From an uncultured Clostridia bacterium (lineage in GTDB: Bacteria; Bacillota; Clostridia; TANB77; CAG-508), in the NCBI GenBank assembly GCA_934149075.1, contig CAKPDR010000001.1, forward strand, positions 84,060-148,059: DNA of 64,000 bases. Direction: 5' to 3'. Below, in pieces: positions 1 through 64,000 of the stretch. Positions within the stretch are counted from its first letter, which is position 1. Each line of letters opens with the position of its first letter. The notes beneath the pieces are model-generated. The model did not search any database. It was given only the letters and a program-made list of their open reading frames with translations, and was not told the origin of the DNA. The position numbers and the translations under genes were made by a program.

Positions 1-521
1 TTCTTCTTTTTGCTTTTCTTTTTGTCTACTTTTACTTTTTGTCTACCATTTGATTCTTCTTCATTTTGATTTTGTTTTTTAGGAACTATACTTGCAAATA
101 TAGACCCAATTGGAATTCCTAATGGATTACCTGAGTTATTTTCTCCATCTTCATCATTTTCGTAATCTTCAGCATCAAAATCTTCTGGATCAAAGTCCTC
201 TAAACCTTCAATATTTTCCATTTTTAAATTTGCTGATAAATCTTTAAATAAGCTTTCTAATTGTTTTGACATATTTGACATATCTATATTATTTATTGGT
301 GGTACATTACCATTATTATTACTATTTTTATTTTTTGATTTTTGATTTTTTTCGTCATTGTTTTGTTTTTCTTGCTTATCGTTTACTGGTGGCATATTAG
401 GAATTTCTATACCTCTTTTTTTAGCACATTCTCTGCATAAACCTTCCATTGATGACTCGCCATTTTCGATTTTATTTATAAATATTTCTGCATTGTTTTT
501 ATTGCAATCTGAACATAACAT
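1..521 (-). CDS. Partial CDS (5' part only, runs off the window start). It has a zinc-ribbon-like N-terminus followed by an Asn/acidic linker, resembling the N-termini of some clostridial Clp/AAA+ family ATPases.
   Basis: Hand translation from the ATG at 521-519 gives MLCSDCNKNNAEIFINKIENGESSMEGLCRECAKKRGIEIPNMPP... and is open to position 1. Two CxxC pairs are present. The ORF is absent from the track because it has no stop inside the window. No ATPase motif lies inside the window, so the product is a guess from memory. Confidence 0.4.
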   Translation of the reverse strand, partial: MLCSDCNKNNAEIFINKIENGESSMEGLCRECAKKRGIEIPNMPPVNDKQEKQNNDEKNQKSKNKNSNNNGNVPPINNIDMSNMSKQLESLFKDLSANLKMENIEGLEDFDPEDFDAEDYENDEDGENNSGNPLGIPIGSIFASIVPKKQNQNEEESNGRQKVKVDKKKSKKK

Positions 522-676
522 ATATAAATTTTCCTCTTTTCTTTTTTAATATTATATATAATACATTAATTTTTCCAAATAGTCAATAGAAAATGCATTT
601 TGGGACTAGACAAAATTTTCTTTTTATGATAATATATCTAAGATACAAATTTATTTTGTATTATTTTAGAATATAT

Positions 677-759
677 GCCCGAATGGCGGAACTGGCAGAC
701 GCACACGACTCAAAATCGTGCGGGAAACCATGTGGGTTCGAGTCCCACTTTGGGCACCA
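677..759 (+). tRNA. tRNA-Leu (anticodon CAA), class II with a long variable arm and encoded CCA
   Basis: Hand-folded cloverleaf. Acceptor GCCCGAA/TTTGGGC. Anticodon stem CACGA/TCGTG with loop CTCAAAA. T arm GTGGG-TTCGAGT-CCCAC. Ends in ACCA. Confidence 0.9.
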
Positions 760-770
760 TAGATAAAAAA

Positions 771-793
771 GCACAGAAAATCTGTGCTTTTTC
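771..793 (+). terminator. Rho-independent terminator after tRNA-Leu
   Basis: Stem GCACAG/CTGTGC, 5-nt loop, followed by TTTTT. Confidence 0.75.
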
Positions 794-905
794 ATTTTCA
801 AATTTTTAATAGTGGGACTCGAAAAGGAACGTGCCAAGCTTCGAGCTGGTCAGGCACCAGCCGAAGCGAAGGTAAAAATAGTCCAGTGGACTATTTTTGT
901 GACGC

Positions 906-932
906 GGGTGCGAGTTGTCCCACTTTGGGCAC
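906..932 (+). repeat. Degenerate duplicate of the 3' end of tRNA-Leu (T arm plus acceptor 3' strand)
   Basis: GGGTGCGAGTTGTCCCACTTTGGGCAC matches GGGTTCGAG--TCCCACTTTGGGCAC at 734-757. No matching 5' acceptor strand is present, so this is not a functional tRNA. Confidence 0.7.
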
Positions 933-1323
933 AAAACGAAAATAATTTATCAAAACATTTTTTATGTCAATTTTGTTTGTTCCCTTGATTTTATTGTATA
1001 TTTGTTGTAAGATATTGCCAACCTGACGCTAAGAAAGGATAGCTCTTTCTAAAGAGCGAAAAGGTGGTTCACAGATTGAATGCTAACGATTATAAACACA
1101 TTCATTTTGTACTTAAATAATAACGTATACTTTAAATTTGTCAAACTATTTTCAGAATAAATGGTGTCAAATTAGTTTTCTGTTATTATTATATGCAAAA
1201 CACCTAAAAAACAATATTTTTACAAAAAAAGAGACCATTCATAGTTAATGAAGCAAAAGTAATAATTTTTTTGTAACAAAAATCATTTTATAACGTCTTA
1301 TATACAAAAGGAGGATAAAAGTT

Positions 1324-1464
1324 ATGCAGGATATCAAACAAATATATGAAGAATATTTTGAAACAGTAAACAAATATCTATTCTGTTTAACTCATGATAA
1401 TGATATCTCAGAAGAACTAACCCAAGAAACTTTTTATAAAAATGAATATGAAGTTCAACAATAA
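1324..1464 (+). pseudogene. Truncated ECF-type sigma-70 fragment (region 2 N-terminus only, 46 codons)
   Basis: Strong SD (AAAGGAGGA) then MQDIKQIYEEYFETVNKYLFCLTHDNDISEELTQETFYK, followed by a premature stop. The pattern matches the start of sigma-70 region 2 (..AEELTQETF..). Confidence 0.5.
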
Positions 1465-1525
1465 TCTACACAAAATATCTAAAAACCTACCCTGTAGTAT
1501 TTAAACAGAGTAGATTTAAATTTTT

Positions 1526-1888
1526 TTATTTTTTTATCCCATATGTATTTACTAATTTTACTTTCTGTAGTTTTATATATTCTAATGTACCTCTGTAATT
1601 TACAACCATTGTAATATCATCAGTTGCATCATATTTAGTCATCGAATATGTTTCATAAAAATCGTATTTATCTCCATCAATGAAATTATAGTTACATTTT
1701 CTTGATGGACTCATAGTGCATTCAAACTTTTCTCCTTTATTATTCATAACATAACAACCATTTTCAATATCTGATTTTACATCTATTGTCAAACCGCGAC
1801 TTAAAATCGGTGCATCTTCTTTCTCATATTTCTCTAGCATTTCTTTATATGGTGATGTTACACTCAATTCATTCATCTTTTGACTCAT
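1526..1888 (-). CDS. Hypothetical protein (120 aa)
   Basis: ORF track only. No recognisable motif. Confidence 0.4.
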   Translation of the reverse strand: MSQKMNELSVTSPYKEMLEKYEKEDAPILSRGLTIDVKSDIENGCYVMNNKGEKFECTMSPSRKCNYNFIDGDKYDFYETYSMTKYDATDDITMVVNYRGTLEYIKLQKVKLVNTYGIKK

Positions 1889-1922
1889 TATTTTTTGGCT
1901 TTCTGATGTATATAATCCATCT

Positions 1923-2091
1923 TCATCTAAAACTCCATATTTTTCTATTATATTTTTCCTCTATATCTTCATCTGAAAAATTATTATATTTGTTTCTTAT
2001 AATTTTATATATAGTTATTATAATCTTTCATTGCTAATTCAATATTTAAGATTTTGCCATCCATATAGTTATATATTTTTTGATTATTCAA
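1923..2091 (-). pseudogene. Decayed N-terminal remnant of an ECF sigma factor paralogous to 3921..4466
   Basis: It has the same leader and TTG start as the intact gene (CAATTTAGATCTAAACTCCTTTT at 2089-2112 and 4464-4487). Hand translation gives ..DGKILNIELAMKDYNNY(stop/frameshift)IYKIIRNKYNNFSDEDIEE, against DGVLNIEKIINRYNAYIYKILKNSISSEADIEE in the intact protein. Confidence 0.55.
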
Positions 2092-2264
2092 TTTAGATCT
2101 AAACTCCTTTTTATTTTGAGATATCTTACATTTATATATTACCAATTTTTTTCAATTGGTTGCATTTATTTTTTTTATTTTTCCTGTTAAGTTTTTATAT
2201 GACAAAAAACAGATAGTTTTATTAACTACCTGTGTAAAATCTATAATTTGTATAATTTTTGCTT

Positions 2265-2900
2265 TCAATAGCTATTGTTCTCTAATATCTTTTTTTGTAA
2301 CACAACTTCAAGTACCGTACATGAAAAATTTGTAACCAATAATATAACCAAATTTGTTTGATAGCAATTTTCTATATCCGTAATATATTTTTTAACATCA
2401 TAATTATCAGTACTATTTTTCTTTTCTTCTTTGTTAGATAACCATTCAAATCTACTTCCTAATGCTGAATTAAATCTTATTTCATTATTATATGATATAA
2501 AATAAAAAAATGTAGTAAAACACCAAAATATAATCTGTATAGCAATAATTGCTTTCATCACACTATTTACATCTTCACTTCTTAGTCTATATTTCTTCAA
2601 TACAAACATTGAACTCACAATTACAACCAGTAGTCCAGCTAACACTATTACAATAGAAAAAAACAAAATCTTATATGACAACTCATTGGCTATATTATAA
2701 TAATTTAATATAGAGCTTATTGAAAATTGTTCTTCTTGCATTGATTTTGATCCAACATCTGTTACAATATAAATTCCAATACGATAAATAATCCATGGAA
2801 TTAGTGACAATATAACATACTTTTCTATAAATTCTCCAATTATTTTCTTTTTTGGTGTCGCTACCTTACCATATATTTCTTCCTCTAAAATTTTTGACAT
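2265..2900 (-). CDS. Hypothetical integral membrane protein (211 aa)
   Basis: ORF track. Several hydrophobic segments. Confidence 0.5.
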   Translation of the reverse strand: MSKILEEEIYGKVATPKKKIIGEFIEKYVILSLIPWIIYRIGIYIVTDVGSKSMQEEQFSISSILNYYNIANELSYKILFFSIVIVLAGLLVVIVSSMFVLKKYRLRSEDVNSVMKAIIAIQIIFWCFTTFFYFISYNNEIRFNSALGSRFEWLSNKEEKKNSTDNYDVKKYITDIENCYQTNLVILLVTNFSCTVLEVVLQKKILENNSY

Positions 2901-3018
2901 AAGAAACTCCTTAATATGTATTTTATTTATAAATTCATATTACTATTTTGTTTTTATTCATCCTATCATAAAATCAGATAATTATCAACTAACTATCCGC
3001 TCTAAAACTTGTAGTTTG

Positions 3019-3414
3019 TTATTCTTTTACTATTTTATCAATAAAAAAATAGATAAATATCATAATTAAAGAGATTGCTAATCCAATATAAAACTCTGGA
3101 AAAGCAAATTCAATACTATTATGAATACTCATTTTTCCAGTTATATTCATTATGTGCCAAGTAAAGAATTGATATATTTCTGAAACTACAATTCCAATTG
3201 TTCCTAATGCACCTAATATTTTATTTGTCTTTTTATTTTTAAATGATACCCATACACCTATAATGAATAATACTACCGATATAATTCCTATTAGATTAAA
3301 CAAGTTAATCAACCCACTAATTTCCTGTACACCTTTCTTTCCTCCATATTGATTTAATAACATTGGTAATAAACTAATTAAGAATGCAATTGTTAATACA
3401 ATTTTCTTTTTCAT
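3019..3414 (-). CDS. Hypothetical small membrane protein
   Basis: ORF track. The likely start is MKKKIVLTI, preceded by GGAGG. About 4 hydrophobic helices. Confidence 0.5.
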   Translation of the reverse strand: MKKKIVLTIAFLISLLPMLLNQYGGKKGVQEISGLINLFNLIGIISVVLFIIGVWVSFKNKKTNKILGALGTIGIVVSEIYQFFTWHIMNITGKMSIHNSIEFAFPEFYIGLAISLIMIFIYFFIDKIVKE

Positions 3415-3502
3415 AAATACCTCCACAATAACTTACTATTTTTAAAAATTATACCATAACATAACAAAATACTCCATAAATTTGTACAGAGTATTCTAAA
3501 AC

Positions 3503-3931
3503 TTATTTGTTTTCTATCGTTATACTTTCTTCTCCATCTTTTATATTTTCTTTAAATGTTAAGTTTTGATTATCCAAGTTATTTTTATCTACTTCTATTG
3601 TATGTTCAGCTCCATCCTTTTCTATATGATATTTTTCTATTGTATGATTATTAGAATCTGTGTAAGTAGTTCCTTTTACTTCTTCTTGCTTTCCATCTTT
3701 ATCAGTAAATATAACTTGAATTGTGTCTTTTGCCTTTTCTGCTAATTCTCCATTAGTTGTTGCATTTACTGTAATAAAACTTCCTGTTAGCATTATTAGC
3801 ATAACTACCACTAATGATACAATTTGTTTTCTTTTATTTATTTTCATATTTTCCTCACTTTCTAAATTAGATATAACTACCCTGTTTCTTACACTTTCAA
3901 CAATTTTTTTATTTAATTCATTATTCACCAT
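3503..3931 (-). CDS. Putative anti-sigma factor (single-pass membrane protein) coupled to the upstream ECF sigma gene
   Basis: Overlaps the sigma gene by 11 nt. Short cytoplasmic N-terminus, one TM (IVSLVVVMLIMLTGSFITV), then an extracytoplasmic domain. Confidence 0.5.
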   Translation of the reverse strand: MVNNELNKKIVESVRNRVVISNLESEENMKINKRKQIVSLVVVMLIMLTGSFITVNATTNGELAEKAKDTIQVIFTDKDGKQEEVKGTTYTDSNNHTIEKYHIEKDGAEHTIEVDKNNLDNQNLTFKENIKDGEESITIENK

Positions 3932-4466
3932 AGTTATACCCTCTTTCTTTTAAATTTCTTTTTATGGATTTTCTTGTTCTATATAAAATTATTTTTACTT
4001 TTGCTTCTGATATTTTAAAAATTTTTGCTATCTCCTTGATTTTCTTTTGATTGTAATAAAATGTTATAAAGATTTTTCTATCAAGTTCTTTTAGTTTAGA
4101 GAGTGATTCTGAAACTATTTTTGATTTTTCATTATTTTCTGCTAATTCTTCAATATTAATATGAGTAATTATATCATTTTCATAGTCATCAATACTTTCC
4201 ATATTTACATTATAATCTCTATATTTCTTTTTAATTAGATTTTTGGTTATTCCTACTAAATATGGTTTTATTTCAATATCTTTATCCAATTTCTTATAAT
4301 TCTTCCAAAATATAATAAATACATCTGATAAAATTTCTTCTATATCTGCTTCACTTGATATACTATTCTTTAATATTTTATAAATATAGGCATTATATCT
4401 ATTAATTATTTTTTCAATGTTTAATACTCCATCTTCTTCAAATGTTTTTATTGTTTCTTTTTTCAA
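3921..4466 (-). CDS. ECF-type RNA polymerase sigma-70 factor
   Basis: Region 2 (EEILSDVFIIFWKNYKKL) and a region 4 HTH (KIKEIAKIFKISEAKVKIILYRTRKSIKRNL). TTG start. Confidence 0.8.
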   Translation of the reverse strand: MKKETIKTFEEDGVLNIEKIINRYNAYIYKILKNSISSEADIEEILSDVFIIFWKNYKKLDKDIEIKPYLVGITKNLIKKKYRDYNVNMESIDDYENDIITHINIEELAENNEKSKIVSESLSKLKELDRKIFITFYYNQKKIKEIAKIFKISEAKVKIILYRTRKSIKRNLKERGYNYGE

Positions 4467-4733
4467 TTTAGATCTAAACTCCTTTTAAAAGTACCTTCAC
4501 TTATATAATCCCATTATAACCAAAAAGGTTACAAATTTTTTCAAAAAAAATAGAGAGCTTATTTCTAATATTAGCAAATTACTTATCATACTCTAATATA
4601 TTGTAGCAGTTTCTTTACTTATTATGTAAAGTGTGCTGTACTAAATATATATGATAAAATCATATATTAGAAGACCTCGCGTTCTCACTTATACTTATTC
4701 ACCAGTAAAAAAAAATTTTTGGTGGAAAAACTT

Positions 4734-4871
4734 ATGGCAAAAAAAATGGTATGTTACAATGGCGATACTTTAGCTTATCCTAATTGTTCAGATTCTAGGG
4801 TTCTTGTTAAAGGCAATAGTGTCTATGAAATACTTACTCAAAACAGTAAGTATATTGTAACAATAAACTAA
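4734..4871 (+). CDS. Small hypothetical protein (45 aa)
   Basis: Hand-found ORF MAKKMVCYNGDTLAYPNCSDSRVLVKGNSVYEILTQNSKYIVTIN, with GGTGGA 8 nt upstream and a perfect terminator 14 nt downstream. Confidence 0.4.
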   Translation: MAKKMVCYNGDTLAYPNCSDSRVLVKGNSVYEILTQNSKYIVTIN

Positions 4872-4884
4872 ATTAACTAAAAAA

Positions 4885-4919
4885 ATACGAATTTGGTAAT
4901 TCCAAATTCGTATTTTTTA
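4885..4919. terminator. Bidirectional Rho-independent terminator
   Basis: 12-bp stem ATACGAATTTGG/CCAAATTCGTAT flanked by an A-run and a T-run. Confidence 0.75.
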
Positions 4920-4926
4920 TGTATTA

Positions 4927-5003
<77 letters not shown>

Positions 5004-5073
5004 ATTTCTTAACACCTAATTATAATAACACATATTATTGACAAAGTCAACCATTTTTTAATTTTTTTTCATA

Positions 5074-5940
5074 TTATTTTGAAATTTGATTTATGATTTC
5101 TTCTTTTTCCTCAATTGTATCTTCCAAAAGTTCAGGTTTCTTTAAATATTTTGATAACAATTTAAAAGAAAAAGCATAATAATACCCATCACAAATTCTT
5201 TCATCACCAACAAAAGCTAGCGTAATACACTTTTCTTCTTTAATTTCATCATCCTCATAAATATAGCTTTTTTTCTTTTTACCCATAGAAAAAAACATAC
5301 TTGTCGTTCCAAAATTATATATATGATGATATATACTATCAATTCCAAGAGAACCAACATTAGTTATAAAAACACTCGTATGGAATGGACTAGCATCAAT
5401 TATTTTTCTTGGTAATATTCCATGTTTATCTAAAAATACAAAAAGCTTTACAACAGCTCTAATCAATCCACTAGGAATAACATTTAAAACCGCAACTAAC
5501 TTATCTGTTTTATTTGAATTCTCAAGTTCTTTATTTTGTTCTATTGCATTATCTAGTATATCTTTTATTTCAAAAATATTCTCAGTTCCATTAAATTCTA
5601 ACTTCAATGGAGTTTCAGGACCATCATCAGTTAGGTTCTTTTTTATAACAAGCGAAACATATATTTTATCTCTTTTATATAACACTCCATTCATTGCAAA
5701 TCTATTTAAATTAGGTCTTTGACCTACAATTTTTACAATAGCAGCATATATGATATTCATATATGATAAACGTAGCCCATCTTTTGCCTTTTTCTCAATG
5801 TATTCATCTAAATTTTTTAAAGCTATGTCTTGTTTAAAATATACTTGAGAATCAGCTCTATCAAGCATTACGCAAGGCATAATTTTAAAAATTGGTGGTA
5901 AGTTTTTTATTCTTTTGCCATCTGATCTATGTCCAAACAT
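5074..5940 (-). CDS. 2-oxoacid dehydrogenase E2 catalytic-domain-like acyltransferase (stand-alone)
   Basis: The C-terminal DERICDGYYYA matches the DHRxxDG catalytic motif of the CAT/E2 acyltransferase fold. Confidence 0.55.
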   Translation of the reverse strand: MFGHRSDGKRIKNLPPIFKIMPCVMLDRADSQVYFKQDIALKNLDEYIEKKAKDGLRLSYMNIIYAAIVKIVGQRPNLNRFAMNGVLYKRDKIYVSLVIKKNLTDDGPETPLKLEFNGTENIFEIKDILDNAIEQNKELENSNKTDKLVAVLNVIPSGLIRAVVKLFVFLDKHGILPRKIIDASPFHTSVFITNVGSLGIDSIYHHIYNFGTTSMFFSMGKKKKSYIYEDDEIKEEKCITLAFVGDERICDGYYYAFSFKLLSKYLKKPELLEDTIEEKEEIINQISK

Positions 5941-5958
5941 CTTCTTTTCCCCTTTTGC

Positions 5959-6903
5959 TTACTCTATTCCCAATATTTTTGCTTCAACATTAAACATCTT
6001 GTATTTTTTAGTTTCCTCATCTAATTTAAACTCTATTAACGTATTTTCAAGACTTTCACTATTTTGTCTTAAATCTGTTGTAAAATATAACTTTATTTGA
6101 GGAATTTCTAATTTATTTTTTACTATTTCTTTAAATGTTTCAACAGTATGTTTATCATCTTCACATACAAATATTAATTGTGGTAATGCTGAAAATCCTG
6201 AATCCCCAGGAACAAAATTCTCATAAAACTCTTTATACATAGTCATTTTGTCTACAAGTTTTTTCTGCCAATCTTTTTCTCTTCTAATTACTTCAAATAA
6301 AAATGTTATTGATTTTTTATTTTTAGTAAGTTTTACAGATCCACCTGTTGCCTTAAATACTTTTCCTGACATTTTTGCATTTAAAGCAGGCTTAACAACA
6401 TAACTATCAAATGCTTTTACTTTTCTTAGATAAGCAATTAATGTTTGATTTCCTGCTAATCTTTTCTTTATCATTGCAACTGGTTTAACATTATCTGTTT
6501 GTTGCCATTTACATTCAATTTCTTTTGAAGTTAATAAATATTTTCCCATCTTTTCAAGACAATAAATTCTATATATTCCTTTACCTTCTTCAGATGTAAA
6601 ATAATATCTTGTTAAAATTTTTGATTTTACAAGTTGATCTAATTTATTATTTAATTTATCTTGTGATTTTGGATCTATTCCTTTCCACTCTAGCATTTGA
6701 TATATTTGTCTAGAAGTTATAAATTCAAATTCGTTTACTAACTCTAATATTGCAAAATGAATATCTGTTATATGTCCTATATTAATTTTATGTATAATTT
6801 GATTCATAGACACATATCCGTCTTTTCCATCAAATGTTTTTATTTCACCTTCTCTTATTGCAAATGGTGATACTTGCGCTTTGATTTGGTTATCTTCAAC
6901 CAT
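5959..6903 (-). CDS. Hypothetical protein, possibly a replication-relaxation-like winged-helix protein
   Basis: N-terminal pattern ITDIHFAILELVNEFEFITSRQIYQML...LDQLVKSKILTRYYF...IYRIYCLEKMGKYLL resembles the Replic_Relax architecture. From memory only. Confidence 0.3.
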   Translation of the reverse strand: MVEDNQIKAQVSPFAIREGEIKTFDGKDGYVSMNQIIHKINIGHITDIHFAILELVNEFEFITSRQIYQMLEWKGIDPKSQDKLNNKLDQLVKSKILTRYYFTSEEGKGIYRIYCLEKMGKYLLTSKEIECKWQQTDNVKPVAMIKKRLAGNQTLIAYLRKVKAFDSYVVKPALNAKMSGKVFKATGGSVKLTKNKKSITFLFEVIRREKDWQKKLVDKMTMYKEFYENFVPGDSGFSALPQLIFVCEDDKHTVETFKEIVKNKLEIPQIKLYFTTDLRQNSESLENTLIEFKLDEETKKYKMFNVEAKILGIE

Positions 6904-6962
6904 TTCAATCCCTCCTTATAATTTTAGTTGCTAATTATAGCATCTTTTTTACACCTAGTCTT

Positions 6963-7418
6963 TTAAACTACTATCAATTTTATTTTTTTCTTTTCTGGCA
7001 AGATCTTCTTTATGCATACATCAACTGTTTCACCATATTTTAGTTCTCTTGTATACTCTGTCATACCTACTAAATTAGGTGTTAATTCAATAAATATACC
7101 ATTTTTGTTTTTTTCTGTATCTCTTACAATTCCCTTTACTGTCATTCCTTCTTTAAAGCTTTTTATGTTATCATCCCATGTTCCTAAACAGTTTTTATAT
7201 GATAAACTTACTCTTCCAGTATTTTCGTCTACAGATTTTACCATACATTTTATCTTTTGTCCAACTTTTACTCTTTCTTCTGGTGATTTTATTCTTGCAA
7301 CTGATAAATCTTCTATAAATACAAGTCCGTCTATTCCATTATCCATTTTAATAAAAGCACCATATGGTTGTATACCTGTTACGGTTCCACCAACTATTTG
7401 TCCTTGTTCGACTTTCAT
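6963..7418 (-). CDS. S1 RNA-binding domain protein (two S1/OB repeats)
   Basis: GQIVGGTVTGIQPYGAFIKMDNGIDGLVFIEDLS plus a second repeat GMTVKGIVRD..GIFIEL. Confidence 0.8.
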   Translation of the reverse strand: MKVEQGQIVGGTVTGIQPYGAFIKMDNGIDGLVFIEDLSVARIKSPEERVKVGQKIKCMVKSVDENTGRVSLSYKNCLGTWDDNIKSFKEGMTVKGIVRDTEKNKNGIFIELTPNLVGMTEYTRELKYGETVDVCIKKILPEKKKIKLIVV

Positions 7419-7491
7419 TTTTCTTTTGCTCCTTTTTCTTTTGTTTCAACAATATTATATCTTTTCTTAAACATATTTTCAACTATTTTAA

Positions 7492-8208
7492 TTAATTTTT
7501 TAACAATTCTTCTACTTCTCTTTTTTGTAAGAATCTCCACTTGCCAAGTTCCAAATCTTTTACACCTATTTTTCCTATTTTACTTCTATGTAAAGCTAAG
7601 ACCTTTCTTCCAACCGCTTCACACATCTTTCTAACTTGTCTATTCTTTCCTTCATGAATTGTTATTTCTAATCTTGAAATATCTTTTTCTGCATCAGTTT
7701 TTAAAATCTTTACCTTTGCAGGTTTTGTCGTATAATCATCTATTTTAACACCTTTTTTTAATTGTTCAACTTCTATATTTTTAACAATTCCTTTTACAGT
7801 AACAGTATAAGTTTTTTCTATTTCGTGTTTTGGATGTGTAACCTTGTAAACAAAATCACCATCATTTGTCAATATCAATGCACCTGATGTATACATATCC
7901 AATCTTCCAACAGGTACAACCCTTTCTCTAACTTTTACTAAATCTAGCACTGTATCTCTTCCAAATTGATCATCAGCAGTTGTCACATATCCTATTGGTT
8001 TATTTAATAAAATATAGACTTGTTTAGTAACTTGTTTTACAATTTCTCCATCAAATATGACCATATCTTTGTCTGGATTTATTTTTGTTCCAAGTTCTTT
8101 CACAATTTTTCCATTAACTTGTACTTTTCCTTGTGAAATATATTCTTCACACTTTCTTCTTGAAGCAACCCCACAACTGGCTAAATATTTTTGCAATCTC
8201 TCTTCCAT
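7492..8208 (-). CDS. rluB: rRNA pseudouridine synthase, RsuA/RluB family (S4 domain plus catalytic domain)
   Basis: N-terminal S4 (RLQKYLASCGVASRRKCEEYI) and catalytic GRLDMYTSGALILTNDG. Confidence 0.85.
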   Translation of the reverse strand: MEERLQKYLASCGVASRRKCEEYISQGKVQVNGKIVKELGTKINPDKDMVIFDGEIVKQVTKQVYILLNKPIGYVTTADDQFGRDTVLDLVKVRERVVPVGRLDMYTSGALILTNDGDFVYKVTHPKHEIEKTYTVTVKGIVKNIEVEQLKKGVKIDDYTTKPAKVKILKTDAEKDISRLEITIHEGKNRQVRKMCEAVGRKVLALHRSKIGKIGVKDLELGKWRFLQKREVEELLKN

Positions 8209-8248
8209 TTTTAATCCTCTCTAAAATTTTATTCCTATTTTTTTCTTT

Positions 8249-8279
8249 GGGAAATTTTGTACCGGGTACATTTTTTCCC
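8249..8279. repeat. 31-bp palindrome, GTACCGGGTAC-core family (copy F1, imperfect)
   Basis: GGGAAATTTTGTACCGGGTACATTTTTTCCC. Outer GGGAAA/TTTCCC and inner TGTACC/GGTACA arms pair, with a 3-nt internal bubble. Confidence 0.85.
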
Positions 8280-8427
8280 AAGTACATTTTTACTTTATAG
8301 GACTGGTTCTTTTTTTATATATTTTTGCATATTATATATTAATTCCTTTTACTTTTTTAAAAGGCTTTATATAGATTCTCCGGCAAGGTTCTCTTGCCGG
8401 ATTTTATTATTTAATAATATACATCTA

Positions 8428-9339
8428 CTATGCTCTTTCATCCAGTTTTTTTAATATATCTTCAAAATAGTCTGGTAACGGAGCTTCTAGTTTCATTTCT
8501 TTTCCTGTTACAGGATGTTTAAATTCTAAACATTTTGCATGTAAACATTGTCCTATAACTCCAAATTCATTTTTTCCATTTGAATATATATAATCACCTA
8601 TTATAGGATATCCTATATGTGATAAATGTACACGAATTTGATGTGTTCTTCCTGTTTCTATATTAATTTCTAATAATGTATATTTATCATATCTTTTTAA
8701 TACTTTAATATGGGTTACTGCATTTCTTCCATTTTTATCAACAGCCATCTTTTTTCTATCTGAACGACTTCTTCCAATTGGCATATCTATAGTTGCCTCG
8801 TTTTCCTTAACAATCCCTCTAACTAAAGCAATATATGTTTTTTTTACTTCATGATTTTTTATTTGTTCACTCATATTTACATGTGCTTTATCATTTTTTG
8901 CAACTATTAATAATCCTGAAGTATCTTTATCTAATCTATGCACAATTCCAGGTCTTATCTCTCCGCCAATTCCTGATAGACTGTCTTTACATATTGCCAT
9001 TATTGCATTTACCAATGTTCCATCAGGATTTCCATTAGCAGGATGTACTACCATTCCTTTAGGTTTATTCACAACAATTATATCACTATCTTCATATATA
9101 ATGTCTATTGGTATTTCTTGTGCTTTTAATTCTATCATTTGAGCTTCCGTTTCTTCAATTATAACCATATCTCCTTCAGTAACTTTATATGCTACTTTTC
9201 GTTTTTTTCCATTAACCAATATCTTTTCTTGTTCAATTAATCTTTGTACAGCTGTTCTTGTTAAATCATTATTTTGATTTGATATATAAGTATCTAATCT
9301 TTTTCCTTGATCTTCTTGTTTAACTATATATGTTTCCAT
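8428..9339 (-). CDS. rluD: RluA/RluD family pseudouridine synthase
   Basis: S4-like N-terminus, catalytic HRLDKDTSGLL and GRTHQIRVH. Confidence 0.85.
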   Translation of the reverse strand: METYIVKQEDQGKRLDTYISNQNNDLTRTAVQRLIEQEKILVNGKKRKVAYKVTEGDMVIIEETEAQMIELKAQEIPIDIIYEDSDIIVVNKPKGMVVHPANGNPDGTLVNAIMAICKDSLSGIGGEIRPGIVHRLDKDTSGLLIVAKNDKAHVNMSEQIKNHEVKKTYIALVRGIVKENEATIDMPIGRSRSDRKKMAVDKNGRNAVTHIKVLKRYDKYTLLEINIETGRTHQIRVHLSHIGYPIIGDYIYSNGKNEFGVIGQCLHAKCLEFKHPVTGKEMKLEAPLPDYFEDILKKLDERA

Positions 9340-9354
9340 TTCTTATTCCTCTCT

Positions 9355-9385
9355 GGGACAAAATGTACCGGGTACATTTTGTCCC
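9355..9385. repeat. 31-bp perfect palindrome, same family (copy F2)
   Basis: GGGACAAAATGTACCGGGTACATTTTGTCCC. Its last base is part of the TAG stop of the 9385..10911 gene. Confidence 0.9.
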
Positions 9386-10911
9386 TATTTTGTTATTTCA
9401 TAAAACACAAAATTATCATCTTCTTTTATTAGGTTGTATCCATCTAGTTTTGTATTTTGAATAATCATATTCATTTTTGAATCTTTATATAAGATAATAT
9501 GTGTTATGTCATACTTTTTAAATATATCTTCAAACCATATATCTAAATTTGAACTTTTTATAAAGTCCATAAATATATCTCTTCCTCCATTATATTCTGG
9601 TGCATATAAATCACATCTAGAGTCAATAAATACCGGTATTCCTTTGTATAATAAATAACTTCCATAATTATATTCATTATATAATCTTACATTTTTTATA
9701 TTAATGTTGTTGTTATTAAAATATTGTATAATAAAATCACTCATTTCTACGGGGTATGATTTTTCATCTACATATTTTGCTTTAATTTTTGTTTTCACAA
9801 AATATAAACTTATTATTAAGATTAATGCTGATATCATAAATCCACCAAATAATGTTGTAAATACTTCTATAAGTTTTTCATCTACATCTTTTACTTCTTT
9901 TTTTACAAAGTCATATACTAGCCTATTCAATATAACTGAACATATTATTACAAACATTGTTGATTGTCTTTTTGAATATAGCATTAGCAATACTAATCCG
10001 CCAAGCATAAACAAATCAATTAATCTAATTTTAATATCTGTAAATGCCAATATTGCAATAAATATTATTAACACACATAGTATTTCTGCATTTTTTATTA
10101 ATGTCATTGGTAAATGTTCATTTATGTTTTGTGTTGTATTTCCTTGCATTGTCTTGATTAAATATGTATATGGCGTAGTTCCTAAAGGTGTTAAAAATCC
10201 AGTCAAAGTGCAGATTATCATTACTACTATTAGATATTTTACTCCATCTCTTTTTGTTAATGAGATTTTCTTTCCTTCTTTGAATTGTTTTCCATATTTT
10301 TTTGCAAATTTTTCTTCTATAATAATTACTATATATTCTGCTATATATGGTAAGTATAAAATAAACATAAATGGCCAAACAGCAACATGTAAATTTGCTA
10401 TTAATATTGATATTGCAATTAATCCAATTCCATATCTCTTTTTACTCGTATTGGCTAATTGCTCCATCAAATATATTTGTAGAGAAAATAATATAAATGT
10501 TACAAGTTGTGCTCTTGCTGCAATGTAATCTCTTAACATATACATTGCTCCAATTGTAACTACAAATGATACAACTTTATTTTTTACTAATTTAGAGTTT
10601 GTTTCGTATATCGTTATTCCTAATAATGCTGAAAATATACATGTTGATATATATATTCCAACAATTCCTCCTATTGAATATATTAAATATATTATTACAT
10701 CATATAACCAATGTGGATATGTATATTCTAAATCCTGATGCCACGAAAACGGGTCTATCATGTCTATTCCTTTGTTTTCTATTATGTGTTCTCCTATTTT
10801 TATTGTGTAAAATGTATCATTTTGTAAAGTCTTTGGTGTTATACTTATACAAAATATTGCAATTAAAATTATTGCCATAATTTCGAAATAAATTGTTTTT
10901 TTATTTTTCAT
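9385..10911 (-). CDS. Large polytopic membrane protein (508 aa), function unknown
   Basis: ORF track. More than 10 hydrophobic helices followed by a soluble C-terminal domain. Confidence 0.6.
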   Translation of the reverse strand: MKNKKTIYFEIMAIILIAIFCISITPKTLQNDTFYTIKIGEHIIENKGIDMIDPFSWHQDLEYTYPHWLYDVIIYLIYSIGGIVGIYISTCIFSALLGITIYETNSKLVKNKVVSFVVTIGAMYMLRDYIAARAQLVTFILFSLQIYLMEQLANTSKKRYGIGLIAISILIANLHVAVWPFMFILYLPYIAEYIVIIIEEKFAKKYGKQFKEGKKISLTKRDGVKYLIVVMIICTLTGFLTPLGTTPYTYLIKTMQGNTTQNINEHLPMTLIKNAEILCVLIIFIAILAFTDIKIRLIDLFMLGGLVLLMLYSKRQSTMFVIICSVILNRLVYDFVKKEVKDVDEKLIEVFTTLFGGFMISALILIISLYFVKTKIKAKYVDEKSYPVEMSDFIIQYFNNNNINIKNVRLYNEYNYGSYLLYKGIPVFIDSRCDLYAPEYNGGRDIFMDFIKSSNLDIWFEDIFKKYDITHIILYKDSKMNMIIQNTKLDGYNLIKEDDNFVFYEITK

Positions 10912-11027
10912 ATGTTTTTATACGGCCTATAAATATATAAACGTCCGCTTCTCCTTTCCTTGTTATAATATCCATATTATAACAGAAAAAATCCAAAAAG
11001 GCTAGGCTTTTTGGATTTTGTTTTATA

Positions 11028-11729
11028 TTAAACAGCTTCTTTACTTTCAGTTTCTTCTTTGTTTTCTGTTCCTTCTTCATTTATTAGTTCTAAACTACAA
11101 ATTGAAACCTCATAAGCTACTTTCATTTCTGATGTTCCATCTTCATATTTCTTTTCATATTGTCTTGATTGAACTCTTCCTACTATTTTTACTTGAGCTC
11201 CTACTTCTAGATTTTGACAAAATCTTGCATTTCTTCCCCATGCTATTGTTGGAATATAATCTGATTTATTATATGCTCTGTTTACTGCTAATAATAAATC
11301 TGCAATTTCTCTTCCAAATGGTGTTTGTCTGTAAATTGGTTTTTTACATACAAATCCGATAAGTACAACTTCGTTTGTTGTTTCTTCTTTTCTTACTATG
11401 TCACTTTCTTCTTGTTCTTCAACTTCTTTAAGTTCTTCAACATCTTTTGCAAATACTGTTAATATTAATTTGTTTCTTTCATTTTCATAACTATTATATG
11501 ATCTGAATTGTCCTTTAATTAATAATCTTGTACCTTCTTGTAACATTTCATCAGTTATTAATCTTTCTGATATTGTTATTGGTATGATGTCTGCATTTCC
11601 ACTTAAGCGTGGTATTGATAAGTTGAATGTATAAAATTTCTCTCCGTAAATTTCATGGCTAAATCTTTTTTCGCCTGTAACTTTTCCTACTAATGTTAAG
11701 TAGTTGTTTTCTAAATAATTTGTATCCAA
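11028..11729 (-). CDS. SSB-like protein with two OB-fold-like halves and an acidic tail
   Basis: Two repeats of an N..L.G.V......T..G......F.L pattern, IVGRVQSRQYEKK, and an acidic C-terminus EEGTENKEETESKEAV. Confidence 0.45.
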   Translation of the reverse strand: MDTNYLENNYLTLVGKVTGEKRFSHEIYGEKFYTFNLSIPRLSGNADIIPITISERLITDEMLQEGTRLLIKGQFRSYNSYENERNKLILTVFAKDVEELKEVEEQEESDIVRKEETTNEVVLIGFVCKKPIYRQTPFGREIADLLLAVNRAYNKSDYIPTIAWGRNARFCQNLEVGAQVKIVGRVQSRQYEKKYEDGTSEMKVAYEVSICSLELINEEGTENKEETESKEAV

Positions 11730-11909
11730 TTTTATTTCCTCCTTATTTTTTTCTTTATCAATTGTAAATTTCTCTTCTTGCTTCTCTTTTTTTAAAATTT
11801 TCTACAGTTTTTATTATACTACACTTTTTTGGTTTTGTCTACATAAAAAGTTAATTTTTTCTATTTTTTTTCATATTTTTGCTCAAATATTAGCATTTTT
11901 TGTACTTTT

Positions 11910-12422
11910 TTATAAATTATGCAGTTCTTTTATTATAAAAATTACTAATTTAGTATATATTTTTTTATCGTTTTCTCTAATTAGCTTTATTTCTTTTTCT
12001 TGACTTTCTATTATTTCTCCATTCAATTTTTCTATATCTCTCTGTAAACATACTATTATCTTTTCTTCTTTTACACTTGATATAGATATCGTCGCTTTTG
12101 TGTTAAAACCAAATGTTATTACTTTTATTGGCTTTTCTATGTTCATTTTTTTCAAAAATTCTATTTTGATATCTCCATTTAATACTAAATACTTTGTTTT
12201 TGATATTATCTCATTCATATATTTATATTCATCTGCTTCTAATTTTATATCTTCTAGTACAATTATTTCTTCAAAACAAATATTCTTAACATTTTTTATA
12301 GATTCTTTTGTTATTTCTACAATTTCAATATCACTCTCTTTCAGATTCTTTTTTATAATCTGATTATCTCTTTTTTTCGCAATTATTCCAATTAATGGCA
12401 TAACTCTCTCCTTTGTTGTCAT
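11910..12422 (-). CDS. Hypothetical protein (170 aa)
   Basis: ORF track only. Confidence 0.4.
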   Translation of the reverse strand: MTTKERVMPLIGIIAKKRDNQIIKKNLKESDIEIVEITKESIKNVKNICFEEIIVLEDIKLEADEYKYMNEIISKTKYLVLNGDIKIEFLKKMNIEKPIKVITFGFNTKATISISSVKEEKIIVCLQRDIEKLNGEIIESQEKEIKLIRENDKKIYTKLVIFIIKELHNL

Positions 12423-12459
12423 TATTTCCTAAACTTTTTTTTTTATACTTGTATGCACA

Positions 12460-13221
12460 CTAATTGGAAATCTGTGTTCCATTATTATTAATAGTGTAAT
12501 TATTTTGATATATTAAATCTGAGACAGTAGTAACCTTAAGTCCTTTTGATTTTATATTTTTAATAAGCATATCTAAACTATCAGCTGTATGCTTTGTTCC
12601 ATTATGACTTAAAATTATTGCACCATTATCAAGTTTATTTTTTAGTCTATTCCACATTTCTTCCCCTGTTAATCCTTTATAATCTAATGTGTCCAAATTC
12701 CATTGTATTGTGAAATAGCCATTTTCTTGTGCAGTTTTTATTACTGTGTCATTATATTCTCCATATGGCGCTCTGTATAATGTAGTTTTACTTCCAGTTA
12801 TTTTTTCTAACTTATTTACACTTAACTGTATTTCTTCTAAATTTTTTTCTGCTGATAAATTATTTACATGTGGATGTGTATTACTGTGGCTTCCTATTTC
12901 ATGACCGGCTTCATTTATCTTTTTTACCGCTTCTGGATATTTGTCTGCCCAATCTCCTACTATAAAAAATGTTATATGTACATCATTATTTTTTAATGTT
13001 TCTAATATACTGTCTATGTCGTCTGCATTCCATGCACAATTCATTGTTAATGCAACTTTGTTTTCTTCTGTTTGTACATTATATATAGGTAAATATTTTT
13101 CCTGTGCAAACGTTGGCACTGCACTAATATCTTTTATATTTGCTAGTGCAATTAATACTGCAACTGTTAATATTGACACAGCATATGTTTGTATTTTTTC
13201 TTTATTGAATATTAAGAACAT
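12460..13221 (-). CDS. Polysaccharide deacetylase (NodB homology domain), PdaB-like
   Basis: TFFIVGDWADKYPEAVKKINEAGHEIGSHSNTHPH. An N-terminal signal/anchor is present. Confidence 0.85.
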   Translation of the reverse strand: MFLIFNKEKIQTYAVSILTVAVLIALANIKDISAVPTFAQEKYLPIYNVQTEENKVALTMNCAWNADDIDSILETLKNNDVHITFFIVGDWADKYPEAVKKINEAGHEIGSHSNTHPHVNNLSAEKNLEEIQLSVNKLEKITGSKTTLYRAPYGEYNDTVIKTAQENGYFTIQWNLDTLDYKGLTGEEMWNRLKNKLDNGAIILSHNGTKHTADSLDMLIKNIKSKGLKVTTVSDLIYQNNYTINNNGTQISN

Positions 13222-13277
13222 AAAAAAACCTCCAAATTAAAACATGATACTAATTATATTTAATATTATGTTTTATT
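13193..13277. repeat. Left copy of an approximately 83-bp direct repeat, covering the first 9 codons plus the upstream region of the deacetylase gene
   Basis: ATTTTTTCTTTATTGAATATTAAGAACATAAAAAAACCTCCAAATTAAAACATGATACTAATTATATTTAATATTATGTTTTATT aligns with 15886..15968, with a few mismatches and indels. Confidence 0.85.
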
Positions 13278-13365
13278 CCGAAGATTATGATTTTATATTT
13301 ATTAATTATTAATAGGGAACCTTATTAAAAGTTCCCTATTTTTGCAGTCTATATAATATCAGATA

Positions 13366-14244
13366 TTATTTTTGAAGTTCAATAATTCCTACTCCAAATT
13401 GACTACAGTGATTGTTGTCTGATTTTACTGGTTTAGTTTGTGCAGCAGGCCATAATTTACCTTCATTTATATAACTTCCCCCTACACGCGAAAAACCTGT
13501 CTTAGATAATTCATCTTCAACAATTTTAATGGTATTACCAATCAAACCATATACTCCTCCGAATTCTCTTTTTCCAGTTCGTTCTTTTCCATAATCAGAA
13601 GCTCCAGTAGTATTACTATAATGTCCTATTTCTGATGAATCCACTACAATTTCTTCAAAAGTAGCAATTCCATCTTTTAACCATCTTAAAAGTAACAGGA
13701 AGTATGTGGTCTTTGAACACATTTTACTTTCATTTCTTGGCAAGTAATCCATTATACTTTTCTTCCAAGTTTCACAGCCCCAACCTGTAAAAGGTGCTTT
13801 GTTCTCAACAATCTTTAAACCATCAACTGCATCAAGTGACGGTTCATAAGCTGAAATCCAGCAAAAACCTTTTTGTGGTTTATTGGCTAGTGCCTCTAAA
13901 ACATTGTCTCTAAAACTTTTCTGCTTGCTTGTTTTAAAATTTCTTTTCTTACCTTTTAAATCATACATCAAATCATCTTCTGTCAAATCTCTCGTATAAA
14001 AATGCATGAATACATCATTCATTTTTACTTTACAATACCAGTATAAGCTGCCCTCTTTCCGATAAACCTCTCCACCTCCTACAAGTGGCTCTGGTTTTGG
14101 TATAAAATTATTCTCTACTATATCATTTTTCGGAATATCAGCCTCATCTGTGTATGCAATTCCAATTCTTCCATCATCCATTACACTTACCCGTTGGAAT
14201 CTAGCGCCTTTGGGTAATTCGACATACAACATTTTTTCGTTCAT
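13366..14244 (-). CDS. Hypothetical protein, modular family member A. It joins a shared N-terminal module to a C-terminal domain with weak FGE-sulfatase/SUMF1-like motif spacing.
   Basis: ORF track. Strong SD AAGGAGGA. The C-terminal half is homologous to 23462..24355 (DSSEIGHYSNT against DSTEIGHYFNT). See findings. Confidence 0.7.
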   Translation of the reverse strand: MNEKMLYVELPKGARFQRVSVMDDGRIGIAYTDEADIPKNDIVENNFIPKPEPLVGGGEVYRKEGSLYWYCKVKMNDVFMHFYTRDLTEDDLMYDLKGKKRNFKTSKQKSFRDNVLEALANKPQKGFCWISAYEPSLDAVDGLKIVENKAPFTGWGCETWKKSIMDYLPRNESKMCSKTTYFLLLLRWLKDGIATFEEIVVDSSEIGHYSNTTGASDYGKERTGKREFGGVYGLIGNTIKIVEDELSKTGFSRVGGSYINEGKLWPAAQTKPVKSDNNHCSQFGVGIIELQK

Positions 14245-14303
14245 AAAGTAATCCTCCTTTTGTTTTGAAAAAATATATTTATTTATAAAAAATTAACATA
14301 ATT

Positions 14304-14332
14304 ATTGTATCATGAATTTATTTATTATGCAA
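14304..14332 (-). promoter_or_regulatory. Putative sigma-A promoter for 13366..14244
   Basis: Minus strand reads TTGCAT, a 17-nt spacer, then TACAAT. The same block is duplicated at 15649..15677. Confidence 0.45.
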
Positions 14333-14458
14333 CAGCTATGGTGAAAAAATTTATTTTATAAAAAAACTATCTATAAAATCATAGATAGTTTTTTTACAAG
14401 TATTGTAGTTTTTAGAGAGTTTTATTATTTTTTGTGTTCCTCACAATTTAACCAAAAG

Positions 14459-15588
14459 TTAGATTTTTTTATTTTCTAAAATAGTCTTCGTTTTCTCCTC
14501 CATAATATTTAAATAATCTTCATTTTCCTTTGATACCTCTGGTTCACCTGGTATAGCACTAAGCATTCGATCTACTTTTCGTAATATATGATAACACTTT
14601 TTAGCATATTCTAGCTCTAATACTGGTAATTTACAAAGATTTTCATCACATTTTCTTACATCTTTAAGATCCAATTGAAGAATTTGTAGCATATTTATCA
14701 GCCACATTTTTTCCTCTTTATATTTTTCCTTTATATCACAGTCTCTAATTAATCCCCATATAGTTTTATAATTGAGTTTATTGTGTAAAAAGGATTTCTG
14801 GAACATAAAAGCTGCTTGCTCTTTCTTATCATGCTTAAAATAAAGCATTCCAAGTTCATACTCACCAATACTTTTGCATGCATCTACATTTAGATTTTTT
14901 ACATGGTCATGCTGAACAACTATTGATATATTCTCAAAGTCTTGATAAATATTATATATCTCTGCTAACATACTCCTAAGAATATGAAATGTATAACCTG
15001 TCCTCATATTCAATGTATCTGCAAGATTAGCTAATTTAATAGCACTGTAATTCATTGGGAGATTTAATACTTCACATAGTTCGTCCTCCATTCTCTTACA
15101 GTATATTCTTGCATATTCAAAATGTTCGAATCCCATTCTTTCATCAGCAGTATATTCTTCAAACTCATTTAAAGCTTTTTTCCAAATTTCCTTAGATACT
15201 TTAGCCTTGCATATTTTGGTGTAAGCTCTCTCTTCTTTCGAAAACTTTTGTAACGAAATCTCATGAACCAAACCACATTTACAATATTTTTCCATCATTG
15301 TCATTGATATAAAAAATTGCATCAAAATTATTTTTTCTTTTTTCGGTTTATTCTCCAGTGCCTCTAAAGCATTGGCTTTAAACATTTCTTGCTTCATCTT
15401 AAGATACTCATTTTCTGTTTTTTCAGAATTATAACAAAAGTCTTTTTCTGTTAAATCCTCTACATACAAATACATAAAAGTATCTCCATTTTTAAGCGTA
15501 CAATACCAATTTCTCCGTTCTTTGCTACACTTACCCGTCGAAATTTCGAACCGCTAGGTAATTTTACGTACATAGTTTTTTCTTTCAT
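14459..15588 (-). pseudogene. Modular family member B. It has the same N-terminal module but a TPR-like C-terminal domain. The 5' end is frameshifted with an internal deletion.
   Basis: The ATG at 15588 with SD AAGGAGAA encodes MKEKTMYVKLPSGSKFRRVSVAKNGEIGIV, against MNEKMLYVELPKGARFQRVSVMDDGRIGIA in member A, then hits a stop. The track ORF (14459..15475) continues in another frame with ..NWYCTLKNGDTFMYLYVEDLTEKDF, against LYWYCKVKMNDVFMHFYTRDLTEDDL in member A. Confidence 0.6.
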
Positions 15589-15648
15589 AAAGTATTTCTC
15601 CTTTCTGCATAAAAATATACTATAGTACATCTACATATTAACATAATT

Positions 15649-15677
15649 ATTGTATCGTAAATTTATTTATTATGCAA
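15649..15677 (-). promoter_or_regulatory. Duplicate of the TTGCAT-17-TACAAT promoter, upstream of member B
   Basis: Near-identical 41-nt block ATTAACATAATTATTGTATC(A/G)T(G/A)AATTTATTTATTATGCAA at 14292..14332 and 15637..15677. Confidence 0.45.
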
Positions 15678-15885
15678 AACTCTACATTATAAAATTCTCC
15701 AAGCATTCCAGTAGCATTTTCTTTTTAATTCCAAAAATATTATATTTTCCAAAACATATAATAAATCTTTTTTTATATCTTGTAAGTTTTTTGCTCAAAT
15801 GAGCAAAAACTTTTAGTTTTGCCTGAGTTTTTGCTCAAATTTAAGAAGTTTTATATAACAAACTTATAATTAATTTTCATGTTAT

Positions 15886-15968
15886 ATTTTTTCTTTATTG
15901 AATATTAAGAACAAAAAAACTCCAAATTATAACATTATACTAATTATATTAATATTATGTTTTTATTT
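15886..15968. repeat. Right copy of the approximately 83-bp direct repeat (dead-end copy of the deacetylase 5' end)
   Basis: Same sequence as 13193..13277, but the ATG is lost (AAGAACAAAAAAA) and the reading frame stops after about 10 codons. Confidence 0.85.
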
Positions 15969-15981
15969 AGAGTTTATTATT

Positions 15982-16728
15982 TTATATTATTTTCCCATAA
16001 AATATTTTTAATATTTCTTTATACATAGGAAATTTTATTTTTTCAATTTCTTCTATAGTTTTCTCTACATCATATTCAATTCTCAAATGTTGAAATTCTA
16101 CTTTTCCACTGTTAATATCTAATATCCCTGCATTAGCTATATTGTTACTTATAGGACAACCTAAAGCCCCTGGATTTATATACCATTTATTTTCCATATT
16201 ATTTACGCTGTAAGCATGTGTATGGCCATATATAAATATGTCAGCATTTATTTTATCAAACATATCTTGATTTTCAATGATAGTAGGCTTTTTAATATGT
16301 TTTTTATATTTTCCTTCTTCATTCTCTGGATAATGTACTATATATAATTTTTTATTTTCTATTTCAATACTTTTTTCTACGGGTAATTCTTTTATAAATT
16401 TTATTGATTCTTCACTTAACATACTTTGCGTCCATTTATGATTTTGAATTTTGTCAAAGCTCATTTTTCTTTTATCGTCATGGACCTCTTTAGGTAATCC
16501 GTCTGTAAAATACTTTTCATGATTTCCTCTTACCGATATTAAGCATTCCCTCTTTTTTATTAACATTTGTACTGCTTCTTCTGGGTTTGGTCCTATCCCT
16601 ATTATATCTCCACAACATATTATTTTATCAACTTTTATTTTATTAAATTCTTTCAATACTGCTTTTAAAGCCTGAACATTACTATGAATATCTGATATTA
16701 TACCTATTTTCATCTTTAATCTCTCCAA
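15982..16728 (-). CDS. Metallophosphoesterase, YfcE/MJ0936-like
   Basis: Motifs DIHSN, GDIIGIG, GNHE and GHTH in canonical order. Confidence 0.8.
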   Translation of the reverse strand: MERLKMKIGIISDIHSNVQALKAVLKEFNKIKVDKIICCGDIIGIGPNPEEAVQMLIKKRECLISVRGNHEKYFTDGLPKEVHDDKRKMSFDKIQNHKWTQSMLSEESIKFIKELPVEKSIEIENKKLYIVHYPENEEGKYKKHIKKPTIIENQDMFDKINADIFIYGHTHAYSVNNMENKWYINPGALGCPISNNIANAGILDINSGKVEFQHLRIEYDVEKTIEEIEKIKFPMYKEILKIFYGKII

Positions 16729-17249
16729 ATCTCACCATTTATAAATTGTGTTAATGCCATTATAAAAGCTTCCTTTGTCAAGTCATATCTAGTAATAACA
16801 TCATTTGTAAGATGAGCTATGCCACCTTTTTCATTTTTTAAACCATTTCCTTTGAATATTTTGTCCATTACTATTCCTAAATCTGTATTTATAATTTCTT
16901 CTACATATTTATCTGGAACTGGAAATGCTGGACCTGTACCAAAACCTTCATATCCGTTTTTATCCTTTATTACAGCTATTTGTATAATACACCATTTTCC
17001 TAATTTATTTGTTATTCCTGATTCAACACCTATAAAAAAATCAGCTTCCACATTATTTTCTTTAGCATATTTTACTAAATTATTTACTCTGTTACTTGCG
17101 CCTTTATATATTTCATCATTAACAGGTTCATCACTAACATCTGAACTTACAGGAATTCCTATAACATCTACATTATTATAAAATTTTTCAAATGCCTGTT
17201 TAGCTCCTTCTACCTTTCCTTTATTATTTGTTCCTATTAGTACTTTCAT
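16716..17249 (-). CDS. Non-canonical purine NTP phosphatase (YjjX/DUF84-like inosine/xanthosine triphosphatase)
   Basis: MKVLIGTNNKGKVEGAKQAF...SDVSDEP...GVESGI pattern. Overlaps the downstream gene by 13 nt. Confidence 0.65.
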   Translation of the reverse strand: MKVLIGTNNKGKVEGAKQAFEKFYNNVDVIGIPVSSDVSDEPVNDEIYKGASNRVNNLVKYAKENNVEADFFIGVESGITNKLGKWCIIQIAVIKDKNGYEGFGTGPAFPVPDKYVEEIINTDLGIVMDKIFKGNGLKNEKGGIAHLTNDVITRYDLTKEAFIMALTQFINGEIWRD

Positions 17250-17274
17250 TTTTTATTAATCCTCCTATTAATTT

Positions 17275-18705
17275 TTATTGTCTATACGATATTATTTTAA
17301 ACTCATTTCTCTTATCAAATTTAAAAATTAATACTTTTGTGTAATTATCTTTGTTAGGTTCACTTAGTTCATTAATAATAAAACTTGCTTGATATTTCTT
17401 CAATGTATCAAATGTATTCATAAATCCCATGCCTGTACCACCTTCATTTGCATGTGTGGTAATTGGTTCCTTCCCTAGCTTTGCTAATGTTTCTTTCTCA
17501 AATTCTATACCAGAATCATATATGTACAGACTGTAAATGCCATCAATCTCGCCAAGCCTTACTAAAATACTTCTATTTATATTGTCTGTATGATTTATTG
17601 CAATAATCGCATCTTTTATATGGTCTGCTAACAATATTTCTAAATCTTCTTTTGATATTAGATTATTTACCATATAGTGTATGTTTCCTGATATTTGCAA
17701 TTCAAATTCTATTTTATTTTTAATACATTCTGATTGCATATATTCTAACATATCATCTATATTAGGAATATCAGTTTTGCTCAATTTGGTTACAACCTTA
17801 TCTTTATATAGATCTTTTTCTATTTCTTTTATTCTATCTTGTACTTCTCCTGCATCTTCTTTACTTATTTCTACATTTGTTAATAATTGTTGTATTTTAT
17901 ATTCTAACGCTTTCTGCTTATGTGCTATTGAATGACTTTTCTTACTTAATCCCAAATTTTCCTCTTCTACCTGCTTTAATTCACTTTTTGTTTTTTCTAG
18001 TTCTTCTTTTGTTTCATTTAAGTCTTGAATTAGTAATTTTTGTTTGTAATAAATTTGTAATGATTTTTTGATTGTTGTAAACATTATAAAAATCGCTGTT
18101 ATAATTCCTAAAGCTAATTCTCTAGCAAGTGCTACATCCGTATGTATTAAAATAGCTATTAAGAAAAGAATAATTACTCCAATATTCAATACCAGTATGT
18201 CTAAATATTCATTTTGATTATCACCTTTCAAAAATGAAAATCCTTTTTTAAATCTTTTTATCTTAAATAATGTATATAATAAAATAACATGACTTATTAA
18301 TATAATTATCAAATTTATATAATCATTATTCAAATCAGTACATATACTAACTATAAAACTTATAGCTAAAGTCATACATAAAATAGTATAATTAATAGCA
18401 TGTGATATAATGGTCGCAATTATTGTTTTAGTAATCTTATTAGTTGAAAATATTATGCTAATTATCAAAACTTGACTTATTATGCTTATAAATATATTCA
18501 CATAATTTTTTATTATAGAATACGGAATTCCAAAAATTAGAATTATAATACTTTTCTTTATCAATTCTGAATTTATTTCTATCTTTTTACCAATAATCTT
18601 AAAATTGCTATAGAAAATAAAAAATATCAAAAATATTGTTTTTATAATATTTATATTTAACTCAACATCACTTTGTAAATAAACTGAATCAACATCGCCA
18701 AACAT
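17275..18705 (-). CDS. Orphan membrane sensor kinase-like protein (about 6-7 TM, coiled coil, C-terminal GHKL ATPase), AgrC/LytS-like architecture
   Basis: N-terminal 210 aa are polytopic. Coiled coil QDLNETKEELEKTKSELKQVEEEN. Candidate H in KKSHSIAHKQKA. G-box EGGTGMGFMNTFDTLKKY. There is no adjacent response regulator. Confidence 0.65.
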   Translation of the reverse strand: MFGDVDSVYLQSDVELNINIIKTIFLIFFIFYSNFKIIGKKIEINSELIKKSIIILIFGIPYSIIKNYVNIFISIISQVLIISIIFSTNKITKTIIATIISHAINYTILCMTLAISFIVSICTDLNNDYINLIIILISHVILLYTLFKIKRFKKGFSFLKGDNQNEYLDILVLNIGVIILFLIAILIHTDVALARELALGIITAIFIMFTTIKKSLQIYYKQKLLIQDLNETKEELEKTKSELKQVEEENLGLSKKSHSIAHKQKALEYKIQQLLTNVEISKEDAGEVQDRIKEIEKDLYKDKVVTKLSKTDIPNIDDMLEYMQSECIKNKIEFELQISGNIHYMVNNLISKEDLEILLADHIKDAIIAINHTDNINRSILVRLGEIDGIYSLYIYDSGIEFEKETLAKLGKEPITTHANEGGTGMGFMNTFDTLKKYQASFIINELSEPNKDNYTKVLIFKFDKRNEFKIISYRQ

Positions 18706-19124
18706 ATTATTTCCTCTCCGCTTAATTAATATGTTTATATTATAACTTATAAAATCTCAATATTCAATAAAAAAAGGTAAACTGCATAATTGCAATTTAC
18801 CTAATCAATTACTTTAACCATCTTTTTAACCAATATATAAATGCATCATATATGTTCATCCTTCTCCACCACCTTTTTTTATCTTTCGTGCTCGTTCCGT
18901 TTTGCTATAATAAAAATACCATTTAAAGCTTAGAGCCAAGCAATTTTCGGTGATAGAAAGTGGTGGCAAAAAATGACTATATATGACAAAAAATAGTAAA
19001 ATATATTTTCTGCTTTAAAATCTAAAAAATATTATCTTTTACTATTTTTTACTATTTTTATTTACCATCTCATTGTTCTTTTTATGTTGTAAAATTATAA
19101 AAAAAATTAAGGAGGGGTTTTATT

Positions 19125-19487
19125 ATGGGAAGAAAAAGATCAAACGTAGCAATTGAAGTAGAAAAACAAGAACAAATTGAAAGAGGTAAAAGAATTAAAT
19201 ATATTAGAGAAAATGAGTTAAATCTAAATAAAACTCAACTTGCTGCGAAAATTGGTACATCAAGTCAATTTCTAGGATTGGTAGAAGAAGGAAAAGGTAA
19301 TTTAGTTTATTACAGCCTTAAAAAATTTCGTGAACTTAGTGGACATTCTGCAGATTTTATATTATTCGGTATTGATGATACTTGTATAGATAAAACAAAA
19401 AAATTATTAAAAAATTATTCTGAAGAAGAAATTATTGCCGCTCTTGACGTTGTCGAAAAATTAGCTTTTTATATTAGTAAAAAATAA
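19125..19487 (+). CDS. XRE-family helix-turn-helix transcriptional regulator (120 aa)
   Basis: IKYIRENELNLNKTQLAAKIGTSSQFLGLVEEGKGNL is a classic HTH_3 pattern. SD AAGGAGGGG. Confidence 0.8.
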   Translation: MGRKRSNVAIEVEKQEQIERGKRIKYIRENELNLNKTQLAAKIGTSSQFLGLVEEGKGNLVYYSLKKFRELSGHSADFILFGIDDTCIDKTKKLLKNYSEEEIIAALDVVEKLAFYISKK

Positions 19488-19594
19488 GTTCAAAACATTA
19501 TGTAACTCGATTTTCTCTTTTTACTTGATTTTACGCATAAATCATGATAAAATAAAAAAGTAACTAAATATTTTTACTTCCAACTATAGGGGGA

Positions 19595-21196
19595 ATGGCT
19601 ATGTTCAATTACAAAATTAAACGTGAAAGAAAAAATATTATCAAATTTTTTTATGCTACGGCAGAACGTTTCAAAAACCACAAGAAAAAAACTTTTTTTA
19701 TGCTTCTTGGAGATAATGAAATACGGATGTTCCATATAGCAAATTTATGGGAAAAAGATAAAATAAGTCAAGCATTTAAAAATGCTAATTTACACATCTG
19801 CACAAGTCATCAATTAGATATGTCTTTTGACGACTATTACAAAGATAGTTCATTCATAATTTTTACAAGTTTCTTAAAAAGCAATGAAACAATGTTTTAT
19901 TACTATGTACTTTGCAAACTTTATGGAATAAATGATATATATCCATATGCATATGAATGGGACATTGATTATTCAGTATTATATGTTAATACTGTTGATA
20001 CTCAAAATGACCAGCAAAACAAATGTCTAGCAGCCTATAATAAGGCTTTAAATGAAATAAATTTAAAAAATAATCTTTCTAATTTTGATTTTATGTCATT
20101 ATTAAAAGACTTTGAAAATCGACTTTATTATAAAGCATTAAAAGCTGCACCAAGTATGAGCCTTGATCTTATAGATCAAATTCAGCTTTGTTACAATGAA
20201 GGTATTCCATTTTTTTCAAATACACTTGCTTATCATGAAGAAAATGTAAATTTATATTATGAACCAAATATTTCTAGTGATTTTAAATGGATTTATTATA
20301 ATGACGAATATATTTACAGAATACCATTTATGTCAGAAAATAACTGTCCGCGAGTTTATTTTCTTAAATATGCTAGTTCTTTTTTTGGTAATTTCTTCGT
20401 CAATTTAGGAATTATTGAAAACTTTCAGTATAATAATGGTAAGCGAATTATAACAATTCAACCTTTTGTAATTCCCAAATCATGTACAACAAATTATCTG
20501 CTTTATTTATTTTTTTATTTATATAAAGATACAGAATATAAGAACTATTTACTTTCAATAATAAACTCTAATTTAAATCAATATATTAAAATATCCAGTT
20601 GGGATGAGCTTAGTATTGACTGTAAAAATCAAGTTATTAATTGTGTAAATAAAAATAAAGGTCTATGCAGAAGTATTTATAATGCCATTATCATTTGGGC
20701 AAACATGTTCGTTTGGGAGGAATTTTGCCAAGATGAAAATGTTAATCAAAACATTAAAAGTTTTAAACCTAATTTTTGGGGTACAGAATTTGTTAAAAAT
20801 AATAACGATAAAATTCTTGAGCAAACTCTTTCTAAAATCTCTATTTTAATGAAAGATAACTATTATCGTCAAAATGTAAATTGCAATTACTCTTATATAT
20901 CAGAGGTTGAGCCAATTGAACCCCAATACAATATTAGTTTTAATGGTCAATGTAGGTCAATATCAGAAATAAGTGCAGATGTATTGATTTACGATTTGAT
21001 TGGTGATACTGGTATTAAAAGTTTTACAGCAGAAGATTTATTAGATTATTTTAAAGTACATTCTGATATAAAAGAAAAAAATACTTCTATTTTTTCTCAA
21101 TGGTATATCAGATGGGTACAACCATATTTTGTGAAAATTGAATGTATTCCAGATATTGAAAAGGAAACAGTTTTTATTAATTATGTAATTAACTAG
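19595..21196 (+). CDS. Hypothetical protein (533 aa), no recognisable domain
   Basis: ORF track. SD AGGGGGA. No TM or signal peptide seen. Tyr/Asn/Phe-rich. Confidence 0.6.
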   Translation: MAMFNYKIKRERKNIIKFFYATAERFKNHKKKTFFMLLGDNEIRMFHIANLWEKDKISQAFKNANLHICTSHQLDMSFDDYYKDSSFIIFTSFLKSNETMFYYYVLCKLYGINDIYPYAYEWDIDYSVLYVNTVDTQNDQQNKCLAAYNKALNEINLKNNLSNFDFMSLLKDFENRLYYKALKAAPSMSLDLIDQIQLCYNEGIPFFSNTLAYHEENVNLYYEPNISSDFKWIYYNDEYIYRIPFMSENNCPRVYFLKYASSFFGNFFVNLGIIENFQYNNGKRIITIQPFVIPKSCTTNYLLYLFFYLYKDTEYKNYLLSIINSNLNQYIKISSWDELSIDCKNQVINCVNKNKGLCRSIYNAIIIWANMFVWEEFCQDENVNQNIKSFKPNFWGTEFVKNNNDKILEQTLSKISILMKDNYYRQNVNCNYSYISEVEPIEPQYNISFNGQCRSISEISADVLIYDLIGDTGIKSFTAEDLLDYFKVHSDIKEKNTSIFSQWYIRWVQPYFVKIECIPDIEKETVFINYVIN

Positions 21197-21206
21197 TATA
21201 ATAAAA

Positions 21207-21237
21207 AGCTTAAGAAATATTTTCTTAAGCTTTTTTG
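21207..21237. terminator. Bidirectional Rho-independent terminator between convergent genes
   Basis: 11-bp stem AGCTTAAGAAA/TTTCTTAAGCT with an A-run before and a T-run after. Confidence 0.8.
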
Positions 21238-21246
21238 TTTTTATAT

Positions 21247-21795
21247 TTAAATCTCATCTTCTGTAATTGAATAAATCATTTTATTTTCGTATTTTCCTGT
21301 TTTTTGATTTATCCTTCTATCACGTAGACATGCCTCTTTTTTCATCCCAGCATTTTGTAGTATCTTTTCCTTTATTTGAGTTAATTCTTGATTTCCATCA
21401 TAAAAGTTAGAAATTACAATATAGTAACCTTGTTCTTTAATTAAGTACATAATTACTTTTTTTAATGCTTCCTCCATATACCCTGTATCAGCCCAATCCA
21501 AAGCAATACCAAATTTTATTCTACATCCTCTATTGGTTTTAGATACCTCTTGAGCATTAATAAATCCTATCACTTTACCTGTCTTCTTTTCTTCCATTGC
21601 CCATACAAGTTCATTCATTTCATATTCTTTTATATATGAAGAGATTATTGCTCTTGTTTCTTCAAGGGATTTGTGTGGATTATAATTTAAGCAATCTGCT
21701 AGCTTTTTTTCTGAGCCAAGATACTTATGTGCATCTTCTGTGTCAGTAATCTTGAATTTTCTAATTTTTAAATTTTCTGTTTCTAAATCTTTCAT
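21247..21795 (-). CDS. GNAT family N-acetyltransferase (RimJ/RimL-like)
   Basis: LETENLKIRKFKITD.. N-terminus and an acetyl-CoA fold pattern (GFINAQ.., RIKFGIALD, GYMEEALKKVI). Confidence 0.65.
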   Translation of the reverse strand: MKDLETENLKIRKFKITDTEDAHKYLGSEKKLADCLNYNPHKSLEETRAIISSYIKEYEMNELVWAMEEKKTGKVIGFINAQEVSKTNRGCRIKFGIALDWADTGYMEEALKKVIMYLIKEQGYYIVISNFYDGNQELTQIKEKILQNAGMKKEACLRDRRINQKTGKYENKMIYSITEDEI

Positions 21796-21881
21796 TTTTT
21801 GTTTTATGTCCCCCTTTTTGAATTTTTTCCTTTATTTTACATTTAAAGTAAAAAAATGTCAATTGTTTTTTGGGAATTTTA

Positions 21882-23201
21882 TCAAAAATCTTTTATTCTT
21901 TGCTTAAAATCACTGAAATCCACAAGTTTCCAAGACCAATTTTCATCTTTTTCCACACCTGGTACATTAATTCGTGCACTATCATCTAATCCTAATATAT
22001 CTTGAACTGTTATAATTGCAATCTTAGCCTTACATTTTGCACAATATTGCATAATACCTATATTAACATTTATATCATAACATTCATTTCTTCTTAGAAA
22101 CTCTTTTAATCTTTCTTTATATTCATCATTTAAGGTATTATACCATCCATGTATAGTCTGACAATCATGATTTCCAGGAAATACAAGAACATTTTCCTGT
22201 TCATTGTCTTTATCGTAAAAATTATTCAAATCAATTGAATATTGTAGTATTTTTTGTCTTGTAAATCCATAGTGTTCTCTTAATTTTATTGTTTCTTCTC
22301 TAATATCACCCAAGTCTTCAACTATAAGATTTTCAACTTTTATATTTTCACCTTTAAATAACTCATCAAAAAAGGCATAACTTACACCATCAGTATAAAA
22401 TCCTTCTTTCCCACTTTTTCCTATTGGTATTTCAAAAAACGAATCATATCCTCTAAAATAATCTACTCTAACTTTGTCAAATAATTTTAGATGGTATTTA
22501 AAACGATTGACTAAATATTTAAAATTATCTTTTTTCATGTTTTCTACATCATATACTGGACTATTCCATTTTTGCCCCTCACTGTTAAAGTAGTCTGGTG
22601 GTGTTCCTGCTTCAAATGTAAATTTTCCATTTTTCATTTTAAAACATTCCGGATGATACATTGTTTCTGCAGAATTAAATGTTGGATATACTGGCATATC
22701 TCCTATTATTTGAATATTTTTAGAATTTGCATATTTCTTTAGCTCCATCCACTGCTTATATAATATAAATTGCAAAAACATATAATATTCTTTGTTCTCA
22801 CCTTTTATATTACTTATATATTGAGCATATTCATTAATTTCTTTATTTTTTATAAATTCCACATATTCTTTATTTATCACAAATTTACCAAATGCTTCTT
22901 TATAATATTTTTCTTTAAAATTATCATATACTACTCTATCTTTTACTTCTCTTTCTTCAGCTTTTTCTATTAATCCGCATTCTTTTAATTTGTCTAATGA
23001 TATATAGTCTTCTTCTAATGCATAATAACTTAATGGCGAATATGGTAATCTATTACATACATTTATGGGCAGAATTTCCCAATACTTCATTCCATTTTCA
23101 CTTAAAATATCTATAAATTCATATGCTTCATTTCCAAAATCACCAATTCCATATTTACTTGGTAACGAAAATATTGGAAGTAAAATTCCTTTTTCTTTCA
23201 T
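21882..23201 (-). CDS. malQ: 4-alpha-glucanotransferase (amylomaltase, GH77)
   Basis: GILLPIFSLPSKYGIGDFG..AYEFIDIL...YWEILPI N-terminus typical of MalQ, plus VRVDYFRG. Confidence 0.75.
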   Translation of the reverse strand: MKEKGILLPIFSLPSKYGIGDFGNEAYEFIDILSENGMKYWEILPINVCNRLPYSPLSYYALEEDYISLDKLKECGLIEKAEEREVKDRVVYDNFKEKYYKEAFGKFVINKEYVEFIKNKEINEYAQYISNIKGENKEYYMFLQFILYKQWMELKKYANSKNIQIIGDMPVYPTFNSAETMYHPECFKMKNGKFTFEAGTPPDYFNSEGQKWNSPVYDVENMKKDNFKYLVNRFKYHLKLFDKVRVDYFRGYDSFFEIPIGKSGKEGFYTDGVSYAFFDELFKGENIKVENLIVEDLGDIREETIKLREHYGFTRQKILQYSIDLNNFYDKDNEQENVLVFPGNHDCQTIHGWYNTLNDEYKERLKEFLRRNECYDINVNIGIMQYCAKCKAKIAIITVQDILGLDDSARINVPGVEKDENWSWKLVDFSDFKQRIKDF

Positions 23202-23461
23202 TTGTATCCCCCTTCTTCTTTTGCTTATATTTGTTTTCTAAAATTTTATCACAAACCCTTTTGTTTTTCTATATTATTTAATAATATTTTATGAAAAGAA
23301 CAAAAAATGTATTTCTATATATGAGATTTGGAGGACTTACTTATAAATAGAACAGAGCTCTCTATTTAGAGAGCCCCATTATTCGGTATATCTTTAATTT
23401 AATCAAAATACAAACCAGCCAACCCCATATGGATCTTTAAAGTCCACATCGCTACCAATAG

Positions 23462-24355
23462 TCATTTTGCAATAGGGCACTTATAGCCATACTCTGCAAA
23501 ACTTCCACTTGCAACGCAAACTTTACTATATGTCTCATCTTCCGCGAAAATTTTGCGAACATTTGCAAGACCACACTTACCTGCTACTTTTCTACAACCT
23601 GCGATTTCAAGCGTATCCTGTGCATATTTAGTATTGAAATAATGACCAATTTCTGTAGAATCACAACATATGGCTTTCACAGCTTCATCCTGTTCCCAGC
23701 CCTCCATTTTCATATGCTCAATTAATGTCGCAAGGAATAAAACATAATGATGTTTAGTTCCTAATTTTAAATTATTTTTTTTTGCCAACTGCTTGAGCTC
23801 GTTAAATGATAAGTCAGTTGTTGGACCACATCCTGCACTGAAAATTGGCTTTCCTTTATCATCGATTGTCATGTCGTAAACTGGTACTTCAAAGCTTTTT
23901 ACTCCTGCACTGATAGCTTCGTTAAGCTTATCCAGAAATTCCTTTACTGCAGGCGCTAATAACCAACAGCTTTTAAACAGTTCCTTATAAATATAACTGT
24001 TAGACCCTTCTACATGAATCGTTTCAATTCCTTTGGTAAGATGTGTTTCAGTAAAAATCCTTTCTTTCATAATTTTCCAAAAACACTCATCTACATCTTC
24101 AGGTGTTTCTAAATTTTTTTTCAAGATCTCTTTTACAGATTCCGTTACCTGCGATTTCATTGAAATGACGAGTTCTCCTTTTTCGTCTTCTCTGACGAAA
24201 AATTCCTTGCTATTGTGTATATGCTTTGTTTCTTCGTCTATTGCACTATAAATCATTTGTGCAACTTTCTTGGCTTTTCTTCTTCCTAAATATTCACAAA
24301 GAATATCCCGGATTTTAGTTTCGTTCATAATAGTAGTTGTTGAATTTTTCATCAT
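23462..24355 (-). CDS. Modular family member C. It has a different N-terminus but the same C-terminal domain as 13366..14244. Its 3' end is probably frameshifted.
   Basis: Homology blocks: HYVLFLATLIEHMKMEG against TYFLLLLRWLKDG, DSTEIGHYFNT against DSSEIGHYSNT, GLANVRKIFAEDE against GLIGNTIKIVEDE. A 20-codon ORF (23403..23465) overlaps the stop as ATGA and encodes the missing ..YGVGWFVF end. Confidence 0.65.
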   Translation of the reverse strand: MMKNSTTTIMNETKIRDILCEYLGRRKAKKVAQMIYSAIDEETKHIHNSKEFFVREDEKGELVISMKSQVTESVKEILKKNLETPEDVDECFWKIMKERIFTETHLTKGIETIHVEGSNSYIYKELFKSCWLLAPAVKEFLDKLNEAISAGVKSFEVPVYDMTIDDKGKPIFSAGCGPTTDLSFNELKQLAKKNNLKLGTKHHYVLFLATLIEHMKMEGWEQDEAVKAICCDSTEIGHYFNTKYAQDTLEIAGCRKVAGKCGLANVRKIFAEDETYSKVCVASGSFAEYGYKCPIAK

Positions 24356-24452
24356 GTTTTCCTCCTAATTAATTTGATAACCGATTTTTTATATTTTTGC
24401 TACTTTTGTAGTATATCACATTATGTTAAGTTTTGCAATGATATTGTAGCTT

Positions 24453-25670
24453 TTATTTAAAATATTTTATCGTAAAAATTGTTCCTTTATTTACTTCAGA
24501 CTCAACACTCACATATCCATTATTACTTTCAATTATAGATTTAGCAAGAGCTAAGCCAATTCCAACGCTTTCACTTGAAGAATTTTTACCTTTATAAAAT
24601 CTCTCAAAAATATGAGGCAAATCCTCTTTCTCTATTCCTACTCCATAATCTTTTATTTCTATTTTTGAATATAACTTATTTTCTTCATATGATATATCTA
24701 TTTTAGAATTATCTTTTGAATGTTCTACACAATTTTTTAAAATATTAGTTATAGCTTCTACCTGCCATTTAAAATCACAATTTATCTTAATATATTGCTC
24801 TGCTTTTGGTACTATTTCAACATTTTTCAAATCACACAATACTGAAACATTTTTTATACTCTCTTTTACTATATCTTGCAAGCTTATTTCTTTATTAATA
24901 AATTTTACTGAATTTGCATCTAATTTAGATAATTTCAATATTGAATTTACTAAAAAATTAACATTTATAATTTCTCTTTTTATATCTTTAACAAATTCTA
25001 TTCTGGTTTCTTTGTCCATTTCTGGATTTTCTAAGATATTATCTATCATTATTGTTATTGAAGTTAAAGGCGTTTTTAATTGATGTGATATATCTGATAA
25101 AGAATCTTTTAAATTTACTTTGTCTTGTACAGAATTTTCTGCAGTTTCTTTTAACATTATTGTTGTTTTATAAACTTCATTTTTTAATATTGATAACTCA
25201 TCTTCAGTGTTATCCTCTATATCTAATTTATAGTTTTTATTATTTATCTCTTCAATATATCTTGTAATTTCTTTTAGTTTCTCGTCTTTTGAATTATTAT
25301 ATTTCATAAATATGATTAAAATTACTAATGATAATATTATCAAAATTGTTGTATTTAATATTAAAAATATTTTAAAATAATTATCATTTTCTATTAATAT
25401 TGCATCATCTTGTAAGTTAATTCCATAATTTTTAAATAGATTAGTATCTATATTTTCTTTGCTATTTATTATTTGCATTATTTCGTTATTATCTAAATCT
25501 GGATATTTTTCTTTTACTTCTGATACAATTTGTGCAATTTTATTATTAAAATTATTTGTATATTTTTTATATTGATAATATTGAAACACTCCAAATACTA
25601 TTAAAATTAATATTATTGCAATAAAACTTTTTATTAATGCTCTTTTTAATTCAATTTTATTTTTCATCAA
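24453..25670 (-). CDS. Sensor histidine kinase (2 TM, HisKA plus HATPase_c)
   Basis: H-box SHQLKTPLTSI, N-box and G-boxes (DYGVGIEKEDLPHIFERFYKG, GIGLALAKSI). Confidence 0.85.
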   Translation of the reverse strand: MMKNKIELKRALIKSFIAIILILIVFGVFQYYQYKKYTNNFNNKIAQIVSEVKEKYPDLDNNEIMQIINSKENIDTNLFKNYGINLQDDAILIENDNYFKIFLILNTTILIILSLVILIIFMKYNNSKDEKLKEITRYIEEINNKNYKLDIEDNTEDELSILKNEVYKTTIMLKETAENSVQDKVNLKDSLSDISHQLKTPLTSITIMIDNILENPEMDKETRIEFVKDIKREIINVNFLVNSILKLSKLDANSVKFINKEISLQDIVKESIKNVSVLCDLKNVEIVPKAEQYIKINCDFKWQVEAITNILKNCVEHSKDNSKIDISYEENKLYSKIEIKDYGVGIEKEDLPHIFERFYKGKNSSSESVGIGLALAKSIIESNNGYVSVESEVNKGTIFTIKYFK

Positions 25671-26310
25671 TTCTATACCCTATTCCTTTAATTGTAATTA
25701 TTATATCTGTTACAAGTTTTTCTCTTATTCTTTTTAAATACACTGTTACAGTATTGTCATTTACATCATTTCCAGTCCATTCCCATATTTTTTCTATAAT
25801 ATAATTTCTTGTAACTACTTTATTTAAATTCATAAATAATAAATTTAATATTTTCAATTCTAAACTTGTTAAATTAATTTCTTTTCCATCTCTATATACT
25901 ACCATTTTATCTATATCAAATTCGATATCTTTTACTTTTATTATCGAATTCTTTTTATTTCTAAGAAGTATTTTATTAATCCTTGCTACTAATTCTCTTA
26001 TTGAAAATGGTTTTGTGATGTAATCCTCTGCTCCCACTTCTAAGCCTTTTACTATATCATCTTCATCATCTTTTGCTGTTAAAAATATTGTTGGTATATT
26101 TTTATCTTTTATATTTTTTTCATATAAATTGAATCCATTTCCATCTGGAAGAGATATATCAAGAATTACTAATTTAGGCTTTTCATTTTGTAAAAATATT
26201 ATTGTTTCTTTTGCATTTGTTTTGTGTATTACTTTAAATTTTTCTTGTTCTAAAGAATAAATTATCCCTTTTGCAAGAATTTCATTATCTTCCACTAATA
26301 AAATTTCCAT
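25657..26310 (-). CDS. OmpR-family response regulator
   Basis: Receiver domain (ILLVEDN..VILDISLPDGNGF) plus a winged-helix C-terminus (LTSLELKILNLL...IITIKGIGYR). Confidence 0.9.
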   Translation of the reverse strand: MEILLVEDNEILAKGIIYSLEQEKFKVIHKTNAKETIIFLQNEKPKLVILDISLPDGNGFNLYEKNIKDKNIPTIFLTAKDDEDDIVKGLEVGAEDYITKPFSIRELVARINKILLRNKKNSIIKVKDIEFDIDKMVVYRDGKEINLTSLELKILNLLFMNLNKVVTRNYIIEKIWEWTGNDVNDNTVTVYLKRIREKLVTDIIITIKGIGYRIDEK

Positions 26311-27687
26311 CTACTCATCTATCCTTTCTTCATGCATTTCTTGCATTGGTGAATGTTTTTGTTGATTTTCTTGTTCTCTAAATCTTTTTGCTAGTTCATC
26401 AGTTTCTCTTTGAATTCTTATTTTTTCATTTGGCTCTAATTCCCATGATTTTTTTTCATAAACTTTTTGTTCTACTGTTTCTATTGTTTTATCATATTGA
26501 GATTGTTCTTGTTTCTTATTTAAATTTTGTTTCGAAAATCTCAGTCTCATTTTGTTAAAAAATGCTGAAAGTCTATTTTGTCTTGCTGGTAAATTATTTT
26601 CATTATTTGTAGTTTGAATTATTCTATCATATTGTTTTTTACTATATTGTTCTCTGTCAAATTCCTGTTTTTTATCTACACCTTTATAACATTCTCTTTC
26701 TTTACTTAATAATAAACCCTTTAAAACTGTCTTTGTTTTTCCATTTTCGTCCACAGCACCTTTTTGAGCATCAATAACATAAATATCATTAGGATTTAAT
26801 AAAATTTCTTGTTCTGTATTATCATAATCAGATAATAGTGTCATATATAAGCCTTTAGTTCCTTTAGGTGCATAAATTTCCATAACTGTATCGTAATCAT
26901 CATATTTTGCAAATGATGAATTATATATTGGAGATGTACTAGTATAACCTTTATTATTCATACTTTTTCCAATATAATCTTCTGGATTAATCTTCCCATT
27001 TGTTTTTATTGCCCTATATAATTTCATTGATTGTGGCAATCTTGATTTTGATAATCCATCATCTAAACTTACTAATGTACTATCAATATGTTCCAAAGAA
27101 TCCATACTTTTAACTGCCGTACAAATAGATGGATAGCAATTACGAGGCATATTCGTTTCTTGCCTATATTGATTTACTATTTCGTAGTTTTCATATAATG
27201 GTTTATTAAAATTTAATCTACATATATAATCTTTTAAATTTAAAATCTGTTCTTGCGAAAGACCTCTAGTTTGTAATTTACTAATCATATCAGACGCTAT
27301 TTTATTTTGAAGCTGACCTCTATCTGCCAAACCTCTCTTCATTGATAGAATCATATTACTATCATTACTATACTGATTTATAGCCTTTGCATTATCTATC
27401 GTTAGATTACATTTCTCTAATTCTTGCATAAAGTCATTAATTTCTTTTAGCTTAATTCCTTTTTGTTGTAGTTCATCAATAGAATATCCATCTGCTAATC
27501 CTCTTAGTATATCTTGATAGTTTCCATCAGAACTAAAAGTTTGTGTCAAATCAATATCATTCTGAAAAGATAAATATTCTCCATTTAGTATTTCATTAAT
27601 TTCTGATTCTGTTAATCCTTGTTTTTGCAACATATTTGATATTCGTTGTGCTTGAAAATCAGGCATTTTAATTTGTTCTTTTAACAT
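26311..27687 (-). CDS. ADP-ribosyltransferase domain protein (R-S-E class, C2/C3/Vip2-like ADPrib_exo_Tox) with a helical N-terminal region and a charged C-terminal tail. No signal peptide.
   Basis: Ordered motifs KLYRAI (Arg), GYTSTS (STS) and NTEQEILL (ExE) with toxin-like spacing. Its stop codon abuts the response-regulator start (26310/26311). Confidence 0.7.
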   Translation of the reverse strand: MLKEQIKMPDFQAQRISNMLQKQGLTESEINEILNGEYLSFQNDIDLTQTFSSDGNYQDILRGLADGYSIDELQQKGIKLKEINDFMQELEKCNLTIDNAKAINQYSNDSNMILSMKRGLADRGQLQNKIASDMISKLQTRGLSQEQILNLKDYICRLNFNKPLYENYEIVNQYRQETNMPRNCYPSICTAVKSMDSLEHIDSTLVSLDDGLSKSRLPQSMKLYRAIKTNGKINPEDYIGKSMNNKGYTSTSPIYNSSFAKYDDYDTVMEIYAPKGTKGLYMTLLSDYDNTEQEILLNPNDIYVIDAQKGAVDENGKTKTVLKGLLLSKERECYKGVDKKQEFDREQYSKKQYDRIIQTTNNENNLPARQNRLSAFFNKMRLRFSKQNLNKKQEQSQYDKTIETVEQKVYEKKSWELEPNEKIRIQRETDELAKRFREQENQQKHSPMQEMHEERIDE

Positions 27688-27779
27688 ATATTACTTCCTT
27701 TTACTTTGATATTTTTGTTCTTTAGAATTAATCTTTTATTTTAACCTAAATTAATTATTTCATTTAGTTATTCAATTTT

Positions 27780-27808
27780 ATTCTAGCATAGAATGTAAAA
27801 AATCACAA
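27780..27808 (-). promoter_or_regulatory. Putative sigma-A promoter for the ART/response-regulator/kinase operon
   Basis: Minus strand reads TTGTGA, a 17-nt spacer, then TGcTAGAAT (extended -10). Confidence 0.35.
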
Positions 27809-27876
27809 CAAGCCAAATTGTATTTTGGTTCTGTTTTGCCTCAAAATGAGAACTTTAATATAATAAATTAAATGAA

Positions 27877-27899
27877 GGGACTTTTATAGTCCCTTTTTT
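27877..27899. terminator. Hairpin terminator directly after the permease stop codon
   Basis: GGGACT/AGTCCC stem, 5-nt loop, T-run on the plus strand and a moderately T-rich tail on the minus strand. Confidence 0.5.
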
Positions 27900-30510
27900 A
27901 AATATTTTCATTTCTTATTGTTTCTATTATATTTTGCTTATTTATTTTTGCAATTGAATATCTCATTATTATAAATACTAATATAAATACAGCAATAATT
28001 GAAATTAAAATAGGTTTTATAGGTATATACATATTACCTTCAAATTCTGTTGAAAATGCTTTATATAATGCAAACGTTCCAATCATTCCAAGAGCAATTC
28101 CGTATATTAGTGCTTTTGTTGAATAAAATATTGTTTCTAAATTGATCATTCTATTAAATTCTCTTTTAGTCATACCAATACTCTTTAGCATTGCAAATTC
28201 TTTTTGTCTTAATTCCATATTAGATGTAATTGTATTAAATATGTTTGTTACTCCAATTAACGTAATAACAGTTATAAATCCATATAAGAATATTTTAATT
28301 ATTAAAACCATTGATCTTTCTTCTTTTACTTGTTCTGATATATTAAAATATCCGCTATCAATATTGATTGATTTTAATTCATCTACAAATCCATCTGGAT
28401 TACTAGATTGTATTGATATGTACCTTAATTTAAAATTCATGTCTTTGAAATAATCTAAATTAACAATAAAATACCCTCCATCATAATATGATTTTTCAAT
28501 TCCATAAGGTCTTGTATCAGTTATAGCACCAACTTTAAAACTTGTTTCTTTATTATCTAATTTTCCTGTAATTATATCTCCTACTGAATATTTATAAATT
28601 CTTTGAGTTATTCCCTTTCCTGATTTTTCATAATATAAATAATCATCACATAAGACCCCATTATCTTTTAATTTTTCAGCATTTGCTCCGATCTTTTTTA
28701 TATATTTATTCCAAGAATTATTATCTAAAGCTAAGATTTGTAATTTTGATACTTTTCCTTCTCCTGTTGGAACATATTCTTTTTGTTGTTCATCATAATA
28801 TTCATCTTCTTCCAATTTGATTCCAGCACCACTATTTATTTTGCTTAAATCCTTAATTTTTAAACATTGTTCTGTTTCATATAGCCAATAAGATTCATCT
28901 ATATATCTTAATTTTGAGATTTTATCTATTTCATCTTGTGTTCTTCCATCACAAATTATTTTTATATTATAATCATAGTCTTTATAATAATTACCTGTAA
29001 CATCAAACATATTTGCAATAAAACTGCTCATGGCTATAAATACAAATATACTTACGGCTAGTGATACTACAGTTGTTCTATATTTTTTCTTACTTCTTTT
29101 TAAGTTTTTATATGCCAAAACTCCGCCAGTTCCAAATACTTTAGAAATCAAAAATGGTACTTTTAACTTTTTAGCTTTTAATTTTACTTCATTTGGATTT
29201 TTTAATAAATCTATTGGACTTACTTTGCTTGCTTTCTTTGCTGATGATAATGCTGATAAATATATAGTAATTATTCCAAGTATAGCAGATAATATTATAG
29301 GATATATTGATACTTTAAGCATAATTCCATCAACATTCCCAAACAAACTATCTCCTGCAATCAAATTTACAATTTTTATTAGAATAATTACTGCTAATAT
29401 ACCTGATAATATTCCTAAAGGTATTCCTATCAATCCTAATATTAATGTTTCTGAAATCACATTTCTTTTTATTTGTTTTCTTGTTGTTCCTACGCTTGCA
29501 AGCATCCCATACATTTTCATTTTTTCTGTAATTGCTATTGCAAATGAATTTCTTATGCAAAATATACTTGTAAGCATAATTATAAATATTACAACACCAA
29601 CAACTTGATATAACATTATAATTGTATCATCACTAATTGCTAAAACTTCCCATCTTAAAAGATCTTCATTTACATCAAATTTTTCATAATTTAATTTTGG
29701 TGCAGAATTCTGTGTAGTGCTTGTATTTTCTGTGTCATCCGTAATTTCAGTATCTTTAACTAAATCATTATAATTAGAAGCCCCTAAAATATTAGCTATT
29801 GATGTTTTATATTCTTTTGGATTTTTTAAAGATATAAATGCGTCTTCTGTTCCATCTTTTATATTAGTAGAAATTATTGTATACCCTGGATTTCCATAGG
29901 TTTCAAAAGAATAATTTGGTCTTTCAATAATTCCTGTTATAGTAAATTCATATTTTTTAGTATCAGTTAATTGTTCATCAGCTTGATTATAAGGATTACT
30001 AGTATCTAATGTGTATCCATCTAAAGTCTTTCTTGTACCAATATCAATTTTTATTTTATCTCCAACTTTGTAATTTACTTTTCCATTAGTAGCAATATGC
30101 CTACTAATAACAATTTCATTATTGTTGTTTGGAAATCTTCCTTCTGTCAACTTAAATTTTAGTTCATCAAATATTTTGTTATCCATTGAATATAGCTTTA
30201 GATAAGGCTTATCCTCATTTTTTCCATTCTCTAATTTTCCATATCCAACCTCTTTAATAGTAAAAATATCCTCAATATCTCTATTATTTTTTAGTGTTCT
30301 TATATTTTCATCAGTAACATCATAAAGTTTCAAATGATAATATCCTGTTCTATTTATATCATCTTGCACCAATGTATGTTGAAAGCTTGTAGCCATAGTC
30401 GCAACAGCACAAATCAAAGCAGTTGATAATATTATTCCTATAATAGTACTAATAGTTCTTTTCTTATTTAATTTTAAGTTTCTAATAGATATCTTGTTAA
30501 GAATATTCAT
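27898..30510 (-). CDS. ABC transporter permease with two FtsX-type modules and two large extracytoplasmic domains (MacB/Bce-like superfamily)
   Basis: 870 aa. N-terminal TM then an approximately 260-aa loop, a 3-helix FtsX bundle (twice), and the typical ..NRTGYYH../..MLKSIGMTKREF.. segments. Confidence 0.8.
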   Translation of the reverse strand: MNILNKISIRNLKLNKKRTISTIIGIILSTALICAVATMATSFQHTLVQDDINRTGYYHLKLYDVTDENIRTLKNNRDIEDIFTIKEVGYGKLENGKNEDKPYLKLYSMDNKIFDELKFKLTEGRFPNNNNEIVISRHIATNGKVNYKVGDKIKIDIGTRKTLDGYTLDTSNPYNQADEQLTDTKKYEFTITGIIERPNYSFETYGNPGYTIISTNIKDGTEDAFISLKNPKEYKTSIANILGASNYNDLVKDTEITDDTENTSTTQNSAPKLNYEKFDVNEDLLRWEVLAISDDTIIMLYQVVGVVIFIIMLTSIFCIRNSFAIAITEKMKMYGMLASVGTTRKQIKRNVISETLILGLIGIPLGILSGILAVIILIKIVNLIAGDSLFGNVDGIMLKVSIYPIILSAILGIITIYLSALSSAKKASKVSPIDLLKNPNEVKLKAKKLKVPFLISKVFGTGGVLAYKNLKRSKKKYRTTVVSLAVSIFVFIAMSSFIANMFDVTGNYYKDYDYNIKIICDGRTQDEIDKISKLRYIDESYWLYETEQCLKIKDLSKINSGAGIKLEEDEYYDEQQKEYVPTGEGKVSKLQILALDNNSWNKYIKKIGANAEKLKDNGVLCDDYLYYEKSGKGITQRIYKYSVGDIITGKLDNKETSFKVGAITDTRPYGIEKSYYDGGYFIVNLDYFKDMNFKLRYISIQSSNPDGFVDELKSINIDSGYFNISEQVKEERSMVLIIKIFLYGFITVITLIGVTNIFNTITSNMELRQKEFAMLKSIGMTKREFNRMINLETIFYSTKALIYGIALGMIGTFALYKAFSTEFEGNMYIPIKPILISIIAVFILVFIIMRYSIAKINKQNIIETIRNENI

Positions 30511-30512
30511 TT

Positions 30513-31185
30513 CTACACCTCCTTAACAATTTTTCCATCTTCAATTTTAATAATTCTATCTGCTATTTTAGCAATTTCCATATTATGTGTAATCATAATT
30601 ATTGTTTGTTTATAATCTCTATTAGACCTTTTTAATAATTCAACAATTTCGTCACTTGATTTTGAATCCAAATTTCCTGTTGGTTCATCTGCTAAGATAA
30701 TTGCAGGATTAGTTATCATAGCCCTGCCTATAGAAGTTCTTTGTTGTTGCCCACCTGATAATTCATTTGGTAAATGATTTCTTCTATTTTCTAATCCTAA
30801 AACTTTAATTAATTCATCTAATTTATTTTGATTAACATCTCTATTATCTAAATTTAATGGTAAGGTAATATTTTCTTCAACATTTAATATAGGAATTAAA
30901 TTATAAAATTGATAAATCAATCCAACTTGCCTTCTTCTAAAAATTGCAAGTTCATCATCATTGAATTTGTATATATCTTTTCCATCAATAAAAACTTTTC
31001 CACTTGTTGGTCTATCAACTCCACCAATTAAATGTAAAAGTGTAGACTTTCCACTTCCGTGATGCTCCAACAATTGCTACAAATTCTCCTTTATTTACTG
31101 TAAATGATACATTATCTAGTGCTGTTACTTTTGTAATTCCTTCTCCATAAACCTTGCTTAAGTTTTCAACTCTTAATATTTCCAT
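30513..31185 (-). pseudogene. ABC transporter ATP-binding protein, frameshifted inside the Walker A motif
   Basis: The ATG at 31185 gives MEILRVENLSKVYGEGITKVTALDNVSFTVNKGEFVAIVGAS, then reads ..RKWKV. The track ORF resumes out of frame with GSGKSTLLHLIGG. One extra base near 31059 (GCATCACGGAAGTGG against the expected GCATCAGGAAGTGG). LSGGQQQR and ILADEPTGNLD are intact. Confidence 0.75.
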
Positions 31186-31285
31186 AATTAATTTTTTCCT
31201 TCCTTTTTATATTTGTTAATTAGATTGTATCATGACTAAAGTGACAAGTAAGTGACTATTTTAAATTTTATCAATTTACAAATAG

Positions 31286-31449
31286 TTACCAGTAGGGACA
31301 CCCATAAATGGTAAATTTTTTTACCACTAGGGACACCCTTTGTAATATTGGGGTTAACATCTTTTTTATAATGGTGTCCCTTCTGGTAATTTTTTTTACC
31401 AAAAATGAGTGTCCCCACTGGTAAAAATTCTTACCAACGGGGACACCCT
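31286..31449. repeat. REP-like cluster A: 5 units (2 forward, 2 reverse, 1 forward)
   Basis: Units at 31286-31314, 31321-31345, 31370-31389(rev), 31396-31424(rev) and 31431-31448. Each is TTACCA-NNN-GGGACAC(C/T)C.., with or without the closing TGGTAA arm. Confidence 0.9.
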
Positions 31450-31452
31450 TTC

Positions 31453-31968
31453 CTATTCCTTATTTAAAAATTTCATTTCAACATATAATTTATCTGCAAC
31501 AGATTGAACAACATTTTTTAAAAGATATTGTTCTTCTGTCATTTTCTCAACTTTTGGAAACTGTTTTCTTGAAAATGCGTTTTTTACTGATATTTCAAAA
31601 TTTGCACAAAATCTGTTATATGCTTTACTTAGCTCAAAATATTGTATTGTTAATGATATTAATTTTCCTATATCACTTATACTATATACCTGTTTCAATA
31701 TACATATTACCATTAAATATGCAATATGTGACCTGCTATATTTCTTTTTTTCAGGTGCTGGCATTATTCCTTGTTTTACATAGTTATTTATCATCGTTTT
31801 GGTTATTATTTTGTCTTCTTTATTTGTTGAATATTGTGATAAATATTTTTCTAAATAATTTACTACTTGATCTAAGTATAAATCAATTTCAGGCAATTCA
31901 TTCCATCTTGGTATATGTATTTTCATTATTATTTCTTCTATATCTATATTTATATTATTTTCCTGCAT
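31453..31968 (-). CDS. DUF1836-like protein
   Basis: WNELPEIDLYLDQVVNYLEKYL...ITKTMINNYVKQGIMPAPEKKKYSRSHIAYLMVICILKQV matches my recollection of DUF1836. Confidence 0.6.
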   Translation of the reverse strand: MQENNINIDIEEIIMKIHIPRWNELPEIDLYLDQVVNYLEKYLSQYSTNKEDKIITKTMINNYVKQGIMPAPEKKKYSRSHIAYLMVICILKQVYSISDIGKLISLTIQYFELSKAYNRFCANFEISVKNAFSRKQFPKVEKMTEEQYLLKNVVQSVADKLYVEMKFLNKE

Positions 31969-32035
31969 CTTTTCCGTCTCCTTTATATTTATGTTACTAT
32001 TTTAGCAGAAACTTTTTAAATTATCAACCATTTAA

Positions 32036-34141
32036 TTATTTAAGAATTCTAAGTGTATTAAATATTGTCAAAATTGTAACACCAACATCTGCAAAAACTG
32101 CTTGCCACATTCCGCTAATACCTAAAACACTCAATAATAATATTAATACTTTAACACCTACTGAGAAAATTAAGTTTTGTTTTATTATTCCGCATGTTTT
32201 TTTAGAAATATTTATTGCATCTATAATTTTTGAAATATCATCAGTCATTATTACAATATCTGATGCCTCTATTGCTGATTCTGAACCAACTCCACCCATT
32301 GATATTCCAACATCTGCTCTAGCTAAAACAGGTGAATCATTTATTCCGTCTCCTACAAAGGCTACTTTTCTATTTGTTGAATTTTCACTATTTTTAGTAT
32401 TTGCATTGATTATCTTTTCTAATTCATTATACTTATCTTGTGGTAACATTTCTGATTTTATATTTTGAATTCCTAATTCTTTTCCAATTTTTTCCGCATT
32501 TTTATGGTTATCTCCTGTGAACATACTTGTTCTTATTCCTTGTGCGTTTAATTGTCTAATTGCTTCTTTAGCTCCATCTTTAATTGTATCTCCTAAATAA
32601 ATTATTCCCACAAGTTCATCTCCAACTTTCACATAAATTATTGTTGTATCATCTTTTTCATCAGCTTTATTTTCATCATTTACTAAAGTTGAATTTCCAA
32701 CTAATATAGTTTTTCCATCATATTGATAACTTAATCCTTTTCCTGCAATTTCCTTGAAATCCTGAACTTCTACATTGTCAACGTCAACTTTATTAGCTTT
32801 TATTATTGATTTTGCAATTGGATGATTTGAAAATCTTTCTCCCATTGCAGCATATTTTAATACTTCTTGTTCATTGTAATTACTTAATATATCTATTTTT
32901 TGTATTTCAAATTCACCCTTTGTAAGAGTTCCTGTTTTATCAAATACTATTTCTTTTATGTCTTTAATTGCATCTATATAGTCACTTCCCTTTATTAGAA
33001 TACCCTCTTTTGAAGATTTACCTATCCCTGAAAAATAGCTAAGTGGTACTGATATTGCAATTGAACACGGACATGAAATTACTAAAAATATTAATGCTCT
33101 ATAAATACTACCATTGTTTCCAACATATGGTATATCTGTAAATAATGGTAAAAATATTGCTACAATTGCAGCTAATCCAATAACTATTGGTGTATAAATT
33201 GATGAAGCTTTATTTACAAATGTCTCCGTTTTAGCTTTTTTATCTGTCGCATTTTCTACCAAATCTAAAATTCTGCTAACTGTTGAATTTTCATATTTTT
33301 CTGTTACCTTTACTTCTATCATTCCATCTACAACAATACTTCCAGAAAGTACATTTTTTCCTTCTTGAACTTGTGACAATTTGCTTTCACCTGTTAATGA
33401 AGCTGTATTTAAATCTGCATTTCCTTTTGTAACAATTCCATCTAATGGAACCTTTTCTCCTTCTTTAACTAATATAATATCTCCAATTTGTACTTCTTCT
33501 GGTGAAACTTGCTTTATATCATTTTCAATTTTTAAATTTGCATATTCTGGTTTAATATTCATCAAATCTTTTATTGATTTTCTACTCTTATTAATTGATT
33601 TTTCCTCTAGAATTTTTCCAATTTCATATAAAATTATAACCATTAATCCTTCTAGATGTTCTCCAACTAAATAAGCTCCAATACATGAAATTGTTATTAA
33701 GAAGTTCTCATTTATCTTCTTACTTTTGAAAAGCATTTTTATAGCATTTTTAGCTGTTCTATATAACAAAATAGCATAACCTACTATAATTAGGATTATT
33801 GAAGCAGTTGCTGGTAATTTTGCATACATCCCTATAAATGCAATTGCAATTCCTATAACTAACCTACAAACTTGGCTCATTGTATTTGATTTTTCTTCCT
33901 TTTGTTCTGTATGCTCTAAAGAAGCGTCTATCATTTCAACATCAGGTTCTTGTTCCAATACTGCTTTTCTTACCTCTTCAACAGAAACCTCATCAGTTTC
34001 ATATGTTAATTTTAGCTTTGCGAAATTAACATTTACATTGTGCAAATTTGGATTCTTTTCCAACTTTTCTTGTATTTCATTTGCACATGCTGCACAATCT
34101 AAATCTTTTAATATAAATTCGTATTTTTTCATATTCATCAT
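32036..34141 (-). CDS. Heavy-metal translocating P1B-type ATPase (Cd/Zn/Co-type)
   Basis: N-terminal HMA CAAC, TM CPC (SCPCSIAIS), DKTGTLT, GDGINDSP. Confidence 0.9.
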   Translation of the reverse strand: MMNMKKYEFILKDLDCAACANEIQEKLEKNPNLHNVNVNFAKLKLTYETDEVSVEEVRKAVLEQEPDVEMIDASLEHTEQKEEKSNTMSQVCRLVIGIAIAFIGMYAKLPATASIILIIVGYAILLYRTAKNAIKMLFKSKKINENFLITISCIGAYLVGEHLEGLMVIILYEIGKILEEKSINKSRKSIKDLMNIKPEYANLKIENDIKQVSPEEVQIGDIILVKEGEKVPLDGIVTKGNADLNTASLTGESKLSQVQEGKNVLSGSIVVDGMIEVKVTEKYENSTVSRILDLVENATDKKAKTETFVNKASSIYTPIVIGLAAIVAIFLPLFTDIPYVGNNGSIYRALIFLVISCPCSIAISVPLSYFSGIGKSSKEGILIKGSDYIDAIKDIKEIVFDKTGTLTKGEFEIQKIDILSNYNEQEVLKYAAMGERFSNHPIAKSIIKANKVDVDNVEVQDFKEIAGKGLSYQYDGKTILVGNSTLVNDENKADEKDDTTIIYVKVGDELVGIIYLGDTIKDGAKEAIRQLNAQGIRTSMFTGDNHKNAEKIGKELGIQNIKSEMLPQDKYNELEKIINANTKNSENSTNRKVAFVGDGINDSPVLARADVGISMGGVGSESAIEASDIVIMTDDISKIIDAINISKKTCGIIKQNLIFSVGVKVLILLLSVLGISGMWQAVFADVGVTILTIFNTLRILK

Positions 34142-34149
34142 TCCTTCCT

Positions 34150-34211
34150 GGGCAAAAATGTACCCGGTACAAAATTGCCCGGTAAAAAATGTACCGGGTA
34201 CATTTTTTACC
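34150..34211. repeat. Two tandem 31-bp palindromes of the GTACCGGGTAC-core family (F3a, F3b)
   Basis: GGGCAAAAATGTACCCGGTACAAAATTGCCC followed by GGTAAAAAATGTACCGGGTACATTTTTTACC. They lie between the TAG of the ArsR gene and the SD of the ATPase. Confidence 0.9.
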
Positions 34212-34561
34212 TATCTATGTTCATAGCTTTCTTCTATATGTTTTTTAGCTAGTTCATACATTTCTGAAATATGTTCATCATCTAAAGAATAATAAACTGT
34301 TTTTCCTTCTTTTCTAAATTTTACTAATTTTGCTTGTTTTAAAACTCTTAATTGATGAGAAATCGCAGATTGCGTAGAATTTGTTATTTCTGATATATCT
34401 CCTACACATAATTCAGATTCTAGTAATGCACTTATTATTTTCATTCTTGTTGTATCTCCAAATACTTTAAAAACTTCAGCAATATCAAATAATAAATCAT
34501 CACTAGGCATTACTTTTTTTATTTTATTTACTTTTTCTATATCAATTAATCCTTCATCCAT
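34211..34561 (-). CDS. ArsR/SmtB family metalloregulator
   Basis: ELCVGDISEITNSTQSAISHQLRVLKQAKLVKFRKEGKTVYYSL. Confidence 0.85.
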   Translation of the reverse strand: MDEGLIDIEKVNKIKKVMPSDDLLFDIAEVFKVFGDTTRMKIISALLESELCVGDISEITNSTQSAISHQLRVLKQAKLVKFRKEGKTVYYSLDDEHISEMYELAKKHIEESYEHR

Positions 34562-34799
34562 ACTTCCACCTTCTTTTCAATATGTAAATTTTAATTTTAT
34601 TTTTCTATTATATTTTGTTATATGAATAATTGCTCATATGTTTATATTTTCATACTAACACTATTATATGTTTTTGTCAATAAATTTGTTAAATCTTTTT
34701 ATGAAATAATACTTTAGTTAATTTATTGTGTTTTTACATAAAAAATGTTATAATCTAGTAGATAACAATTATACAAAACCTAAAACAGGAGGAATTAAT

Positions 34800-34997
34800 A
34801 TGCAAGAATTTTTATTACTTTGCTCACTTATGTCGTTTAGTTGTTTTATCGTTATTGTAACAGATTTAATGATAAAAGATAAAAATGCAGTAATACGGTT
34901 TATAGGATACATGATAGACGTCATAATGGCTATACTTGTATTTTATCTAATTTTATATTATTATTTTGATATAAAATTATTAGAAATCTTCCTATAA
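34800..34997 (+). CDS. Small membrane protein (65 aa)
   Basis: The likely start is the ATG after GGAGGA (MQEFLLLCSLMSF..). Two hydrophobic helices. An upstream TGtTATAAT extended -10 lies at 34746-34754, with TTGTGT 17 nt upstream. Confidence 0.45.
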   Translation: MQEFLLLCSLMSFSCFIVIVTDLMIKDKNAVIRFIGYMIDVIMAILVFYLILYYYFDIKLLEIFL

Positions 34998-35043
34998 AAA
35001 TTCCTTCAAAAAAAATATAGTCATTTAACTAATTGTTAAATGG

Positions 35044-35787
35044 CTATATTTTTCTTCTTTGCATATTATAACAAATTTTAGCGACAAGATTATTTGGAGT
35101 GATTTTAGCCCCAAGTTTAGCTAGTCTAATTTTCCACCCTGGTACAATATAAAATTTTCCTTTAAGTAATTTTTCAACAGCATATTTTGCAACATAATCA
35201 CTACTTAAACCTTTTAATGCAAACTGTACATCTGCAACTTTATTAAAATTTGTATTAACCGGACCTGGACACAAAATGCTTATTTGCACATTTGATTTTT
35301 CTCTTCTTAATTCTTCTCTGATAGCTTCTGATATTCTTACAACATAAGACTTTGTCGAATAATATGTTGCCATTAGTGGACCAGGCATAAATCCCGCAAT
35401 TGATGCAACATTTAGAATTTTACCACTGTTCTTTTTTTTCATATCTTGTAAATATAATTTAGTTAAAACATGATATCCTACAATATTTGTATTTATCATT
35501 TGTAATTCTTTATCTAAGTCGGTCTTGTCAAAATATCCACAATCCCCAAATCCTGCATTATTTACAAGTATATCTATGTCATTATATTTATTGTGTAATT
35601 CTCTGCAATTTTCCGATTTAGATATATCCATACACACAACTTCAGATTTTGTTCTCAACTCACTCTTTAATTGGTTCAATTTCTCTATGTCTCTTGCCAC
35701 TAATATAAGCTCATATCCTTTTTTACTTAATTCCCTAGCAATATCTCTTCCTATTCCAGAAGATGCTCCTGTTATTAAAGCTTTCAT
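35044..35787 (-). CDS. Short-chain dehydrogenase/reductase (SDR)
   Basis: TGASSGIG, NNAG and YSTKSY (YxxxK). Confidence 0.85.
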   Translation of the reverse strand: MKALITGASSGIGRDIARELSKKGYELILVARDIEKLNQLKSELRTKSEVVCMDISKSENCRELHNKYNDIDILVNNAGFGDCGYFDKTDLDKELQMINTNIVGYHVLTKLYLQDMKKKNSGKILNVASIAGFMPGPLMATYYSTKSYVVRISEAIREELRREKSNVQISILCPGPVNTNFNKVADVQFALKGLSSDYVAKYAVEKLLKGKFYIVPGWKIRLAKLGAKITPNNLVAKICYNMQRRKI

Positions 35788-35814
35788 TTTTTCATTCCTT
35801 TCGGTTATAATTAA

Positions 35815-36558
35815 CTACCAAAGTTTTGTTGAAAAAGTACTCTTAAATACACTTATAATTGATTTAAATAAATTGACTATTATCCTGAAAAATATATTAC
35901 TTTCATATAATTTTGTAAAAAATCCTTTTACTATTGGTATTTGATAAATCAACATAAATGCTAATATTACAACTAAAATACAACCGACAAGTTTTATATA
36001 GTATTTAAAATTATGTTTATATCTAATTTTATACCCTCTATTTTTCATGTCTTGTATATATGCGTCTTCATATGCCTTATTGTATGCATTTTCTGTTGCT
36101 CTTCTTATTTCTTCTCGTAATATTTTTCCCATATTAGTTATTGCATTTCCTTCTTCAAAACCATTATATTCAGTATTTTGCACCGGTCTTTGATAATTAT
36201 TCTGAATTCTTTCATTATAAAATTGATTATTATTTACTGTAGAATTTTTTTCTAACTCATTTCTTAGTCTTTCATTTTCTTGTATTGCGTTTTCGTATTC
36301 TTCTCTTGATATTATTGTTCTTCTTAATTGTTCATCATATGATGCCTTTTTATATTCATCAGTTAATATAGAATACGCCTCATTTATTTCTTTCATTTTT
36401 TCTTCATACTCATTTTTATTTATTGCATTTTGTAAATCTGGATGATACTTTTTTACAAGTGTTTTGTATGCTTTTTCTATTACTTCGGGTGATGCTTTTG
36501 AATCTACTTCTAGTATTTCATAATAATTTTTCACTTTTTTCTCCATTCTTTTATTCAT
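35815..36558 (-). CDS. J-domain (DnaJ-like) protein with a C-terminal membrane anchor
   Basis: [30 protein letters not shown], plus a C-terminal [18 protein letters not shown]. Confidence 0.75.
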
Positions 36559-36565
36559 GATTCAT

Positions 36566-37105
36566 TTATATTTCTGCTTCAATAATCTCACAATTTTTCA
36601 TTGTTATATCAGATAGCAATTTGCTTTCTGGCATTCCATAAAGATGTGCTTTTATAACCTTAGCAACTCCACCATGTGCAACAATTAATACAGTTTTATC
36701 TGAATATTTTTTCTTTATATCTTCTAAAAAGTCTAATATTCTTTTTTCAAAATCATGTAAATTTTCACCATCTGGAATTTGATAATTCAAATCATAATCC
36801 CATATTTGATTTTCTATTTCATCTGTTATTTCATGTCCTTCTAATTTTCCTAATTTTCTTTCTCTTATTCTTTCATCAATTATTGTTTGAACATTTCTAT
36901 TTTGATTAATTATTTCTGCTGTTTGTTTTGCTCTATACATTGGAGAACATATTACTATATCATATTTTACATTTTCTAATTCTTTTCTTGTTTCATTTGC
37001 TTGATTTATTCCAGTTTCATTTAATTCTTTTTCTGTTCCTCCACCTTGCATTTTTCTTGCCAGATTCCAATCCGTTTGGCCATGTCTAACATAATAAATT
37101 TTCAT
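36566..37105 (-). CDS. Histidine phosphatase family protein (phosphoglycerate mutase-like)
   Basis: MKIYYVRHGQTDWN (RHG motif) after SD AGAGGAG, and VAHGG near the C-terminus. The track ORF starts 17 codons earlier. Confidence 0.8.
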   Translation of the reverse strand: MKIYYVRHGQTDWNLARKMQGGGTEKELNETGINQANETRKELENVKYDIVICSPMYRAKQTAEIINQNRNVQTIIDERIRERKLGKLEGHEITDEIENQIWDYDLNYQIPDGENLHDFEKRILDFLEDIKKKYSDKTVLIVAHGGVAKVIKAHLYGMPESKLLSDITMKNCEIIEAEI

Positions 37106-37247
37106 TAAAATCACTCCTCTGTAATAAAAACTTTTTCTTTTGAAATTATTATCCATTTTTATTATACCATTTATACACTTTTTTTCAATCTTTTATTTTA
37201 TTTTTTTAAAGGACCTTATATTAGGTCCTTATTTTTTGAAACATTCA

Positions 37248-39083
37248 TTACTTTTTAATTACAATAGCACCAAAAGACGATAATTGCTTTTTATTACTGC
37301 CTTGAACTTTAAATAATATTTCAGCAATTTTATATTCTTCTGGCAAATCTACTTTGGTAGTTCGATGTGTTCTACTTGCAACCACAAGAATTTTATCATT
37401 TTTATCATATCGTTCAAATACAAACTGTTCATGATCAATTTTTAAAATTCTAATTTCAGCATTTTTTAAGAATTTCTCCCGTTGACGTATTTTTCCTAAT
37501 ACTCTAAAAAATTTTAATAAATCTTTATCTTTATGGGTCCATGGATATGGTGCTCTATTCGCAAGATTTCCAATTCCTGTGATTCCAACTTCATCTCCAT
37601 AAAAAATTGAAAAAATACCTGGTAAAAATGATAATGCAACAGCATATGATTTGTATACCATTTTTCCGTATTTGTATTCTTCTTTGCTTATTTTATGAGA
37701 TTTTATCCATTCTAAACTATCGTTTTGTAAATTCCAAGCCCATTCTCCATATTGTTGAAAGGCATTGCATCCAAGAATTTCGATCACACGTGAAATATCA
37801 TGTGTTGATGTAAAATTCATCAGTGTTTGTATTGTTTCCTCTGGATATTCAGAGATAATCTCTTTTAAAATATTATTTAATTTTCCAGTGTCACAATATT
37901 TATAGTATCTAATTAATGCATCAACTATAAGATAATTCATTACAGAATGCATTCCTTTTCCTGAGCTGATATATCCTCTATTCATTCTCATAGGATTTTT
38001 CCAGACTTCTCCTAAAATAAATCCATCTGGTTTATTACGTTTTACAGCTTTATGAATTTCTTCAATAAAGTTATCTGAAAGTTCATCTGCTACATCAAGA
38101 CGCAATCCGTCAATTCCAAGAGTAAACCACTTGTCAATTACACCATCTTTGCCCAAAATGAAGTTTTTCCATTTTTCAGAGTTTCCATCACATACAGGAA
38201 GATTCGGCATTCCCCACCAATATGAAAATTTTTGTTGTCCACAAATACACTCTCTTTTGTAAAAATTGTAATATTCTGATTCCGTACTTTGACATGCACC
38301 AACAGTATTATATGTTCCATATCTATTAAAATAAACACTATCATCACCTGTATGATTAAATACAGCATCAAGAATAACTTTCATTCCCATTCTATGTGCA
38401 TTATTACACAAGCTTTTTAACATTTCGTTTGTTCCAACATATGGATCAACATTTTCATAATCTGCCGTGTCATATCTGTGGTTTGATTGACTTCTTACAA
38501 TAGGACTAAGGTATAAAATATCAACACCTAACTTTTTGATATATTTCAGTGTTTCTTCTATTCCTTTTAAATCTCCTCCATAAAAGTCAATGTTCCAAAG
38601 TCCGTTTTCATCAGGTCCAAGCATTGGTGACTCATACCAATTTCCATGAAGTATTCTTTTGGGCATTGGTTCTTTTTTCATATCTTTGCCTTTACGATAT
38701 CTATCAACAAAAATATGATACATGGTTGCACCTTTTGCCCATTCTGGAACGTCAAATCCTACTGACATTTTCCAATACTCTTCTTTTGTTAAACTGGTGT
38801 CTCCCGTAATATTTTTCTTTTTATAATATTGAAATCTTCCATTTGCTTCAAAAGAAAAATAATACTGGTACATAGCACTATTTTCAAGTGTTACTGTAGT
38901 TTCAAAACATGCATAATTATCTTCATTTTTTACATGCTTCATCTGAAATGCATCTTTTTTTCCAAATGATAAAACAGAAAATTTTACCCGCTCTATCCAT
39001 CCCATTTCAAATGGAATTTTAATAGAAACTTTAAAAATTGCTCCATCTTTATTTGTTGCAATTTGTGTTATTTGATGTCTCAT
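37248..39083 (-). CDS. GH13 alpha-amylase family enzyme (neopullulanase/cyclomaltodextrinase-like)
   Basis: Conserved regions DAVFNHTG, GLRLDVADE, ILGEVW and FTSTHD. Confidence 0.85.
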   Translation of the reverse strand: MRHQITQIATNKDGAIFKVSIKIPFEMGWIERVKFSVLSFGKKDAFQMKHVKNEDNYACFETTVTLENSAMYQYYFSFEANGRFQYYKKKNITGDTSLTKEEYWKMSVGFDVPEWAKGATMYHIFVDRYRKGKDMKKEPMPKRILHGNWYESPMLGPDENGLWNIDFYGGDLKGIEETLKYIKKLGVDILYLSPIVRSQSNHRYDTADYENVDPYVGTNEMLKSLCNNAHRMGMKVILDAVFNHTGDDSVYFNRYGTYNTVGACQSTESEYYNFYKRECICGQQKFSYWWGMPNLPVCDGNSEKWKNFILGKDGVIDKWFTLGIDGLRLDVADELSDNFIEEIHKAVKRNKPDGFILGEVWKNPMRMNRGYISSGKGMHSVMNYLIVDALIRYYKYCDTGKLNNILKEIISEYPEETIQTLMNFTSTHDISRVIEILGCNAFQQYGEWAWNLQNDSLEWIKSHKISKEEYKYGKMVYKSYAVALSFLPGIFSIFYGDEVGITGIGNLANRAPYPWTHKDKDLLKFFRVLGKIRQREKFLKNAEIRILKIDHEQFVFERYDKNDKILVVASRTHRTTKVDLPEEYKIAEILFKVQGSNKKQLSSFGAIVIKK

Positions 39084-39177
39084 AATGTTCCCCTCTCTAA
39101 TTTTAGAAAAGATTTACTACATTGATTCATTTATAATTTATTATCATTTATTTAATTTGTCAATACTTTTTTCATTT

Positions 39178-39702
39178 TTACTTATTATGTATTTTTTCTA
39201 ATGCTAAGTTGTATTCTTCCATCCCCAAATCTATTGTAGAAATCATCTCTTTATTTTCTTTCATTTCCAAAAACTTATCAATAGTAACCCATCTTGCATC
39301 AACTACTTCTCCATCTTCAAATTTAATGTCTTCAATTGGAGAATCATTTTTAAATAACCATATATCTTTAAAATCTGCATGAAGGCCATCTTTTCTAATT
39401 TCTTTTAAAAATATAGCATCTTCTGCTTTAAAACTCATTCCTATTTCTTCACTTGTTTCTCTCAATATTCCTTGTAAACTCGTCTCACCAGCTTGCGCTC
39501 CTCCTCCTGTTATCTCCCACTTTAATGGTTCTGCTTTCTTTTTCTCTGATCTTTTAGTTATCAATATCTCATTTTTCGAATTCAATATTAATGCGACAAC
39601 AACTAAGTGATATTCTCCCTCTTTAAATTCATATACTCCTCTTTCTGCTAATCTTCCTGTCTTATTTCTATTTTTATCATATATATCCCAAAATTCAACC
39701 AT
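39178..39702 (-). CDS. NUDIX hydrolase
   Basis: Nudix box GGGAQAGETSLQGILRETSEEIG. Confidence 0.85.
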   Translation of the reverse strand: MVEFWDIYDKNRNKTGRLAERGVYEFKEGEYHLVVVALILNSKNEILITKRSEKKKAEPLKWEITGGGAQAGETSLQGILRETSEEIGMSFKAEDAIFLKEIRKDGLHADFKDIWLFKNDSPIEDIKFEDGEVVDARWVTIDKFLEMKENKEMISTIDLGMEEYNLALEKIHNK

Positions 39703-39989
39703 TATGTTCCTCCCTTTTTATAAAAATTTACAATTTTACCTCTTATTTTATATCATATACATCATACTAATTCAACATAAAAATACCAATTTTTTGCATT
39801 TTTGTAATACTTTTGTAACAAAAATGTAACAGAAATGTAATACACTTTTATGTCAAAATATTGTATAATGAATTTGACGAAATATATTGTAAAAAAATAT
39901 TTTTTGCATATTAATTGCATAAAATGCAATTTTTTATTTAATTAGAAAGGTGTTTAAACGCTTTTCTTGTAGCTAAAATGGAGGATACA

Positions 39990-41072
39990 ATGAGCATCGA
40001 ATCTGATTTAAGAAAAGATGGAATTCGAGTAGTTGACATACTTGACACAATGTCTGTAAATCGTATCGCTCATAATATTGCAACAAAGCTTTGCGAAACA
40101 TTTCCAGAACTTTGTTTCAATGAAAGTGATTTATTTACAAAACTTTCTAGATTAGGTATGTATAGAGCCACAATGCCAGATGGTATGGCTGAGGCTAATT
40201 ACTTTTATAAAAACACATCTATATATTTTAATGCCAAAATTGCTTACGAAGATTTAGAAGAATTTGCAATTCATGAATGTATTCACTATATTCAAGAAGT
40301 AAAAGATAAAAAGAACAATCTTGTTAGAATGGGCTTATGTAATTTTGATAATTTTAAAATTGTCGGTATGGGGTTAAATGAGGCTGCCGTTCAATATATT
40401 ACATCAAAAATTATTAATATCGAAAAAGACTATGTTAAATATTTTGGTGTTTCTTTTAGAACAATTAGCCCTTCATATTATCCTTTAGAGTGTAATTTAA
40501 TTGAACAAATGGCTTATATTACGGGCGAAATCGTTTTATATGATAGCACATTTACAAGTAATGATAAATTTAAAAACACTTTTGTCAATTTAACTTCTGA
40601 AAAAACTTATGATGATATAGAATATTATGTTGATCGTATTCTTGAATTAGAAGAAAACATTATAAAATTAAATAATAAGTCTTCTGCTTATGATGAAAGA
40701 AATAAAACAGTTGATAAAATTGTTTCAAAAATTAACGATTCAAAAAATAAAATTGCTGAATATTATGAAAAAGCTCAAAACCTAATTATAAAAAATTATT
40801 TTGATAAATCATTCAAACTAATAAACAATTTAGAAGAACTTGATAATTATAGAAGAAAATTGGATCATTATAGAGAGTTAGTCGGCCGTACTGACAACTA
40901 TACTTTCTTTGATGATTATTATACAGAAAAGATGTCTCAATTAGAACATAAATCAAATATACTTGAAAATGGAGGCATAGAAACCGCTCTTGAATACAAG
41001 AAACCAAGCAAATTTGTCTCTTGGCTAAGAGCAATCAAAAACTTCGTAACAGGAGAAAAAATAAATAATTAA
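39990..41072 (+). CDS. Hypothetical protein with an HExxH motif (possible zinc metallopeptidase-like) and a coiled-coil C-terminal half
   Basis: FAIHECIHYIQ. The likely start is the second ATG (MSIESDL), 6 nt after GGAGGA. Confidence 0.45.
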   Translation: MSIESDLRKDGIRVVDILDTMSVNRIAHNIATKLCETFPELCFNESDLFTKLSRLGMYRATMPDGMAEANYFYKNTSIYFNAKIAYEDLEEFAIHECIHYIQEVKDKKNNLVRMGLCNFDNFKIVGMGLNEAAVQYITSKIINIEKDYVKYFGVSFRTISPSYYPLECNLIEQMAYITGEIVLYDSTFTSNDKFKNTFVNLTSEKTYDDIEYYVDRILELEENIIKLNNKSSAYDERNKTVDKIVSKINDSKNKIAEYYEKAQNLIIKNYFDKSFKLINNLEELDNYRRKLDHYRELVGRTDNYTFFDDYYTEKMSQLEHKSNILENGGIETALEYKKPSKFVSWLRAIKNFVTGEKINN

Positions 41073-41124
41073 CAAATGAAAAATTAAAAATAAACATAAG
41101 ATTTTTTGCAAGATATATATTTTT

Positions 41125-41232
41125 ACAAAAGATAACTATACAGATGATATCACACTAATGATTATTTTACAAATGATGTCATACTAATGATGTTTCAAAA
41201 GATAACCATACAAATGATATCAAACCAATGAT
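41125..41232. repeat. Three degenerate copies of a 24-nt motif TACA(A/G)ATGAT(A/G)TCA(N)AC(T/C)AATGAT. Copies 1 and 3 extend to 37-38 nt.
   Basis: 41125-41162, 41167-41191 and 41195-41232. Each has an internal TGATATCA/TGATGTCA palindrome. The motif lies between convergent genes. Confidence 0.7.
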
Positions 41233-41252
41233 AATTCTATAGATAATTTTAA

Positions 41253-41279
41253 AAGTCGGCTTACAATTTGCCGACTTTA
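41253..41279 (-). terminator. Terminator hairpin overlapping the stop codon of the gltD-like gene
   Basis: AAGTCGGC/GCCGACTT stem, 9-nt loop, T-run on the minus strand. Confidence 0.65.
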
Positions 41280-42539
41280 TTTTTCATCCAAAAATTTTAT
41301 TATTGATTCTGCTGCATCTCTACCAGAACGAGCTGCCCAAGCAACAGTTCCTTTTGCACCTGCAATATCTCCACCCGCAAAAACTTTAGTTTTTGAAGTT
41401 CGATTATTTTCATCAATTTGAATATATCCCCATTTATTTAGTTGCAATCCTAAATCTTTTACAAAATCTTCTGGCTTAGATCCAAGAGCCATTACAACAT
41501 AATCTATATCTATAACATAATTGCTATCAAGTATATTTACCGGAATCTTTCTATCTTCACCATCTTTTTTAATAAGCTCTGTTTTTATTAACTCTATTTG
41601 TTCAACTTTATCTTTTCCCAAAATTTTGACTATATTATTTTGAAACAAAAATTCTATTCCCTCATGTTTAGCTTCTTGTATTTCCTTATTCTCAGCGGGC
41701 ATTTGTTCCTCTGCTCTTCTATATATAACTTTTACCTCTTGTGCTCCAAGTCTTTTTATTGTTCTTGCACAATCCATAGCAACATTTCCGCCACCTATAA
41801 TTGCAACCTTTTTATTTACATAATTAGGATGGTTTTTTTTCTCTAATAATTGATTTCCTCCAAAAACTCCATGTAATTCTTCGCCGTCTACTCCCATTTT
41901 AGCTGTAATATTGGCTCCAAAAGCTAAATATACAGCATCATATTTTTCTTCAAGTTGTTCTAATAATATGTTTTTTCCAAGTTCTTGATTATACTTTATT
42001 TGTAATCCCATATCTATAATTTTTTTAATCGTCTGTTCTACAACCCTTTTTGGAAGTCTAAACTCAGGAATACCATGTACTAAAAGTCCTCCAAGATAAT
42101 TATATTTTTCATATAAAGTCACAGAATATCCATTTTTCAATAAAAATGCTGCAGCCGTAAGACCAGAAGGACCGCCACCAACTATTGCAATTTTTTTATT
42201 TTTTCTTTGACTATTATGTACTTCCGTTGCAATCTTGTAATTTTCTTTTATTGATATATCTCCAATAAAAGCCTCCAAATCGCCAATACTCACAGAATTT
42301 GATTTAATTGCTCTAACGCAAGAGCCTTCACACTGTTTAGTATGTGGACATATTCTTCCACAAATAGCTTCTAACACTGTAGTTTCAGAAAGTATTTCAT
42401 ATGCTTTTTTGTAATCTTCTTCTTTTATCGCTTTTATAAAACCTGGTATATTATTTCCTAATGGACAACCATTCCTTGAGCAAGGCTTAACAGGACAATT
42501 TAAGCAATAATTTGATTTTTCTTCTATTTCTTTTCTCAT
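41277..42539 (-). CDS. NADPH-dependent glutamate synthase small-subunit-like oxidoreductase (GltD/SudA family)
   Basis: N-terminal Cys clusters (CLNCPVKPC.., CGRICPHTKQCEGSC) and two Rossmann GxGxxG motifs (VGGGPSG, IGGGNVAMD). Confidence 0.8.
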   Translation of the reverse strand: MRKEIEEKSNYCLNCPVKPCSRNGCPLGNNIPGFIKAIKEEDYKKAYEILSETTVLEAICGRICPHTKQCEGSCVRAIKSNSVSIGDLEAFIGDISIKENYKIATEVHNSQRKNKKIAIVGGGPSGLTAAAFLLKNGYSVTLYEKYNYLGGLLVHGIPEFRLPKRVVEQTIKKIIDMGLQIKYNQELGKNILLEQLEEKYDAVYLAFGANITAKMGVDGEELHGVFGGNQLLEKKNHPNYVNKKVAIIGGGNVAMDCARTIKRLGAQEVKVIYRRAEEQMPAENKEIQEAKHEGIEFLFQNNIVKILGKDKVEQIELIKTELIKKDGEDRKIPVNILDSNYVIDIDYVVMALGSKPEDFVKDLGLQLNKWGYIQIDENNRTSKTKVFAGGDIAGAKGTVAWAARSGRDAAESIIKFLDEK

Positions 42540-42600
42540 TTATAATCTCCAAATATTTCTTTAAATTATTTTACATTATTATTCTATACTGTTATCCTAA

Positions 42601-43203
42601 TTAAGTCAATGGATTTGACTGGTAGGTTAATTCGACTTGGTTTAGCAATCCAAGTTCATCCATTCTTTCCATAACCAATTTCAAATCCTTAATAAAATCA
42701 ATCTTTTTAGTTTCATCACGCAAAAGAGCTGCAGGGTGCCAAGTGGGCATATATAATATTCCCTTCTTTTCAATCCATTTACCTCTACTAGCAGTAATCC
42801 CATACTCTTTTCCTAAAATATTTTTTAATGCAACACTTCCCAATAAAACAATAATTTTAGGTTTAACAAGAATCACCTGATTTCTTAAATAATTTAAACA
42901 AGCCATAGCCTCATCATCTTGCGGATTTCTATTGGAAGGAGGTCTGCATTTAACTATATTTGCAATATAAACTTTATTTCTATCTAATCCAATGATTTCA
43001 AATGCCATATTCATTAACTTTCCAGCTTTTCCAACAAAAGGTATTCCCTGAATATCCTCGTCTGCTCCAGGTCCCTCACCAATAAACATTAGATCTGTTT
43101 CTTTGCTTCCTACACCAAATACAACATTACTTCTTGTTTGGCACAATTTACACTTTCTACATTGTTTAGCATCTTCTTCTAATTGTTCCCAATTATTGTA
43201 CAT
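42601..43203 (-). CDS. Uracil-DNA glycosylase, family 4
   Basis: CRKCKLC, GEGPGADED and HPAALLR. Confidence 0.85.
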   Translation of the reverse strand: MYNNWEQLEEDAKQCRKCKLCQTRSNVVFGVGSKETDLMFIGEGPGADEDIQGIPFVGKAGKLMNMAFEIIGLDRNKVYIANIVKCRPPSNRNPQDDEAMACLNYLRNQVILVKPKIIVLLGSVALKNILGKEYGITASRGKWIEKKGILYMPTWHPAALLRDETKKIDFIKDLKLVMERMDELGLLNQVELTYQSNPLT

Positions 43204-43215
43204 ATTTTTCTCCTT

Positions 43216-43273
43216 TTACCAGTGGGGACACCCATTAATGGTAAAAATTTTTACCACTGGGGACACCCATTAC
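43216..43273 (+). repeat. REP-like cluster B: 2 forward units directly 3' of the RAYT-like gene and 12 nt upstream of the UDG start
   Basis: TTACCAGTGGGGACACCCATTAATGGTAA (43216-43244) and TTACCACTGGGGACACCCATTAC (43251-43273). Confidence 0.9.
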
Positions 43274-43288
43274 ATAAATAACTAGTTA

Positions 43289-44051
43289 TTATTCCATCTT
43301 TTTTAAAATTTTTGTAATCTTTGGTCTGTTTATGTTCAAAATTTCTGATAATTTTCTTGCAGAAATATTCGAATTTTTTTTTAGTTCTTTGATAACCTCT
43401 TTAAGATACTCTTCATTATTATTCAACATTTCTATAGAAATGTTTTCGTTATGCAAATATTCGCTAATAACTTCAGCAAAGTTAATCTCTTCGTCAATAT
43501 CATTTATATCAACAATCTTTTTATTTAAATGTTGTTTAAGAAAGACTTCTAAATATTCATCTACACCATAAATCAATTTTGCACATTGTGAATCAATTAT
43601 CTCTTTCTTTCCTAGCCATTCACTATAACTTGAATATTCATAATCCCCTGCATTTTGCACTATTCCGGGCTTTTACAGGGTTATTATGTATATAAACTAA
43701 ACAATTATATAATTGTTCTTTTGACAAAATTGGCTGAGTAAAATATCTATTTCTAAATACTACTCCAACTCTTTTATTTATATAATTATAATGCATTGCA
43801 AAATTTGTGTTGACCATTTGCATAACCTTTGTAACTTCATACGGTTCTATAGTATGAAATAATACATGAGCATGATTTCCCATTATACAATATGAAAGTA
43901 TCTTTGCATTACTTTCTTCTATGTATTTTTTTAAAAGATTTTTGTATTTTTTCTTTAGTTCATCTGTCCTGAAAATAAATTCCTTGTTTATTCCCTGGGA
44001 CATTACATGAAGATATTCTGTCTTCATATCTTTTCTTGCTTTTCGGGGCAT
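43289..44051 (-). pseudogene. HUH/Y1 transposase of the IS200/RAYT type with a C-terminal HTH extension, split by a 1-nt frameshift
   Basis: HUH is GNHAHVL and the catalytic Tyr context is LVYIHNNPVKA. ORF1 stops at 43638. In the other frame the sequence continues GIVQNAGDYEYSSYSEW... to an HTH-like ISARKLSEILNINRPKITKIL. The shift maps to the GCCCGG run at about 43665-43670. The likely start is MPRKARK after AGGAGGAG. Confidence 0.75.
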
Positions 44052-44249
44052 AAGGTCTCCTCCTTTTTTATATTTTATTGCCCCCATCACTCTATTTTAT
44101 AGTTTTATCATATTTTCAAAATTTTGTAAACATAATTCTTGTTTTTTATTAATTTTTTTATTATAAGATAACGATTTATTTTAAATTAATACAAAGAAAG
44201 CTCAATCTTATACTGAGCTTTTTATAGATTATTATAATTTATTTTATTC

Positions 44250-44305
44250 AAAGGTTGTCCCTTGTGGTAAAAATTTTTACCATTAATGAGTGTCCCCAAT
44301 GGTAA
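44250..44305 (-). repeat. REP-like cluster C: 2 reverse units
   Basis: AAAGGTTGTCCCTTGTGGTAA (44250-44270) and TTACCATTAATGAGTGTCCCCAATGGTAA (44277-44305). Confidence 0.9.
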
Positions 44306-45077
44306 AAATTCTTAATGCATTTTCATATGTAATTTTCGCAATTTCATCTATTGGCATTTCCTTAAAATTCGCAATTTTTTGAGCAATGAATTTCACATTT
44401 TTCGAATCATTTCTCTTTCCTCTATTAGGTTCTGGAGACAAATATGGACTATCTGTTTCAATTAAAATTCTATCTAGTGGAACCAATTTTACAATATCTG
44501 ACGCATTTTTTGAATTCTTGAAAGTTACAGGACCTGCAAATGATATATAATATCCTAATTCAAGAGCCTGTTTTATCATCTCTTGATTAAATTGACAGCA
44601 GTGGAAGATTCCTGCCTTTTTCACTGTATGTTCTTTTATAACGTTTATCGTATCAACTGAAGCATCCCTAGAGTGTATCACTATTGGTAAGTTTAATTCA
44701 TTTGCTAAATCTATCTGTTTTATAAACGCTTCTGTTTGTAACTCTTTATTTTCCTTGTTCCAATAATAATCTAGACCAATTTCCCCTATTGCAACTAATT
44801 TATTTGTTTTGTTTTCTTTTATAATTTTAGTTATTTTCTCTATATCTTTCCACAGTTCTTGATCAGATTGTGGAATATCATTAGGCGAAATACCACAAAT
44901 TGAATAAATAAATTCATATTTTTGAGATAATTCTATAGCTTTTTGTGATGACTCTATATTATAACCAGCACATACAAATTTTGTTATTCCAGCTTCATAC
45001 GTTTCTTTTATTATTTGTTCTCTATCTTTATCAAATTTTTCGTCATTATAATGTGAATGCGTATCAAAAAGTTCCAT
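44283..45077 (-). CDS. tatD: TatD-family metal-dependent DNase/hydrolase
   Basis: MELFDTHSHY.., ..GEIGLDY.., ..IHSRDA.., ..ETDSPYL. The last 8 codons and the stop lie inside REP unit C2. Confidence 0.9.
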   Translation of the reverse strand: MELFDTHSHYNDEKFDKDREQIIKETYEAGITKFVCAGYNIESSQKAIELSQKYEFIYSICGISPNDIPQSDQELWKDIEKITKIIKENKTNKLVAIGEIGLDYYWNKENKELQTEAFIKQIDLANELNLPIVIHSRDASVDTINVIKEHTVKKAGIFHCCQFNQEMIKQALELGYYISFAGPVTFKNSKNASDIVKLVPLDRILIETDSPYLSPEPNRGKRNDSKNVKFIAQKIANFKEMPIDEIAKITYENALRIFTIGDTH

Positions 45078-45135
45078 ATTTTTATCCTCTTTTCTGTTTT
45101 TAATTTTAATTACATTAAATTCTTACTCTTTTCGC

Positions 45136-45226
45136 AAAGGGTGTCCCCAATGGTAAATTTTTTTACCATTAATGGGTGTCCCCCGTGGTAAACTTTTTTA
45201 CCATTAATGAGTGTCCCTAATGGTAA
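45136..45226 (-). repeat. REP-like cluster D: 3 reverse units
   Basis: 45136-45156, 45163-45191 and 45198-45226 (AAAGGGTGTCCCCAATGGTAA, TTACCATTAATGGGTGTCCCCCGTGGTAA, TTACCATTAATGAGTGTCCCTAATGGTAA). Confidence 0.9.
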
Positions 45227-45584
45227 AAATTGCATTTGCAACTGCATATTCTCTGCAATGAGATATACTTACATCTACGTCCTCAGATTTTATATCATGA
45301 TTTAATATGTTTACATATGGTTTTCCTGTATCATCATTTAAAATTTCTATGTCTTTCCAATTAATGCCATATTTGTCAGGTATCATTACTGAAATTGCTT
45401 TAAATACTGCTTCTTTTGCAGCAAATCTTGCAGCATAATGTTGATATTTTTGTGTCTTTTTACTTTCACAATATTCAATCTCTTTTTCCGTGTACACTCT
45501 CTCGCAAAATTTTCCTTCAGTTTCTTCGATACATTTTTTTACTCTCTCTATTTCAATTATATCTACACCTGTTTTTATCTTCAT
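45204..45584 (-). CDS. acpS: Holo-[acyl-carrier-protein] synthase
   Basis: GVDIIEIERV, FAAKEAVFKA and SISHCREYAVA. The terminal codons and the stop lie inside REP unit D3. Confidence 0.9.
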   Translation of the reverse strand: MKIKTGVDIIEIERVKKCIEETEGKFCERVYTEKEIEYCESKKTQKYQHYAARFAAKEAVFKAISVMIPDKYGINWKDIEILNDDTGKPYVNILNHDIKSEDVDVSISHCREYAVANAIFTIRDTH

Positions 45585-45709
45585 TTTTTACTTCCTTTTA
45601 CTTTTTTACTTATAAATAAAGTTGATATATACAAATATATATATCAACTTCTTTTGTTTTATTTCTTTTATTATTTACGTATGTCTAATTTTTATATTAC
45701 TGAACTCTT

Positions 45710-46939
45710 CTATTTTCCTAAAAATAATATATTAATCGTATTTATTATTAATGTAATAATTAATATAATTGTAATTGCAACATTATTCTTAGCACTTTTT
45801 TCTATATTCATTTCTTTATATAAAATATCATATTTGTTTTTAGTGTCAAAATAAATTGTATTTAAATCTAAGACTTCTTTTAAATTTTGATAATATAATG
45901 AGCCAGTATCTTCTGATGTCACTTCATTTACCCATAATGTTTGAGTAAAATCAATAAACTCTTTTCTTACTTTATTTATATTTGTTCCTTGTCTAAAATT
46001 TAAGTTAATTTTTGTTAAATAAATTTTGGTATAAAATGCTAATATATATGTATATAAATATTGTTCCTCAAATAAATGTGGAAATATTGTATAATTGTTC
46101 ATGTCACAACTTGAACTAAACAATGTCACTCCTTGTTTAGTTACTCCTAATTTTGCATATTTCCATTTAGATATTACTTTCATATCTTCCTTTGAATAAT
46201 TTACACTATTATCATTTGGTAAAATGTTCAAAAATCTCATATAACTGCTACGTATTTGATCAAATTCAGTAGCACTATTCCAGTTTTCTTGATCAATACA
46301 TACATAAGAAAAAGTTAAAAATCTTTCTGTATCTATGTCAAGCTTAATTGATTCTGTTGTTGGCCCTGTTAAACTTTCTATAAATTCTTTGAAGTATTTT
46401 ACATCATCAAAACAATCTGTTTGAACTCTTATATTATCATAATTATTCATATTCAAAAATTCCTGATTAATATCTCTAAACTTATAGTTAAAGTTTAATA
46501 CATCTGAAAATTTATTACTTCCTTCAATATTGGTTTTAATACATAAAAAACATATTCCTGTATTAAAACATATTATTTCGATCTTTGGTATTTTGAAAAA
46601 TATTCCATTTCTTTCATCAGTTTTTCCTTGTATATCATTTTTTATTGTATATTCAAATATTGTACAAGGATTTTTTGCTAAAACTGCCGCTTTAGTGTCT
46701 AATGGTAATTCATCTAGTCTAGCTAACCTTGTTTTACTTAAATTGAAACTGCTAAACATATAATTTCTTTCTCTATGTGAGAAATACGAATATATATTTA
46801 AATCTTTTTCTTTTCTAAATATTCTTAATTTACAATTTTTATCTTTTAATAGTTTTAATAAATATTTTGCATATCTATTTTCTTTTATTACATAAGGGTA
46901 TATAAAGTATGTATATTGATATTTTGTCTTTAGCTCCAT
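45710..46939 (-). CDS. Hypothetical tail-anchored protein (409 aa; soluble N-terminal domain, single C-terminal TM)
   Basis: ORF track. C-terminus NNVAITIILIITLIINTINILFLGK. No motif recognised. Confidence 0.55.
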   Translation of the reverse strand: MELKTKYQYTYFIYPYVIKENRYAKYLLKLLKDKNCKLRIFRKEKDLNIYSYFSHRERNYMFSSFNLSKTRLARLDELPLDTKAAVLAKNPCTIFEYTIKNDIQGKTDERNGIFFKIPKIEIICFNTGICFLCIKTNIEGSNKFSDVLNFNYKFRDINQEFLNMNNYDNIRVQTDCFDDVKYFKEFIESLTGPTTESIKLDIDTERFLTFSYVCIDQENWNSATEFDQIRSSYMRFLNILPNDNSVNYSKEDMKVISKWKYAKLGVTKQGVTLFSSSCDMNNYTIFPHLFEEQYLYTYILAFYTKIYLTKINLNFRQGTNINKVRKEFIDFTQTLWVNEVTSEDTGSLYYQNLKEVLDLNTIYFDTKNKYDILYKEMNIEKSAKNNVAITIILIITLIINTINILFLGK

Positions 46940-46999
46940 ATATTATTACATTCCTCTCTCCAGTTAGAAAGTTTTTTTCATTTACTTTCTATCTTCTGG

Positions 47000-48517
47000 T
47001 TATTTTTCACAATAGTAATTCATATTTAAATCTTCTCCTAAGTGCCATTTTCCTATAAAGTCAATTTTTAAATTATTTTCTAAATTGTATTTTGGTTCTA
47101 TGCTTTCTTTTCCTTCTTTATCTATTGAACCCCATAGTCCATCTTTTTTTACTGCTGCATATCCATATTGATTTTGTTCGGTGGCATCATCATATATGTA
47201 TTCTGTTATAGCATTTCCCTTTTTATCAACAAATCCGTATTTACCATCTTTTTTACTTAAAAATATTGTATTATTTTTAAGAGCTTCAATATTTGATATC
47301 TCTTCACCTTTTAAATTATAGTATTTATAATCATCATCAACTCTCATTCTTATGTACTCTTCATCTGTATTTATTTCAGATAATATTCCTGTTGCCTTTA
47401 TATTGTATTGATTATCTATTATTGATGTTTTATATTCTGAGTCATCTGCCAAAAACAATTTTGCTTTTTCATTATAAGTTATTATTTGATACTCAAATGG
47501 TATTTGAATATTTCCTACATTATCTATAATTCCGTATTTATCATTTTGTTTTGCTATATAAATTCCATTGTTGGCTTCTTTTAAATCTTGATATTCAGCT
47601 TCGAGTACAATTTCACCTGATGTGTTCATTTCTCCAAATAAATTGTTTTTTTCGAAAATTATTCCATTTGTTGTTACAGATTTTATTTGATCAAATCCAT
47701 TTTCAATTACTGTTTCACCTTTTGAATTTATAAGCTTAACCTTTCCATCTTCTTTTACTTGATAGTATTCTTTTAATGCAACTTGTGATATTTCATCATA
47801 TTTATTATCTAATATTTGTTTTTTTGTTGCACTTATCACTCCATATTTTCCTTGTTCATCAATTGTTATATATCCATCTTTATATGTATCACCTAGTTTT
47901 TTTATTTCTTTATAATTACATTCTATTATAATACTTCCTGTGTCATTTACTAATCCTATTTTATCAGCCTTTTTTATTAATATACTGTTTTCTGTGCCAT
48001 CTAGTACTGTTATTTCATCATACTCTACTGGCAATATCTCTTTTCCAAGTAAATCTATTAGACCATATTTTCCATTTTTCTTTACTCTTAAAACATTCTC
48101 CTCATACCACACATTACCATTTTTGTCCATATTATCTAATGCTTCTATTTGATCATATCCAGTTAAAATTTCTTCATTATTACTATTTACTGCTTTTGTT
48201 TGATATGTCCCATTTTCTTCATTTACATTATATGTACATATAAAAACTTCTTTTGTTTTATCAGGTATTACTATCATTTCTTGATATGATGGCTGAATCA
48301 CCTCTTCTCCTTCTTGATTTATAACTCCCCATTTGTTTTGTGCATATAATGCAAAATATTCATACTCCTTTTTTATTTCTTTTCTTTCTTTCAGCACATT
48401 TCTTATTATAAATATGAACATTATTACAACTGCAATCGCAATAATAACTGCAAATACCTTCTGATAGTTCAGTTTTCCTTCTGTTTCATATCTTTTTCCC
48501 CTTGCCATATTTTTCAT
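47000..48517 (-). CDS. WG-repeat (KWG-type beta-propeller-like) protein with an N-terminal membrane anchor
   Basis: At least 6 repeats of the form KYG(L/V/I)ID..G..I.P.YD.I (for example KYGLIDLLGKEILPVEYDEI and KYGFVDKKGNAITEYIYDDA). TM FAVIIAIAVVIMFIFII. Confidence 0.7.
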   Translation of the reverse strand: MKNMARGKRYETEGKLNYQKVFAVIIAIAVVIMFIFIIRNVLKERKEIKKEYEYFALYAQNKWGVINQEGEEVIQPSYQEMIVIPDKTKEVFICTYNVNEENGTYQTKAVNSNNEEILTGYDQIEALDNMDKNGNVWYEENVLRVKKNGKYGLIDLLGKEILPVEYDEITVLDGTENSILIKKADKIGLVNDTGSIIIECNYKEIKKLGDTYKDGYITIDEQGKYGVISATKKQILDNKYDEISQVALKEYYQVKEDGKVKLINSKGETVIENGFDQIKSVTTNGIIFEKNNLFGEMNTSGEIVLEAEYQDLKEANNGIYIAKQNDKYGIIDNVGNIQIPFEYQIITYNEKAKLFLADDSEYKTSIIDNQYNIKATGILSEINTDEEYIRMRVDDDYKYYNLKGEEISNIEALKNNTIFLSKKDGKYGFVDKKGNAITEYIYDDATEQNQYGYAAVKKDGLWGSIDKEGKESIEPKYNLENNLKIDFIGKWHLGEDLNMNYYCEK

Positions 48518-48675
48518 TCCTTGTATGTATATTTAGGTTTTTATGGATGCCTATAAACCATTTTATTCTATTTTAATATATATTTTTTTACATGTATAAT
48601 ATATCACAAAACTTTTTTGGTTACAAGCAATTTTCTATTTTTTCTAAAAAAATAGAGCTCACAAAAATATGAACT

Positions 48676-49047
48676 CTATTTTACTTTTTTATATTTAGCA
48701 ACTTGTTGTTCTTTAGATTTGATTGTTCTTTTTAAATCTTCAATTTGTTTATCATATAACATACACAAAGAATTAATTTGTTCTTGAGTCAAATCGCTAT
48801 CAGCAATTTCTCCTCTACGATATCTTCTTTGAAGTTCAAAAAGCACTGTTTCCTCGTCTTCTGTTCTTTTTATATATTCTCTGAAATTATAACTTTTTTC
48901 AGCTTCTTCTAGTACAGATTCATCTATTTCGTTTTCAGTATTCTCTTCTTTTTTACTAAATATTTTTCTAAAAAAACTTTTTATCTTTCCAAATATATTA
49001 TTTTCGTTTCTTTCAATTAAATTTTTTTCTTGAGTATTATCTTTCAT
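48676..49047 (-). CDS. Hypothetical charged/coiled-coil protein (123 aa)
   Basis: ORF track only. Confidence 0.45.
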   Translation of the reverse strand: MKDNTQEKNLIERNENNIFGKIKSFFRKIFSKKEENTENEIDESVLEEAEKSYNFREYIKRTEDEETVLFELQRRYRRGEIADSDLTQEQINSLCMLYDKQIEDLKRTIKSKEQQVAKYKKVK

Positions 49048-49051
49048 AATT

Positions 49052-49210
49052 TTATTCTCCTATTTCATTATCATCTTTAGAAATAATTTCTTCAAGTTCA
49101 GCTGTAACTTGTTTGTCTTTTTCTTCTAGCATTTCTGCTTCTGCTTTTCTTCTATGTAAGTCTTCGATTGTAAAGTTTCTTTCTTCTGTTTCTAACATAT
49201 TCTTCTCCAT
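49052..49210 (-). CDS. Small acidic hypothetical protein (52 aa), translationally coupled to the downstream gene
   Basis: Hand-found ORF MEKNMLETEERNFTIEDLHRRKAEAEMLEEKDKQVTAELEEIISKDDNEIGE after GGAGGAG. Its stop lies 4 nt before the next start. Confidence 0.4.
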   Translation of the reverse strand: MEKNMLETEERNFTIEDLHRRKAEAEMLEEKDKQVTAELEEIISKDDNEIGE

Positions 49211-49287
49211 ATAAACTCCTCCCTTGTATAATAAAAGTATATAACATCTCTTTTAGAATTTCAACACTTTTTATGAAATTTTATTAT

Positions 49288-49415
49288 TTACCAGTAGGGA
49301 CACCCATCTTTGGTAAAAAATGTTACCAGAAGGGACACCCTTCATCGCCAAAATGTTGTAAATGGTGTCCCCGGTGGTAAAAAATTTTACCACTAATGAG
49401 TGTCCCCAGTGGTAA
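49288..49415. repeat. REP-like cluster E: 2 forward plus 2 reverse units forming a 128-bp composite palindromic element
   Basis: 49288-49316, 49323-49340, 49360-49380(rev) and 49387-49415(rev). Confidence 0.9.
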
Positions 49416-51807
49416 ATAATTTACAAACAATTATACTCATATCATCCTTTGCAATCCCATAACTATTATCAATCGCCTCATTTAATATTAAATCGGCTAT
49501 TTTTTGTGTATTTGTAGTTTCAATATCTTCTAGCATATATTTGACCCAAAGTTCTTTATTTTTATATTCAATATTTGAATCTAAAATTCCGTCACTGCAC
49601 ATTACTAAAATGTCTTGGTTTTCAATGTCCTTGTCATATGTTGTTAAATTTATATCTTTTAAAATTCCTGCCGGCAAGCTTAATGATTTTACAATTTGAA
49701 CTTTTTTCTTATTTTTTACATATGTTGGGCAAGCACCATTTTTTATAAATTCAATTTTTCCATTATATAAGTCTATAATAGCAATATCTAGTGTTGCAAA
49801 TATCTCTTCATTTGTGTTCATAATTGTTGTATTTATTAAGTCTATTGATGTGTCTTTATCAAATCCAGACATCAATAATCTTTCCAACATTTTTATTGCT
49901 ATTTGGCTACTTTTTCTTGCTTCTGGTCCAGTTCCCATTCCATCACTTAATGCTAACAAATATTTTCCGTCGTTTAATCTAATTTGTATAAAACTGTCTC
50001 CTGATACTGGACTTCCATCTTTTATTTTGGTTGCATGTCCTATTTGAATAATGTACTTATCTGCTGATAAATAACTAAATACTCTTTTTCCTTGCTTATT
50101 TAATTTTTTTGTTTTTGCTTCATTTCTCATTAATTTTTCATTTAAGCATTTTTCTAAAACCTTTTGTACTTTGTCAATATCTGTATTTTCACTTGTTTTA
50201 CTATTTTCTTGTAAATATACATCTATAAAATACCTATTATCTTGCTTATTTATTTCTATTCCATCCACCAAAATTTCTTTTATTTCAAGTGCTGTAATAG
50301 CCTTCTTTTTTTCTTCTAGTAAATTATCATCTTGTTTTATTTCTTCTTCTATCTTTACTGCAATGCTTGAAATTGCTTTTGATACTCCATCTAATTGTGC
50401 TTGTACATTTTTCTTATTTGATTTTACTTTTTCTTTCCAGATAAAATTAGATTTACTTACTTTGTATGCATAATTTACTGCTTTTACTATTTGTTCTATG
50501 TCACTGTTCATTCTTTTGCTGATTTTTTCATCATCATATTGAACTATATAATTATTGAATTTTGCAAATGTTTTTAGTAAATCTTCTCTATCTATTTCTT
50601 GCTTGTCTAATAGAATATCAAATAATTCATTTACAATTTCATTTTCTGGTTTTACCATATCTTCATATAGCATATTGTCTTCAAGACCATCAAGATTATT
50701 TAATAATTCTGTTATAAATGATTGTCTATTTTTAAAGTACATATTTGTTTCTGGTTTTTCTTGATATGTATTTGCCATATCTTTTATTGTTTCTGAAACC
50801 ATATTTAACTGATTTATTGTTTCTTTGCTTTGTTCTAGACCTCTTTTATTATATTCAGGTAACATATTATCACTTTTAATAAGTTCTTCTACATCTATTC
50901 CCGCCCATTTTGGAATTGCAAGTAGCCCTAATGATGCAACTAATGCTTCTTTAAATACAACTAAATCCGTTGCTGTTCCTTTTGAGGCATATAACAATAT
51001 TCCATTTCCTATCAAGAATCCTATTATTACACCTAATTTTCCAAATCTATTTAAAAATCCTGCAATCATTCCTGAAATAGCATATACTGCAATTACCATT
51101 GGTTCATTTTGAGCAATTATTCCTAATGTTACTCCTATTGTAACACCTGCTGTTGTTCCTACTAGTACTCCATTTCTCCAACCAAGTATCAATACCATTA
51201 ATATACTTAAAATATTTCTGATTGATAATCCTAATATTGAAAAGTCACCAAATGCTGAAACTGCTATTGATACAAGCAAACTTGCTCCAATTACTTCTTC
51301 TATAGAAAATGCTCTTTTTTCTGTTATTTCTTGTATTACTATCAATGAATTAACAAAAATTTTATAAAATACAACAGAAAATATTGCTAAAGTTATATGT
51401 AATAACATATCACCAATTGTGAATTTTGTTAAAACTAATTTGGCAATCATTACCAATAATATACTTGCAAATACATGCATTGATATTTGCATTTGCTCAT
51501 TTTTGTATTGGTCGTTCTCTTTTGGAGGTTTTATGCATAATAATATTAATAGCATTAATATTATTAATATATAATTTAAAACACCTATGGCTCCAACCCC
51601 TATAAAATTACCAATAAGTCCTGCTACTACAACCATTATGGCAGGTACTCCTCCTGCTAAACTAGCAGCTACTATTGCTATACTAAATGGTGAAACTTCT
51701 TGTCCCATTCCTATTGTTGATATCATAAATGCTATTATATATATAATTATATTCTTTATATTTATTAAATTTTTTAGTATTTCTTTTCCTGTATTTTGTT
51801 TTGACAT
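49393..51807 (-). CDS. spoIIE: Stage II sporulation protein E (polytopic membrane PP2C phosphatase)
   Basis: About 10 N-terminal TM helices, a central domain and a C-terminal PP2C (ALSDGMGTG...MCSDG..., DDMSIIV). The likely start is MSKQNTG after GAGGTGG. The last codons and the TAG stop lie inside REP unit E4. Confidence 0.85.
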   Translation of the reverse strand: MSKQNTGKEILKNLINIKNIIIYIIAFMISTIGMGQEVSPFSIAIVAASLAGGVPAIMVVVAGLIGNFIGVGAIGVLNYILIILMLLILLCIKPPKENDQYKNEQMQISMHVFASILLVMIAKLVLTKFTIGDMLLHITLAIFSVVFYKIFVNSLIVIQEITEKRAFSIEEVIGASLLVSIAVSAFGDFSILGLSIRNILSILMVLILGWRNGVLVGTTAGVTIGVTLGIIAQNEPMVIAVYAISGMIAGFLNRFGKLGVIIGFLIGNGILLYASKGTATDLVVFKEALVASLGLLAIPKWAGIDVEELIKSDNMLPEYNKRGLEQSKETINQLNMVSETIKDMANTYQEKPETNMYFKNRQSFITELLNNLDGLEDNMLYEDMVKPENEIVNELFDILLDKQEIDREDLLKTFAKFNNYIVQYDDEKISKRMNSDIEQIVKAVNYAYKVSKSNFIWKEKVKSNKKNVQAQLDGVSKAISSIAVKIEEEIKQDDNLLEEKKKAITALEIKEILVDGIEINKQDNRYFIDVYLQENSKTSENTDIDKVQKVLEKCLNEKLMRNEAKTKKLNKQGKRVFSYLSADKYIIQIGHATKIKDGSPVSGDSFIQIRLNDGKYLLALSDGMGTGPEARKSSQIAIKMLERLLMSGFDKDTSIDLINTTIMNTNEEIFATLDIAIIDLYNGKIEFIKNGACPTYVKNKKKVQIVKSLSLPAGILKDINLTTYDKDIENQDILVMCSDGILDSNIEYKNKELWVKYMLEDIETTNTQKIADLILNEAIDNSYGIAKDDMSIIVCKLFTTGDTH

Positions 51808-52081
51808 CCTTACCACCTCTTAACCTTTTCATAATATAGCAATATTTTAATCCTTTTCTTTTGTGTTTTTTGTCTTTTTTAGTACTCTACTATAAAAAAG
51901 TTTTTTACATTTTGTGATATTTATTTTTTTCTTTCATTATTTTCTTTTGTTTTGTGATTTCTATTTTATTATAGTTTGTCGAAAATTACAAGTTTTTTTA
52001 ATAATTTATGAAAAAAAGCACATTTTTTATTTTCATACATATAATGTAAATAAAAAACATAAATTGTTTAGAGGTGATACT

Positions 52082-52561
52082 ATGTCTAATAATATGGATG
52101 AGTTATTTGCTAACGTAAAAAAAATGGTTGATAGCGGTAATATCCCTAATGATATAAAACAAATGATGAATAACCTAAATAATTCTAATAGCAATTCCAG
52201 CAATAATAATCATCAAAACCCAAGCATTAATAATACAGATTTAAATAATCTATTAAATCAAATTTCTCCTGAAATGATTAATAATTTAGGCAATATATTA
52301 AATTCCAACAGTTCGGGCTCCTCTCAAGAAAATTCTCAGCCCAATAACTTCAATTTAGATATGAATACAATTATGAAAATGAAATCAATTATGGAAAATA
52401 TGAATAATAAAAATGATCCTCGAGCAAATTTGCTTTATTCTTTGAAACCTTATTTACGTGATAGCAAAAAAGATAAACTTGATCAGTATGTAAATTTACT
52501 TAATGTTTCTAAAATAGCTGAACTTATGAATAAAAATAATAATAACGAAGAAAAAAAATAA
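52082..52561 (+). CDS. Asn-rich low-complexity hypothetical protein (159 aa)
   Basis: The likely start is MSNNMDELF after AGGTGA. The track ORF begins 56 codons upstream in a Phe/Ile-rich stretch that is probably non-coding. Confidence 0.45.
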   Translation: MSNNMDELFANVKKMVDSGNIPNDIKQMMNNLNNSNSNSSNNNHQNPSINNTDLNNLLNQISPEMINNLGNILNSNSSGSSQENSQPNNFNLDMNTIMKMKSIMENMNNKNDPRANLLYSLKPYLRDSKKDKLDQYVNLLNVSKIAELMNKNNNNEEKK

Positions 52562-52599
52562 TTTTATAACCAAACATTATTTATAGAAAGGAGTAACAA

Positions 52600-52938
52600 A
52601 TGCCTATATTTAAATATTATAGTCCTTATAGAAAACCTAATTTTTATAATTATTATAGACCTACTTACAAAAGAAACTATACTCCAATTTCTTATAATAA
52701 CAATTTTTCTAACATCACACCAGTAAATCCTCCCAATCAACAAATAATTGAAAATATTTCCAATTCTGAACAGTCTCGTTCAAAGCAAAAATGTGATGAC
52801 AATGTTTGGTTCGATTTGTTTGGTATAAAATTGTATTTTGATGATGTTCTTATTTTAAGTCTTTTGTTCTTTTTATATAAAGAAGAAGTTAAAGATGAAG
52901 GTCTCTTTCTTGCATTAGCGTTATTACTTATTAGCTAA
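52600..52938 (+). CDS. Tyr/Asn-rich hypothetical protein with a C-terminal hydrophobic segment (112 aa)
   Basis: ORF track. SD AAAGGAG. Confidence 0.45.
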   Translation: MPIFKYYSPYRKPNFYNYYRPTYKRNYTPISYNNNFSNITPVNPPNQQIIENISNSEQSRSKQKCDDNVWFDLFGIKLYFDDVLILSLLFFLYKEEVKDEGLFLALALLLIS

Positions 52939-52943
52939 AAAAT

Positions 52944-52974
52944 GGGGAAAATTGTACCAGGTACAAATTTTCCC
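52944..52974. repeat. 31-bp palindrome, GTACC(A/G)GGTAC-core family (copy F4), between convergent stop codons
   Basis: GGGGAAAATTGTACCAGGTACAAATTTTCCC, 5 nt from each flanking stop codon. Confidence 0.85.
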
Positions 52975-52979
52975 TAATC

Positions 52980-53600
52980 TTATTCTATGACTATTTTATC
53001 ACCATTAACATATATATAGGCATGTTCATATATGTTTTCTTCTTCTCTATCAATTTCCATAACAATATTAGAAATACGCAATTGCACAACATCAAGTGTA
53101 CTAGCAGCAATAATTGCTTCTTTATTTCCTTTTGCTCCTGCATGAGCTAATCCCCTAAGATTACCAATAACAATAATATTATCAGCAGCAATAACCTCAG
53201 CCCCAGAATTAACATCTCCAATTATCACAATACTTCCTTCCACTTCAATTTTTTGTCCAGAACGAAGTGAACCTTTATGAAATGTTGTTTCAGAAGTTCC
53301 AACATCTTTTTTATAACTTCTTGTAATACTATGTAGCCCTAGTGTTGTTGGTGTATCAAAACTTATTTCAACATCAATTTGATTTTTTATAAGTTCTTTT
53401 ATTTCTTCTAATTCTTTATTTTTTAAAATTTTTCCAGTAACTCGAATTGGCGTTTTCTCTTCTTGGTACATTTTTTTTAATTCCATCAATTTCTTTGTTA
53501 ATTCTAATATTATATCATCTTGTGTAGCATTATCTTCTATTTTTATTATTACTTCATCTGTTTTTAAATTTATACTAACATTATTTATCATTTTAAACAT
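52980..53600 (-). CDS. minC: Septum site-determining protein MinC
   Basis: C-terminal beta-helix GSIVIIGDVNSGAEVIAADNIIVIGNLRGLAHAGAKG. Confidence 0.85.
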   Translation of the reverse strand: MFKMINNVSINLKTDEVIIKIEDNATQDDIILELTKKLMELKKMYQEEKTPIRVTGKILKNKELEEIKELIKNQIDVEISFDTPTTLGLHSITRSYKKDVGTSETTFHKGSLRSGQKIEVEGSIVIIGDVNSGAEVIAADNIIVIGNLRGLAHAGAKGNKEAIIAASTLDVVQLRISNIVMEIDREEENIYEHAYIYVNGDKIVIE

Positions 53601-53639
53601 CCTTTCAGCAATTATGTATTATGCGAATTAATTCGTCAA

Positions 53640-55814
53640 TTATCTTATTTGCTCTACAAATGGAACTGCTGTAATGCTCTCATTTATTTCAGTTGTTGCT
53701 ACATTCATTCCAAAATATTGATTAAGAACATCTCTTGCAACTTCTGCTGCATAATTTCCATGTCCACCATTTTCTATCATTACAACAACTGCAACTTCAG
53801 GTTTTTCATATGGTGCAAAACATACAAACCATGCATTAACAAGATCGTTTCCATTTTTATCCTTCCCAGCTTCTGCTGAACCAGTTTTTCCTGCAACTTC
53901 TACTTTAAAGTTTTTAAAAATATTATATGCTGTTCCTCCAGCTTCGCTAGCAGCCATTCTCATTCCTTCTTTTGCAATTGCAATACTTTCTGGATTAACA
54001 CTTATTCCGTCATCCGTATTTTGATTTCCAAGTTCTTCACTAACATACTTTTCTACTTCTTCTCTTGAAACTTCAGTACCATCTGAATTTAATACTGATT
54101 TTATTACAGTCGGATTAACAACAGTTCCTCCATTTGCTACTGATGAAATATATTTTGCTATTTGCATAGGTGTAAAGTTATTATCACCTTGTCCAATTGA
54201 TGCATTCAAAACATCTCCTGGTCCAATCATTTTTCCTGGTCTTATTTTAGAATATGTTTCTCTTGAAGCTACATCTCCAGACTTTTCACTTGGCAATTCT
54301 ATTCCAGTTTTTTTCCCAAGTCCAAAATGCAATGCATATTTGGCCAAGGTATCTATTCCCATTCTGTCACCTGTTTCATAGAAAAAATAGTTACATGAAT
54401 GTTGTAATGCCTGTGTTACATTTAAATATCCATGTCCTCTATGATAACTTGTATAATACCAACATTTAAAACCATCTTTTGTTGCACTTTTGTATTTAGT
54501 GTAAATACCTGTGTCATTAATTTTTTCTTTTGATGTAATAGCTCCTGATTCTAATCCTGCAATTGCCGTTACCATTTTAAATATTGATCCTGGTGCATAT
54601 GCTGATTGTGTTGTCTTATTCAATTGTGGATGTCTTTGATCATCTCTTAAATATGCCCAATTTTCTTGTGATATTCCTCCAACAAACCATTGTGGTTCAA
54701 ATGTAGGATAACTAGCAGTTGCAAGAACCTCTCCTGTGTTTACATTCATTACAACAGCAGATCCTCCTTGTGCATCATATGTTTGAGAAAAACCTCCACT
54801 TCTTATTTTATTTATACAATTTTCTAGTGCATCCTGTGTTACTTTTTGTAGATTTGAATCTATTGTAAGGACAACATCGCTTCCAGCAATCGCATTTTTA
54901 GAAACATATTCTCCAGTAATTGTTCCATCAACAGACATTTCAATTTGTCTTTCTCCATCTTCTCCTTTAAGATATTTTTCAAAAACTGATTCAACACCTG
55001 TTTTTCCAATTATATCATCAATGTCATAATTATCTTTGTTTTCATTATATTCTTCTTCCTTAATTTTACCTGTATATCCTATTACATGTGAAGCCAAATT
55101 TCCAGCTAAATATGTTCTGGCAGCTTTTGTTGAAATACTAATACCTGGGAAGTCACTGTTTCTTTCACTAATCTGAGCAACAACTTCTTCATTAACATTT
55201 GTCGCAATTGTTATTGATTTAGTAGCACTATACCCTGTTGTTGTAATTAAATATCTCATTGAAATTGTTTTTCTGATATCATCTACGTTTTCGCTTTTGA
55301 TTTCATATTTGTCTTTAAATTTATAAAAAGCCTCTTCCGCAGTTGCCTCTTCTGCAATTTTATATTTTTTCTTCCATTCAGTTAATTGTTCTCCATTTAT
55401 CGTGAATTCGAATGGATTTATTTTTATAGGAAATGTATCATTATATCCAATTTGATATTTTTCCAACAAATTAACTAAATTCAACATAGATTTATTAAGT
55501 TCATCATTTGATATATTAGTTTTATAAATTTCTATATTATTTTCCGTTTTTACTCCTGCAATTTCATTGCCTGACCTATCTAGAATAGAGCCTCTAGCAG
55601 CTTTAATTGTTGTTATTCTGGACAGTCTAGTATTTGATTGTTCTCTGTAGCTTTCGCCATTGACTACTTGAAGATTAAATAATTGAACAATTAAAACTAT
55701 TCCAATTAGATAAGCTATAATTGTTATTATATTAAATCTAAAATTTATTTGATCATTTTTTATTTCGTCTCCCCATGATGTTTCTTTATCTAAACTAATT
55801 CGATTGTTCAACAT
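53640..55814 (-). CDS. mrdA: Penicillin-binding protein 2 (class B transpeptidase of the elongasome)
   Basis: SxxK (GSIFK), SxN (HSCN) and KTG (GKTGSAE). Located in the mre operon. Confidence 0.9.
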   Translation of the reverse strand: MLNNRISLDKETSWGDEIKNDQINFRFNIITIIAYLIGIVLIVQLFNLQVVNGESYREQSNTRLSRITTIKAARGSILDRSGNEIAGVKTENNIEIYKTNISNDELNKSMLNLVNLLEKYQIGYNDTFPIKINPFEFTINGEQLTEWKKKYKIAEEATAEEAFYKFKDKYEIKSENVDDIRKTISMRYLITTTGYSATKSITIATNVNEEVVAQISERNSDFPGISISTKAARTYLAGNLASHVIGYTGKIKEEEYNENKDNYDIDDIIGKTGVESVFEKYLKGEDGERQIEMSVDGTITGEYVSKNAIAGSDVVLTIDSNLQKVTQDALENCINKIRSGGFSQTYDAQGGSAVVMNVNTGEVLATASYPTFEPQWFVGGISQENWAYLRDDQRHPQLNKTTQSAYAPGSIFKMVTAIAGLESGAITSKEKINDTGIYTKYKSATKDGFKCWYYTSYHRGHGYLNVTQALQHSCNYFFYETGDRMGIDTLAKYALHFGLGKKTGIELPSEKSGDVASRETYSKIRPGKMIGPGDVLNASIGQGDNNFTPMQIAKYISSVANGGTVVNPTVIKSVLNSDGTEVSREEVEKYVSEELGNQNTDDGISVNPESIAIAKEGMRMAASEAGGTAYNIFKNFKVEVAGKTGSAEAGKDKNGNDLVNAWFVCFAPYEKPEVAVVVMIENGGHGNYAAEVARDVLNQYFGMNVATTEINESITAVPFVEQIR

Positions 55815-55837
55815 TTCACCAACTTTCTTTTTCTAAT

Positions 55838-56371
55838 TTAAAAATATTTGGTTAGAATTCTATTTCCTTTTATTTCATCTTCAATTTCATATCCAGTTTT
55901 ATTCATCACTGGATATAATATAATTATTAATAACATATTATAAATAACTTCTACTAACAATGTTTTTATGAAACTTAAAATTTCCAGGTTTATTCCATAT
56001 ACCATATATTGCATTAAATATAATATCGTTTCATAAATTACTGTACATGCAATTCCCATTAATAAAACTGTCATTCTATTATCTTTTGAAAGTGTTTTGT
56101 CAAACATTCCGCTTATTAATCCAATTATAGCTAAAGCAATAGATGTTAGACCTATACTTTTTCCAATCCATATATCTAAAAATATTCCATATATTATTCC
56201 ATAAATAATTCCCATTGTTCGTCCCATATACAGACCTATATACAGCATTAAAATAATAAAAATATTGGGCATTATTCCTGCTATAGTAAAATGATTAAAA
56301 AAGATTGTTTGCAAAAGATATATTATAATAAATACAATAACTAGTGAAATATGTATAAATACTTTTTTCAT
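55838..56371 (-). CDS. mreD: Rod shape-determining protein MreD
   Basis: Polytopic 177-aa membrane protein immediately after mreC. Confidence 0.75.
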   Translation of the reverse strand: MKKVFIHISLVIVFIIIYLLQTIFFNHFTIAGIMPNIFIILMLYIGLYMGRTMGIIYGIIYGIFLDIWIGKSIGLTSIALAIIGLISGMFDKTLSKDNRMTVLLMGIACTVIYETILYLMQYMVYGINLEILSFIKTLLVEVIYNMLLIIILYPVMNKTGYEIEDEIKGNRILTKYF

Positions 56372-56402
56372 CTATTTTTCCTTTCTTCAGAAACATATTT
56401 AT

Positions 56403-57221
56403 TTATTGATTTGTTATTACTAGAACCGTTTCAATTTTTTCAAAATCAACAGCTGTTTCTATCGTTGCATATGAATCTGTTTTGTTTGAACCTTCATTTA
56501 CCTTTTTTATTTTTCCAACATGTATTCCCTTCATGTAAATTCCACCAAGACCAGACGTTTCTACACTATCTCCTTGTATTATTCTCGCATTTGTTTCTAT
56601 ATTGGATGCACTTAATGTTGTTTTGTTTTCAATCGTACCTTTACATATCATAGAGTCTCTAGTACTACTTGCTAAACAGCTTGTAGCACTTGCACTATCT
56701 ATTATTGTTTGTACTTTTGCTGTTTTATTTGTAACTGATACAACATATCCAACAAGTCCTTCATCTGCAATTACTGTCATTTTTTCCTTCACACCATTAT
56801 CACTTCCAATATTTATAACAAGTGTTTTTGAATAATTGCTTATATCTCTTGCTATTATTACTCCTGGCACAGTAGTATATTGTTCATATTTCTGAGCTAA
56901 ATTAAGTTCTTGTTTTAATTGTTCATTTTCATTTTTTATTATTTCATATTCTCTTAATTGTTGTTCTAAATCACTATTTTTTTGTTTTAATGAATCATTT
57001 TCTGATTTTAATTCATTTACATTTTCAAAAAATTTATCATTATTATTTATTTTGTTTTTTAAATATGTTAAACCATTTTCTATTGGCATTACTATTGTAC
57101 TTACAATATTTTCAAATACAGATATATTTTCTTTATTTGTATTTGAAAATACTACTAATATAATTAGTATCAATATAGTTATTATAACTCCTATAATTCC
57201 ACCTTTTCTATCTCTTTCCAT
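56403..57221 (-). CDS. mreC: Rod shape-determining protein MreC
   Basis: N-terminal TM, coiled coil (ENDSLKQKNSDLEQQLREYE) and beta-rich C-terminal domains. Synteny supports the call. Confidence 0.85.
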   Translation of the reverse strand: MERDRKGGIIGVIITILILIILVVFSNTNKENISVFENIVSTIVMPIENGLTYLKNKINNNDKFFENVNELKSENDSLKQKNSDLEQQLREYEIIKNENEQLKQELNLAQKYEQYTTVPGVIIARDISNYSKTLVINIGSDNGVKEKMTVIADEGLVGYVVSVTNKTAKVQTIIDSASATSCLASSTRDSMICKGTIENKTTLSASNIETNARIIQGDSVETSGLGGIYMKGIHVGKIKKVNEGSNKTDSYATIETAVDFEKIETVLVITNQ

Positions 57222-57224
57222 ACA

Positions 57225-58256
57225 CTATCTTCTCTTTCTTGAATTTAATAAAATAGTTTTTAATTTTCCTAAATCTTGTAATGTCTTTTCAGTTCCTTTT
57301 ACAACACAATCTAATGGCTCTTCTGCAATGTACACAGGCATACCTGTTTCTGCACTTATTAACTTGTCCAAATTTTTTATTAATGCTCCTCCACCTGACA
57401 ACATAATTCCTTTTTCCATTATATCAGATGCTAACTCTGGTGGTGTTTTTTCTAATGTAATTTTAACCACTTCTACAATTTTATCAATAGATTCTTGCAT
57501 TGCCTTTTCTACTTGGTCAGATGTGATTATATCTGTTCTTGGTAATCCATCATTCAAATCTCTACCCTTTATCTCCATTGACATTTGCGTCATTAATGGC
57601 ATTGCGCAACCTATTTCTTTTTTTATATTTTCAGCTGTTGATTCTCCAATTGCTAAATTAAGCTCTTTTTTTACATAATTTACTATATCTTCATCAAGTT
57701 CATCTCCAGCAATTCTTATAGAATTGCTTATTACAATACCTCCTAAAGATATTACCGCAACCTCTGTAGTTCCACCACCAATATCAACTATAATATTTCC
57801 ACTTGGCTCTTCTATTTCTATATCGGCCCCAACTGCCGCTGACATAGGTTCTTCAATTAAATATACTTCTCTCGCACCAGCACGCATTATGGCTTCTTCA
57901 ACAGCTCTTTCTTCAACTTCTGTTATACCTGATGGCACTCCAACTAAAACTCTAGGTCTAATTGCGTTGTACCTTTTACACACTCTTTCCAATAAATTTT
58001 TTAATAATAATTTTGTTGCTGTAAAATCTGCTATTACTCCATCTTTTAAAGGTTTTATGGCATTTATCTCTTTAGGTGTTCTTCCAACCATTTCTTTTGC
58101 TTCAAAACCTGTTGCTATTATATTTCCGTTTTTTGTATCTACTGATATTACAGATGGCTCCCTCAATACTATTCCTTTTCCTTTTATTGTTACTAATATA
58201 TTTGCTGTTCCTAAATCTATTCCAATATCTTTAGATTTGAATGACAAAAAGTTCAT
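57225..58256 (-). CDS. mreB: Rod shape-determining actin homologue MreB
   Basis: DIGIDLGTANILV, DIGGGTTEVAVISLGG. The likely start is MNFLSFKSK after AAGGAAAG. Confidence 0.95.
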   Translation of the reverse strand: MNFLSFKSKDIGIDLGTANILVTIKGKGIVLREPSVISVDTKNGNIIATGFEAKEMVGRTPKEINAIKPLKDGVIADFTATKLLLKNLLERVCKRYNAIRPRVLVGVPSGITEVEERAVEEAIMRAGAREVYLIEEPMSAAVGADIEIEEPSGNIIVDIGGGTTEVAVISLGGIVISNSIRIAGDELDEDIVNYVKKELNLAIGESTAENIKKEIGCAMPLMTQMSMEIKGRDLNDGLPRTDIITSDQVEKAMQESIDKIVEVVKITLEKTPPELASDIMEKGIMLSGGGALIKNLDKLISAETGMPVYIAEEPLDCVVKGTEKTLQDLGKLKTILLNSRKRR

Positions 58257-58282
58257 TATACTTCTTTCCTTTCGTTTTAAAA

Positions 58283-58987
58283 TCATCTCTTCAATTTATT
58301 ATTTCTTTCAGAAAAGATGCTAACATAGTTTGTATTTCCAATTACAATATGGTCTAATAGTTGTATCCCTAGTATTTTTGATGCTTGTTCAACATTTTGT
58401 GTAAATTCGATATCTTGCATACTTGGTGTTGGATCTCCTGCAGGATGATTATGTATTAAAATTATTTTTGCTGCTTCTATTTTTACTGCTTCGTTTAATA
58501 CAGATTTTATTGTTGTTGCTACAAAATTTCCTCCACCTTTCGCAATATCTTTTATTCTGATTAATTTATTTCTATTGTTTAACAATGCAACTTTTAGTAT
58601 CTCTTGTTTTTCAAATCTCATTTTTTCCATTAGTGCTATAGCAATATCTCGAGGTTGTGTTATTATTTTTTCTTTATAATTTTCCACAGTATTAATTCTT
58701 GTTGCTAATTCACTTACTGCTTTCAATTGTATTGCTTTTACTTTTCCTATACCTTTTATTTTCATGAATTCTTCTACTGTTAAATCCATTAAAAATTTCA
58801 AATTATTTTCTTTTGCAGTATTTAGTTTTAAAATTTGTTGAGCTAATCCTACTGCAGTTTCTTCTTTCGTACCTGTTTTTATTATTATTGCTAGTAATTC
58901 TGCATTTGTTAAAGATTTTGCACCATATTGTTCTAACTTTTCATATGGTCTTTCTGTTTCTGGTAATTCTTTCATTTTTATTGGCAT
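58283..58987 (-). CDS. radC: RadC-family (JAB/MPN domain) protein
   Basis: N-terminal HhH region and the JAMM motif HNHPAGDPTPSMQD. Confidence 0.9.
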   Translation of the reverse strand: MPIKMKELPETERPYEKLEQYGAKSLTNAELLAIIIKTGTKEETAVGLAQQILKLNTAKENNLKFLMDLTVEEFMKIKGIGKVKAIQLKAVSELATRINTVENYKEKIITQPRDIAIALMEKMRFEKQEILKVALLNNRNKLIRIKDIAKGGGNFVATTIKSVLNEAVKIEAAKIILIHNHPAGDPTPSMQDIEFTQNVEQASKILGIQLLDHIVIGNTNYVSIFSERNNKLKR

Positions 58988-59165
58988 ATATCCATTTCCT
59001 TTCTTTTTTATTTTTTTACTAGAAAGGTCCCCTATACCACTTTATTATTATATATTGAATTTGTATTTTTTTCAAGTATTATATGCCTTTTTTACCAAAA
59101 ATTGTTCCTTTAAATATAATATTAATAGTAGTATAATATAGTTAAAGGATTCACGGAGGTTTTAA

Positions 59166-59753
59166 ATGAAATTTGAGAAAATAACAGATAGTAAAATAAA
59201 AATAATTGTTTCAATGCAAGATATGGGATTAAATAATATCTCTACTGAAAATATTTTTTCTAATTCTACATCTTCACAAAAACTATTGCAAAGCATACTA
59301 AATAGAGCAAAAAAAGAAATTGGTTTTGAAACAGGTGATTCAAGACTTTTAGTTGAAGCAATAATGTCCTCAGGTGTAGAATATATATTTACAATAACAA
59401 AACTTGATGACAATCAATTATATTTAGAAAAAAACAATAATTTATTTATTTTTAAATTTATTTATTTTGAAGATTTTTTAGCACTATGTACTTTTTTAAA
59501 AAATTTTTCTTTTTTATGTTTAAAAGATATCTCAAAGAATTTTTCTTTAATTTATTATAATAATACATATTATCTAAAATTTCTAAAAACAAAAGAATAT
59601 TCTATTGTTATAGATTATATAAAAAATTTTTTTGATGAATTTGGAGAAGATGTCTCTAATTCAACTAATATTGATGGATTTTTAAATGAATATGGAAAAG
59701 TAATTTTTCCCAAAGATGCTATTTCTAGATGTTTATATTCATTCAAAAAATAA
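59166..59753 (+). CDS. mecA: Adaptor protein MecA
   Basis: MKFEKITDSKIKIIVSMQDM.., FIFKFIYFEDFLALCTFL, SLIYYNNTYYLKF and LNEYGKVIFPKDAI parallel the B. subtilis MecA blocks (FVLRFGDFEDV.., LYSFENRYYLYV, LEEYGKLI). Confidence 0.75.
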   Translation: MKFEKITDSKIKIIVSMQDMGLNNISTENIFSNSTSSQKLLQSILNRAKKEIGFETGDSRLLVEAIMSSGVEYIFTITKLDDNQLYLEKNNNLFIFKFIYFEDFLALCTFLKNFSFLCLKDISKNFSLIYYNNTYYLKFLKTKEYSIVIDYIKNFFDEFGEDVSNSTNIDGFLNEYGKVIFPKDAISRCLYSFKK

Positions 59754-59779
59754 CGGAGTTTTTAAAAGCTCCGTTATTT

Positions 59780-60781
59780 TTAATATAAATAATTTTGTGG
59801 ATTATATGCAACTCCATTTACTCTAATTTCTAAATGTAAATGTGGTCCTGTACTATTTCCTGTGTTACCAACAGCCGCAATAACATCACCTTGATTTACT
59901 TTTTGTCCAGCTGTAACATATAATTTACTACAATGTCCATAATATGTTTCAACTTCATCACTATGTGATATTACTACCATATATCCATAAGACCCCTTAT
60001 AGCCTGAAAATGTTACTGTTCCCGCTGCCGCAGCCTTTATTGGGGTTCCTATAGAGGCTCCTATATCTAATCCAGTATGATTACTAACTCTTATACTGCT
60101 TTTAGCACCAAATCTAGAAGTAATGATTCCAGAAATTGGTTTTATCAAATTCAATGTTAATGGCACTTTCTGATATGAGATATTTAGTGATGTATTTACT
60201 TTTCCTGTTACCACTTTTTTAGGAGCTGGTTGTTCTATAATAACTTTTTGTTGATACAATGCCGCTACTGTTGTATCAACCTCAGCAAAATTTTTAAGTT
60301 CAGTATCATACATTTCCAATATTGATATTTGGTCAATATTATTACTTTCTTTTTCTCTTAATTTATTAACAATTTCTTCAGCTTGTGAAAATTCACTAAC
60401 ATATGCCTTTTCTTCTTCACCTTCGATTATTGCATAATATTTATAATATACAACTCCAGACTGTTTTATTTTTTCAAAAATCTCGTCATCATTTGTAACT
60501 ATATTTCTTTTTAATAAACACATTTTATATTCTGGTAAATTATCTACTTGAACAAATGCTATATTACTATTATTTTCTTCTCCTTTTTCCATATATTTAT
60601 TTATTCTTGTTTGTAATTTACTTTTATCTTTACTATAACCTACGGCTTCACCATTTATAGTTACACTATATATTGGTTTAAAAAGTAATGCAACCGCACA
60701 TATGATTAAAAATATAGAGACTGCTATAAGTATTGTAAGCTTCATTGATTTTCTAGCAAATATTAATATTTTTTTAATCAT
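59780..60781 (-). CDS. M23 family metallopeptidase with an N-terminal membrane anchor
   Basis: HTGLDIGASIGTPI..., GNTGNSTGPHLHLEI. Confidence 0.85.
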   Translation of the reverse strand: MIKKILIFARKSMKLTILIAVSIFLIICAVALLFKPIYSVTINGEAVGYSKDKSKLQTRINKYMEKGEENNSNIAFVQVDNLPEYKMCLLKRNIVTNDDEIFEKIKQSGVVYYKYYAIIEGEEEKAYVSEFSQAEEIVNKLREKESNNIDQISILEMYDTELKNFAEVDTTVAALYQQKVIIEQPAPKKVVTGKVNTSLNISYQKVPLTLNLIKPISGIITSRFGAKSSIRVSNHTGLDIGASIGTPIKAAAAGTVTFSGYKGSYGYMVVISHSDEVETYYGHCSKLYVTAGQKVNQGDVIAAVGNTGNSTGPHLHLEIRVNGVAYNPQNYLY

Positions 60782-61043
60782 TACATTCTCCCTTATACAT
60801 ATTTTTTTTAATTTTATAATATTTCTATATTTTTTTGCAATTTTACTTAATTAGCTTTTTTACTTTATTTTCTCTATTTTTCTCTTATTTTCTTTTTATA
60901 GCTCATAATTATTTAAAAAGACAAAAAAGAAAACAAGTATAAAATTTGCGTCTTTTATAGTTTATAATAATAACTATATTTTTATTAAACCACAAATTTT
61001 ATACCTGTCCCATTTTTTAACTATCTATATATTTTTTTGATAA

Positions 61044-61292
61044 TTATCCTTGTTGTAATTCAGTTTTTACTGTTTCAACTTCAGTTGTTGTAGCTTTTTG
61101 CGCAGGTTTATAATATCCCTTAGCATTTGCCACTTTAAATAATTCGTATTGAAAACTTTCATCACTATTTCTTATTTGTTGAAATGTTTGCCTTAATTGC
61201 ATATTTTCTGATTCAGAAATTGCTGTTTGGTAAGCTGTTAAATCTGATTTTACATTACCTAAAATGTCATTAACCATTGTTTTCTCATCCAT
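61044..61292 (-). CDS. Spore coat protein, CotF-like
   Basis: NDILGNVKSDLTAYQTAISESENMQLRQTFQQIRNSDESFQYELFKVANAKGYY follows the Coat_F pattern. Confidence 0.7.
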   Translation of the reverse strand: MDEKTMVNDILGNVKSDLTAYQTAISESENMQLRQTFQQIRNSDESFQYELFKVANAKGYYKPAQKATTTEVETVKTELQQG

Positions 61293-61328
61293 TTTTTAAT
61301 CTTCCTTTCTTTTATAGAATACAACTTA

Positions 61329-61517
61329 TTAGTTATTTAAAAAACTCATTAATTTTTGTTTCGTATTTAAAGCATCTTGTGCTGATTTTGTAAACATTTG
61401 CCTTATTTGAGCATCTTGCACCTGGCTTGAATATGTGTTTAGTTTTTGATAAGCAGTTTCATGTGCCCCAATTAAATGTCTTAAATGTTGTAATTCTACT
61501 TGTGTTAAATCTGCCAT
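61329..61517 (-). CDS. Small coat-associated-like helical protein (62 aa)
   Basis: The likely start is MADLTQVELQHLRHLIG after AAGGGTGA. It is paired with the CotF-like gene. Confidence 0.45.
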   Translation of the reverse strand: MADLTQVELQHLRHLIGAHETAYQKLNTYSSQVQDAQIRQMFTKSAQDALNTKQKLMSFLNN

Positions 61518-61599
61518 AAAAATCACCCTTTCTAACAATTTTATAATGATATTATGTACAGAATAACCTCTTTTATACAATTGAAAGATTAAATATTTT

Positions 61600-62391
61600 C
61601 TAAATCATTTTCTTAACCTTATCTCTATAATAATATAAAAATTCCATTGTTGTTGGTATACCTGTTTCGTAATTTACTCTAGCCGTATAATATTTTGTCA
61701 AATCTTCTATTGCTGATGTTCTCCATGCATGATAAATTGCATTTTGTATTCCATTTGTAACTGTTGTTGCGGACTTTTTATGAATTGTTGTTAAATATTT
61801 AATAACATTCAAATCACTATCTTCGTTTTGAATCAAATATAAAATTGCATCATGAATATATTTTCTTCCCTTAAGATTAGAAGTAATACCAATTAATTCT
61901 AATTCATGATTAATACAATCAGAAATCTTTTCTTCACTCTCTTTTATAATATCTTCTACTGAGCCACCTTTAGCAACTTCAACTGGAATTTGTCTTAAAT
62001 TTATAAAATGGTTTAATACTAAATTACTTGAATAATTTGGATGGTCTTTATAAAGTATTAAATCAACTCCATTTCTATGTAATATTTCATAAGTTCTTTT
62101 TGAATTTACATGTGTTGTCACTATAACTATTGGCTCATATTTTAGCCTAAGCTTTTTCAAATTTGATAAGAATTCTAATGAGTCTGTGTTTCCAGTTGTA
62201 CTATTGTTTAGTTCTAAATCTAATACAATTCCTTCTGGACTTTTTGTTTGTACGTATTTTAGACCAGTTATATCCGAATCTGTTACTGCAACTATTTCGA
62301 TATCATTTCTACTCTTTGCGCAATCAATAAATTTATTACAATCATTAATGTCATCTTCTATGATTAAAATTTTCATGGGTTTATCATCCAT
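61600..62391 (-). CDS. Divergent Spo0A-like response regulator (receiver domain plus Spo0A_C-type DNA-binding domain)
   Basis: The C-terminal blocks LIGITSNLKGRKYIHDAILYLI, KKSATTVTNGIQNAIYHAWR and IPTTMEFLYYYRDKV parallel the B. subtilis Spo0A blocks IGVPAHIKGYLYLREAI, TTASRVERAIRHAIEVAW and KPTNSEFIAMVADKL. Confidence 0.6.
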   Translation of the reverse strand: MDDKPMKILIIEDDINDCNKFIDCAKSRNDIEIVAVTDSDITGLKYVQTKSPEGIVLDLELNNSTTGNTDSLEFLSNLKKLRLKYEPIVIVTTHVNSKRTYEILHRNGVDLILYKDHPNYSSNLVLNHFINLRQIPVEVAKGGSVEDIIKESEEKISDCINHELELIGITSNLKGRKYIHDAILYLIQNEDSDLNVIKYLTTIHKKSATTVTNGIQNAIYHAWRTSAIEDLTKYYTARVNYETGIPTTMEFLYYYRDKVKKMI

Positions 62392-62525
62392 ATTAATCAC
62401 ATCCCTTTCTTATCTAATATTGACATTAATAATACCATAATTTCCTAAAAAATACTATATTTAACAACAGGAATTTTCTATACGCAATTTGCTAAAGTCA
62501 TGTATTTATACATTCCTAGGAAATA

Positions 62526-64000
62526 TTATAAAACTTCTAAATTTGCAAATTTTGCCATTAAACGTTTATGTCCAACTTTATCAAAATTTATATCAACCTT
62601 TAAGTCTTCACCTTCTGGCTCAACATAATTAATTGTACCCTCTCCAAACTTCTTATGATATACTCTTACTCCTGATTGATATGCTGAAAAATCAATATTA
62701 TTATTTGATTTTTTACCAATATTATTTAAGAAACTTTCTGCAGTTCTAAATGCAAATCCTGTTATTCCGTTATTCTTTTGAACACTGGTAGCTGATGTAG
62801 CATATTGTGGTTCTACATTTTTATAAGTTTTAATATTTCCATTATTTTTGCTTCCATAACTCCACGTATATCCACTGTCTCCAAATATATTTTCTTTCTT
62901 AGGCACACTAGTAACTGCATCTTCATATCCATCAAGTAATTCTTTTGGAATTTCTTGTAAAAATCTTGATGGCGGATTATGTGTTGTAGAGCCAAAAGTT
63001 GTACGTTGCTTACTATTGGTTAAAAATAAATTTTCCTTTGCTCTTGTTACTCCTACATAACATAAACGCCTTTCTTCTTCCAATTCCTTTTGTTCCCCAA
63101 TTGATTTGTAACCTGGAAATATTCCTTCTTCCATACCAACTAAAAATACAACTGGAAATTCAAGACCCTTAGCACTATGTAAAGTCATTAATGTAACAGA
63201 CTCTTCTGCTTCTTCCATATTGTCCAAATCACTTGATAATGTGATTCCTTCTAAAAAGTCACTTAACCCATTATCTGCTGACTCTTCTTCAAATTCAACT
63301 GCAACATTTAAAAATTCTTCTAAGTTTGCAATTCTATTTTCAGCTTCAATTGTATTTTCATTTTCAAGTGCTCTTGTATAGCCTGTATCTTTTAACATTT
63401 TTTTAACTAATTCTGAAATAGTAAGTTCATCTTTTTTAGCAATAATTGACTCCATGCAATCTATAAATTCCCTAGAGTTTAGATATACTCTATTTAAACC
63501 ATAAATTTCTGCATTTTTTATTACTTGATACATTGATATATTATTTTCTTCAGATATTTGAGCAATTTTATCTAAACTTGTTTTACCAATTCCTCTTTTA
63601 GGTTCATTAATTACCCTATTCAAACTCAAATTATCAGCAGGATTTTGTACTAATCTTAAATATGAAATAATATCTTTTATTTCTTTTCTTTCATAGAATT
63701 TTAAACCTCCAACAATTTTATATGGAATATCTTCTCTTCTTAATATTTCCTCTATAGCTCTTGACTGCGTATTCATTCTATATAATACAGCAAAATCTGA
63801 ATATTTATATTTTTCTTCCCTTATTAGATGTTCTATTTGTTCAGCAATATATTTACCTTCATCATATTCATTATCAGCAGAAAATACTTTTGGTAAATTT
63901 CCCACATCATTTTCTGTCCAAAGCTTTTTATCATATTTAACTTCATTATTTTTAATAACAGCATTTGCAACTTTTAAAATATTACCAGTACATCTATAAT
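62526..64000 (-). CDS. pcrA: ATP-dependent DNA helicase PcrA/UvrD (3' part; the gene continues beyond the window end)
   Basis: VTLMTLHSAKGLEFPVVFLVGMEEGIFP and EEERRLCYVGVTRAKENLFL. The frame remains open upstream of the track's internal Met. Confidence 0.85.
   Translation of the reverse strand, partial: YRCTGNILKVANAVIKNNEVKYDKKLWTENDVGNLPKVFSADNEYDEGKYIAEQIEHLIREEKYKYSDFAVLYRMNTQSRAIEEILRREDIPYKIVGGLKFYERKEIKDIISYLRLVQNPADNLSLNRVINEPKRGIGKTSLDKIAQISEENNISMYQVIKNAEIYGLNRVYLNSREFIDCMESIIAKKDELTISELVKKMLKDTGYTRALENENTIEAENRIANLEEFLNVAVEFEEESADNGLSDFLEGITLSSDLDNMEEAEESVTLMTLHSAKGLEFPVVFLVGMEEGIFPGYKSIGEQKELEEERRLCYVGVTRAKENLFLTNSKQRTTFGSTTHNPPSRFLQEIPKELLDGYEDAVTSVPKKENIFGDSGYTWSYGSKNNGNIKTYKNVEPQYATSATSVQKNNGITGFAFRTAESFLNNIGKKSNNNIDFSAYQSGVRVYHKKFGEGTINYVEPEGEDLKVDINFDKVGHKRLMAKFANLEVL

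Follow-up and report, generated by a model that had tools for sequence, protein, structure and literature searches.

A duplicated deacetylase promoter beside a probable serine recombinase element scar flanks DGR-type genes in an uncultured Clostridia bacterium

Introduction

The closest described counterparts of the locus reported here are the gene-intervening elements of sporulation genes, which are excised by large serine recombinases; the accounts drawn on here describe skin with SpoIVCA in sigK, SPbeta with SprA in spsM and gin with GirC in gerE (PMC5595907, PMC4191935, PMC5499854). A limited literature search, covering part of the described elements, returned no element that intervenes in a deacetylase gene and no DGR cargo on a gene-intervening element, and one paper on intervening elements mentions neither deacetylase nor pdaA nor pdaB.

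Direct repeats around accessory DNA have a second well-known source in integration by homology, which includes Campbell-type integration, homology-facilitated illegitimate recombination (HFIR) and the duplication of gene ends such as the 3′ ends of tRNA genes.

The window analysed here is a 64-kb stretch of DNA from an uncultured Clostridia bacterium, in which a 2.7-kb block lies between a deacetylase gene and yfcE. The original prediction, made from the window alone, took this block for a two-gene cassette that had been inserted or amplified between the deacetylase gene and its promoter by a mechanism generating a duplication.

Results

The deacetylase gene is intact (12460..13221(-), 253 aa) and encodes a polysaccharide deacetylase (Pfam PF01522, Polysacc_deac_1, E 6e-34) that is PdaB-like; its best NCBIfam match is TIGR02764 PdaB at 192 bits, under the cutoff of 237 bits. 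Its upstream neighbour encodes a YfcE-family metallophosphoesterase (15982..16713(-); Pfam PF12850, NCBIfam TIGR00040). The two sequences 13189-13299 and 15882-15988 form a direct repeat with 87.5% identity over 112 columns, including 8 mismatches and 4 gaps (blastn, E 3e-32), and megablast widens the pair to 13185-13303 and 15879-15991. The score of their local alignment is 83, compared with 22 ± 3 in shuffles (n=2000), and the window holds these two copies only. The repeat, which spans about 80 nt upstream, the SD and the first 12–13 codons of the deacetylase gene, is therefore real as predicted, although the earlier figures of 83 bp and nine codons have to be replaced by about 110 bp and 12–13 codons. 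Beyond the general possibility in metagenome assemblies, nothing speaks for an artefact such as a duplicated read overlap or a collapsed repeat. Over 20 independent metagenome assemblies, made in different studies and with different assemblers, show the same structure base for base, frameshift included, and the two copies differ by indels and reach no more than 87.5% identity, which leaves an assembly artefact a negligible probability.

The left copy (13185..13303(-)) is a functional, conserved deacetylase promoter module with SD GGAGG, ATG and the first 12–13 codons. L002, L004 and L102 each have one promoter region, to which this copy is orthologous; it serves as the working promoter, SD and start of the deacetylase gene, which it drives today. 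The right copy (15879..15991(-)) is decayed: its SD is weakened from GGAGG to GGAG, its ATG has become TTG, and a stop follows 10 codons, at codon 11, in agreement with the predicted loss of the start codon and early end of the frame. No gene is left for this copy to serve. Its position is native, immediately after the yfcE stop codon (in the sister haplotype L102 the yfcE 3′ end is deleted), and it consists of the promoter and 13 codons that remain of a deacetylase gene copy in its native place beside yfcE. Since the nearest relative of the right copy is the left copy of the same window (104/111), not the promoter of any other species, and the two have TTC codons in common, the duplication is lineage-specific.

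On its other side, the right copy is joined at a 5-nt microhomology, AACAT, to the 3′ end left over from a large serine recombinase gene (15851..15878(-)), comprising its last nine codons and the stop (GAA AAT..., read as (N)MKINYKFVI-stop). The in-frame KINYKFVI-stop matches eight recombinase C-termini. Recombinases that split the deacetylase gene in related genomes end in KINYKF[VAT][VI]-stop (L101, L044 and L111-L118), and the most divergent of them, that of L119, ends in KIYYKFSE-stop. At the nucleotide level, the remnant region is 85.7% identical to L118 over 42 nt (blastn, E 1e-6). A tblastn search of the window with the L101 recombinase found no full recombinase, the tail of nine codons and stop being all that is present.

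A hairpin (15788..15838(-); RNA fold -18.4 kcal/mol, z -3.5), formed by the motifs TTGAGCAAAAA and TTTTTGCTCA, begins 13 nt past the recombinase stop and is likely the terminator of the lost recombinase gene. The TTTTGCTCAAAT motifs that had been noticed in the AT-rich spacer are indeed there, and their identity can now be given as the arms of this hairpin just 3′ of the recombinase stop codon. In haplotype H3 one arm has gone through a 40-nt deletion between direct repeats.

Further along the spacer lies an attR-like scar (15703..15727(-), TAAAAAGAAAATGCTAC TGG AATGC), composed of the inner portion of the element's P arm, then the TGG crossover core, then 5 nt that match deacetylase codons 64-65. 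It is identical to the attR of L101 at 21/25 positions, the final 14 nt being exact, and the scar of haplotype H3 is identical to the attR of L117 at 21/22; ACTGGAATGC occurs once in the window. The scar is called attR, that is the deacetylase side, on only 5 nt past the TGG core, and the outer half of its P arm is unrecognisable. Its reading as an attP junction between tandem elements was rejected, as the spacer is unlike the left end of the L101 element (P′ arm) and the 5 nt past TGG are of the deacetylase side. The attL is deleted in the window, so that one attR-like scar and the host-gene stump remain. The neighbouring 23 nt at 15680-15702 are not covered by the best explanation of the locus.

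The right repeat is thus fused to the last nine recombinase codons, followed by the terminator hairpin and the attR-like junction. The statement that the block holds no integrase is correct for intact genes and fails for this spacer, where the recombinase tail and attR-like site are located. One may ask whether both matches are coincidences of AT-rich DNA, with the repeat produced by simple local duplication or slippage and no integrative element involved. At 28 nt and 25 nt both matches are short, the DNA has 27% GC, and the spacer gave many chance matches of like E-value. Against this, the recombinase tail and scar are colinear with the functional right end of an element whose target is this same deacetylase gene (spacing 158 nt, compared with 183 nt in L101), frame and stop are kept, and the two together are expected by chance about 6e-5 times per window. 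Moreover, an independent haplotype matches the attR of another family member, and L038 independently carries a recombinase remnant just 5′ of an intact deacetylase gene. We therefore consider coincidence improbable.

In relatives, the same deacetylase gene carries intact elements with this recombinase, inserted at codon 64. Serine recombinase elements were found at deacetylase codon ~61–64 in L101, L044, L111, L113, L114, L117, L118 and L119, with sizes from about 2.8 to more than 8 kb. Full recombinase genes are present in L101, L044 and L111-L119, the ORF being seemingly frameshifted after the catalytic serine in L044, L111-L114 and L118. Some of the elements carry a complete DGR and others only a DGR target gene. 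In the L101 element, attL, attR and the palindromic attP arms can be read, together with the TGG core; from its attL and attR, the attB of the element family is inferred to lie in the deacetylase gene of the window at 13018-13041 (AATTGTGCA TGG AATGCAGACGAC), where it is unoccupied. L112, in which the deacetylase gene is cut 25 nt past attR, was considered as a parallel and set aside as uninformative, its contig being chimeric with GC-rich DNA. Because it is fused to a serine recombinase tail and an attR scar, the right copy of the window appears to be the stump of a once longer deacetylase copy, of at least 65 codons, that was split by an integrative element.

The first of the enclosed genes, geneA (13366..14244(-)), is intact and encodes 292 aa, with the N-domain of the family followed by a C-domain that is C-type-lectin-like. 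It has no Pfam or NCBIfam match, and its N-terminal domain of about 120 aa likewise has none in either. Its 93 homologues show a hypervariable C-terminal stretch between a conserved GG and VGLLELKK, which ends it; the VR-equivalent region of geneA is at about 13369-13500. The homologues P0004 (L101) and P0017 (L110) have bAvd and RT (RVT_1) adjacent and after them, with TR/VR pairs that differ only at TR adenines (16/16 mismatches over 124 nt in L101; 23 A-mismatches in L110). The AF2 model of geneA has a pLDDT of 88, and its top fold matches in the PDB are TvpA 2y3c (prob 0.91) and TaqVP 5vf4 (prob 0.98), with E of only about 3e-3. No TR was found: 60-120-nt parts of the geneA 3′ end were compared with both strands of the whole window, and none had a match of 68% identity or more. 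Similarly, tblastn with the RT and bAvd of L101 found neither in the 64 kb. Diversification of the VR between strains was not seen, 13369-13500 being identical in 20/20 conspecific loci. Given that DGR target proteins in the deacetylase-splitting relatives are ~50% identical to geneA, that RT, Avd and template repeat are absent from the 64 kb and that the VR is invariant, geneA is best described as a predicted orphan variable protein of the DGR type with a C-lectin fold.

A conserved promoter block, TTGCAT-N18-TACAAT, with promoter-like hexamers, lies upstream of geneA (14292..14332(-)). It matches the block of the second enclosed gene at 39/41 positions, so the prediction of a common upstream block at both genes holds, and it is partly conserved 5′ of the L101 and L006 homologues. 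Downstream, a hairpin (AATAGGGAAC-N9-GTTCCCTATT, 13311..13340(-)) lies 25 nt past the geneA stop. A hairpin of this type occupies the same place after every family member (L101, L110, L102, L006, L108 and L109); its stem sequences vary among members yet stay self-complementary, as judged by eye with pairs uncounted. This hairpin is part of the geneA module, as a terminator and/or as the post-VR hairpin typical of DGR targets. Today, geneA would appear to have a promoter and a terminator of its own.

The second enclosed gene, geneB (14459..15588(-); ORFs 15460..15588 and 14459..15475), is a pseudogene. It is a two-deletion chimera: it starts with the N-domain of a second DGR-type target gene and, past a junction at about 15334-15344, continues with the C-terminal two-thirds of a 443/444-aa gene that is unrelated, as established by blastn against L102, translations and a gapped alignment. 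The second target gene is intact in sister haplotypes as P0067/P0072. According to the alignment, the frameshift stems from the loss of 88 nt between 11-nt repeats ATTGGTATTGT at about 15500-15510, and the intact version at this site is present in L191-L193. Neither geneB nor the 444-aa protein of L102 has a Pfam or NCBIfam match. The original description of two tandem paralogous genes therefore stands for the N-terminal ~100 codons, which come from the DGR-target family, and fails for the remainder. The promoter block of geneB (15637..15677(-)) is the same module as that of geneA, and geneB is followed by a bidirectional terminator-like hairpin (14356..14399, unstranded; inverted repeat I7) with 19-nt arms, 95% complementary, and flanking A/T runs.

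The enclosed block is missing from most related species. In L003, which belongs to another species, yfcE is only 155 bp upstream of the deacetylase gene, with a single promoter copy, and the enclosed DNA is accessory and inserted between the two genes as had been proposed. The single-copy junction expected of an empty site is accordingly present in another species; within the species, exact look-ups of the deacetylase and yfcE proteins found none, and the contigs shown are all occupied or deletion derivatives. There are three extant haplotypes (the window, L102 and L191-193), which are eroded differently and whose cassette content differs by deletions only. From these three the ancestral array was reconstructed, with deletion junctions at short repeats.

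These observations bear on the cassette model, in which a discrete two-gene cassette inserts or amplifies between gene and promoter and duplicates ~80-110 bp of its target. The accessory genes are indeed flanked by direct repeats and have their own repeated promoter block, and the window lacks an intact recombinase. Homologues of the cassette gene, however, stand alone at other sites in L105, L108 and L109, L006 has a copy just downstream of the deacetylase gene, and no gene-bracketing direct repeats of at least 25 nt were found at the family genes in these four loci or in L102, which removes a systematic target-site duplication mechanism. The right repeat is no clean target duplicate, since it abuts the recombinase remnant and attR scar, not the cassette; the junction of a microhomology deletion forms the repeat boundary at codon 13; no empty or excised form is present among more than 20 conspecific assemblies; and the haplotypes differ by deletions only. 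Today's limit of the repeat, at ~110 bp, is thus a secondary deletion junction, and the repeats are neither a target-site duplication nor the footprint of a jumping cassette. The insertion or amplification of a discrete cassette is very improbable. Since repeat and AT-rich spacer can be accounted for by the scar of an element, there is no new insertion mechanism to seek. An integron-type cassette was also set aside, no integron integrase being seen near the block.

Discussion

We propose that the 2.7-kb block is probably a fossil, not an active cassette, formed by recombination between a split locus and a locus with the cassette plus an intact gene, followed by short-repeat deletions. In the ancestor, the deacetylase gene adjacent to yfcE would have been split by a serine recombinase element. 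A single recombination, 8 nt past the attR crossover, would then have joined this split locus to another haplotype that carried two DGR-type target genes, the 444-aa gene, the promoter and an intact deacetylase gene. One side of this event would have been homologous and the other illegitimate (HFIR-type); an equivalent route would be that a circle, excised aberrantly, underwent Campbell integration by way of the deacetylase 5′ homology. The outcome would be two copies of promoter and 5′ end flanking the element plus cassette, and a restored, uninterrupted deacetylase gene. A microhomology deletion reaching from codon 13 to the recombinase tail would subsequently have removed the element body, and later short-repeat deletions would have given rise to the three extant haplotypes. 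The recombination model is supported by the present population, in which a strain-level tract of homologous recombination with divergent alleles ends within the left repeat copy, at 13207/13208. An intermediate with the full element between both repeat copies was found in no examined locus. The history of the duplication is intricate, yet it is made of known processes.

The order of events could also be reversed. If the duplication came first, an upstream pseudo-copy with promoter and at least 70 codons would have kept its attB and taken the element harmlessly, after which the element decayed; the cassette would have come together with the partial duplication of the deacetylase 5′ end or caused it. 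This order predicts the same anatomy and fits the complete decay of the element, as insertion into a redundant copy is neutral; the unoccupied attB of the functional copy and the closeness of the right copy to the window's own left copy are also in its favour. On the other hand, it leaves the original duplication unexplained and requires that the part of this decoy copy downstream of attR was lost precisely as far as the cassette, and because the adjacency of yfcE and the right-copy promoter looks native, it still needs a recombination that placed the cassette and the second copy downstream. We regard this order as rather unlikely and prefer recombination of a split locus with the cassette-bearing haplotype. 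A tandem duplication with deletions, starting from an L006-like order with the cassette downstream of the deacetylase gene, was rejected, since at least three extra events would be required and the spacer would be left unexplained.

With regard to annotation, the 292-aa protein, so far "hypothetical", can be given the name of DGR-type C-lectin variable protein, orphan here, and the ORFs next to geneA form a pseudogene. In the relatives, a sporulation-type deacetylase gene holds a conserved serine-recombinase attachment site, to which elements bring DGRs. A wider reading can be put forward tentatively from the sequences compared: in uncultured gut Clostridia, an undescribed family of small serine-recombinase gene-intervening elements, which ferry DGRs and variable-protein genes, may have codon 64 of the PdaB-like deacetylase gene as its dedicated attachment site, the window being a host escape with stranded genes domesticated. 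If so, the window would record the escape of a host that regained the 5′ end and promoter of its split gene, while the hypervariable-protein genes of the element stayed in the chromosome and were domesticated there as fixed genes. The elements of the relatives would lengthen the list of gene-intervening elements in spore-formers, and they point to a concrete way in which chromosomes come to hold stranded DGR target genes.

Compared with repeats from integration by homology, the locus is alike in that an imperfectly duplicated gene end stands on both sides of accessory DNA, with one copy completing the gene and the other orphaned. It differs in that the 5′ end and promoter are duplicated, at 87.5% identity, that no recombinase acts on the copies and that the orphan copy was shortened by a later deletion. 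Compared with DGR variable proteins of the C-type-lectin kind (Bordetella phage Mtd, Treponema TvpA 2Y3C and Thermus TaqVP 5VF4), geneA is unlike in being an orphan within 64 kb, with a VR identical in all strains compared. It is like them in its predicted fold; its family shares the C-terminal variable region, conserved end motif and downstream hairpin, and its relatives belong to complete target-Avd-RT-TR operons with adenine-specific VR/TR differences. Unlike skin, SPbeta and gin, the elements of the relatives have a deacetylase target and DGR or DGR-target cargo and are known from sequence alone, and the window holds only a scar. Like the gene-intervening elements, they have the recombinase gene at one element end, inside a sporulation-type ORF, and are always inserted at the same codon, with attL and attR sharing a 3-nt core and with a palindromic attP; some of them are, like gin, small and non-phage.

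The repeat pair and its two copies

All genes at 9-19 kb of the window lie on the minus strand. The segments 13189-13299 and 15882-15988 are 87.5% identical over 112 columns (E 3e-32), and megablast widens the pair to 13185-13303 and 15879-15991. Aligned locally, the two segments score 83, compared with 22 ± 3 for shuffled sequences, and exactly two copies are present within the 64-kb window. The direct repeat around the enclosed genes, as described in the original prediction, is therefore real. The left copy belongs to a Polysacc_deac_1 gene (12460..13221), of which it covers the promoter region, the SD, the ATG and the initial 12-13 codons; the product of this gene has the sporulation deacetylase PdaB as its top NCBIfam match (192 bits, under the equivalog cutoff). 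The right copy starts at the stop codon of the YfcE-family phosphoesterase gene (yfcE); in this copy GGAGG is changed to GGAG, ATG to TTG, and a stop occurs at codon 11. An assembly artefact was excluded, since the same sequence, including a frameshift in the enclosed geneB, recurs in more than 20 independent assemblies encoding an identical deacetylase or YfcE protein.

Serine-recombinase elements split the deacetylase gene in relatives

In L101, a locus from a related genome, an 8.4-kb element splits the deacetylase gene at codon 64 (locus region 2598-11300). The 5′ part of the gene stops at 2798, with attL being GTGCATGG/TAACAATTAC..., and the 3′ part restarts at ~11227, with attR being ...GGAACTGCTAC/TGGAATGCAGATG. 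As deduced, the arms of attP are inverted copies of each other, making attP palindromic, and the crossover core is TGG. A large serine recombinase gene adjoins attR, and inside the element lies a complete diversity-generating retroelement (DGR) together with RepA_N, NTP_transf_2, DUF3990 and DUF3791. Recombinases of the same family (66-96% identical) abut deacetylase residue ~61 in the related loci L044 (region 6631-8001), L111, L113, L114, L117, L118 and L119. The cargo varies and sizes range from 2.8 to >8 kb; the element of L114 is minimal (~2.8 kb), and that of L118 holds a geneA-like gene and the recombinase without a reverse transcriptase (RT).

The recombinase frame is apparently shifted by one inserted base in L044, L111, L112, L113, L114 and L118, between the catalytic-serine motif (GLYLRFSRDDE, in another frame) and GTSESIINQ, at ~60-100 nt before the point where the recombinase gene is called to start. 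It is in frame in L101, L117, L116 and L119. The frameshifted genes may be pseudogenes of immobilised elements, or recoding may be involved.

A probable scar of such an element beside the right copy

Directly following the right repeat is GAAAATTAATTATAAGTTTGTTATATAA (15878..15851), which translates in frame to (N)MKINYKFVI-stop and fits the C-terminal consensus of the recombinases of the deacetylase-splitting elements, KINYKF[VAT][VI]-stop (that of L119 diverges, KIYYKFSE-stop). A hairpin of TTGAGCAAAAA motifs stands 13 nt past this stop (-18.4 kcal/mol, z -3.5); a third copy of the motif is found at 11876-11886(-), just 3′ of the stop codon of hyp170, where it may serve as a common terminator or regulatory motif or may be a match by chance. 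Further on, TAAAAAGAAAATGCTAC-TGG-AATGC at 15727..15703 is identical to the attR of L101 at 21/25 positions, with 14 contiguous identities across the crossover, and the version of this site in haplotype H3 matches the attR of L117 at 21/22. The recombinase tail and the attR-like site are colinear with the right end of the element (spacing 158 vs 183 nt), and the pair together would be expected by chance ~6e-5 times in the window. A microhomology, AACAT, marks the join between the right repeat and the recombinase tail, so the inner repeat boundary would be a deletion junction, and the join implies that the upstream deacetylase copy would once have reached codon 65 or further. The functional deacetylase copy keeps an unoccupied attB, deduced at 13018-13041.

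These sequence comparisons identify the right copy as the evident stump of a deacetylase copy split by an element, place the enclosed genes in the DGR-target family borne by such elements, and indicate erosion by deletions between short repeats. Another species has a comparable scar of independent origin, in which the end of yfcE, a terminator hairpin and a piece of the recombinase N-terminal domain (residues 33-71, 74% identical) are left just upstream of an intact deacetylase gene (L038, 1886-2243).

The enclosed genes

The product of geneA (13366..14244(-)) has no match in Pfam or NCBIfam; 93 homologues were collected, two of which are housed by complete DGRs (L101 and L110). The L101 homologue, P0004, is ~50% identical to geneA and is followed downstream by the accessory gene bAvd and then an RVT_1 reverse transcriptase. 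The last 124 nt of the P0004 gene recur past the RT with 16 mismatches, 16/16 of them at adenines of the distal copy; L110 has the same operon with 23 adenine-specific mismatches. In the family alignment a hypervariable C-terminal stretch is flanked by conserved GG and VGLLELKK, and every member compared has a hairpin 3′ of the stop codon, with compensatory stem changes (by eye). Compared with the PDB, the AlphaFold model of geneA (pLDDT 88) matches two DGR variable proteins best, TvpA and TaqVP, and FGE-like enzymes come next; probabilities are 0.91-0.98, yet E is only ~3e-3. Homologues, hypervariable C-terminus, hairpin and predicted fold all argue that geneA encodes a DGR-type C-lectin variable protein. 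It is an orphan within the window, since no template repeat (TR) for it occurs in the 64 kb, neither RT nor Avd was found there, and its variable region (VR) is identical across 20 strains.

Similar genes also occur elsewhere. A 297-aa ORF of the window without family match (23462-24355(-)) is a distant match to geneA, 31% identical over 109 aa (E 1e-7); the likeness covers the middle of the C-lectin-like domain, the ORF stops short of the VR-equivalent region, and no TR-like repeat was seen near it. Solitary geneA-family genes with no RT nearby lie between def and fmt in L108 (7001-7873), where 7-nt tandem arrays GGAAGTC/CTCTGAC are present at 6212-6414, and after ruvB in L109 (7001-7936). 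A geneB-type gene with an 89% identical promoter block directly follows the deacetylase stop in L006 (8859-10900); transposase-like ORFs come after it, and hyp170 and SSB are absent over the next 6 kb.

The second enclosed gene, geneB (14459..15588(-)), is a pseudogene. Over its first ~100 codons it shares 96-99% DNA identity with a target gene that is intact in sister haplotypes (P0072/P0067), an 88-nt deletion has occurred between two ATTGGTATTGT repeats, and beyond a fusion point at ~15334-15344 it continues as part of an unrelated 443/444-aa gene, of which the C-terminal two-thirds are present. The two enclosed genes have a promoter block in common (39/41 identical, with the motif TTGCAT-N18-TACAAT).

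Haplotypes and synteny

The source lineage is uncultured gut Clostridia. Across 80 related species the order deacetylase-hyp170-SSB downstream is kept in nearly all, L006 being the exception, in a count in which hyp170 is absent in a few and some contigs end early. Upstream of the deacetylase is a synteny breakpoint. Most close relatives (L001, L002, L004, L006, L007, L012) have a homologue of the window ORF 39978..41072(+) directly preceding the deacetylase; therefore window 13222-39977 (~26.7 kb) is lineage-variable. This stretch holds GH77, alpha-amylase, a P-type ATPase, an ABC/FtsX transporter, a two-component system and NUDIX, with no obvious mobility genes seen. The gene at 26311-27687(-) encodes 458 aa that include an ADP-ribosyltransferase exoenzyme domain (PF03496, E 8e-15); its neighbours are a paired response regulator and histidine kinase and an FtsX/ABC transporter. 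The gene at 17275-18705(-), for a 476-aa membrane protein that weakly matches HATPase_c, is broken in two or shortened in several strains of the species (L084, L094, L098: 224+226 aa, 41+366 aa, 434 aa) and seems to be decaying in the population. The yfcE gene is immediately upstream of the deacetylase only in L003, L077, L063 and L040; in L003 the gap is 155 bp and the promoter is in single copy.

The window lineage comprises three haplotypes, H1 (the window), H2 and H3, which differ by deletions only. H2 (L102/L090) has lost the right repeat through a deletion that runs from within yfcE to the start of geneB′. Both geneB′ and the 444-aa gene are whole in this haplotype, and only 116 nt of geneA are left. 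H3 (L191-193) keeps the right repeat and the spacer minus 40 nt, with geneB′ and the 443-aa gene intact and ~630 nt (unaligned) at the geneA position, as in L102. From these differences the ancestral order would have been yfcE, right copy, spacer, geneB′, 444-aa gene, geneA and left copy-deacetylase. A divergent recombination tract (7-8%) covers the deacetylase and hyp170 (11500-13207) in 7/20 conspecific loci compared and has a sharp edge at 13207/13208, within the left copy; the cassette and yfcE side is near-identical in all strains compared, with 1 SNP in 3.6 kb.

Origin of the duplication

Target-site duplication is an unlikely source of the repeat pair, because no flanking repeats surround the solitary family genes (L108, L109, L105, L006), serine recombinases make no target duplication, and the cassette is located beyond attR. 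Of the original prediction, which proposed a cassette inserted or amplified by a duplication-generating mechanism, the accessory insertion stands, and the duplication-generating cassette does not.

The two promoter and 5′-end copies would be explained most economically by one recombination, with homology at one end and an illegitimate join at the other. It would have connected the element-split locus, at a point 8 nt past the crossover of attR, to a haplotype that had the cassette, the promoter and an intact deacetylase, and the element body would have been lost afterwards. An equivalent form would be an aberrantly excised circle undergoing Campbell integration via the deacetylase 5′ homology. 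The right copy has the window's own left copy as its nearest relative (104/111), and lineage-specific TTC codons are common to both; these features and the present-day tract end at 13207/13208 are consistent with a single recombination. Alternatively, the duplication may have come first and the element may then have integrated into a redundant attB. The single recombination would also have given back an uninterrupted deacetylase, an advantage in the event of recombinase decay; several family members have an apparent frameshift after the catalytic serine.

Comparison with known systems

The fold of geneA and the context of its family are like those of Mtd, TvpA and TaqVP, but geneA has neither TR nor RT in the window. 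The feature as a whole would be a composite fossil of known processes, of interest chiefly as a pointer to the element family in relatives. Gene-intervening elements of sporulation genes, namely skin, SPbeta and gin, are excised by large serine recombinases (PMC5595907, PMC4191935, PMC5499854). In our literature search, neither a deacetylase target nor DGR cargo turned up for gene-intervening elements. The intact deacetylase-splitting elements of the relatives resemble skin, SPbeta and gin, and could possibly represent a new sporulation-gene-intervening element with DGR cargo.

Follow-up and report, generated by a model that had tools for sequence, protein, structure and literature searches.

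The minus-strand gene at 43289-44051 of the window (the whole 64-kb stretch of DNA analysed here, from an uncultured Clostridia bacterium) encodes a RAYT-like Y1 HUH protein and is bracketed by short inverted repeats that recur elsewhere in the window. This arrangement raises the question of whether the gene founded the repeat family, whether gene and repeats are the remains of an ordinary insertion sequence, or whether the repeats are host elements that are independent of the gene. The best explanation, to which a probability of about three in four is given, is a decayed REPtron or TIRtron. It consists of a vertically inherited, single-copy, TIRYT-type Y1 HUH gene and of bracketing doublets that spread through intergenic space. 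The gene and its flanks contain the following features.

43216..43244, plus strand: outer long unit, C-type, TTACCAGTGGGGACACCCATTAATGGTAA, on the 3' side of the Y1 gene
43251..43268(73), plus strand: inner short unit, TTACCACTGGGGACACCC(ATTAC), on the 3' side of the Y1 gene
43289..44051, minus strand: Y1 HUH (RAYT/TIRYT-like) pseudogene, split into ORFs 43638..44090 and 43289..43660
43665..43670, minus strand: frameshift site, GCCCGG on the coding strand, one C more than the GCC GGA (Ala-Gly) of all intact homologues
44197..44221, minus strand: terminator-like hairpin that separates the Y1 promoter region from the upstream doublet
44253..44270, minus strand: inner short unit, GGTTGTCCCTTGTGGTAA, with one mismatch (GGGACAA), on the 5' side of the Y1 gene
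44277..44305, minus strand: outer long unit, T-type, TTACCATTAATGAGTGTCCCCAATGGTAA, on the 5' side of the Y1 gene

The initial annotation had placed two forward units on the 3' side of the gene and two reverse units on its 5' side, and all four are found there. The UDG gene follows downstream, and its ribosome-binding site adjoins the long unit at 43216..43244, which has a predicted single-stranded DNA hairpin of -8.6 kcal/mol. The Y1 stop codon (43289-43291) is 20 nt from the neighboring short unit. On the 5' side, approximately 200 nt separate the short unit from the Y1 start codon, and the long unit overlaps the last 23 nt of tatD, where it supplies the C-terminal ...TIGDTH and the stop codon. 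The hairpin at 44197..44221 is probably the tatD terminator.

When one C is removed from GCCCGG, the gene yields a 253-aa repaired product that reads ...NPVKAGIVQNAGDYEYSSY... across the repair. The GNHAHVL and YIHNNPVKA motifs by which the gene had been recognized as a Y1 transposase are both present on the minus strand. The repaired protein can be aligned over its full length with 27 intact homologues and retains 28 of 28 invariant residues, including H60, H62, Y120, and S140. Its Y1_Tnp core contains the HUH motif (H60/H62), the catalytic Y120, and a YSSY serine motif. In the 28-sequence alignment, H60, H62, and Y120 are invariant. The serine motif after the catalytic tyrosine reads DYEYSSY, in which Y137 and S140 are invariant and Y139 is nearly so. 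The Pfam search suggested by the initial annotation identifies Y1_Tnp in the repaired protein (E=1.7e-10) and a C-terminal HTH_24 domain (26.8 bits, cutoff 21.9), which forms a winged HTH at residues ~210-253. The AlphaFold2 model (pLDDT 85.8) has helices at 191-252 and matches Y1 transposase structures. The homologue family comprises approximately 2,000 clusters at 50% identity (E<1e-30). Many relatives are found on ~1-kb contigs with little else than the Y1 gene, possibly because assemblies break at the flanking repeats.

The Pfam match is described as 'Transposase IS200 like', and the gene-bearing and short elements have the same ends, as MITEs do with a parent IS. Both observations would be expected if the gene were a degenerate copy of an ordinary autonomous IS200/IS605 insertion sequence and the short repeats were its MITE derivatives. 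However, HMM, profile, and fold comparisons all prefer TnpA_REP over IS200, IS608, and ISDra2. With the NCBIfam models, the repaired protein scores 66.7 bits for REP_Tyr_transpos and 18.1 bits for IS200, and the same ordering is seen in 28 of 28 family members. The score of 66.7 bits is below the curated REP_Tyr_transpos equivalog cutoff of 80 bits, and the protein is a relative of the modelled RAYTs rather than an equivalog. In a PDB search with the family profile, 4ER8 (E. coli TnpA_REP) is matched at E=3.4e-5, and 2XM3 and 2F4F (ISDra2, IS200 TnpA) are matched at approximately 0.5. A single-sequence PDB search with the Y1 protein returns only a weak HTH match. Foldseek places 4ER8 first (E=3e-6, TMt 0.69, 140 columns) and ISDra2 and IS608 at approximately 6e-4. 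By these HMM, profile, and fold scores, the protein is RAYT-like and not IS200-like.

The copy number and position of the gene also argue against an insertion sequence. The acpS-tatD-Y1-UDG order is fixed in 46 of 46 contigs read (22+24), and the Y1 gene is single-copy. A sister species contains an intact orthologue, P0013, with 53% identity and the same acpS-tatD-Y1-UDG synteny. The other Y1 family members are each found at one housekeeping locus, and a search of 72,556 plasmids finds no full-length relative. Neither the window nor 357 kb of repeat-bearing contigs contains a second copy or a second intact Y1 paralogue that might act in trans. The sole further Y1-like match is a partial, 64-aa fragment with 72% identity, located on L171, which is a short contig with a higher GC content. 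An IS200/IS605 element would be recognized by several near-identical copies and by subterminal hairpins that differ between its left and right ends and lie on one strand; the gene is instead found at a single locus with inverted ends. The initial annotation had set its reading against an ordinary IS200 TnpA with many identical copies, and the higher RAYT/TnpA_REP scores and the one fixed locus do not agree with that case. The origin from an IS200/IS605 element is largely refuted and is considered extremely improbable.

Throughout the window, TTACCANNNGGGACAC is present in 16 copies at one mismatch or fewer, and these copies form 5 clusters (31286-31448, 43216-43268, 44253-44305, 45139-45226, and 49288-49415). 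The recount agrees with that of the initial annotation. The chance expectation for the motif TTACCA-N3-GGGACAC, estimated from shuffles, is 0.33 +/- 0.57 copies, and 0 of 100 shuffles reached 17. An additional 2-mismatch match within tatD at 44675 is probably due to chance. The long unit is a 29-nt imperfect hairpin, TTACCA-N3-GGGACAC[C/T]CAT-N3-TGGTAA, with the consensus TTACCA-gTa-GGGACAC-c-CAT-nAa-TGGTAA. No GTAG or related tetranucleotide tag is present at the hairpin foot of this consensus. The units contain GGGGACAC, a motif of the GGGGWSAS type that characterizes TIRtron terminal repeats. The unit begins with TTAC, which resembles the target and left cleavage tetranucleotide of IS608. 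An Rfam scan of the window identifies two tRNAs only, which rules out the units as a known RNA family.

The long units occur in C and T variants. The initial annotation had used this difference to tell the left ends (...ACACCCAT) from the right ends (...ACACTCAT). Each of the window's three inverted pairs shows this distinction, and so do several short-core elements, but it fails as a general rule, since many inverted pairs in related contigs have the same C or T variant on both arms. The variants are subfamilies: of 105 long units, 64 are C and 41 are T. A consistent left/right polarity was rejected; symmetric elements lack it, and it has no steady relation to the cores.

In addition to the two doublets that flank the Y1 gene, the window contains three clusters.

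31286..31448, unstranded: REPIN-like element, long(+) short(+), 33-bp core, short(-) long(-), plus one extra short(+)
45139..45226, minus strand: tandem array short-long-long with a 35-bp period
49288..49415, unstranded: REPIN-like element, long(+) short(+), 22-bp core, short(-) long(-)

The units occur in three arrangements: solo long+short doublets, tandem arrays that repeat every 35 bp, and REPIN-like inverted pairs. At 31286-31424 and 49288-49415, two inverted units are separated by a short spacer and form one long hairpin, as in a REPIN. The predicted single-stranded DNA folds have energies of -30.4 kcal/mol (z = -5.2) and -31.1 kcal/mol (z = -7.0), respectively. Approximately 20 further inverted pairs are found in related contigs. 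The outermost unit of the array at 45139..45226 supplies the acpS C-terminus, ...TIRDTH, and its stop codon. Likewise, the outer long(-) unit of 49288..49415 supplies the C-terminus of the spoIIE-like gene, ...TTGDTH, and its stop codon. The 35-bp period suggested a CRISPR array, which was ruled out by the 6-nt A/T spacers, the 2-4 units per array, and the presence of both orientations.

The repeat family extends beyond the window. Enrichment of the motif elsewhere, on which the initial annotation had made its reading depend, is seen in a scan of the full metagenome collection, where 49 further stretches carry it. One of these has 99.8% identity to the window. At least 56 units are present on four contigs of one assembly (648 kb total). 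Among the matches listed for the GTDB genome collection, multi-copy loci are found in three uncultured Clostridia MAGs (CAKPGU01, CAKPLT01, and CAOJCG01), and the others are mostly single chance occurrences. The units are strongly extragenic. More than 80% (141 of 168) are intergenic, 19 lie on ORF 3' ends, and 2 lie inside ORFs, in sequence of which long ORFs make up 80%. The stop codon of the upstream gene is often supplied by the unit (...GDTH followed by the stop).

This placement bears on a second explanation, in which the units are for the most part structural elements under host selection (terminators, attenuators, protein-binding sites, or stabilisers of mRNA 3' ends) that spread or persist independently of the Y1 gene, and the position of the gene between two clusters is secondary. 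The units are stable hairpins, and the 19 on ORF 3' ends give those ORFs their stop codons. Between co-directional genes lie 27 of 29 clusters; none is found in a divergent (promoter) spacer. Despite the dead enzyme gene, 8 strain contigs retain the units at the same positions. However, the bias toward co-directional genes is weak because tandem pairs already make up 84% of all spacers. Solo clusters show no significant orientation bias with respect to the genes beside them (11 vs 5). The units also lack terminator T-runs, a separate terminator-like hairpin follows tatD, and no Rfam family matches.

The sister species provides a further comparison. There, P0013 is flanked by inverted TTTACCATGGGGACGGAGTTAATGGTAAA units in which the stem is unchanged and the core is different, and more copies are found nearby. 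The enzyme and the repeat therefore co-vary: the core changes along with the Y1 orthologue between sister species, which is unexpected for a host element that is unlinked to the gene. Each family gene inspected has its own inverted flanks with GGGAC[G/A] (7 of 7), and in five, as judged by eye, this motif lies within a short hairpin. The flank motifs of the relatives are GGGGACGG, GGGGACGT, or GGGACACA and partially fit GGGGWSAS. In most of the other family members inspected, the flanking repeats have only 2-4 copies per 20 kb, so the amplification is lineage-specific. Host-selected elements independent of the gene are considered unlikely as the main explanation. Since the observations that favor them are compatible with later co-option by the host, they do not form a full rival to a decayed REPtron or TIRtron.

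The extra base in GCCCGG (~43665-43670) had been taken by the initial annotation as a possible sign of inactivation, sequencing error, or recoding. The first possibility stands and the second does not. The frameshift is identical in independent metagenome assemblies (L001-L004) and is real, and the repaired frame agrees with the family consensus NPVKAG[IML]V. A second allele carries a 324-bp deletion on top of the frameshift. This allele has lost the catalytic tyrosine, and its C-terminal part is still out of frame. No intact allele is present in any contig seen, and no intact close copy of the protein is found among ~15 billion proteins. Judged from these alleles, the Y1 gene is dead in the source species and not mis-sequenced.

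The lesion is a C run that is longer by one base, and the downstream frame is open for 123 codons that are 99-100% conserved. These features would also be seen if the gene were phase-variable through slippage in the C run, or were recoded by +1 ribosomal frameshifting at the rare CGG codon, so that full-length enzyme is still made in small amounts. Frameshifts in short homopolymers, some of which revert, occur in Neisseria RAYTs (bioRxiv 10.1101/2021.07.10.451892). Yet an intact allele is missing from every contig and from the ~15 billion proteins, the CCC run is very short for a slippage site, no slippery motif can be recognised, and re-pairing of tRNA-Ala from GCC to CCC appears impossible. 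The 324-bp deletion, which includes the catalytic tyrosine and lies on a frameshifted background, has the look of relaxed selection. Continued production of the enzyme is considered very unlikely.

The compared strains differ by a 146-bp indel within one repeat cluster, with flanks that are 99% identical. This indel could be the result of recombination rather than transposition. If it were a recent transposition, it would be awkward with a dead enzyme, unless an enzyme acted in trans or the contigs came from a close relative. Contigs L129 and L142 were considered as an empty and filled site pair and rejected. Their alignment covers one flank only, which could reflect either a rearrangement or a chimeric assembly but not a simple fold-back.

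Under the preferred reading of a decayed REPtron or TIRtron, the intact enzyme would have recognized the unit as a single-stranded DNA hairpin, by analogy with E. coli TnpA_REP and the TnpA of IS608 and ISDra2. The family-wide GGGGAC[A/G] motif is located in the apical part of the unit hairpin. By the same analogy, the enzyme would cut and rejoin single-stranded DNA through its HUH/Tyr site and thereby multiply the units, and the HTH domain may add DNA binding, either to the units or to an operator. A GGGGGCA motif is conserved in the leader, where the HTH may act in autoregulation. The mobilisation of the units by the Y1 enzyme, the geometry of recognition, and the role of the HTH are all inferred. 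The +1 frameshift came first, and the 324-bp deletion followed in some strains. Since the enzyme gene is dead, the repeats are now most likely a non-autonomous population that changes by recombination and decay only. A more specific version is tentative. In it, a TIRYT-type (subclass 2.1) Y1-HTH enzyme may have founded a true REP/REPIN-like population in a clostridial lineage, and its recognition would depart from the E. coli pattern, with GGGGAC[A/G] in the hairpin loop instead of a 5' GTAG tag, the long+short doublet with its 35-bp period as the mobile module, and the winged HTH as an aid to targeting.

To our knowledge, REP/RAYT biology comes almost entirely from work on Proteobacteria. The RAYT relatives that bear an HTH (TIRYT, subclass 2.1, Group 1) form a large group that is not known to have an assigned activity and has been reported with few or no associated repeats. 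The locus is a clean Gram-positive case that ties such a relative to an abundant family of hairpin repeats. The host is an AT-rich gut Clostridium in which an arrangement already known from other bacteria occurs with a naturally knocked-out enzyme gene. At the ends of the housekeeping genes tatD, acpS, and spoIIE-like, the repeats have rewritten the final codons. If the more specific, tentative version is true, the species with the dead enzyme gene and its sister with an intact one at the same locus would form a natural experiment on the fate of a REP population after enzyme loss in a Gram-positive gut anaerobe. The unit sequences are concrete substrates, and the intact orthologues are enzymes, for the first biochemistry on this subclass. 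For the annotation and assembly of gut Clostridia, the repeats create short, similar C-terminal tails.

The canonical REPtron or REPIN-RAYT systems are E. coli TnpA_REP/YafM with REP/BIME and the Group 2/3 RAYTs of Pseudomonas (Nunvar 2010, Bertels & Rainey 2011, Ton-Hoang 2012, and Messing 2012). The window locus resembles these systems in that a single-copy, vertically inherited Y1 HUH gene lies between inverted hairpin repeats, the flanking repeats are also dispersed extragenically, and enzyme and repeat co-vary between lineages. As in REPINs, the inverted doublets fold into long hairpins, and, as for a canonical RAYT, the best structural match of the protein is 4ER8. Unlike canonical REPs, the units have no GTAG/CGTC at the hairpin foot and instead have a conserved GGGGAC in its apical part. 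The protein differs from canonical RAYTs in being approximately 90 residues longer, in having an HTH, and in scoring below the NCBIfam equivalog cutoff, and the host differs in being a low-GC Firmicute. The REPtron reading of the initial annotation therefore holds for the RAYT-like enzyme and the inverted, dispersed units and not for the canonical proteobacterial GTAG-REP type. None of the outcomes that the initial annotation had named as refuting its reading was observed.

With IS200/IS605 elements (IS608, ISDra2) and their MITE-like derivatives, the locus shares the Y1 HUH fold and hairpin-bearing ends. Unlike these elements, the gene is a single fixed copy with inverted rather than same-strand ends and no tnpB, and the protein is much less similar to theirs than to TnpA_REP, in both sequence and structure. 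Neisseria gonorrhoeae has a frameshifted RAYT and a decaying REPIN population (bioRxiv 10.1101/2021.07.10.451892). Both cases involve a species-wide frameshift caused by a one-base change in a short homopolymer, with repeats that are still resident. The source species differs in its RAYT group and its repeat and also has a further allele with a larger deletion.

By its features, the locus comes closest to the TIRYT/TIRtron (subclass 2.1, Group 1 RAYT) among the kinds described so far. TIRtrons and TIRYTs were described by Di Nocera et al. 2013 (PMC3733652), and Quentin et al. 2018 (PMC6006769) class them as TnpA_REP subclass 2.1. They are probably also the Group 1 RAYTs of Bertels et al. 2017 (PMC5581495). 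The initial annotation had called the clostridial setting poorly described; it is not entirely so, since Group 1 RAYTs have been reported in Clostridia before (PMC5581495). A word search of PMC3733652 finds no mention of Clostridia or Firmicutes, and the named TIRYT-type examples in the published text at hand are from Proteobacteria and Acidobacteria. No adjoining REP-like sequences were found for subclass 2.1 genes by Quentin et al. (PMC6006769), and Group 1 flanking 16-mers have only ~12 copies according to Bertels et al. (PMC5581495). Unlike these reports, the window gene is flanked by a clear hairpin repeat with 16 copies per 64 kb. The window units also differ from those of TIRtrons in being modular: a long and a short unit form a doublet, the period is 35 bp, and inverted pairs are nested. 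The window protein matches HTH_24, whereas the published subclass 2.1 members match Bac_DnaA_C, HTH_23, or HTH_28 (PMC6006769). TIRtron terminal repeats carry GGGGWSAS (PMC3733652), are self-complementary in some genomes, and form moderately abundant families as dimers or clusters. The TIRYTs and the window protein have in common a long RAYT-like Y1 protein, a C-terminal HTH, and a serine motif after the catalytic tyrosine, and the TIRtrons and the window locus share inverted flanking repeats with GGGGWSAS, which reads GGGGACAC in the window.

Allowing at most one mismatch, the window (GC content 26.6%) has 16 copies of the motif TTACCANNNGGGACAC, against a chance expectation of 0.33 ± 0.57 copies in dinucleotide-preserving shuffles. 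The copies fall into five clusters, as the initial annotation had counted. A 17th match with two mismatches, at 44675 within tatD, is probably due to chance.

Unit clusters in the window
31286-31448: cluster 1
43216-43268: cluster 2
44253-44305: cluster 3
45139-45226: cluster 4
49288-49415: cluster 5

The long unit is 29 nt (consensus TTACCA-gTa-GGGACAC-c/t-CAT-nAa-TGGTAA), and its ends, TTACCA and TGGTAA, pair with each other. The short unit is TTACCA-N3-GGGACACCC-tT and is without the 3' half of the long unit. Long and short units are joined into doublets by a 6-nt A/T spacer, giving a 35-bp period. The four units flanking the Y1 gene lie exactly where the initial annotation placed them.

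The Y1 gene consists of two minus-strand ORFs, 43638..44090 and 43289..43660, that overlap in different frames. When one C is taken out of GCCCGG (43665-43670), they fuse to a 253-aa protein containing ...YIHNNPVKAGIVQNAGDYEYSSY.... This repaired protein aligns end to end with 27 intact homologues (~250 aa) and keeps 28 of 28 invariant residues, including H60 and H62 (HUH), Y120 and S140. Pfam recognises Y1_Tnp (E=1.7e-10) in the protein and, at its C-terminus, HTH_24 with a score above the gathering threshold, which bears out the described HTH-like extension. In NCBIfam, REP_Tyr_transpos falls short of its curated cutoff of 80 bits with a score of 66.7, and IS200 scores 18.1 bits; the same preference is found in 28 of 28 family members. 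The family profile matches E. coli TnpA_REP (PDB 4ER8) with E=3.4e-5 and the ISDra2 and IS200 TnpA proteins at ~0.5. The closest PDB neighbour of the AlphaFold2 model (pLDDT 85.8) is also 4ER8 (E=3e-6, TM 0.69 on target, 140 columns), followed by ISDra2 and IS608 (~6e-4). The Pfam, NCBIfam, profile and fold results together assign the protein to the RAYT superfamily, with a winged HTH as an extra domain. An IS200 TnpA identity, the other possibility raised initially, is ruled out by the NCBIfam, family-profile and fold preference for TnpA_REP.

The family has ~2,075 representatives at 50% identity with E<1e-30, and one member carries the JGI label 'REP element-mobilizing transposase RayT'. Many of the closest intact homologues (P0001-P0035) are on contigs of only ~0.9-1.3 kb with little beyond the gene; assembly breaks at the flanking repeats might explain this. 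A GGGGGCA motif is conserved 20-35 nt 5' of the start codon in six of the seven family genes inspected. Its role could be that of a leader element, or of an operator bound by the HTH domain of the same protein.

GGGGGCA leader motif
Window ~44065-44080, minus strand: GATGGGGGCAATAAAAT
Further carriers: L116, L119 (both genes), L175, L181

The extra base in GCCCGG had been read as possible inactivation, mis-sequencing or recoding. Four independent metagenome assemblies (L001-L004) match the window base for base across the gene, GCCCGG included, which rules out sequencing error. The top full-length homologue among ~15 billion proteins has just 56% identity, and the near-identical proteins, from more than 150 contigs, are all truncated. 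The window gene is a pseudogene. In a second allele (L005-L008), 324 bp are deleted, and with them both the frameshift site and the YIHNNP tyrosine motif. Since the C-terminal remnant of this allele is still not in frame with its N-terminus, the deletion arose in a gene that already had the frameshift. These alleles point to stepwise decay, a frameshift followed by a deletion. Precedent exists in a N. gonorrhoeae RAYT with a species-wide frameshift, and short-homopolymer frameshifts are common in Neisseria RAYTs (bioRxiv 10.1101/2021.07.10.451892).

Both alleles occupy one neighbourhood, spoIIE-...-acpS-tatD-Y1-UDG-gltD-like, in all contigs read. The intact orthologue P0013 (53% identity), on contig L116 of a sister species, is in the equivalent acpS-tatD-Y1-UDG position. 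The homologues P0116, P0114 and P0065 are each at one housekeeping locus across all contigs read. Neither the window nor 357 kb of repeat-bearing contigs has a second Y1 copy, which argues against a multi-copy IS. No full-length family member is found on 72,556 plasmids, and 50,697 phage records contain one distant match (27% identity). By the criteria of PMC5581495, this single-copy, fixed-locus distribution is typical of RAYTs and not of ISs. The gene is vertically inherited.

In one strain (L180 1-9500), a prophage-like block (phage lysozyme, Acb2/Tad1-hairpin protein) is directly upstream of P0065. In L181 and other strains its place is taken by housekeeping genes together with a sequence read by eye as tRNA-like.

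Inverted units, TTTACCATGGGGACGGAGTTAATGGTAAA, also flank the L116 orthologue, two on its upstream side and one, reversed, on its downstream side, and further copies are in the acpS-tatD spacer and 3' of the gltD-like gene. The L116 and window units share the TTACCA/TGGTAA stem and have the cores GGGGACGGAG and GGGGACACCC, respectively. GGGAC[G/A] is present in the inverted flanks of each of the seven family genes inspected (window, L116, two in L119, L122, L175, L181). In five (window, L116, one L119 gene, L175, L181), these flanks were read by eye from the sequences as a 6-10-bp stem with apical GGGGAC[G/A]. The enzyme and the repeat co-vary between species. Most relatives inspected have just 2-4 flank repeats per 20 kb; unit amplification is a feature of the window lineage and its near relatives. 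Contig L119 carries paralogous Y1-HTH genes at 2492-3301 and 10001-10774, 7.5 kb apart in one genome (38% and 47% identity to the repaired protein). The inverted GGGAC-containing flanks differ between the two genes, and thus one genome has several enzyme/repeat pairs.

Multi-copy unit loci occur in at least three uncultured Clostridia MAGs of the genome collection, and the long-unit pattern, searched for throughout the metagenome collection, hits 49 stretches. One of these, L131, is 99.8% identical to the window end. Its assembly has at least 56 units on four contigs (648 kb in total), which are assumed to come from the species of the window or from a very close relative of it. Unit placement is biased to extragenic DNA, a bias for which the initial annotation had proposed a test.

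Positions of 168 units in 61 clusters (long ORFs are 80% of the DNA)
141/168: intergenic
19/168: on an ORF 3' end (final 40 nt at most)
6/168: at an ORF 5' end
2/168: in an ORF interior

Units on ORF 3' ends are always on the gene's own strand, and ~11 of them encode ...T-x-G/R-D-T-H-stop. In the window, tatD, acpS and a spoIIE-like gene all terminate inside a long unit.

Gene ends inside long units
44283-44305, minus strand: tatD
45204-45226, minus strand: acpS
49393-49415, minus strand: spoIIE-like

Their repeat-encoded C-terminal tail is T-[I/T]-[G/R]-D-T-H, and the stop codon after it, TAA or TAG, also belongs to the unit. On related contigs, at least eight ORFs end equivalently (...TSRDTH*, ...TNRDTH*, ...TSGDTH*), and the sister-species tatD (L116) ends in a degenerate unit (...RIFKILPQ*). 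The hairpin that separates the upstream repeat doublet from the Y1 promoter region probably represents the tatD terminator; if so, the upstream units would be transcribed at the tatD mRNA end. The long ORFs of the window are nearly all on the minus strand, and Rfam matches nothing in it other than two tRNA genes.

Other window features
44197-44221, minus strand: terminator-like hairpin, AAAGCTCA...TGAGCTTT then a T-rich tail
677-756, plus strand: tRNA gene (Rfam)
4930-5003, minus strand: tRNA gene (Rfam)

The units form 26 solo long+short doublets, tandem arrays with the 35-bp period, and ~20 inverted pairs of two classes. In the first class the core is short (22-35 bp) and the arms differ at 1-4 of 20 positions. 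This class includes the arms around the Y1 gene and both window elements, 49288..49415 and 31286..31448, each of which folds as one long ssDNA hairpin (z = -7.0 and -5.2, respectively). The second class, a MITE-like subfamily, has a conserved AT-rich core of ~90 bp and nested arms. These arms are mostly exact reverse complements, variable triplets included, which suggests recent palindromic generation or homogenisation.

AT-rich-core elements
L138 3211-3420
L142 3735-3951
L148 9148-9404
L151 1108-1357
L159 2262-2537
L164 3678-3889
L166 1853-2064
L172 3793-3999
L126 15-186
L033 2628-2919

Strain comparison, proposed at the outset, does find structural polymorphism. L161 411-487 and L164 3678-3889 are one locus in two samples, with 99% identical flanks and a 146-bp indel within the cluster. 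The L161 allele is a minimal long/long inverted pair and the L164 allele is a 146-bp longer nested element with an AT-rich core. Unit clusters are therefore structurally dynamic at strain level, which may reflect either transposition or recombination.

Besides the Y1 gene, inverted long+short doublets similarly bracket an 85-aa DUF1653 gene (Pfam E=5.5e-24; L128 913-1390, the L150 locus) and a 380-aa zinc-ribbon-like ORF in L031.

Beside the observed anatomy, family assignment, single-copy synteny, co-variation, extragenic bias and gene death, a mechanism can be proposed from established Y1 HUH chemistry (IS608, ISDra2, E. coli TnpA_REP with REP hairpin, PDB 4ER8). By analogy, the intact enzyme would have bound the unit as an ssDNA hairpin and cut and rejoined DNA via a 5'-phosphotyrosine intermediate. 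This would have multiplied doublets, mostly into intergenic DNA and beside existing units. Recognition geometry may differ from that of E. coli TnpA_REP, since the conserved motif is apical in the hairpin and not at its foot. With its Y1 gene dead, this species most likely retains the units as a non-autonomous remnant.

As defined by Di Nocera et al. 2013 (PMC3733652), TIRtrons/TIRYTs are RAYT-like genes between inverted repeats, many with GGGGWSAS. Some of these repeats are self-complementary, and some make up moderately abundant families of dimers or clusters. Quentin et al. 2018 (PMC6006769) equate them with TnpA_REP subclass 2.1, whose long proteins carry a serine motif and an HTH at the C-terminus, and report that they found no REP-like sequences nearby. 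Group 1 RAYTs are present in Clostridia, with flanking 16-mers at ~12 copies, according to Bertels et al. 2017 (PMC5581495). The window element agrees with the TIRtron/TIRYT kind in its protein architecture and GGGGACAC motif. It differs from canonical RAYT/REP systems in that the units are without a GTAG tag and the protein is below the NCBIfam cutoff. The original REPtron reading is therefore supported overall and shifted in class: we file the element as a TIRtron/TIRYT member working like a REPtron. The advance over prior knowledge is modest: what the window element brings to the published kind is an evident family of hairpin repeats hosted by a Firmicute.

Follow-up and report, generated by a model that had tools for sequence, protein, structure and literature searches.

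Palindromic repeats that supply the stop codons of genes are already known in other bacteria. TIRYT elements, or TIRtrons, and their TIR repeats (Di Nocera et al. 2013, PMC3733652) correspond to subclass 2.1 of the TnpAREP-like transposases, which has a C-terminal helix-turn-helix (HTH) domain (Quentin et al. 2018, PMC6006769), and their inverted repeats are defined by the motif GGGGWSAS (PMC3733652, PMC6006769). Firmicutes are mentioned in neither of these two papers, and Clostridia only once, for subclass 1.1; Group 1 RAYTs occur in Clostridia too (Bertels et al. 2017, PMC5581495). REPs generally lie less than 20 bp downstream of the 3' ends of ORFs, and some are found within the ends themselves (PMC3733652). 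In Coxiella burnetii, QMITE1 and QMITE2 overlap the 3' ends of housekeeping genes (ubiB, mutT, recN, ruvB, ogt, and others) by 1 to 50 bp and can supply the final residues or the stop codon; for enhC the link between element and gene came about via an indel, and the authors' explanation for the preference for 3' ends is that changes at the C terminus are tolerated (Wachter et al. 2018, PMC5896051). Rickettsia palindromic elements (RPEs; Ogata et al. 2000; PMC3733652) are translated in frame within many unrelated proteins. An earlier note on the DNA described here had called the systematic replacement of stop codons by a repeat unusual, a view that the Coxiella QMITEs and the REPs do not sustain (PMC5896051, PMC3733652).

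We analyzed a window of 64 kb from an uncultured Clostridia bacterium. The features on which the comparison rests are listed here by their positions in the window.

31285 to 31450, no single strand: REP cluster A, five units in both orientations, not fused to the DUF1836 gene whose stop precedes it by 6 nt
43213 to 43272, plus strand: REP cluster B, two units, forming the inverted repeat on the left of the RAYT gene
43289 to 43666, minus strand: ORF2 of the RAYT/TIRYT gene, in the +1 frame, with a C-terminal winged HTH (Pfam HTH_24, E = 1.2e-6)
43638 to 44051, minus strand: ORF1 of the RAYT/TIRYT gene, 137 aa from ATG, with a Y1 HUH domain (Pfam PF01797, E = 3.4e-11)
44197 to 44221, minus strand: terminator-like hairpin and T-run, with tatD/REP cluster C on one side and the RAYT gene on the other
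44250 to 44312, minus strand: REP cluster C, two units, the outer one overlapping the 3' end of tatD; the cluster doubles as the inverted repeat on the right of the RAYT gene
44283 to 45077, minus strand: tatD (TatD-family hydrolase), 264 aa (Pfam PF01026, E = 6.7e-83, residues 4 to 258)
44283 to 44303, minus strand: repeat-encoded tail and stop of TatD, ACC ATT GGG GAC ACT CAT TAA (T-I-G-D-T-H-stop)
45136 to 45229, minus strand: REP cluster D, three direct units with a 35-bp period, the outer one overlapping the 3' end of acpS
45204 to 45584, minus strand: acpS (holo-ACP synthase), 126 aa (Pfam PF01648, E = 3.6e-19, residues 6 to 116)
45204 to 45224, minus strand: repeat-encoded tail and stop of AcpS, ACC ATT AGG GAC ACT CAT TAA
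49283 to 49420, no single strand: REP cluster E, a complete palindromic doublet of 2 + 2 inverted units, the outer arm overlapping the 3' end of spoIIE
49393 to 51816, minus strand: spoIIE, 807 aa (Pfam PF19732 and PF07228, the latter at residues 616 to 800)
49393 to 49413, minus strand: repeat-encoded tail and stop of SpoIIE, ACC ACT GGG GAC ACT CAT TAG

The repeat core GTGTCCCNNNTGGTAAA, with up to 2 mismatches allowed, occurs 16 times in five clusters of the window, against an expectation of 0.11 from shuffled sequences. Its consensus, derived from 122 distinct unit contexts, is TTACCA-NTR-GGGACAC-YCWT with a period of 35 bp. Each unit is a hairpin with arms TTTTTACCA and TGGTAAAAA and a loop, GGGGACAC, that is essentially invariant across the 122 contexts, and the triplet 5' of GGGACAC is variable (G/C/A/T, T/A, G/A), GTAG being one of several variants. 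Units are arranged as two-unit half-elements or four-unit palindromic doublets, in tandem arrays of 35-bp period whose hairpin arms are shared. The repeat is dispersed: gut metagenome contigs hold 32 true loci, many of which have a ++-- architecture. A scan of a genome collection with the loose pattern TTTACCANNNGGGACAC returned 119 stretches, about 117 of them chance matches in unrelated phyla and only L105 and L108 real. The window also holds a second, unrelated palindromic family, positioned at gene ends like this one.

Several other classes were considered for the repeat. An intrinsic terminator was rejected, since a terminator scan found no such site inside any repeat cluster; the hairpin at 44197 to 44221, the only terminator-like site near tatD, is separate from the repeats. 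An IS-derived MITE with target-site duplication was also rejected, since the ends of the doublets are inverted but no consistent direct duplication was found around them, and their flanks are not uniform. The GTAG-tagged REP superfamily (Di Nocera 2013) has an invariant GTAG, at odds with the variable triplet. The covariance models of Rfam 15 gave no match to the repeat (two tRNAs were the only hits in the window), and over 43100 to 45300 they gave nothing credible at E values up to 1.

Between tatD and udg, at 43289 to 44051, lies a RAYT-type transposase gene that the earlier note had overlooked. It sits between the inverted clusters B and C, a layout shared with L159, L161, and L166, and the outer end of cluster B is 11 nt from the udg ATG, touching the Shine-Dalgarno sequence (..TGGTAAAAGGAG..ATG, minus strand). 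The HUH motif of ORF1 is HAH and the catalytic tyrosine lies in YIHNNPVKA; both motifs are invariant in 35 homologues. The NCBIfam model REP_Tyr_transpos matched with an E value of 1.9e-18, compared with 2.4e-3 for IS200, at a score of 66.7 bits that is below the equivalog cutoff of 80. In a search of the PDB with a family profile, TnpAREP (4ER8) was the best match (E = 5.7e-5, versus 0.67 for ISDra2 TnpA); a single RAYT sequence retrieved an HTH regulator only, and the family profile was needed to reach 4ER8. Judged from these matches, the transposase is RAYT-like and closer to TnpAREP than to the TnpA of IS200/IS608. It probably belongs to the Group 1 RAYTs.

The same gene is found at tatD/udg in four further lineages (L159/L160, L161, L163, and L166), and it aligns collinearly with the intact 263-aa orthologue of L163, the most distant one, at 51% identity. 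Its presence on the TatD tree is patchy, and one allele appears to have been recombined in. The +1 frame break, at GCC CGG A (43658 to 43670), is conserved and looks programmed; the dN/dS of ORF2 is 0.21 to 0.42. The presence of this gene explains the identity of the repeat. As the best explanation, the repeats are likely a REP/TIR-type family of non-autonomous palindromic elements of the RAYT/TIRYT-class Y1 transposase at tatD/udg.

The locus resembles TIRYT elements in its Y1 HUH transposase with RAYT signatures and a C-terminal HTH, in the inverted repeats with GGGGWSAS (here in the loop) that flank the gene, in the dispersal of the flanking repeat in dimers and clusters, and perhaps in the inheritance of the gene at one chromosomal position across related species. 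It differs in its host, an uncultured, AT-rich, spore-forming gut Clostridia lineage, in the 35-bp tandem arrays of units with shared arms, and in the conserved frame break. With the classical REP/BIME/REPIN-RAYT systems of Enterobacteria and Pseudomonas it has in common short palindromic units in inverted pairs, an apparently single RAYT gene between repeats, a position just past the 3' ends of ORFs (260 of 496 E. coli REPs are within 15 nt of a stop), and the decay of repeats without a RAYT, with which L001 may be compared. Unlike those systems, it has AT-rich stems and a GC-rich loop or box instead of GC-rich stems, a GTAG tag in only some units, a protein that scores under the NCBIfam cutoff, and a far larger share of copies that overlap a stop codon. 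Coxiella QMITEs are likewise palindromic repeats that overlap the 3' ends of functional genes and supply final residues or the stop, but they are longer MITEs with no RAYT partner, and neither a single frame nor a common tail is reported for them. RPEs share the in-frame translation in unrelated proteins; they lie inside ORFs and add 30 to 50 internal residues, whereas the repeats here form the extreme C terminus and the stop only.

The central observation of the earlier note, that three proteins share a repeat-encoded tail, was confirmed. TatD ends in ..RIFTIGDTH, AcpS in ..AIFTIRDTH, and SpoIIE in ..KLFTTGDTH, all inside repeat units. The last seven codons of each gene are ACC nnn (G/A)GG GAC ACT CAT TAA/TAG, that is, one repeat read in one frame, and translation of all three ends at a repeat-borne stop codon, as proposed (tatD TAA at 44283 to 44285, acpS TAA at 45204 to 45206, and spoIIE TAG at 49393 to 49395). 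Among open frames of 30 codons or more, no others in the window finish with [DN]T[HL]. The Pfam domains stop before the tails, at residue 258 of 264 for TatD_DNase, 116 of 126 for ACPS, and 800 of 807 for SpoIIE. The remark that each of the five clusters follows the 3' end of a minus-strand gene is true but uninformative, because the minus strand carries 52 of the window's 59 gene models. The right-end variant ACTCAT is indeed present in all three genes, but it was rejected as fusion specific, since the fused mnmG and addB have ACCCAT and unfused outer copies have ACTCAT.

The corresponding C termini in repeat-free relatives are different. TatD of such relatives has 260 aa and ends in ..IF(N/E/K/R/D)I (e.g., ..IFNI), compared with the 264 aa and ..IFTIGDTH of the window. 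Without the repeat, AcpS ends in ..AIANVVVVERED in L162 (..VVVVERED) and in ..AVASVVICLI in L163, and SpoIIE ends in ..CKFVKSENL (L162), ..CKLIKNF (L163), or ..CKFVKQ (L161). MnmG has 622 aa and ends in ..VFLQTKR without the repeat versus 628 aa and ..NFTSGDTH when fused, and its displaced native codons are still recognizable downstream of the repeat. Therefore, as the earlier note had supposed, native tails were replaced, the repeat taking the place of the last 2 to 8 codons and the stop. The native spacers of tatD/udg and mnmG/rsmG are just 12 to 13 nt long. At the acpS site, the window has three units, L159 and L161 have two, L003 has one, and L001 has a decayed copy.

The same 6 to 7 residues on at least eight unrelated proteins, kept across TatD sequences 84 to 100% identical to that of the window, could be taken for a selected peptide signal, such as a degradation, localization, or interaction tag. 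This is highly improbable, given that the proteins have no common function or compartment, that conservation reaches equally into the non-coding units past the stop, and that a variant repeat in L163 encodes a quite different tail, LPRLPRGRS. Moreover, in many lineages the tails have drifted away into unrelated sequences: decayed MnmG tails read FTSGDTN, FKNENTH, FTCGNNK, and LNSSETD, 9-nt duplications give AIFTVFTTRDTH in near-identical strains, and in L001 the tails decayed together with the repeats. With such drift they resemble neutral by-products, and the shared (F/I)T-x-(G/R)-D-T-H tail looks like a tolerated by-product and not a functional peptide.

Related metagenomic loci, about 300 kb in all, yielded five further fused genes, namely mnmG, uvrC, addB, a pseudouridine synthase gene, and a UPF0182 gene. 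In-frame fusion far exceeds the 1-in-3 expectation that the earlier note had suggested comparing it with, all 8 independent genes using frame 0 (P = 1.5e-4). Frame 0 is the only frame with two conserved stops (TAA-TGG-TAA), and the second is in use in L167, where the first TAA is lost and AcpS runs on for two codons to end in ..DTHQW, and in L135, where the synthase ends in ..DTHNR. To call stop replacement systematic, as the earlier note did, is too strong: it applies to about 35% (8/23) of the copies adjacent to gene 3' ends, and at the 15 other gene ends the repeat follows the gene's own intact stop by 0 to 11 nt. Relative to the repeat, the unfused sites favor no frame (6:5:3).

The orientation-specific insertion suggested earlier proved to be largely a consequence of architecture, because full elements are palindromic doublets and present the same end to a gene on either side. 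It is this outer end (TTTACCA) that is flush with genes, at a median of 0 nt from the stop versus 54 nt for inner ends (P = 4e-5). Copies abut the stop even where 85 to 390 nt of intergenic space are free on the opposite side (mutS L147, L136, L130, and L157).

We infer that the RAYT mobilizes the repeats and that selection acts as a filter. Copies would last only where they are harmless, flush with gene boundaries in a gene-dense, AT-rich genome. A copy would land among the few dispensable codons at the end of a gene, or be fused to them later; translation would then enter the outer arm (TTT ACC), pass through the loop (nnn GGG GAC ACy CAT), and halt at the TAA of the repeat, with a second in-frame TAA six bases further (TAA TGG TAA). 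We propose that only frame 0 survives because only in this frame do the stops come from conserved repeat positions. Several findings stand against this model, among them the copies that abut a stop despite free intergenic space. Random insertion followed by selection should treat both ends of the element alike, but only the outer end is flush. A filter for short tails alone leaves a residual frame bias (P of about 0.03), because TAG in the variable triplet also gives a short second-frame tail at 5 of the 8 sites. Full-length RAYT, furthermore, requires a +1 frameshift. One near-isogenic filled/empty pair is available (L166/L167), with flanks 98.4% identical and udg only 94.5% identical. It was rejected as a fresh insertion; the differences cluster at the breakpoint and, together with the udg value, make the allele probably a recombination import.

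Alternatively, the RAYT or a host copying process could direct the outer end to a specific short motif or structure coinciding with stops and ribosome-binding sites, in which case flush placement and fixed frame would be mechanistic instead of selective. The unlike behavior of the two ends and the flush position even within long intergenic regions fit such targeting, as do the 5 of 15 unfused sites where TAA or TAG directly precedes TTTACCA and the related RAYT with its variant repeat at the same tatD/udg junction in L163. In both empty sites examined, ATTTTTA stands just 5' of the breakpoint, marked here by a slash (tatD GGATTTTTA/AT, mnmG GTATTTTTA/CA), and matches ATTTTTA/CCA within the repeat hairpin. 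Insertion of IS200/IS605 elements occurs 3' of a short target, which these breakpoints recall. We nevertheless consider targeting unlikely, since (A)TTTTTA is common at 26% GC and cannot alone locate gene ends, neither a target duplication nor a uniform flank is present, the frame at unfused sites is not fixed, and the patchy presence at tatD/udg is better explained by recombination of alleles. An IS608-like target, the TTAC in TTACCA, was rejected because the empty tatD site has no TTAC.

The repeats might also be functional RNA modules at gene ends, acting in mRNA 3' stabilization, in translation attenuation or stalling, or through hairpin extrusion that keeps coupling. An extruded long hairpin would keep the stop before it next to the ribosome-binding site after it, and stop capture would be part of the function. 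Five doublets (L129, L142, L145, L148, and L151) exactly span the gap from the stop to the next Shine-Dalgarno sequence, and the doublet of cluster E folds very strongly (-72.2 kcal/mol, z = -10.7; the tatD 3' end gives -23.9 kcal/mol, z = -6.0). The repeat DNA is more conserved than adjacent synonymous sites in three species, and the second palindromic family of the window is similarly placed. E. coli REPs within 15 nt of a stop are described as stalling ribosomes and reducing translation (Liang 2015, as cited in PMC12306157), which would agree with such a role. However, repeats decay with no loss of the gene in some lineages (L001), their number at one site varies freely from 1 to 3, and orthologous junctions function with no repeat at all, so we regard an RNA module as conceivable but not probable.

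A joint reading, which we put forward as rather doubtful, is that the outer hairpin is placed with near single-nucleotide precision between stop and Shine-Dalgarno sequence by a directed process or strong selection, as a gene-junction module, with RAYT output set by programmed +1 frameshifting at GCY-CGG-A. Such a module could be, for example, a hairpin whose extrusion preserves translational coupling or a 3' structure sensed by the ribosome. If this were true, a domesticated repeat-transposase system would be shaping operon junctions in a gut Clostridia lineage, and the frame break, if programmed, would be a new means of throttling a domesticated transposase.

On the preferred reading, in which the tails are by-products of RAYT-mobilized repeats, the tail of 6 to 9 residues shared by dozens of housekeeping proteins in this gut lineage is repeat DNA and not a protein signal, and in annotation it can mislead analyses of motifs, domain boundaries, and orthology. 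The locus extends the well-documented biology of REP/RAYT (TIRYT) systems to an uncultured, AT-rich group of Clostridia. At tatD, acpS, spoIIE, and mnmG, related species have filled, empty, or decayed alleles, and these form a data set on how gene junctions are colonized by palindromic repeats, which also bears on tight operon junctions and on why REPs in general adjoin stop codons.

The core of the 35-bp palindromic repeat, GTGTCCCNNNTGGTAAA, occurs 16 times in the window, against 0.11 occurrences expected by chance, and the copies form five clusters.

Clusters of the palindromic repeat in the window:
31285-31450, cluster A
43213-43272, cluster B
44250-44312, cluster C
45136-45229, cluster D
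49283-49420, cluster E

The conserved core reads TTACCA-NTR-GGGACAC-YCWT with a 35-bp period (122 distinct unit contexts), and no Rfam family matching it was found. The stable form of a unit, whether RNA or single-stranded DNA, is a hairpin with arms TTTTTACCA and TGGTAAAAA and the loop GGGGACAC(Y)CAT; in arrays, adjacent hairpins have arms in common. The units are arranged as two-unit halves or four-unit palindromic doublets ("++--"). RNA folding gave -23.9 kcal/mol (z = -6.0) at the tatD 3' end and -72.2 kcal/mol (z = -10.7) for the spoIIE doublet. In a related species (metagenomic locus L159, 5560-5880), an element of about 300 bp that has inverted ends of its own (GGTTAATGGTTT...AAACCATTAAC) is inserted midway in the corresponding spoIIE doublet. 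Since a doublet looks identical from both sides, its architecture explains most of the orientation specificity that had been suggested for insertion, but an asymmetry between outer and inner ends remains. All clusters do lie 3' of minus-strand genes, which carries no information because that strand holds 52 of the 59 gene models.

The earlier note had described three genes as terminating inside repeat units with a common tail, and the window sequence bears this out.

Genes ending in repeat units in the window:
44283..45077, minus strand, tatD, ending in RIFTIGDTH-TAA
45204..45584, minus strand, acpS, ending in AIFTIRDTH-TAA
49393..51816, minus strand, spoIIE, ending in KLFTTGDTH-TAG

The final seven codons, ACC nnn (G/A)GG GAC ACT CAT TAA/TAG, lie within the repeat unit, and the Pfam domains of all three proteins stop just short of the repeat-encoded residues. 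Among window open frames of at least 30 codons, no further [DN]T[HL] ending was found.

Orthologs without the repeat have other tails, and thus the proposed replacement of native tails stands for TatD, AcpS, SpoIIE, and the independent case MnmG. TatD relatives 79 to 91% identical to the window protein have 260 aa and end in IF(N/E/K/R/D)I; the repeat-bearing proteins (84 to 100% identical) have 264 aa and end in IFTIGDTH. In the syntenic, element-free loci L001, L003, L162, and L167, the tatD stop is 13 nt ahead of the udg ATG, and the REP-associated tyrosine transposase (RAYT) gene found between tatD and udg in the window is absent. Without the repeat, AcpS ends in VVVVERED or VVICLI, and SpoIIE in KFVKSENL, KLIKNF, or KFVKQ. 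Native MnmG has 622 aa (VFLQTKR) versus 628 aa (NFTSGDTH) for the repeat form, and in the mnmG DNA the native codons that were displaced can still be made out 3' of a two-unit insert, as can the rsmG ribosome-binding site.

When metagenome contigs were scanned with a specific pattern, 32 true loci were recovered (about 300 kb, gut samples), with five further genes ending in the repeat: mnmG, uvrC, addB, a pseudouridine synthase gene, and a UPF0182 protein gene. Together with the three window genes, all eight independent fusions are in the frame TTT ACC nnn GGG GAC ACy CAT TAA, which exceeds the 1-in-3 expectation (P = 1.5e-4). At 15 other gene ends the gene keeps its own stop 0 to 11 nt before the repeat, and in 5 of the 15 (e.g., mutS, pgk, and the DNA polymerase III alpha-subunit gene) TAA or TAG is followed immediately by TTTACCA; these unfused sites showed no frame bias (6:5:3). 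Stop-codon capture is therefore real, but only about 35% of gene-3'-adjacent copies supply the stop. Frame 0 has two stops, TAA TGG TAA, built from conserved positions of the linker and of the invariant 3' arm. Each is seen in use: in L167 the first TAA of acpS is gone and AcpS ends in DTHQW, and the synthase tail DTHNR of locus L135 ends at the second. In the second frame an early stop is possible only via TAG in the variable triplet, and the third runs on for at least 19 codons. As only frame 0 has two conserved stops, selection for short, robustly terminated tails would favor it. Filtering for short tails does not by itself remove the frame bias (residual P about 0.03), and the remainder may be due to instability of the variable-triplet TAG.

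The tails appear to be by-products. Those of MnmG have drifted (FTSGDTN, FKNENTH, FTCGNNK, LNSSETD, and others), and those of AcpS are polymorphic among near-identical strains (proteins P0248, P0254, and P0255), where duplication of 9 nt in the repeat arm produced AIFTVFTTRDTH and AIFTIRTTGDTH. The acpS site has one to three units across relatives. In L167 (2440-2480), AcpS ends in VIFTIRDTHQW through a mutation in the first stop of the repeat and use of the second (TGG TAA). Coding and noncoding parts of the repeat are equally conserved across three species. In L001, which has no RAYT at the tatD-udg junction, heavy decay is seen in the repeats that end spoIIE and acpS (5690-5780 and 9850-9930), consistent with the reported REPIN decay after RAYT loss; the tails have decayed as well (SpoIIE, CMSNDTH; AcpS, IFTINY), and the decayed repeats still terminate both genes. 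In L163, where the RAYT is a related one and its repeat a variant, TatD has a different tail, IFEILPRLPRGRS, the stop still being the TAA of TAATGGTAAA. At this locus (8780-8880; JGI contig Ga0318466_10052675), the tatD-udg junction holds the diverged repeat TTACCACGGGGACGGAGTTAATGGTAAA and an intact 263-aa RAYT (51% identical), next to a TatD that is 80% identical. TatD of other relatives ends in ILPQGWI or ILPWGRS (P0057 and P0063).

Each half-element abuts a gene boundary with its outer (TTTACCA) end; the median distance from that end to the stop is 0 nt, and at about 11 sites it meets the Shine-Dalgarno sequence of the gene that follows, 10 to 19 nt from the ATG. Inner ends are 6 to 633 nt from gene boundaries (outer versus inner, P = 4e-5 for 3' ends). 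Native spacers of 12 to 13 nt account for many flush cases but not for this asymmetry, and some copies abut the stop despite 85 to 390 nt free on the opposite side. One possibility is a preferred target sequence; ATTTTTA was found just 5' of the breakpoint at both empty sites examined. Another possible explanation is a function at the RNA level: the repeat might stall ribosomes, by analogy with stop-proximal E. coli REPs, which do so (Liang 2015, as described in PMC12306157), or hairpin extrusion might hold the stop close to the ribosome-binding site that follows. Another palindromic repeat, unrelated to the first (GGGAAAAAATGTACCCGGTACATTTTTTCCC-like; 8244-8279, 9350-9385, two copies at 34145-34211, and 52939-52974), also fills the gap from the stop codon to the next Shine-Dalgarno sequence, its first base falling within the TAG stops at 9385-9387 and 34211-34213. 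Since it is placed likewise, flush placement seems to be a general property of the palindromic repeats of this genome.

Between clusters B and C, a gene overlooked in the earlier note encodes a Y1 transposase with a winged helix-turn-helix (HTH), in two open reading frames.

Open reading frames of the RAYT gene:
43638..44051, ORF1, Y1 (IS200-like) transposase domain (Pfam PF01797, E 3.4e-11)
43289..43666, ORF2, +1 frame, winged HTH

Profile searches identify it as a RAYT-like, not IS200-like, transposase: the NCBIfam REP-associated tyrosine transposase model gave E 1.9e-18 (66.7 bits, below the equivalog cutoff of 80) versus 2.4e-3 for IS200, and a 35-homolog profile gave E 5.7e-5 for E. coli TnpAREP (4ER8) versus 0.67 for ISDra2 TnpA. 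The gene is flanked by clusters B and C in inverted orientation, as in a REPtron/TIRtron. The GGGGWSAS motif of TIRYT inverted repeats (Di Nocera et al., PMC3733652) fits the invariant box GGGGACAC, and the window RAYT matches subclass 2.1 of Quentin et al. (PMC6006769) in its C-terminal HTH. Group 1 RAYTs have been reported from Clostridia (PMC5581495). A terminator-like hairpin with a T-run (44197-44221, minus strand) separates the tatD repeat from the RAYT gene, so the cassette may have split a former tatD-udg operon. On the TatD tree (P0001-P0120), RAYT at this junction is patchily present among close relatives. In the near-isogenic filled/empty pair L166/L167, the only one compared, no fresh insertion was seen; upstream flanks are 98.4% identical and udg 94.5%, and substitutions in the filled allele cluster at the breakpoint. 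This allele looks moved by recombination, which suggests that the cassette moves among related species through homologous recombination.

The RAYT gene is split at one common place in the window (43658-43670, minus strand), L159/L160 (L159, ~11400), L161 (~11415), and L166 (~3945): after NNPVKA comes GC(C/T) CGG AAT, and the +1 frame carries on as GIVQ. The L163 ortholog is unbroken there (GCA GGA ATC). All homologs of >56% identity in a large protein database are ORF1-only fragments. ORF2 has no conserved start codon, stays open for 125 to 132 codons, and has a dN/dS of 0.21 to 0.42 at a dS of 0.5 to 0.9 (purifying selection). In this genome, the frequency per 1,000 codons is 0.29 for CGG and 44 for the +1 codon GGA. 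These observations suggest continued expression of the downstream part, and a candidate programmed +1 frameshift at a hungry codon fits the split better than a dead gene.

The earlier note held that a repeat systematically replacing stop codons of housekeeping genes in a Firmicute would be unusual; related behavior is known from REPs, Coxiella QMITEs, and Rickettsia RPEs. The RPEs are translated in frame. REPs typically lie <20 bp downstream of open reading frames, some within their ends (PMC3733652), and in E. coli 260 of 496 are within 15 nt of a stop (PMC12306157). In Coxiella, numerous functional genes have 3' ends overlapped by QMITEs, which can provide the stop codon (PMC5896051). Relative to these known repeats, what the present case adds is a new family in a new host, the high share of copies that capture a stop, and one common frame and tail.
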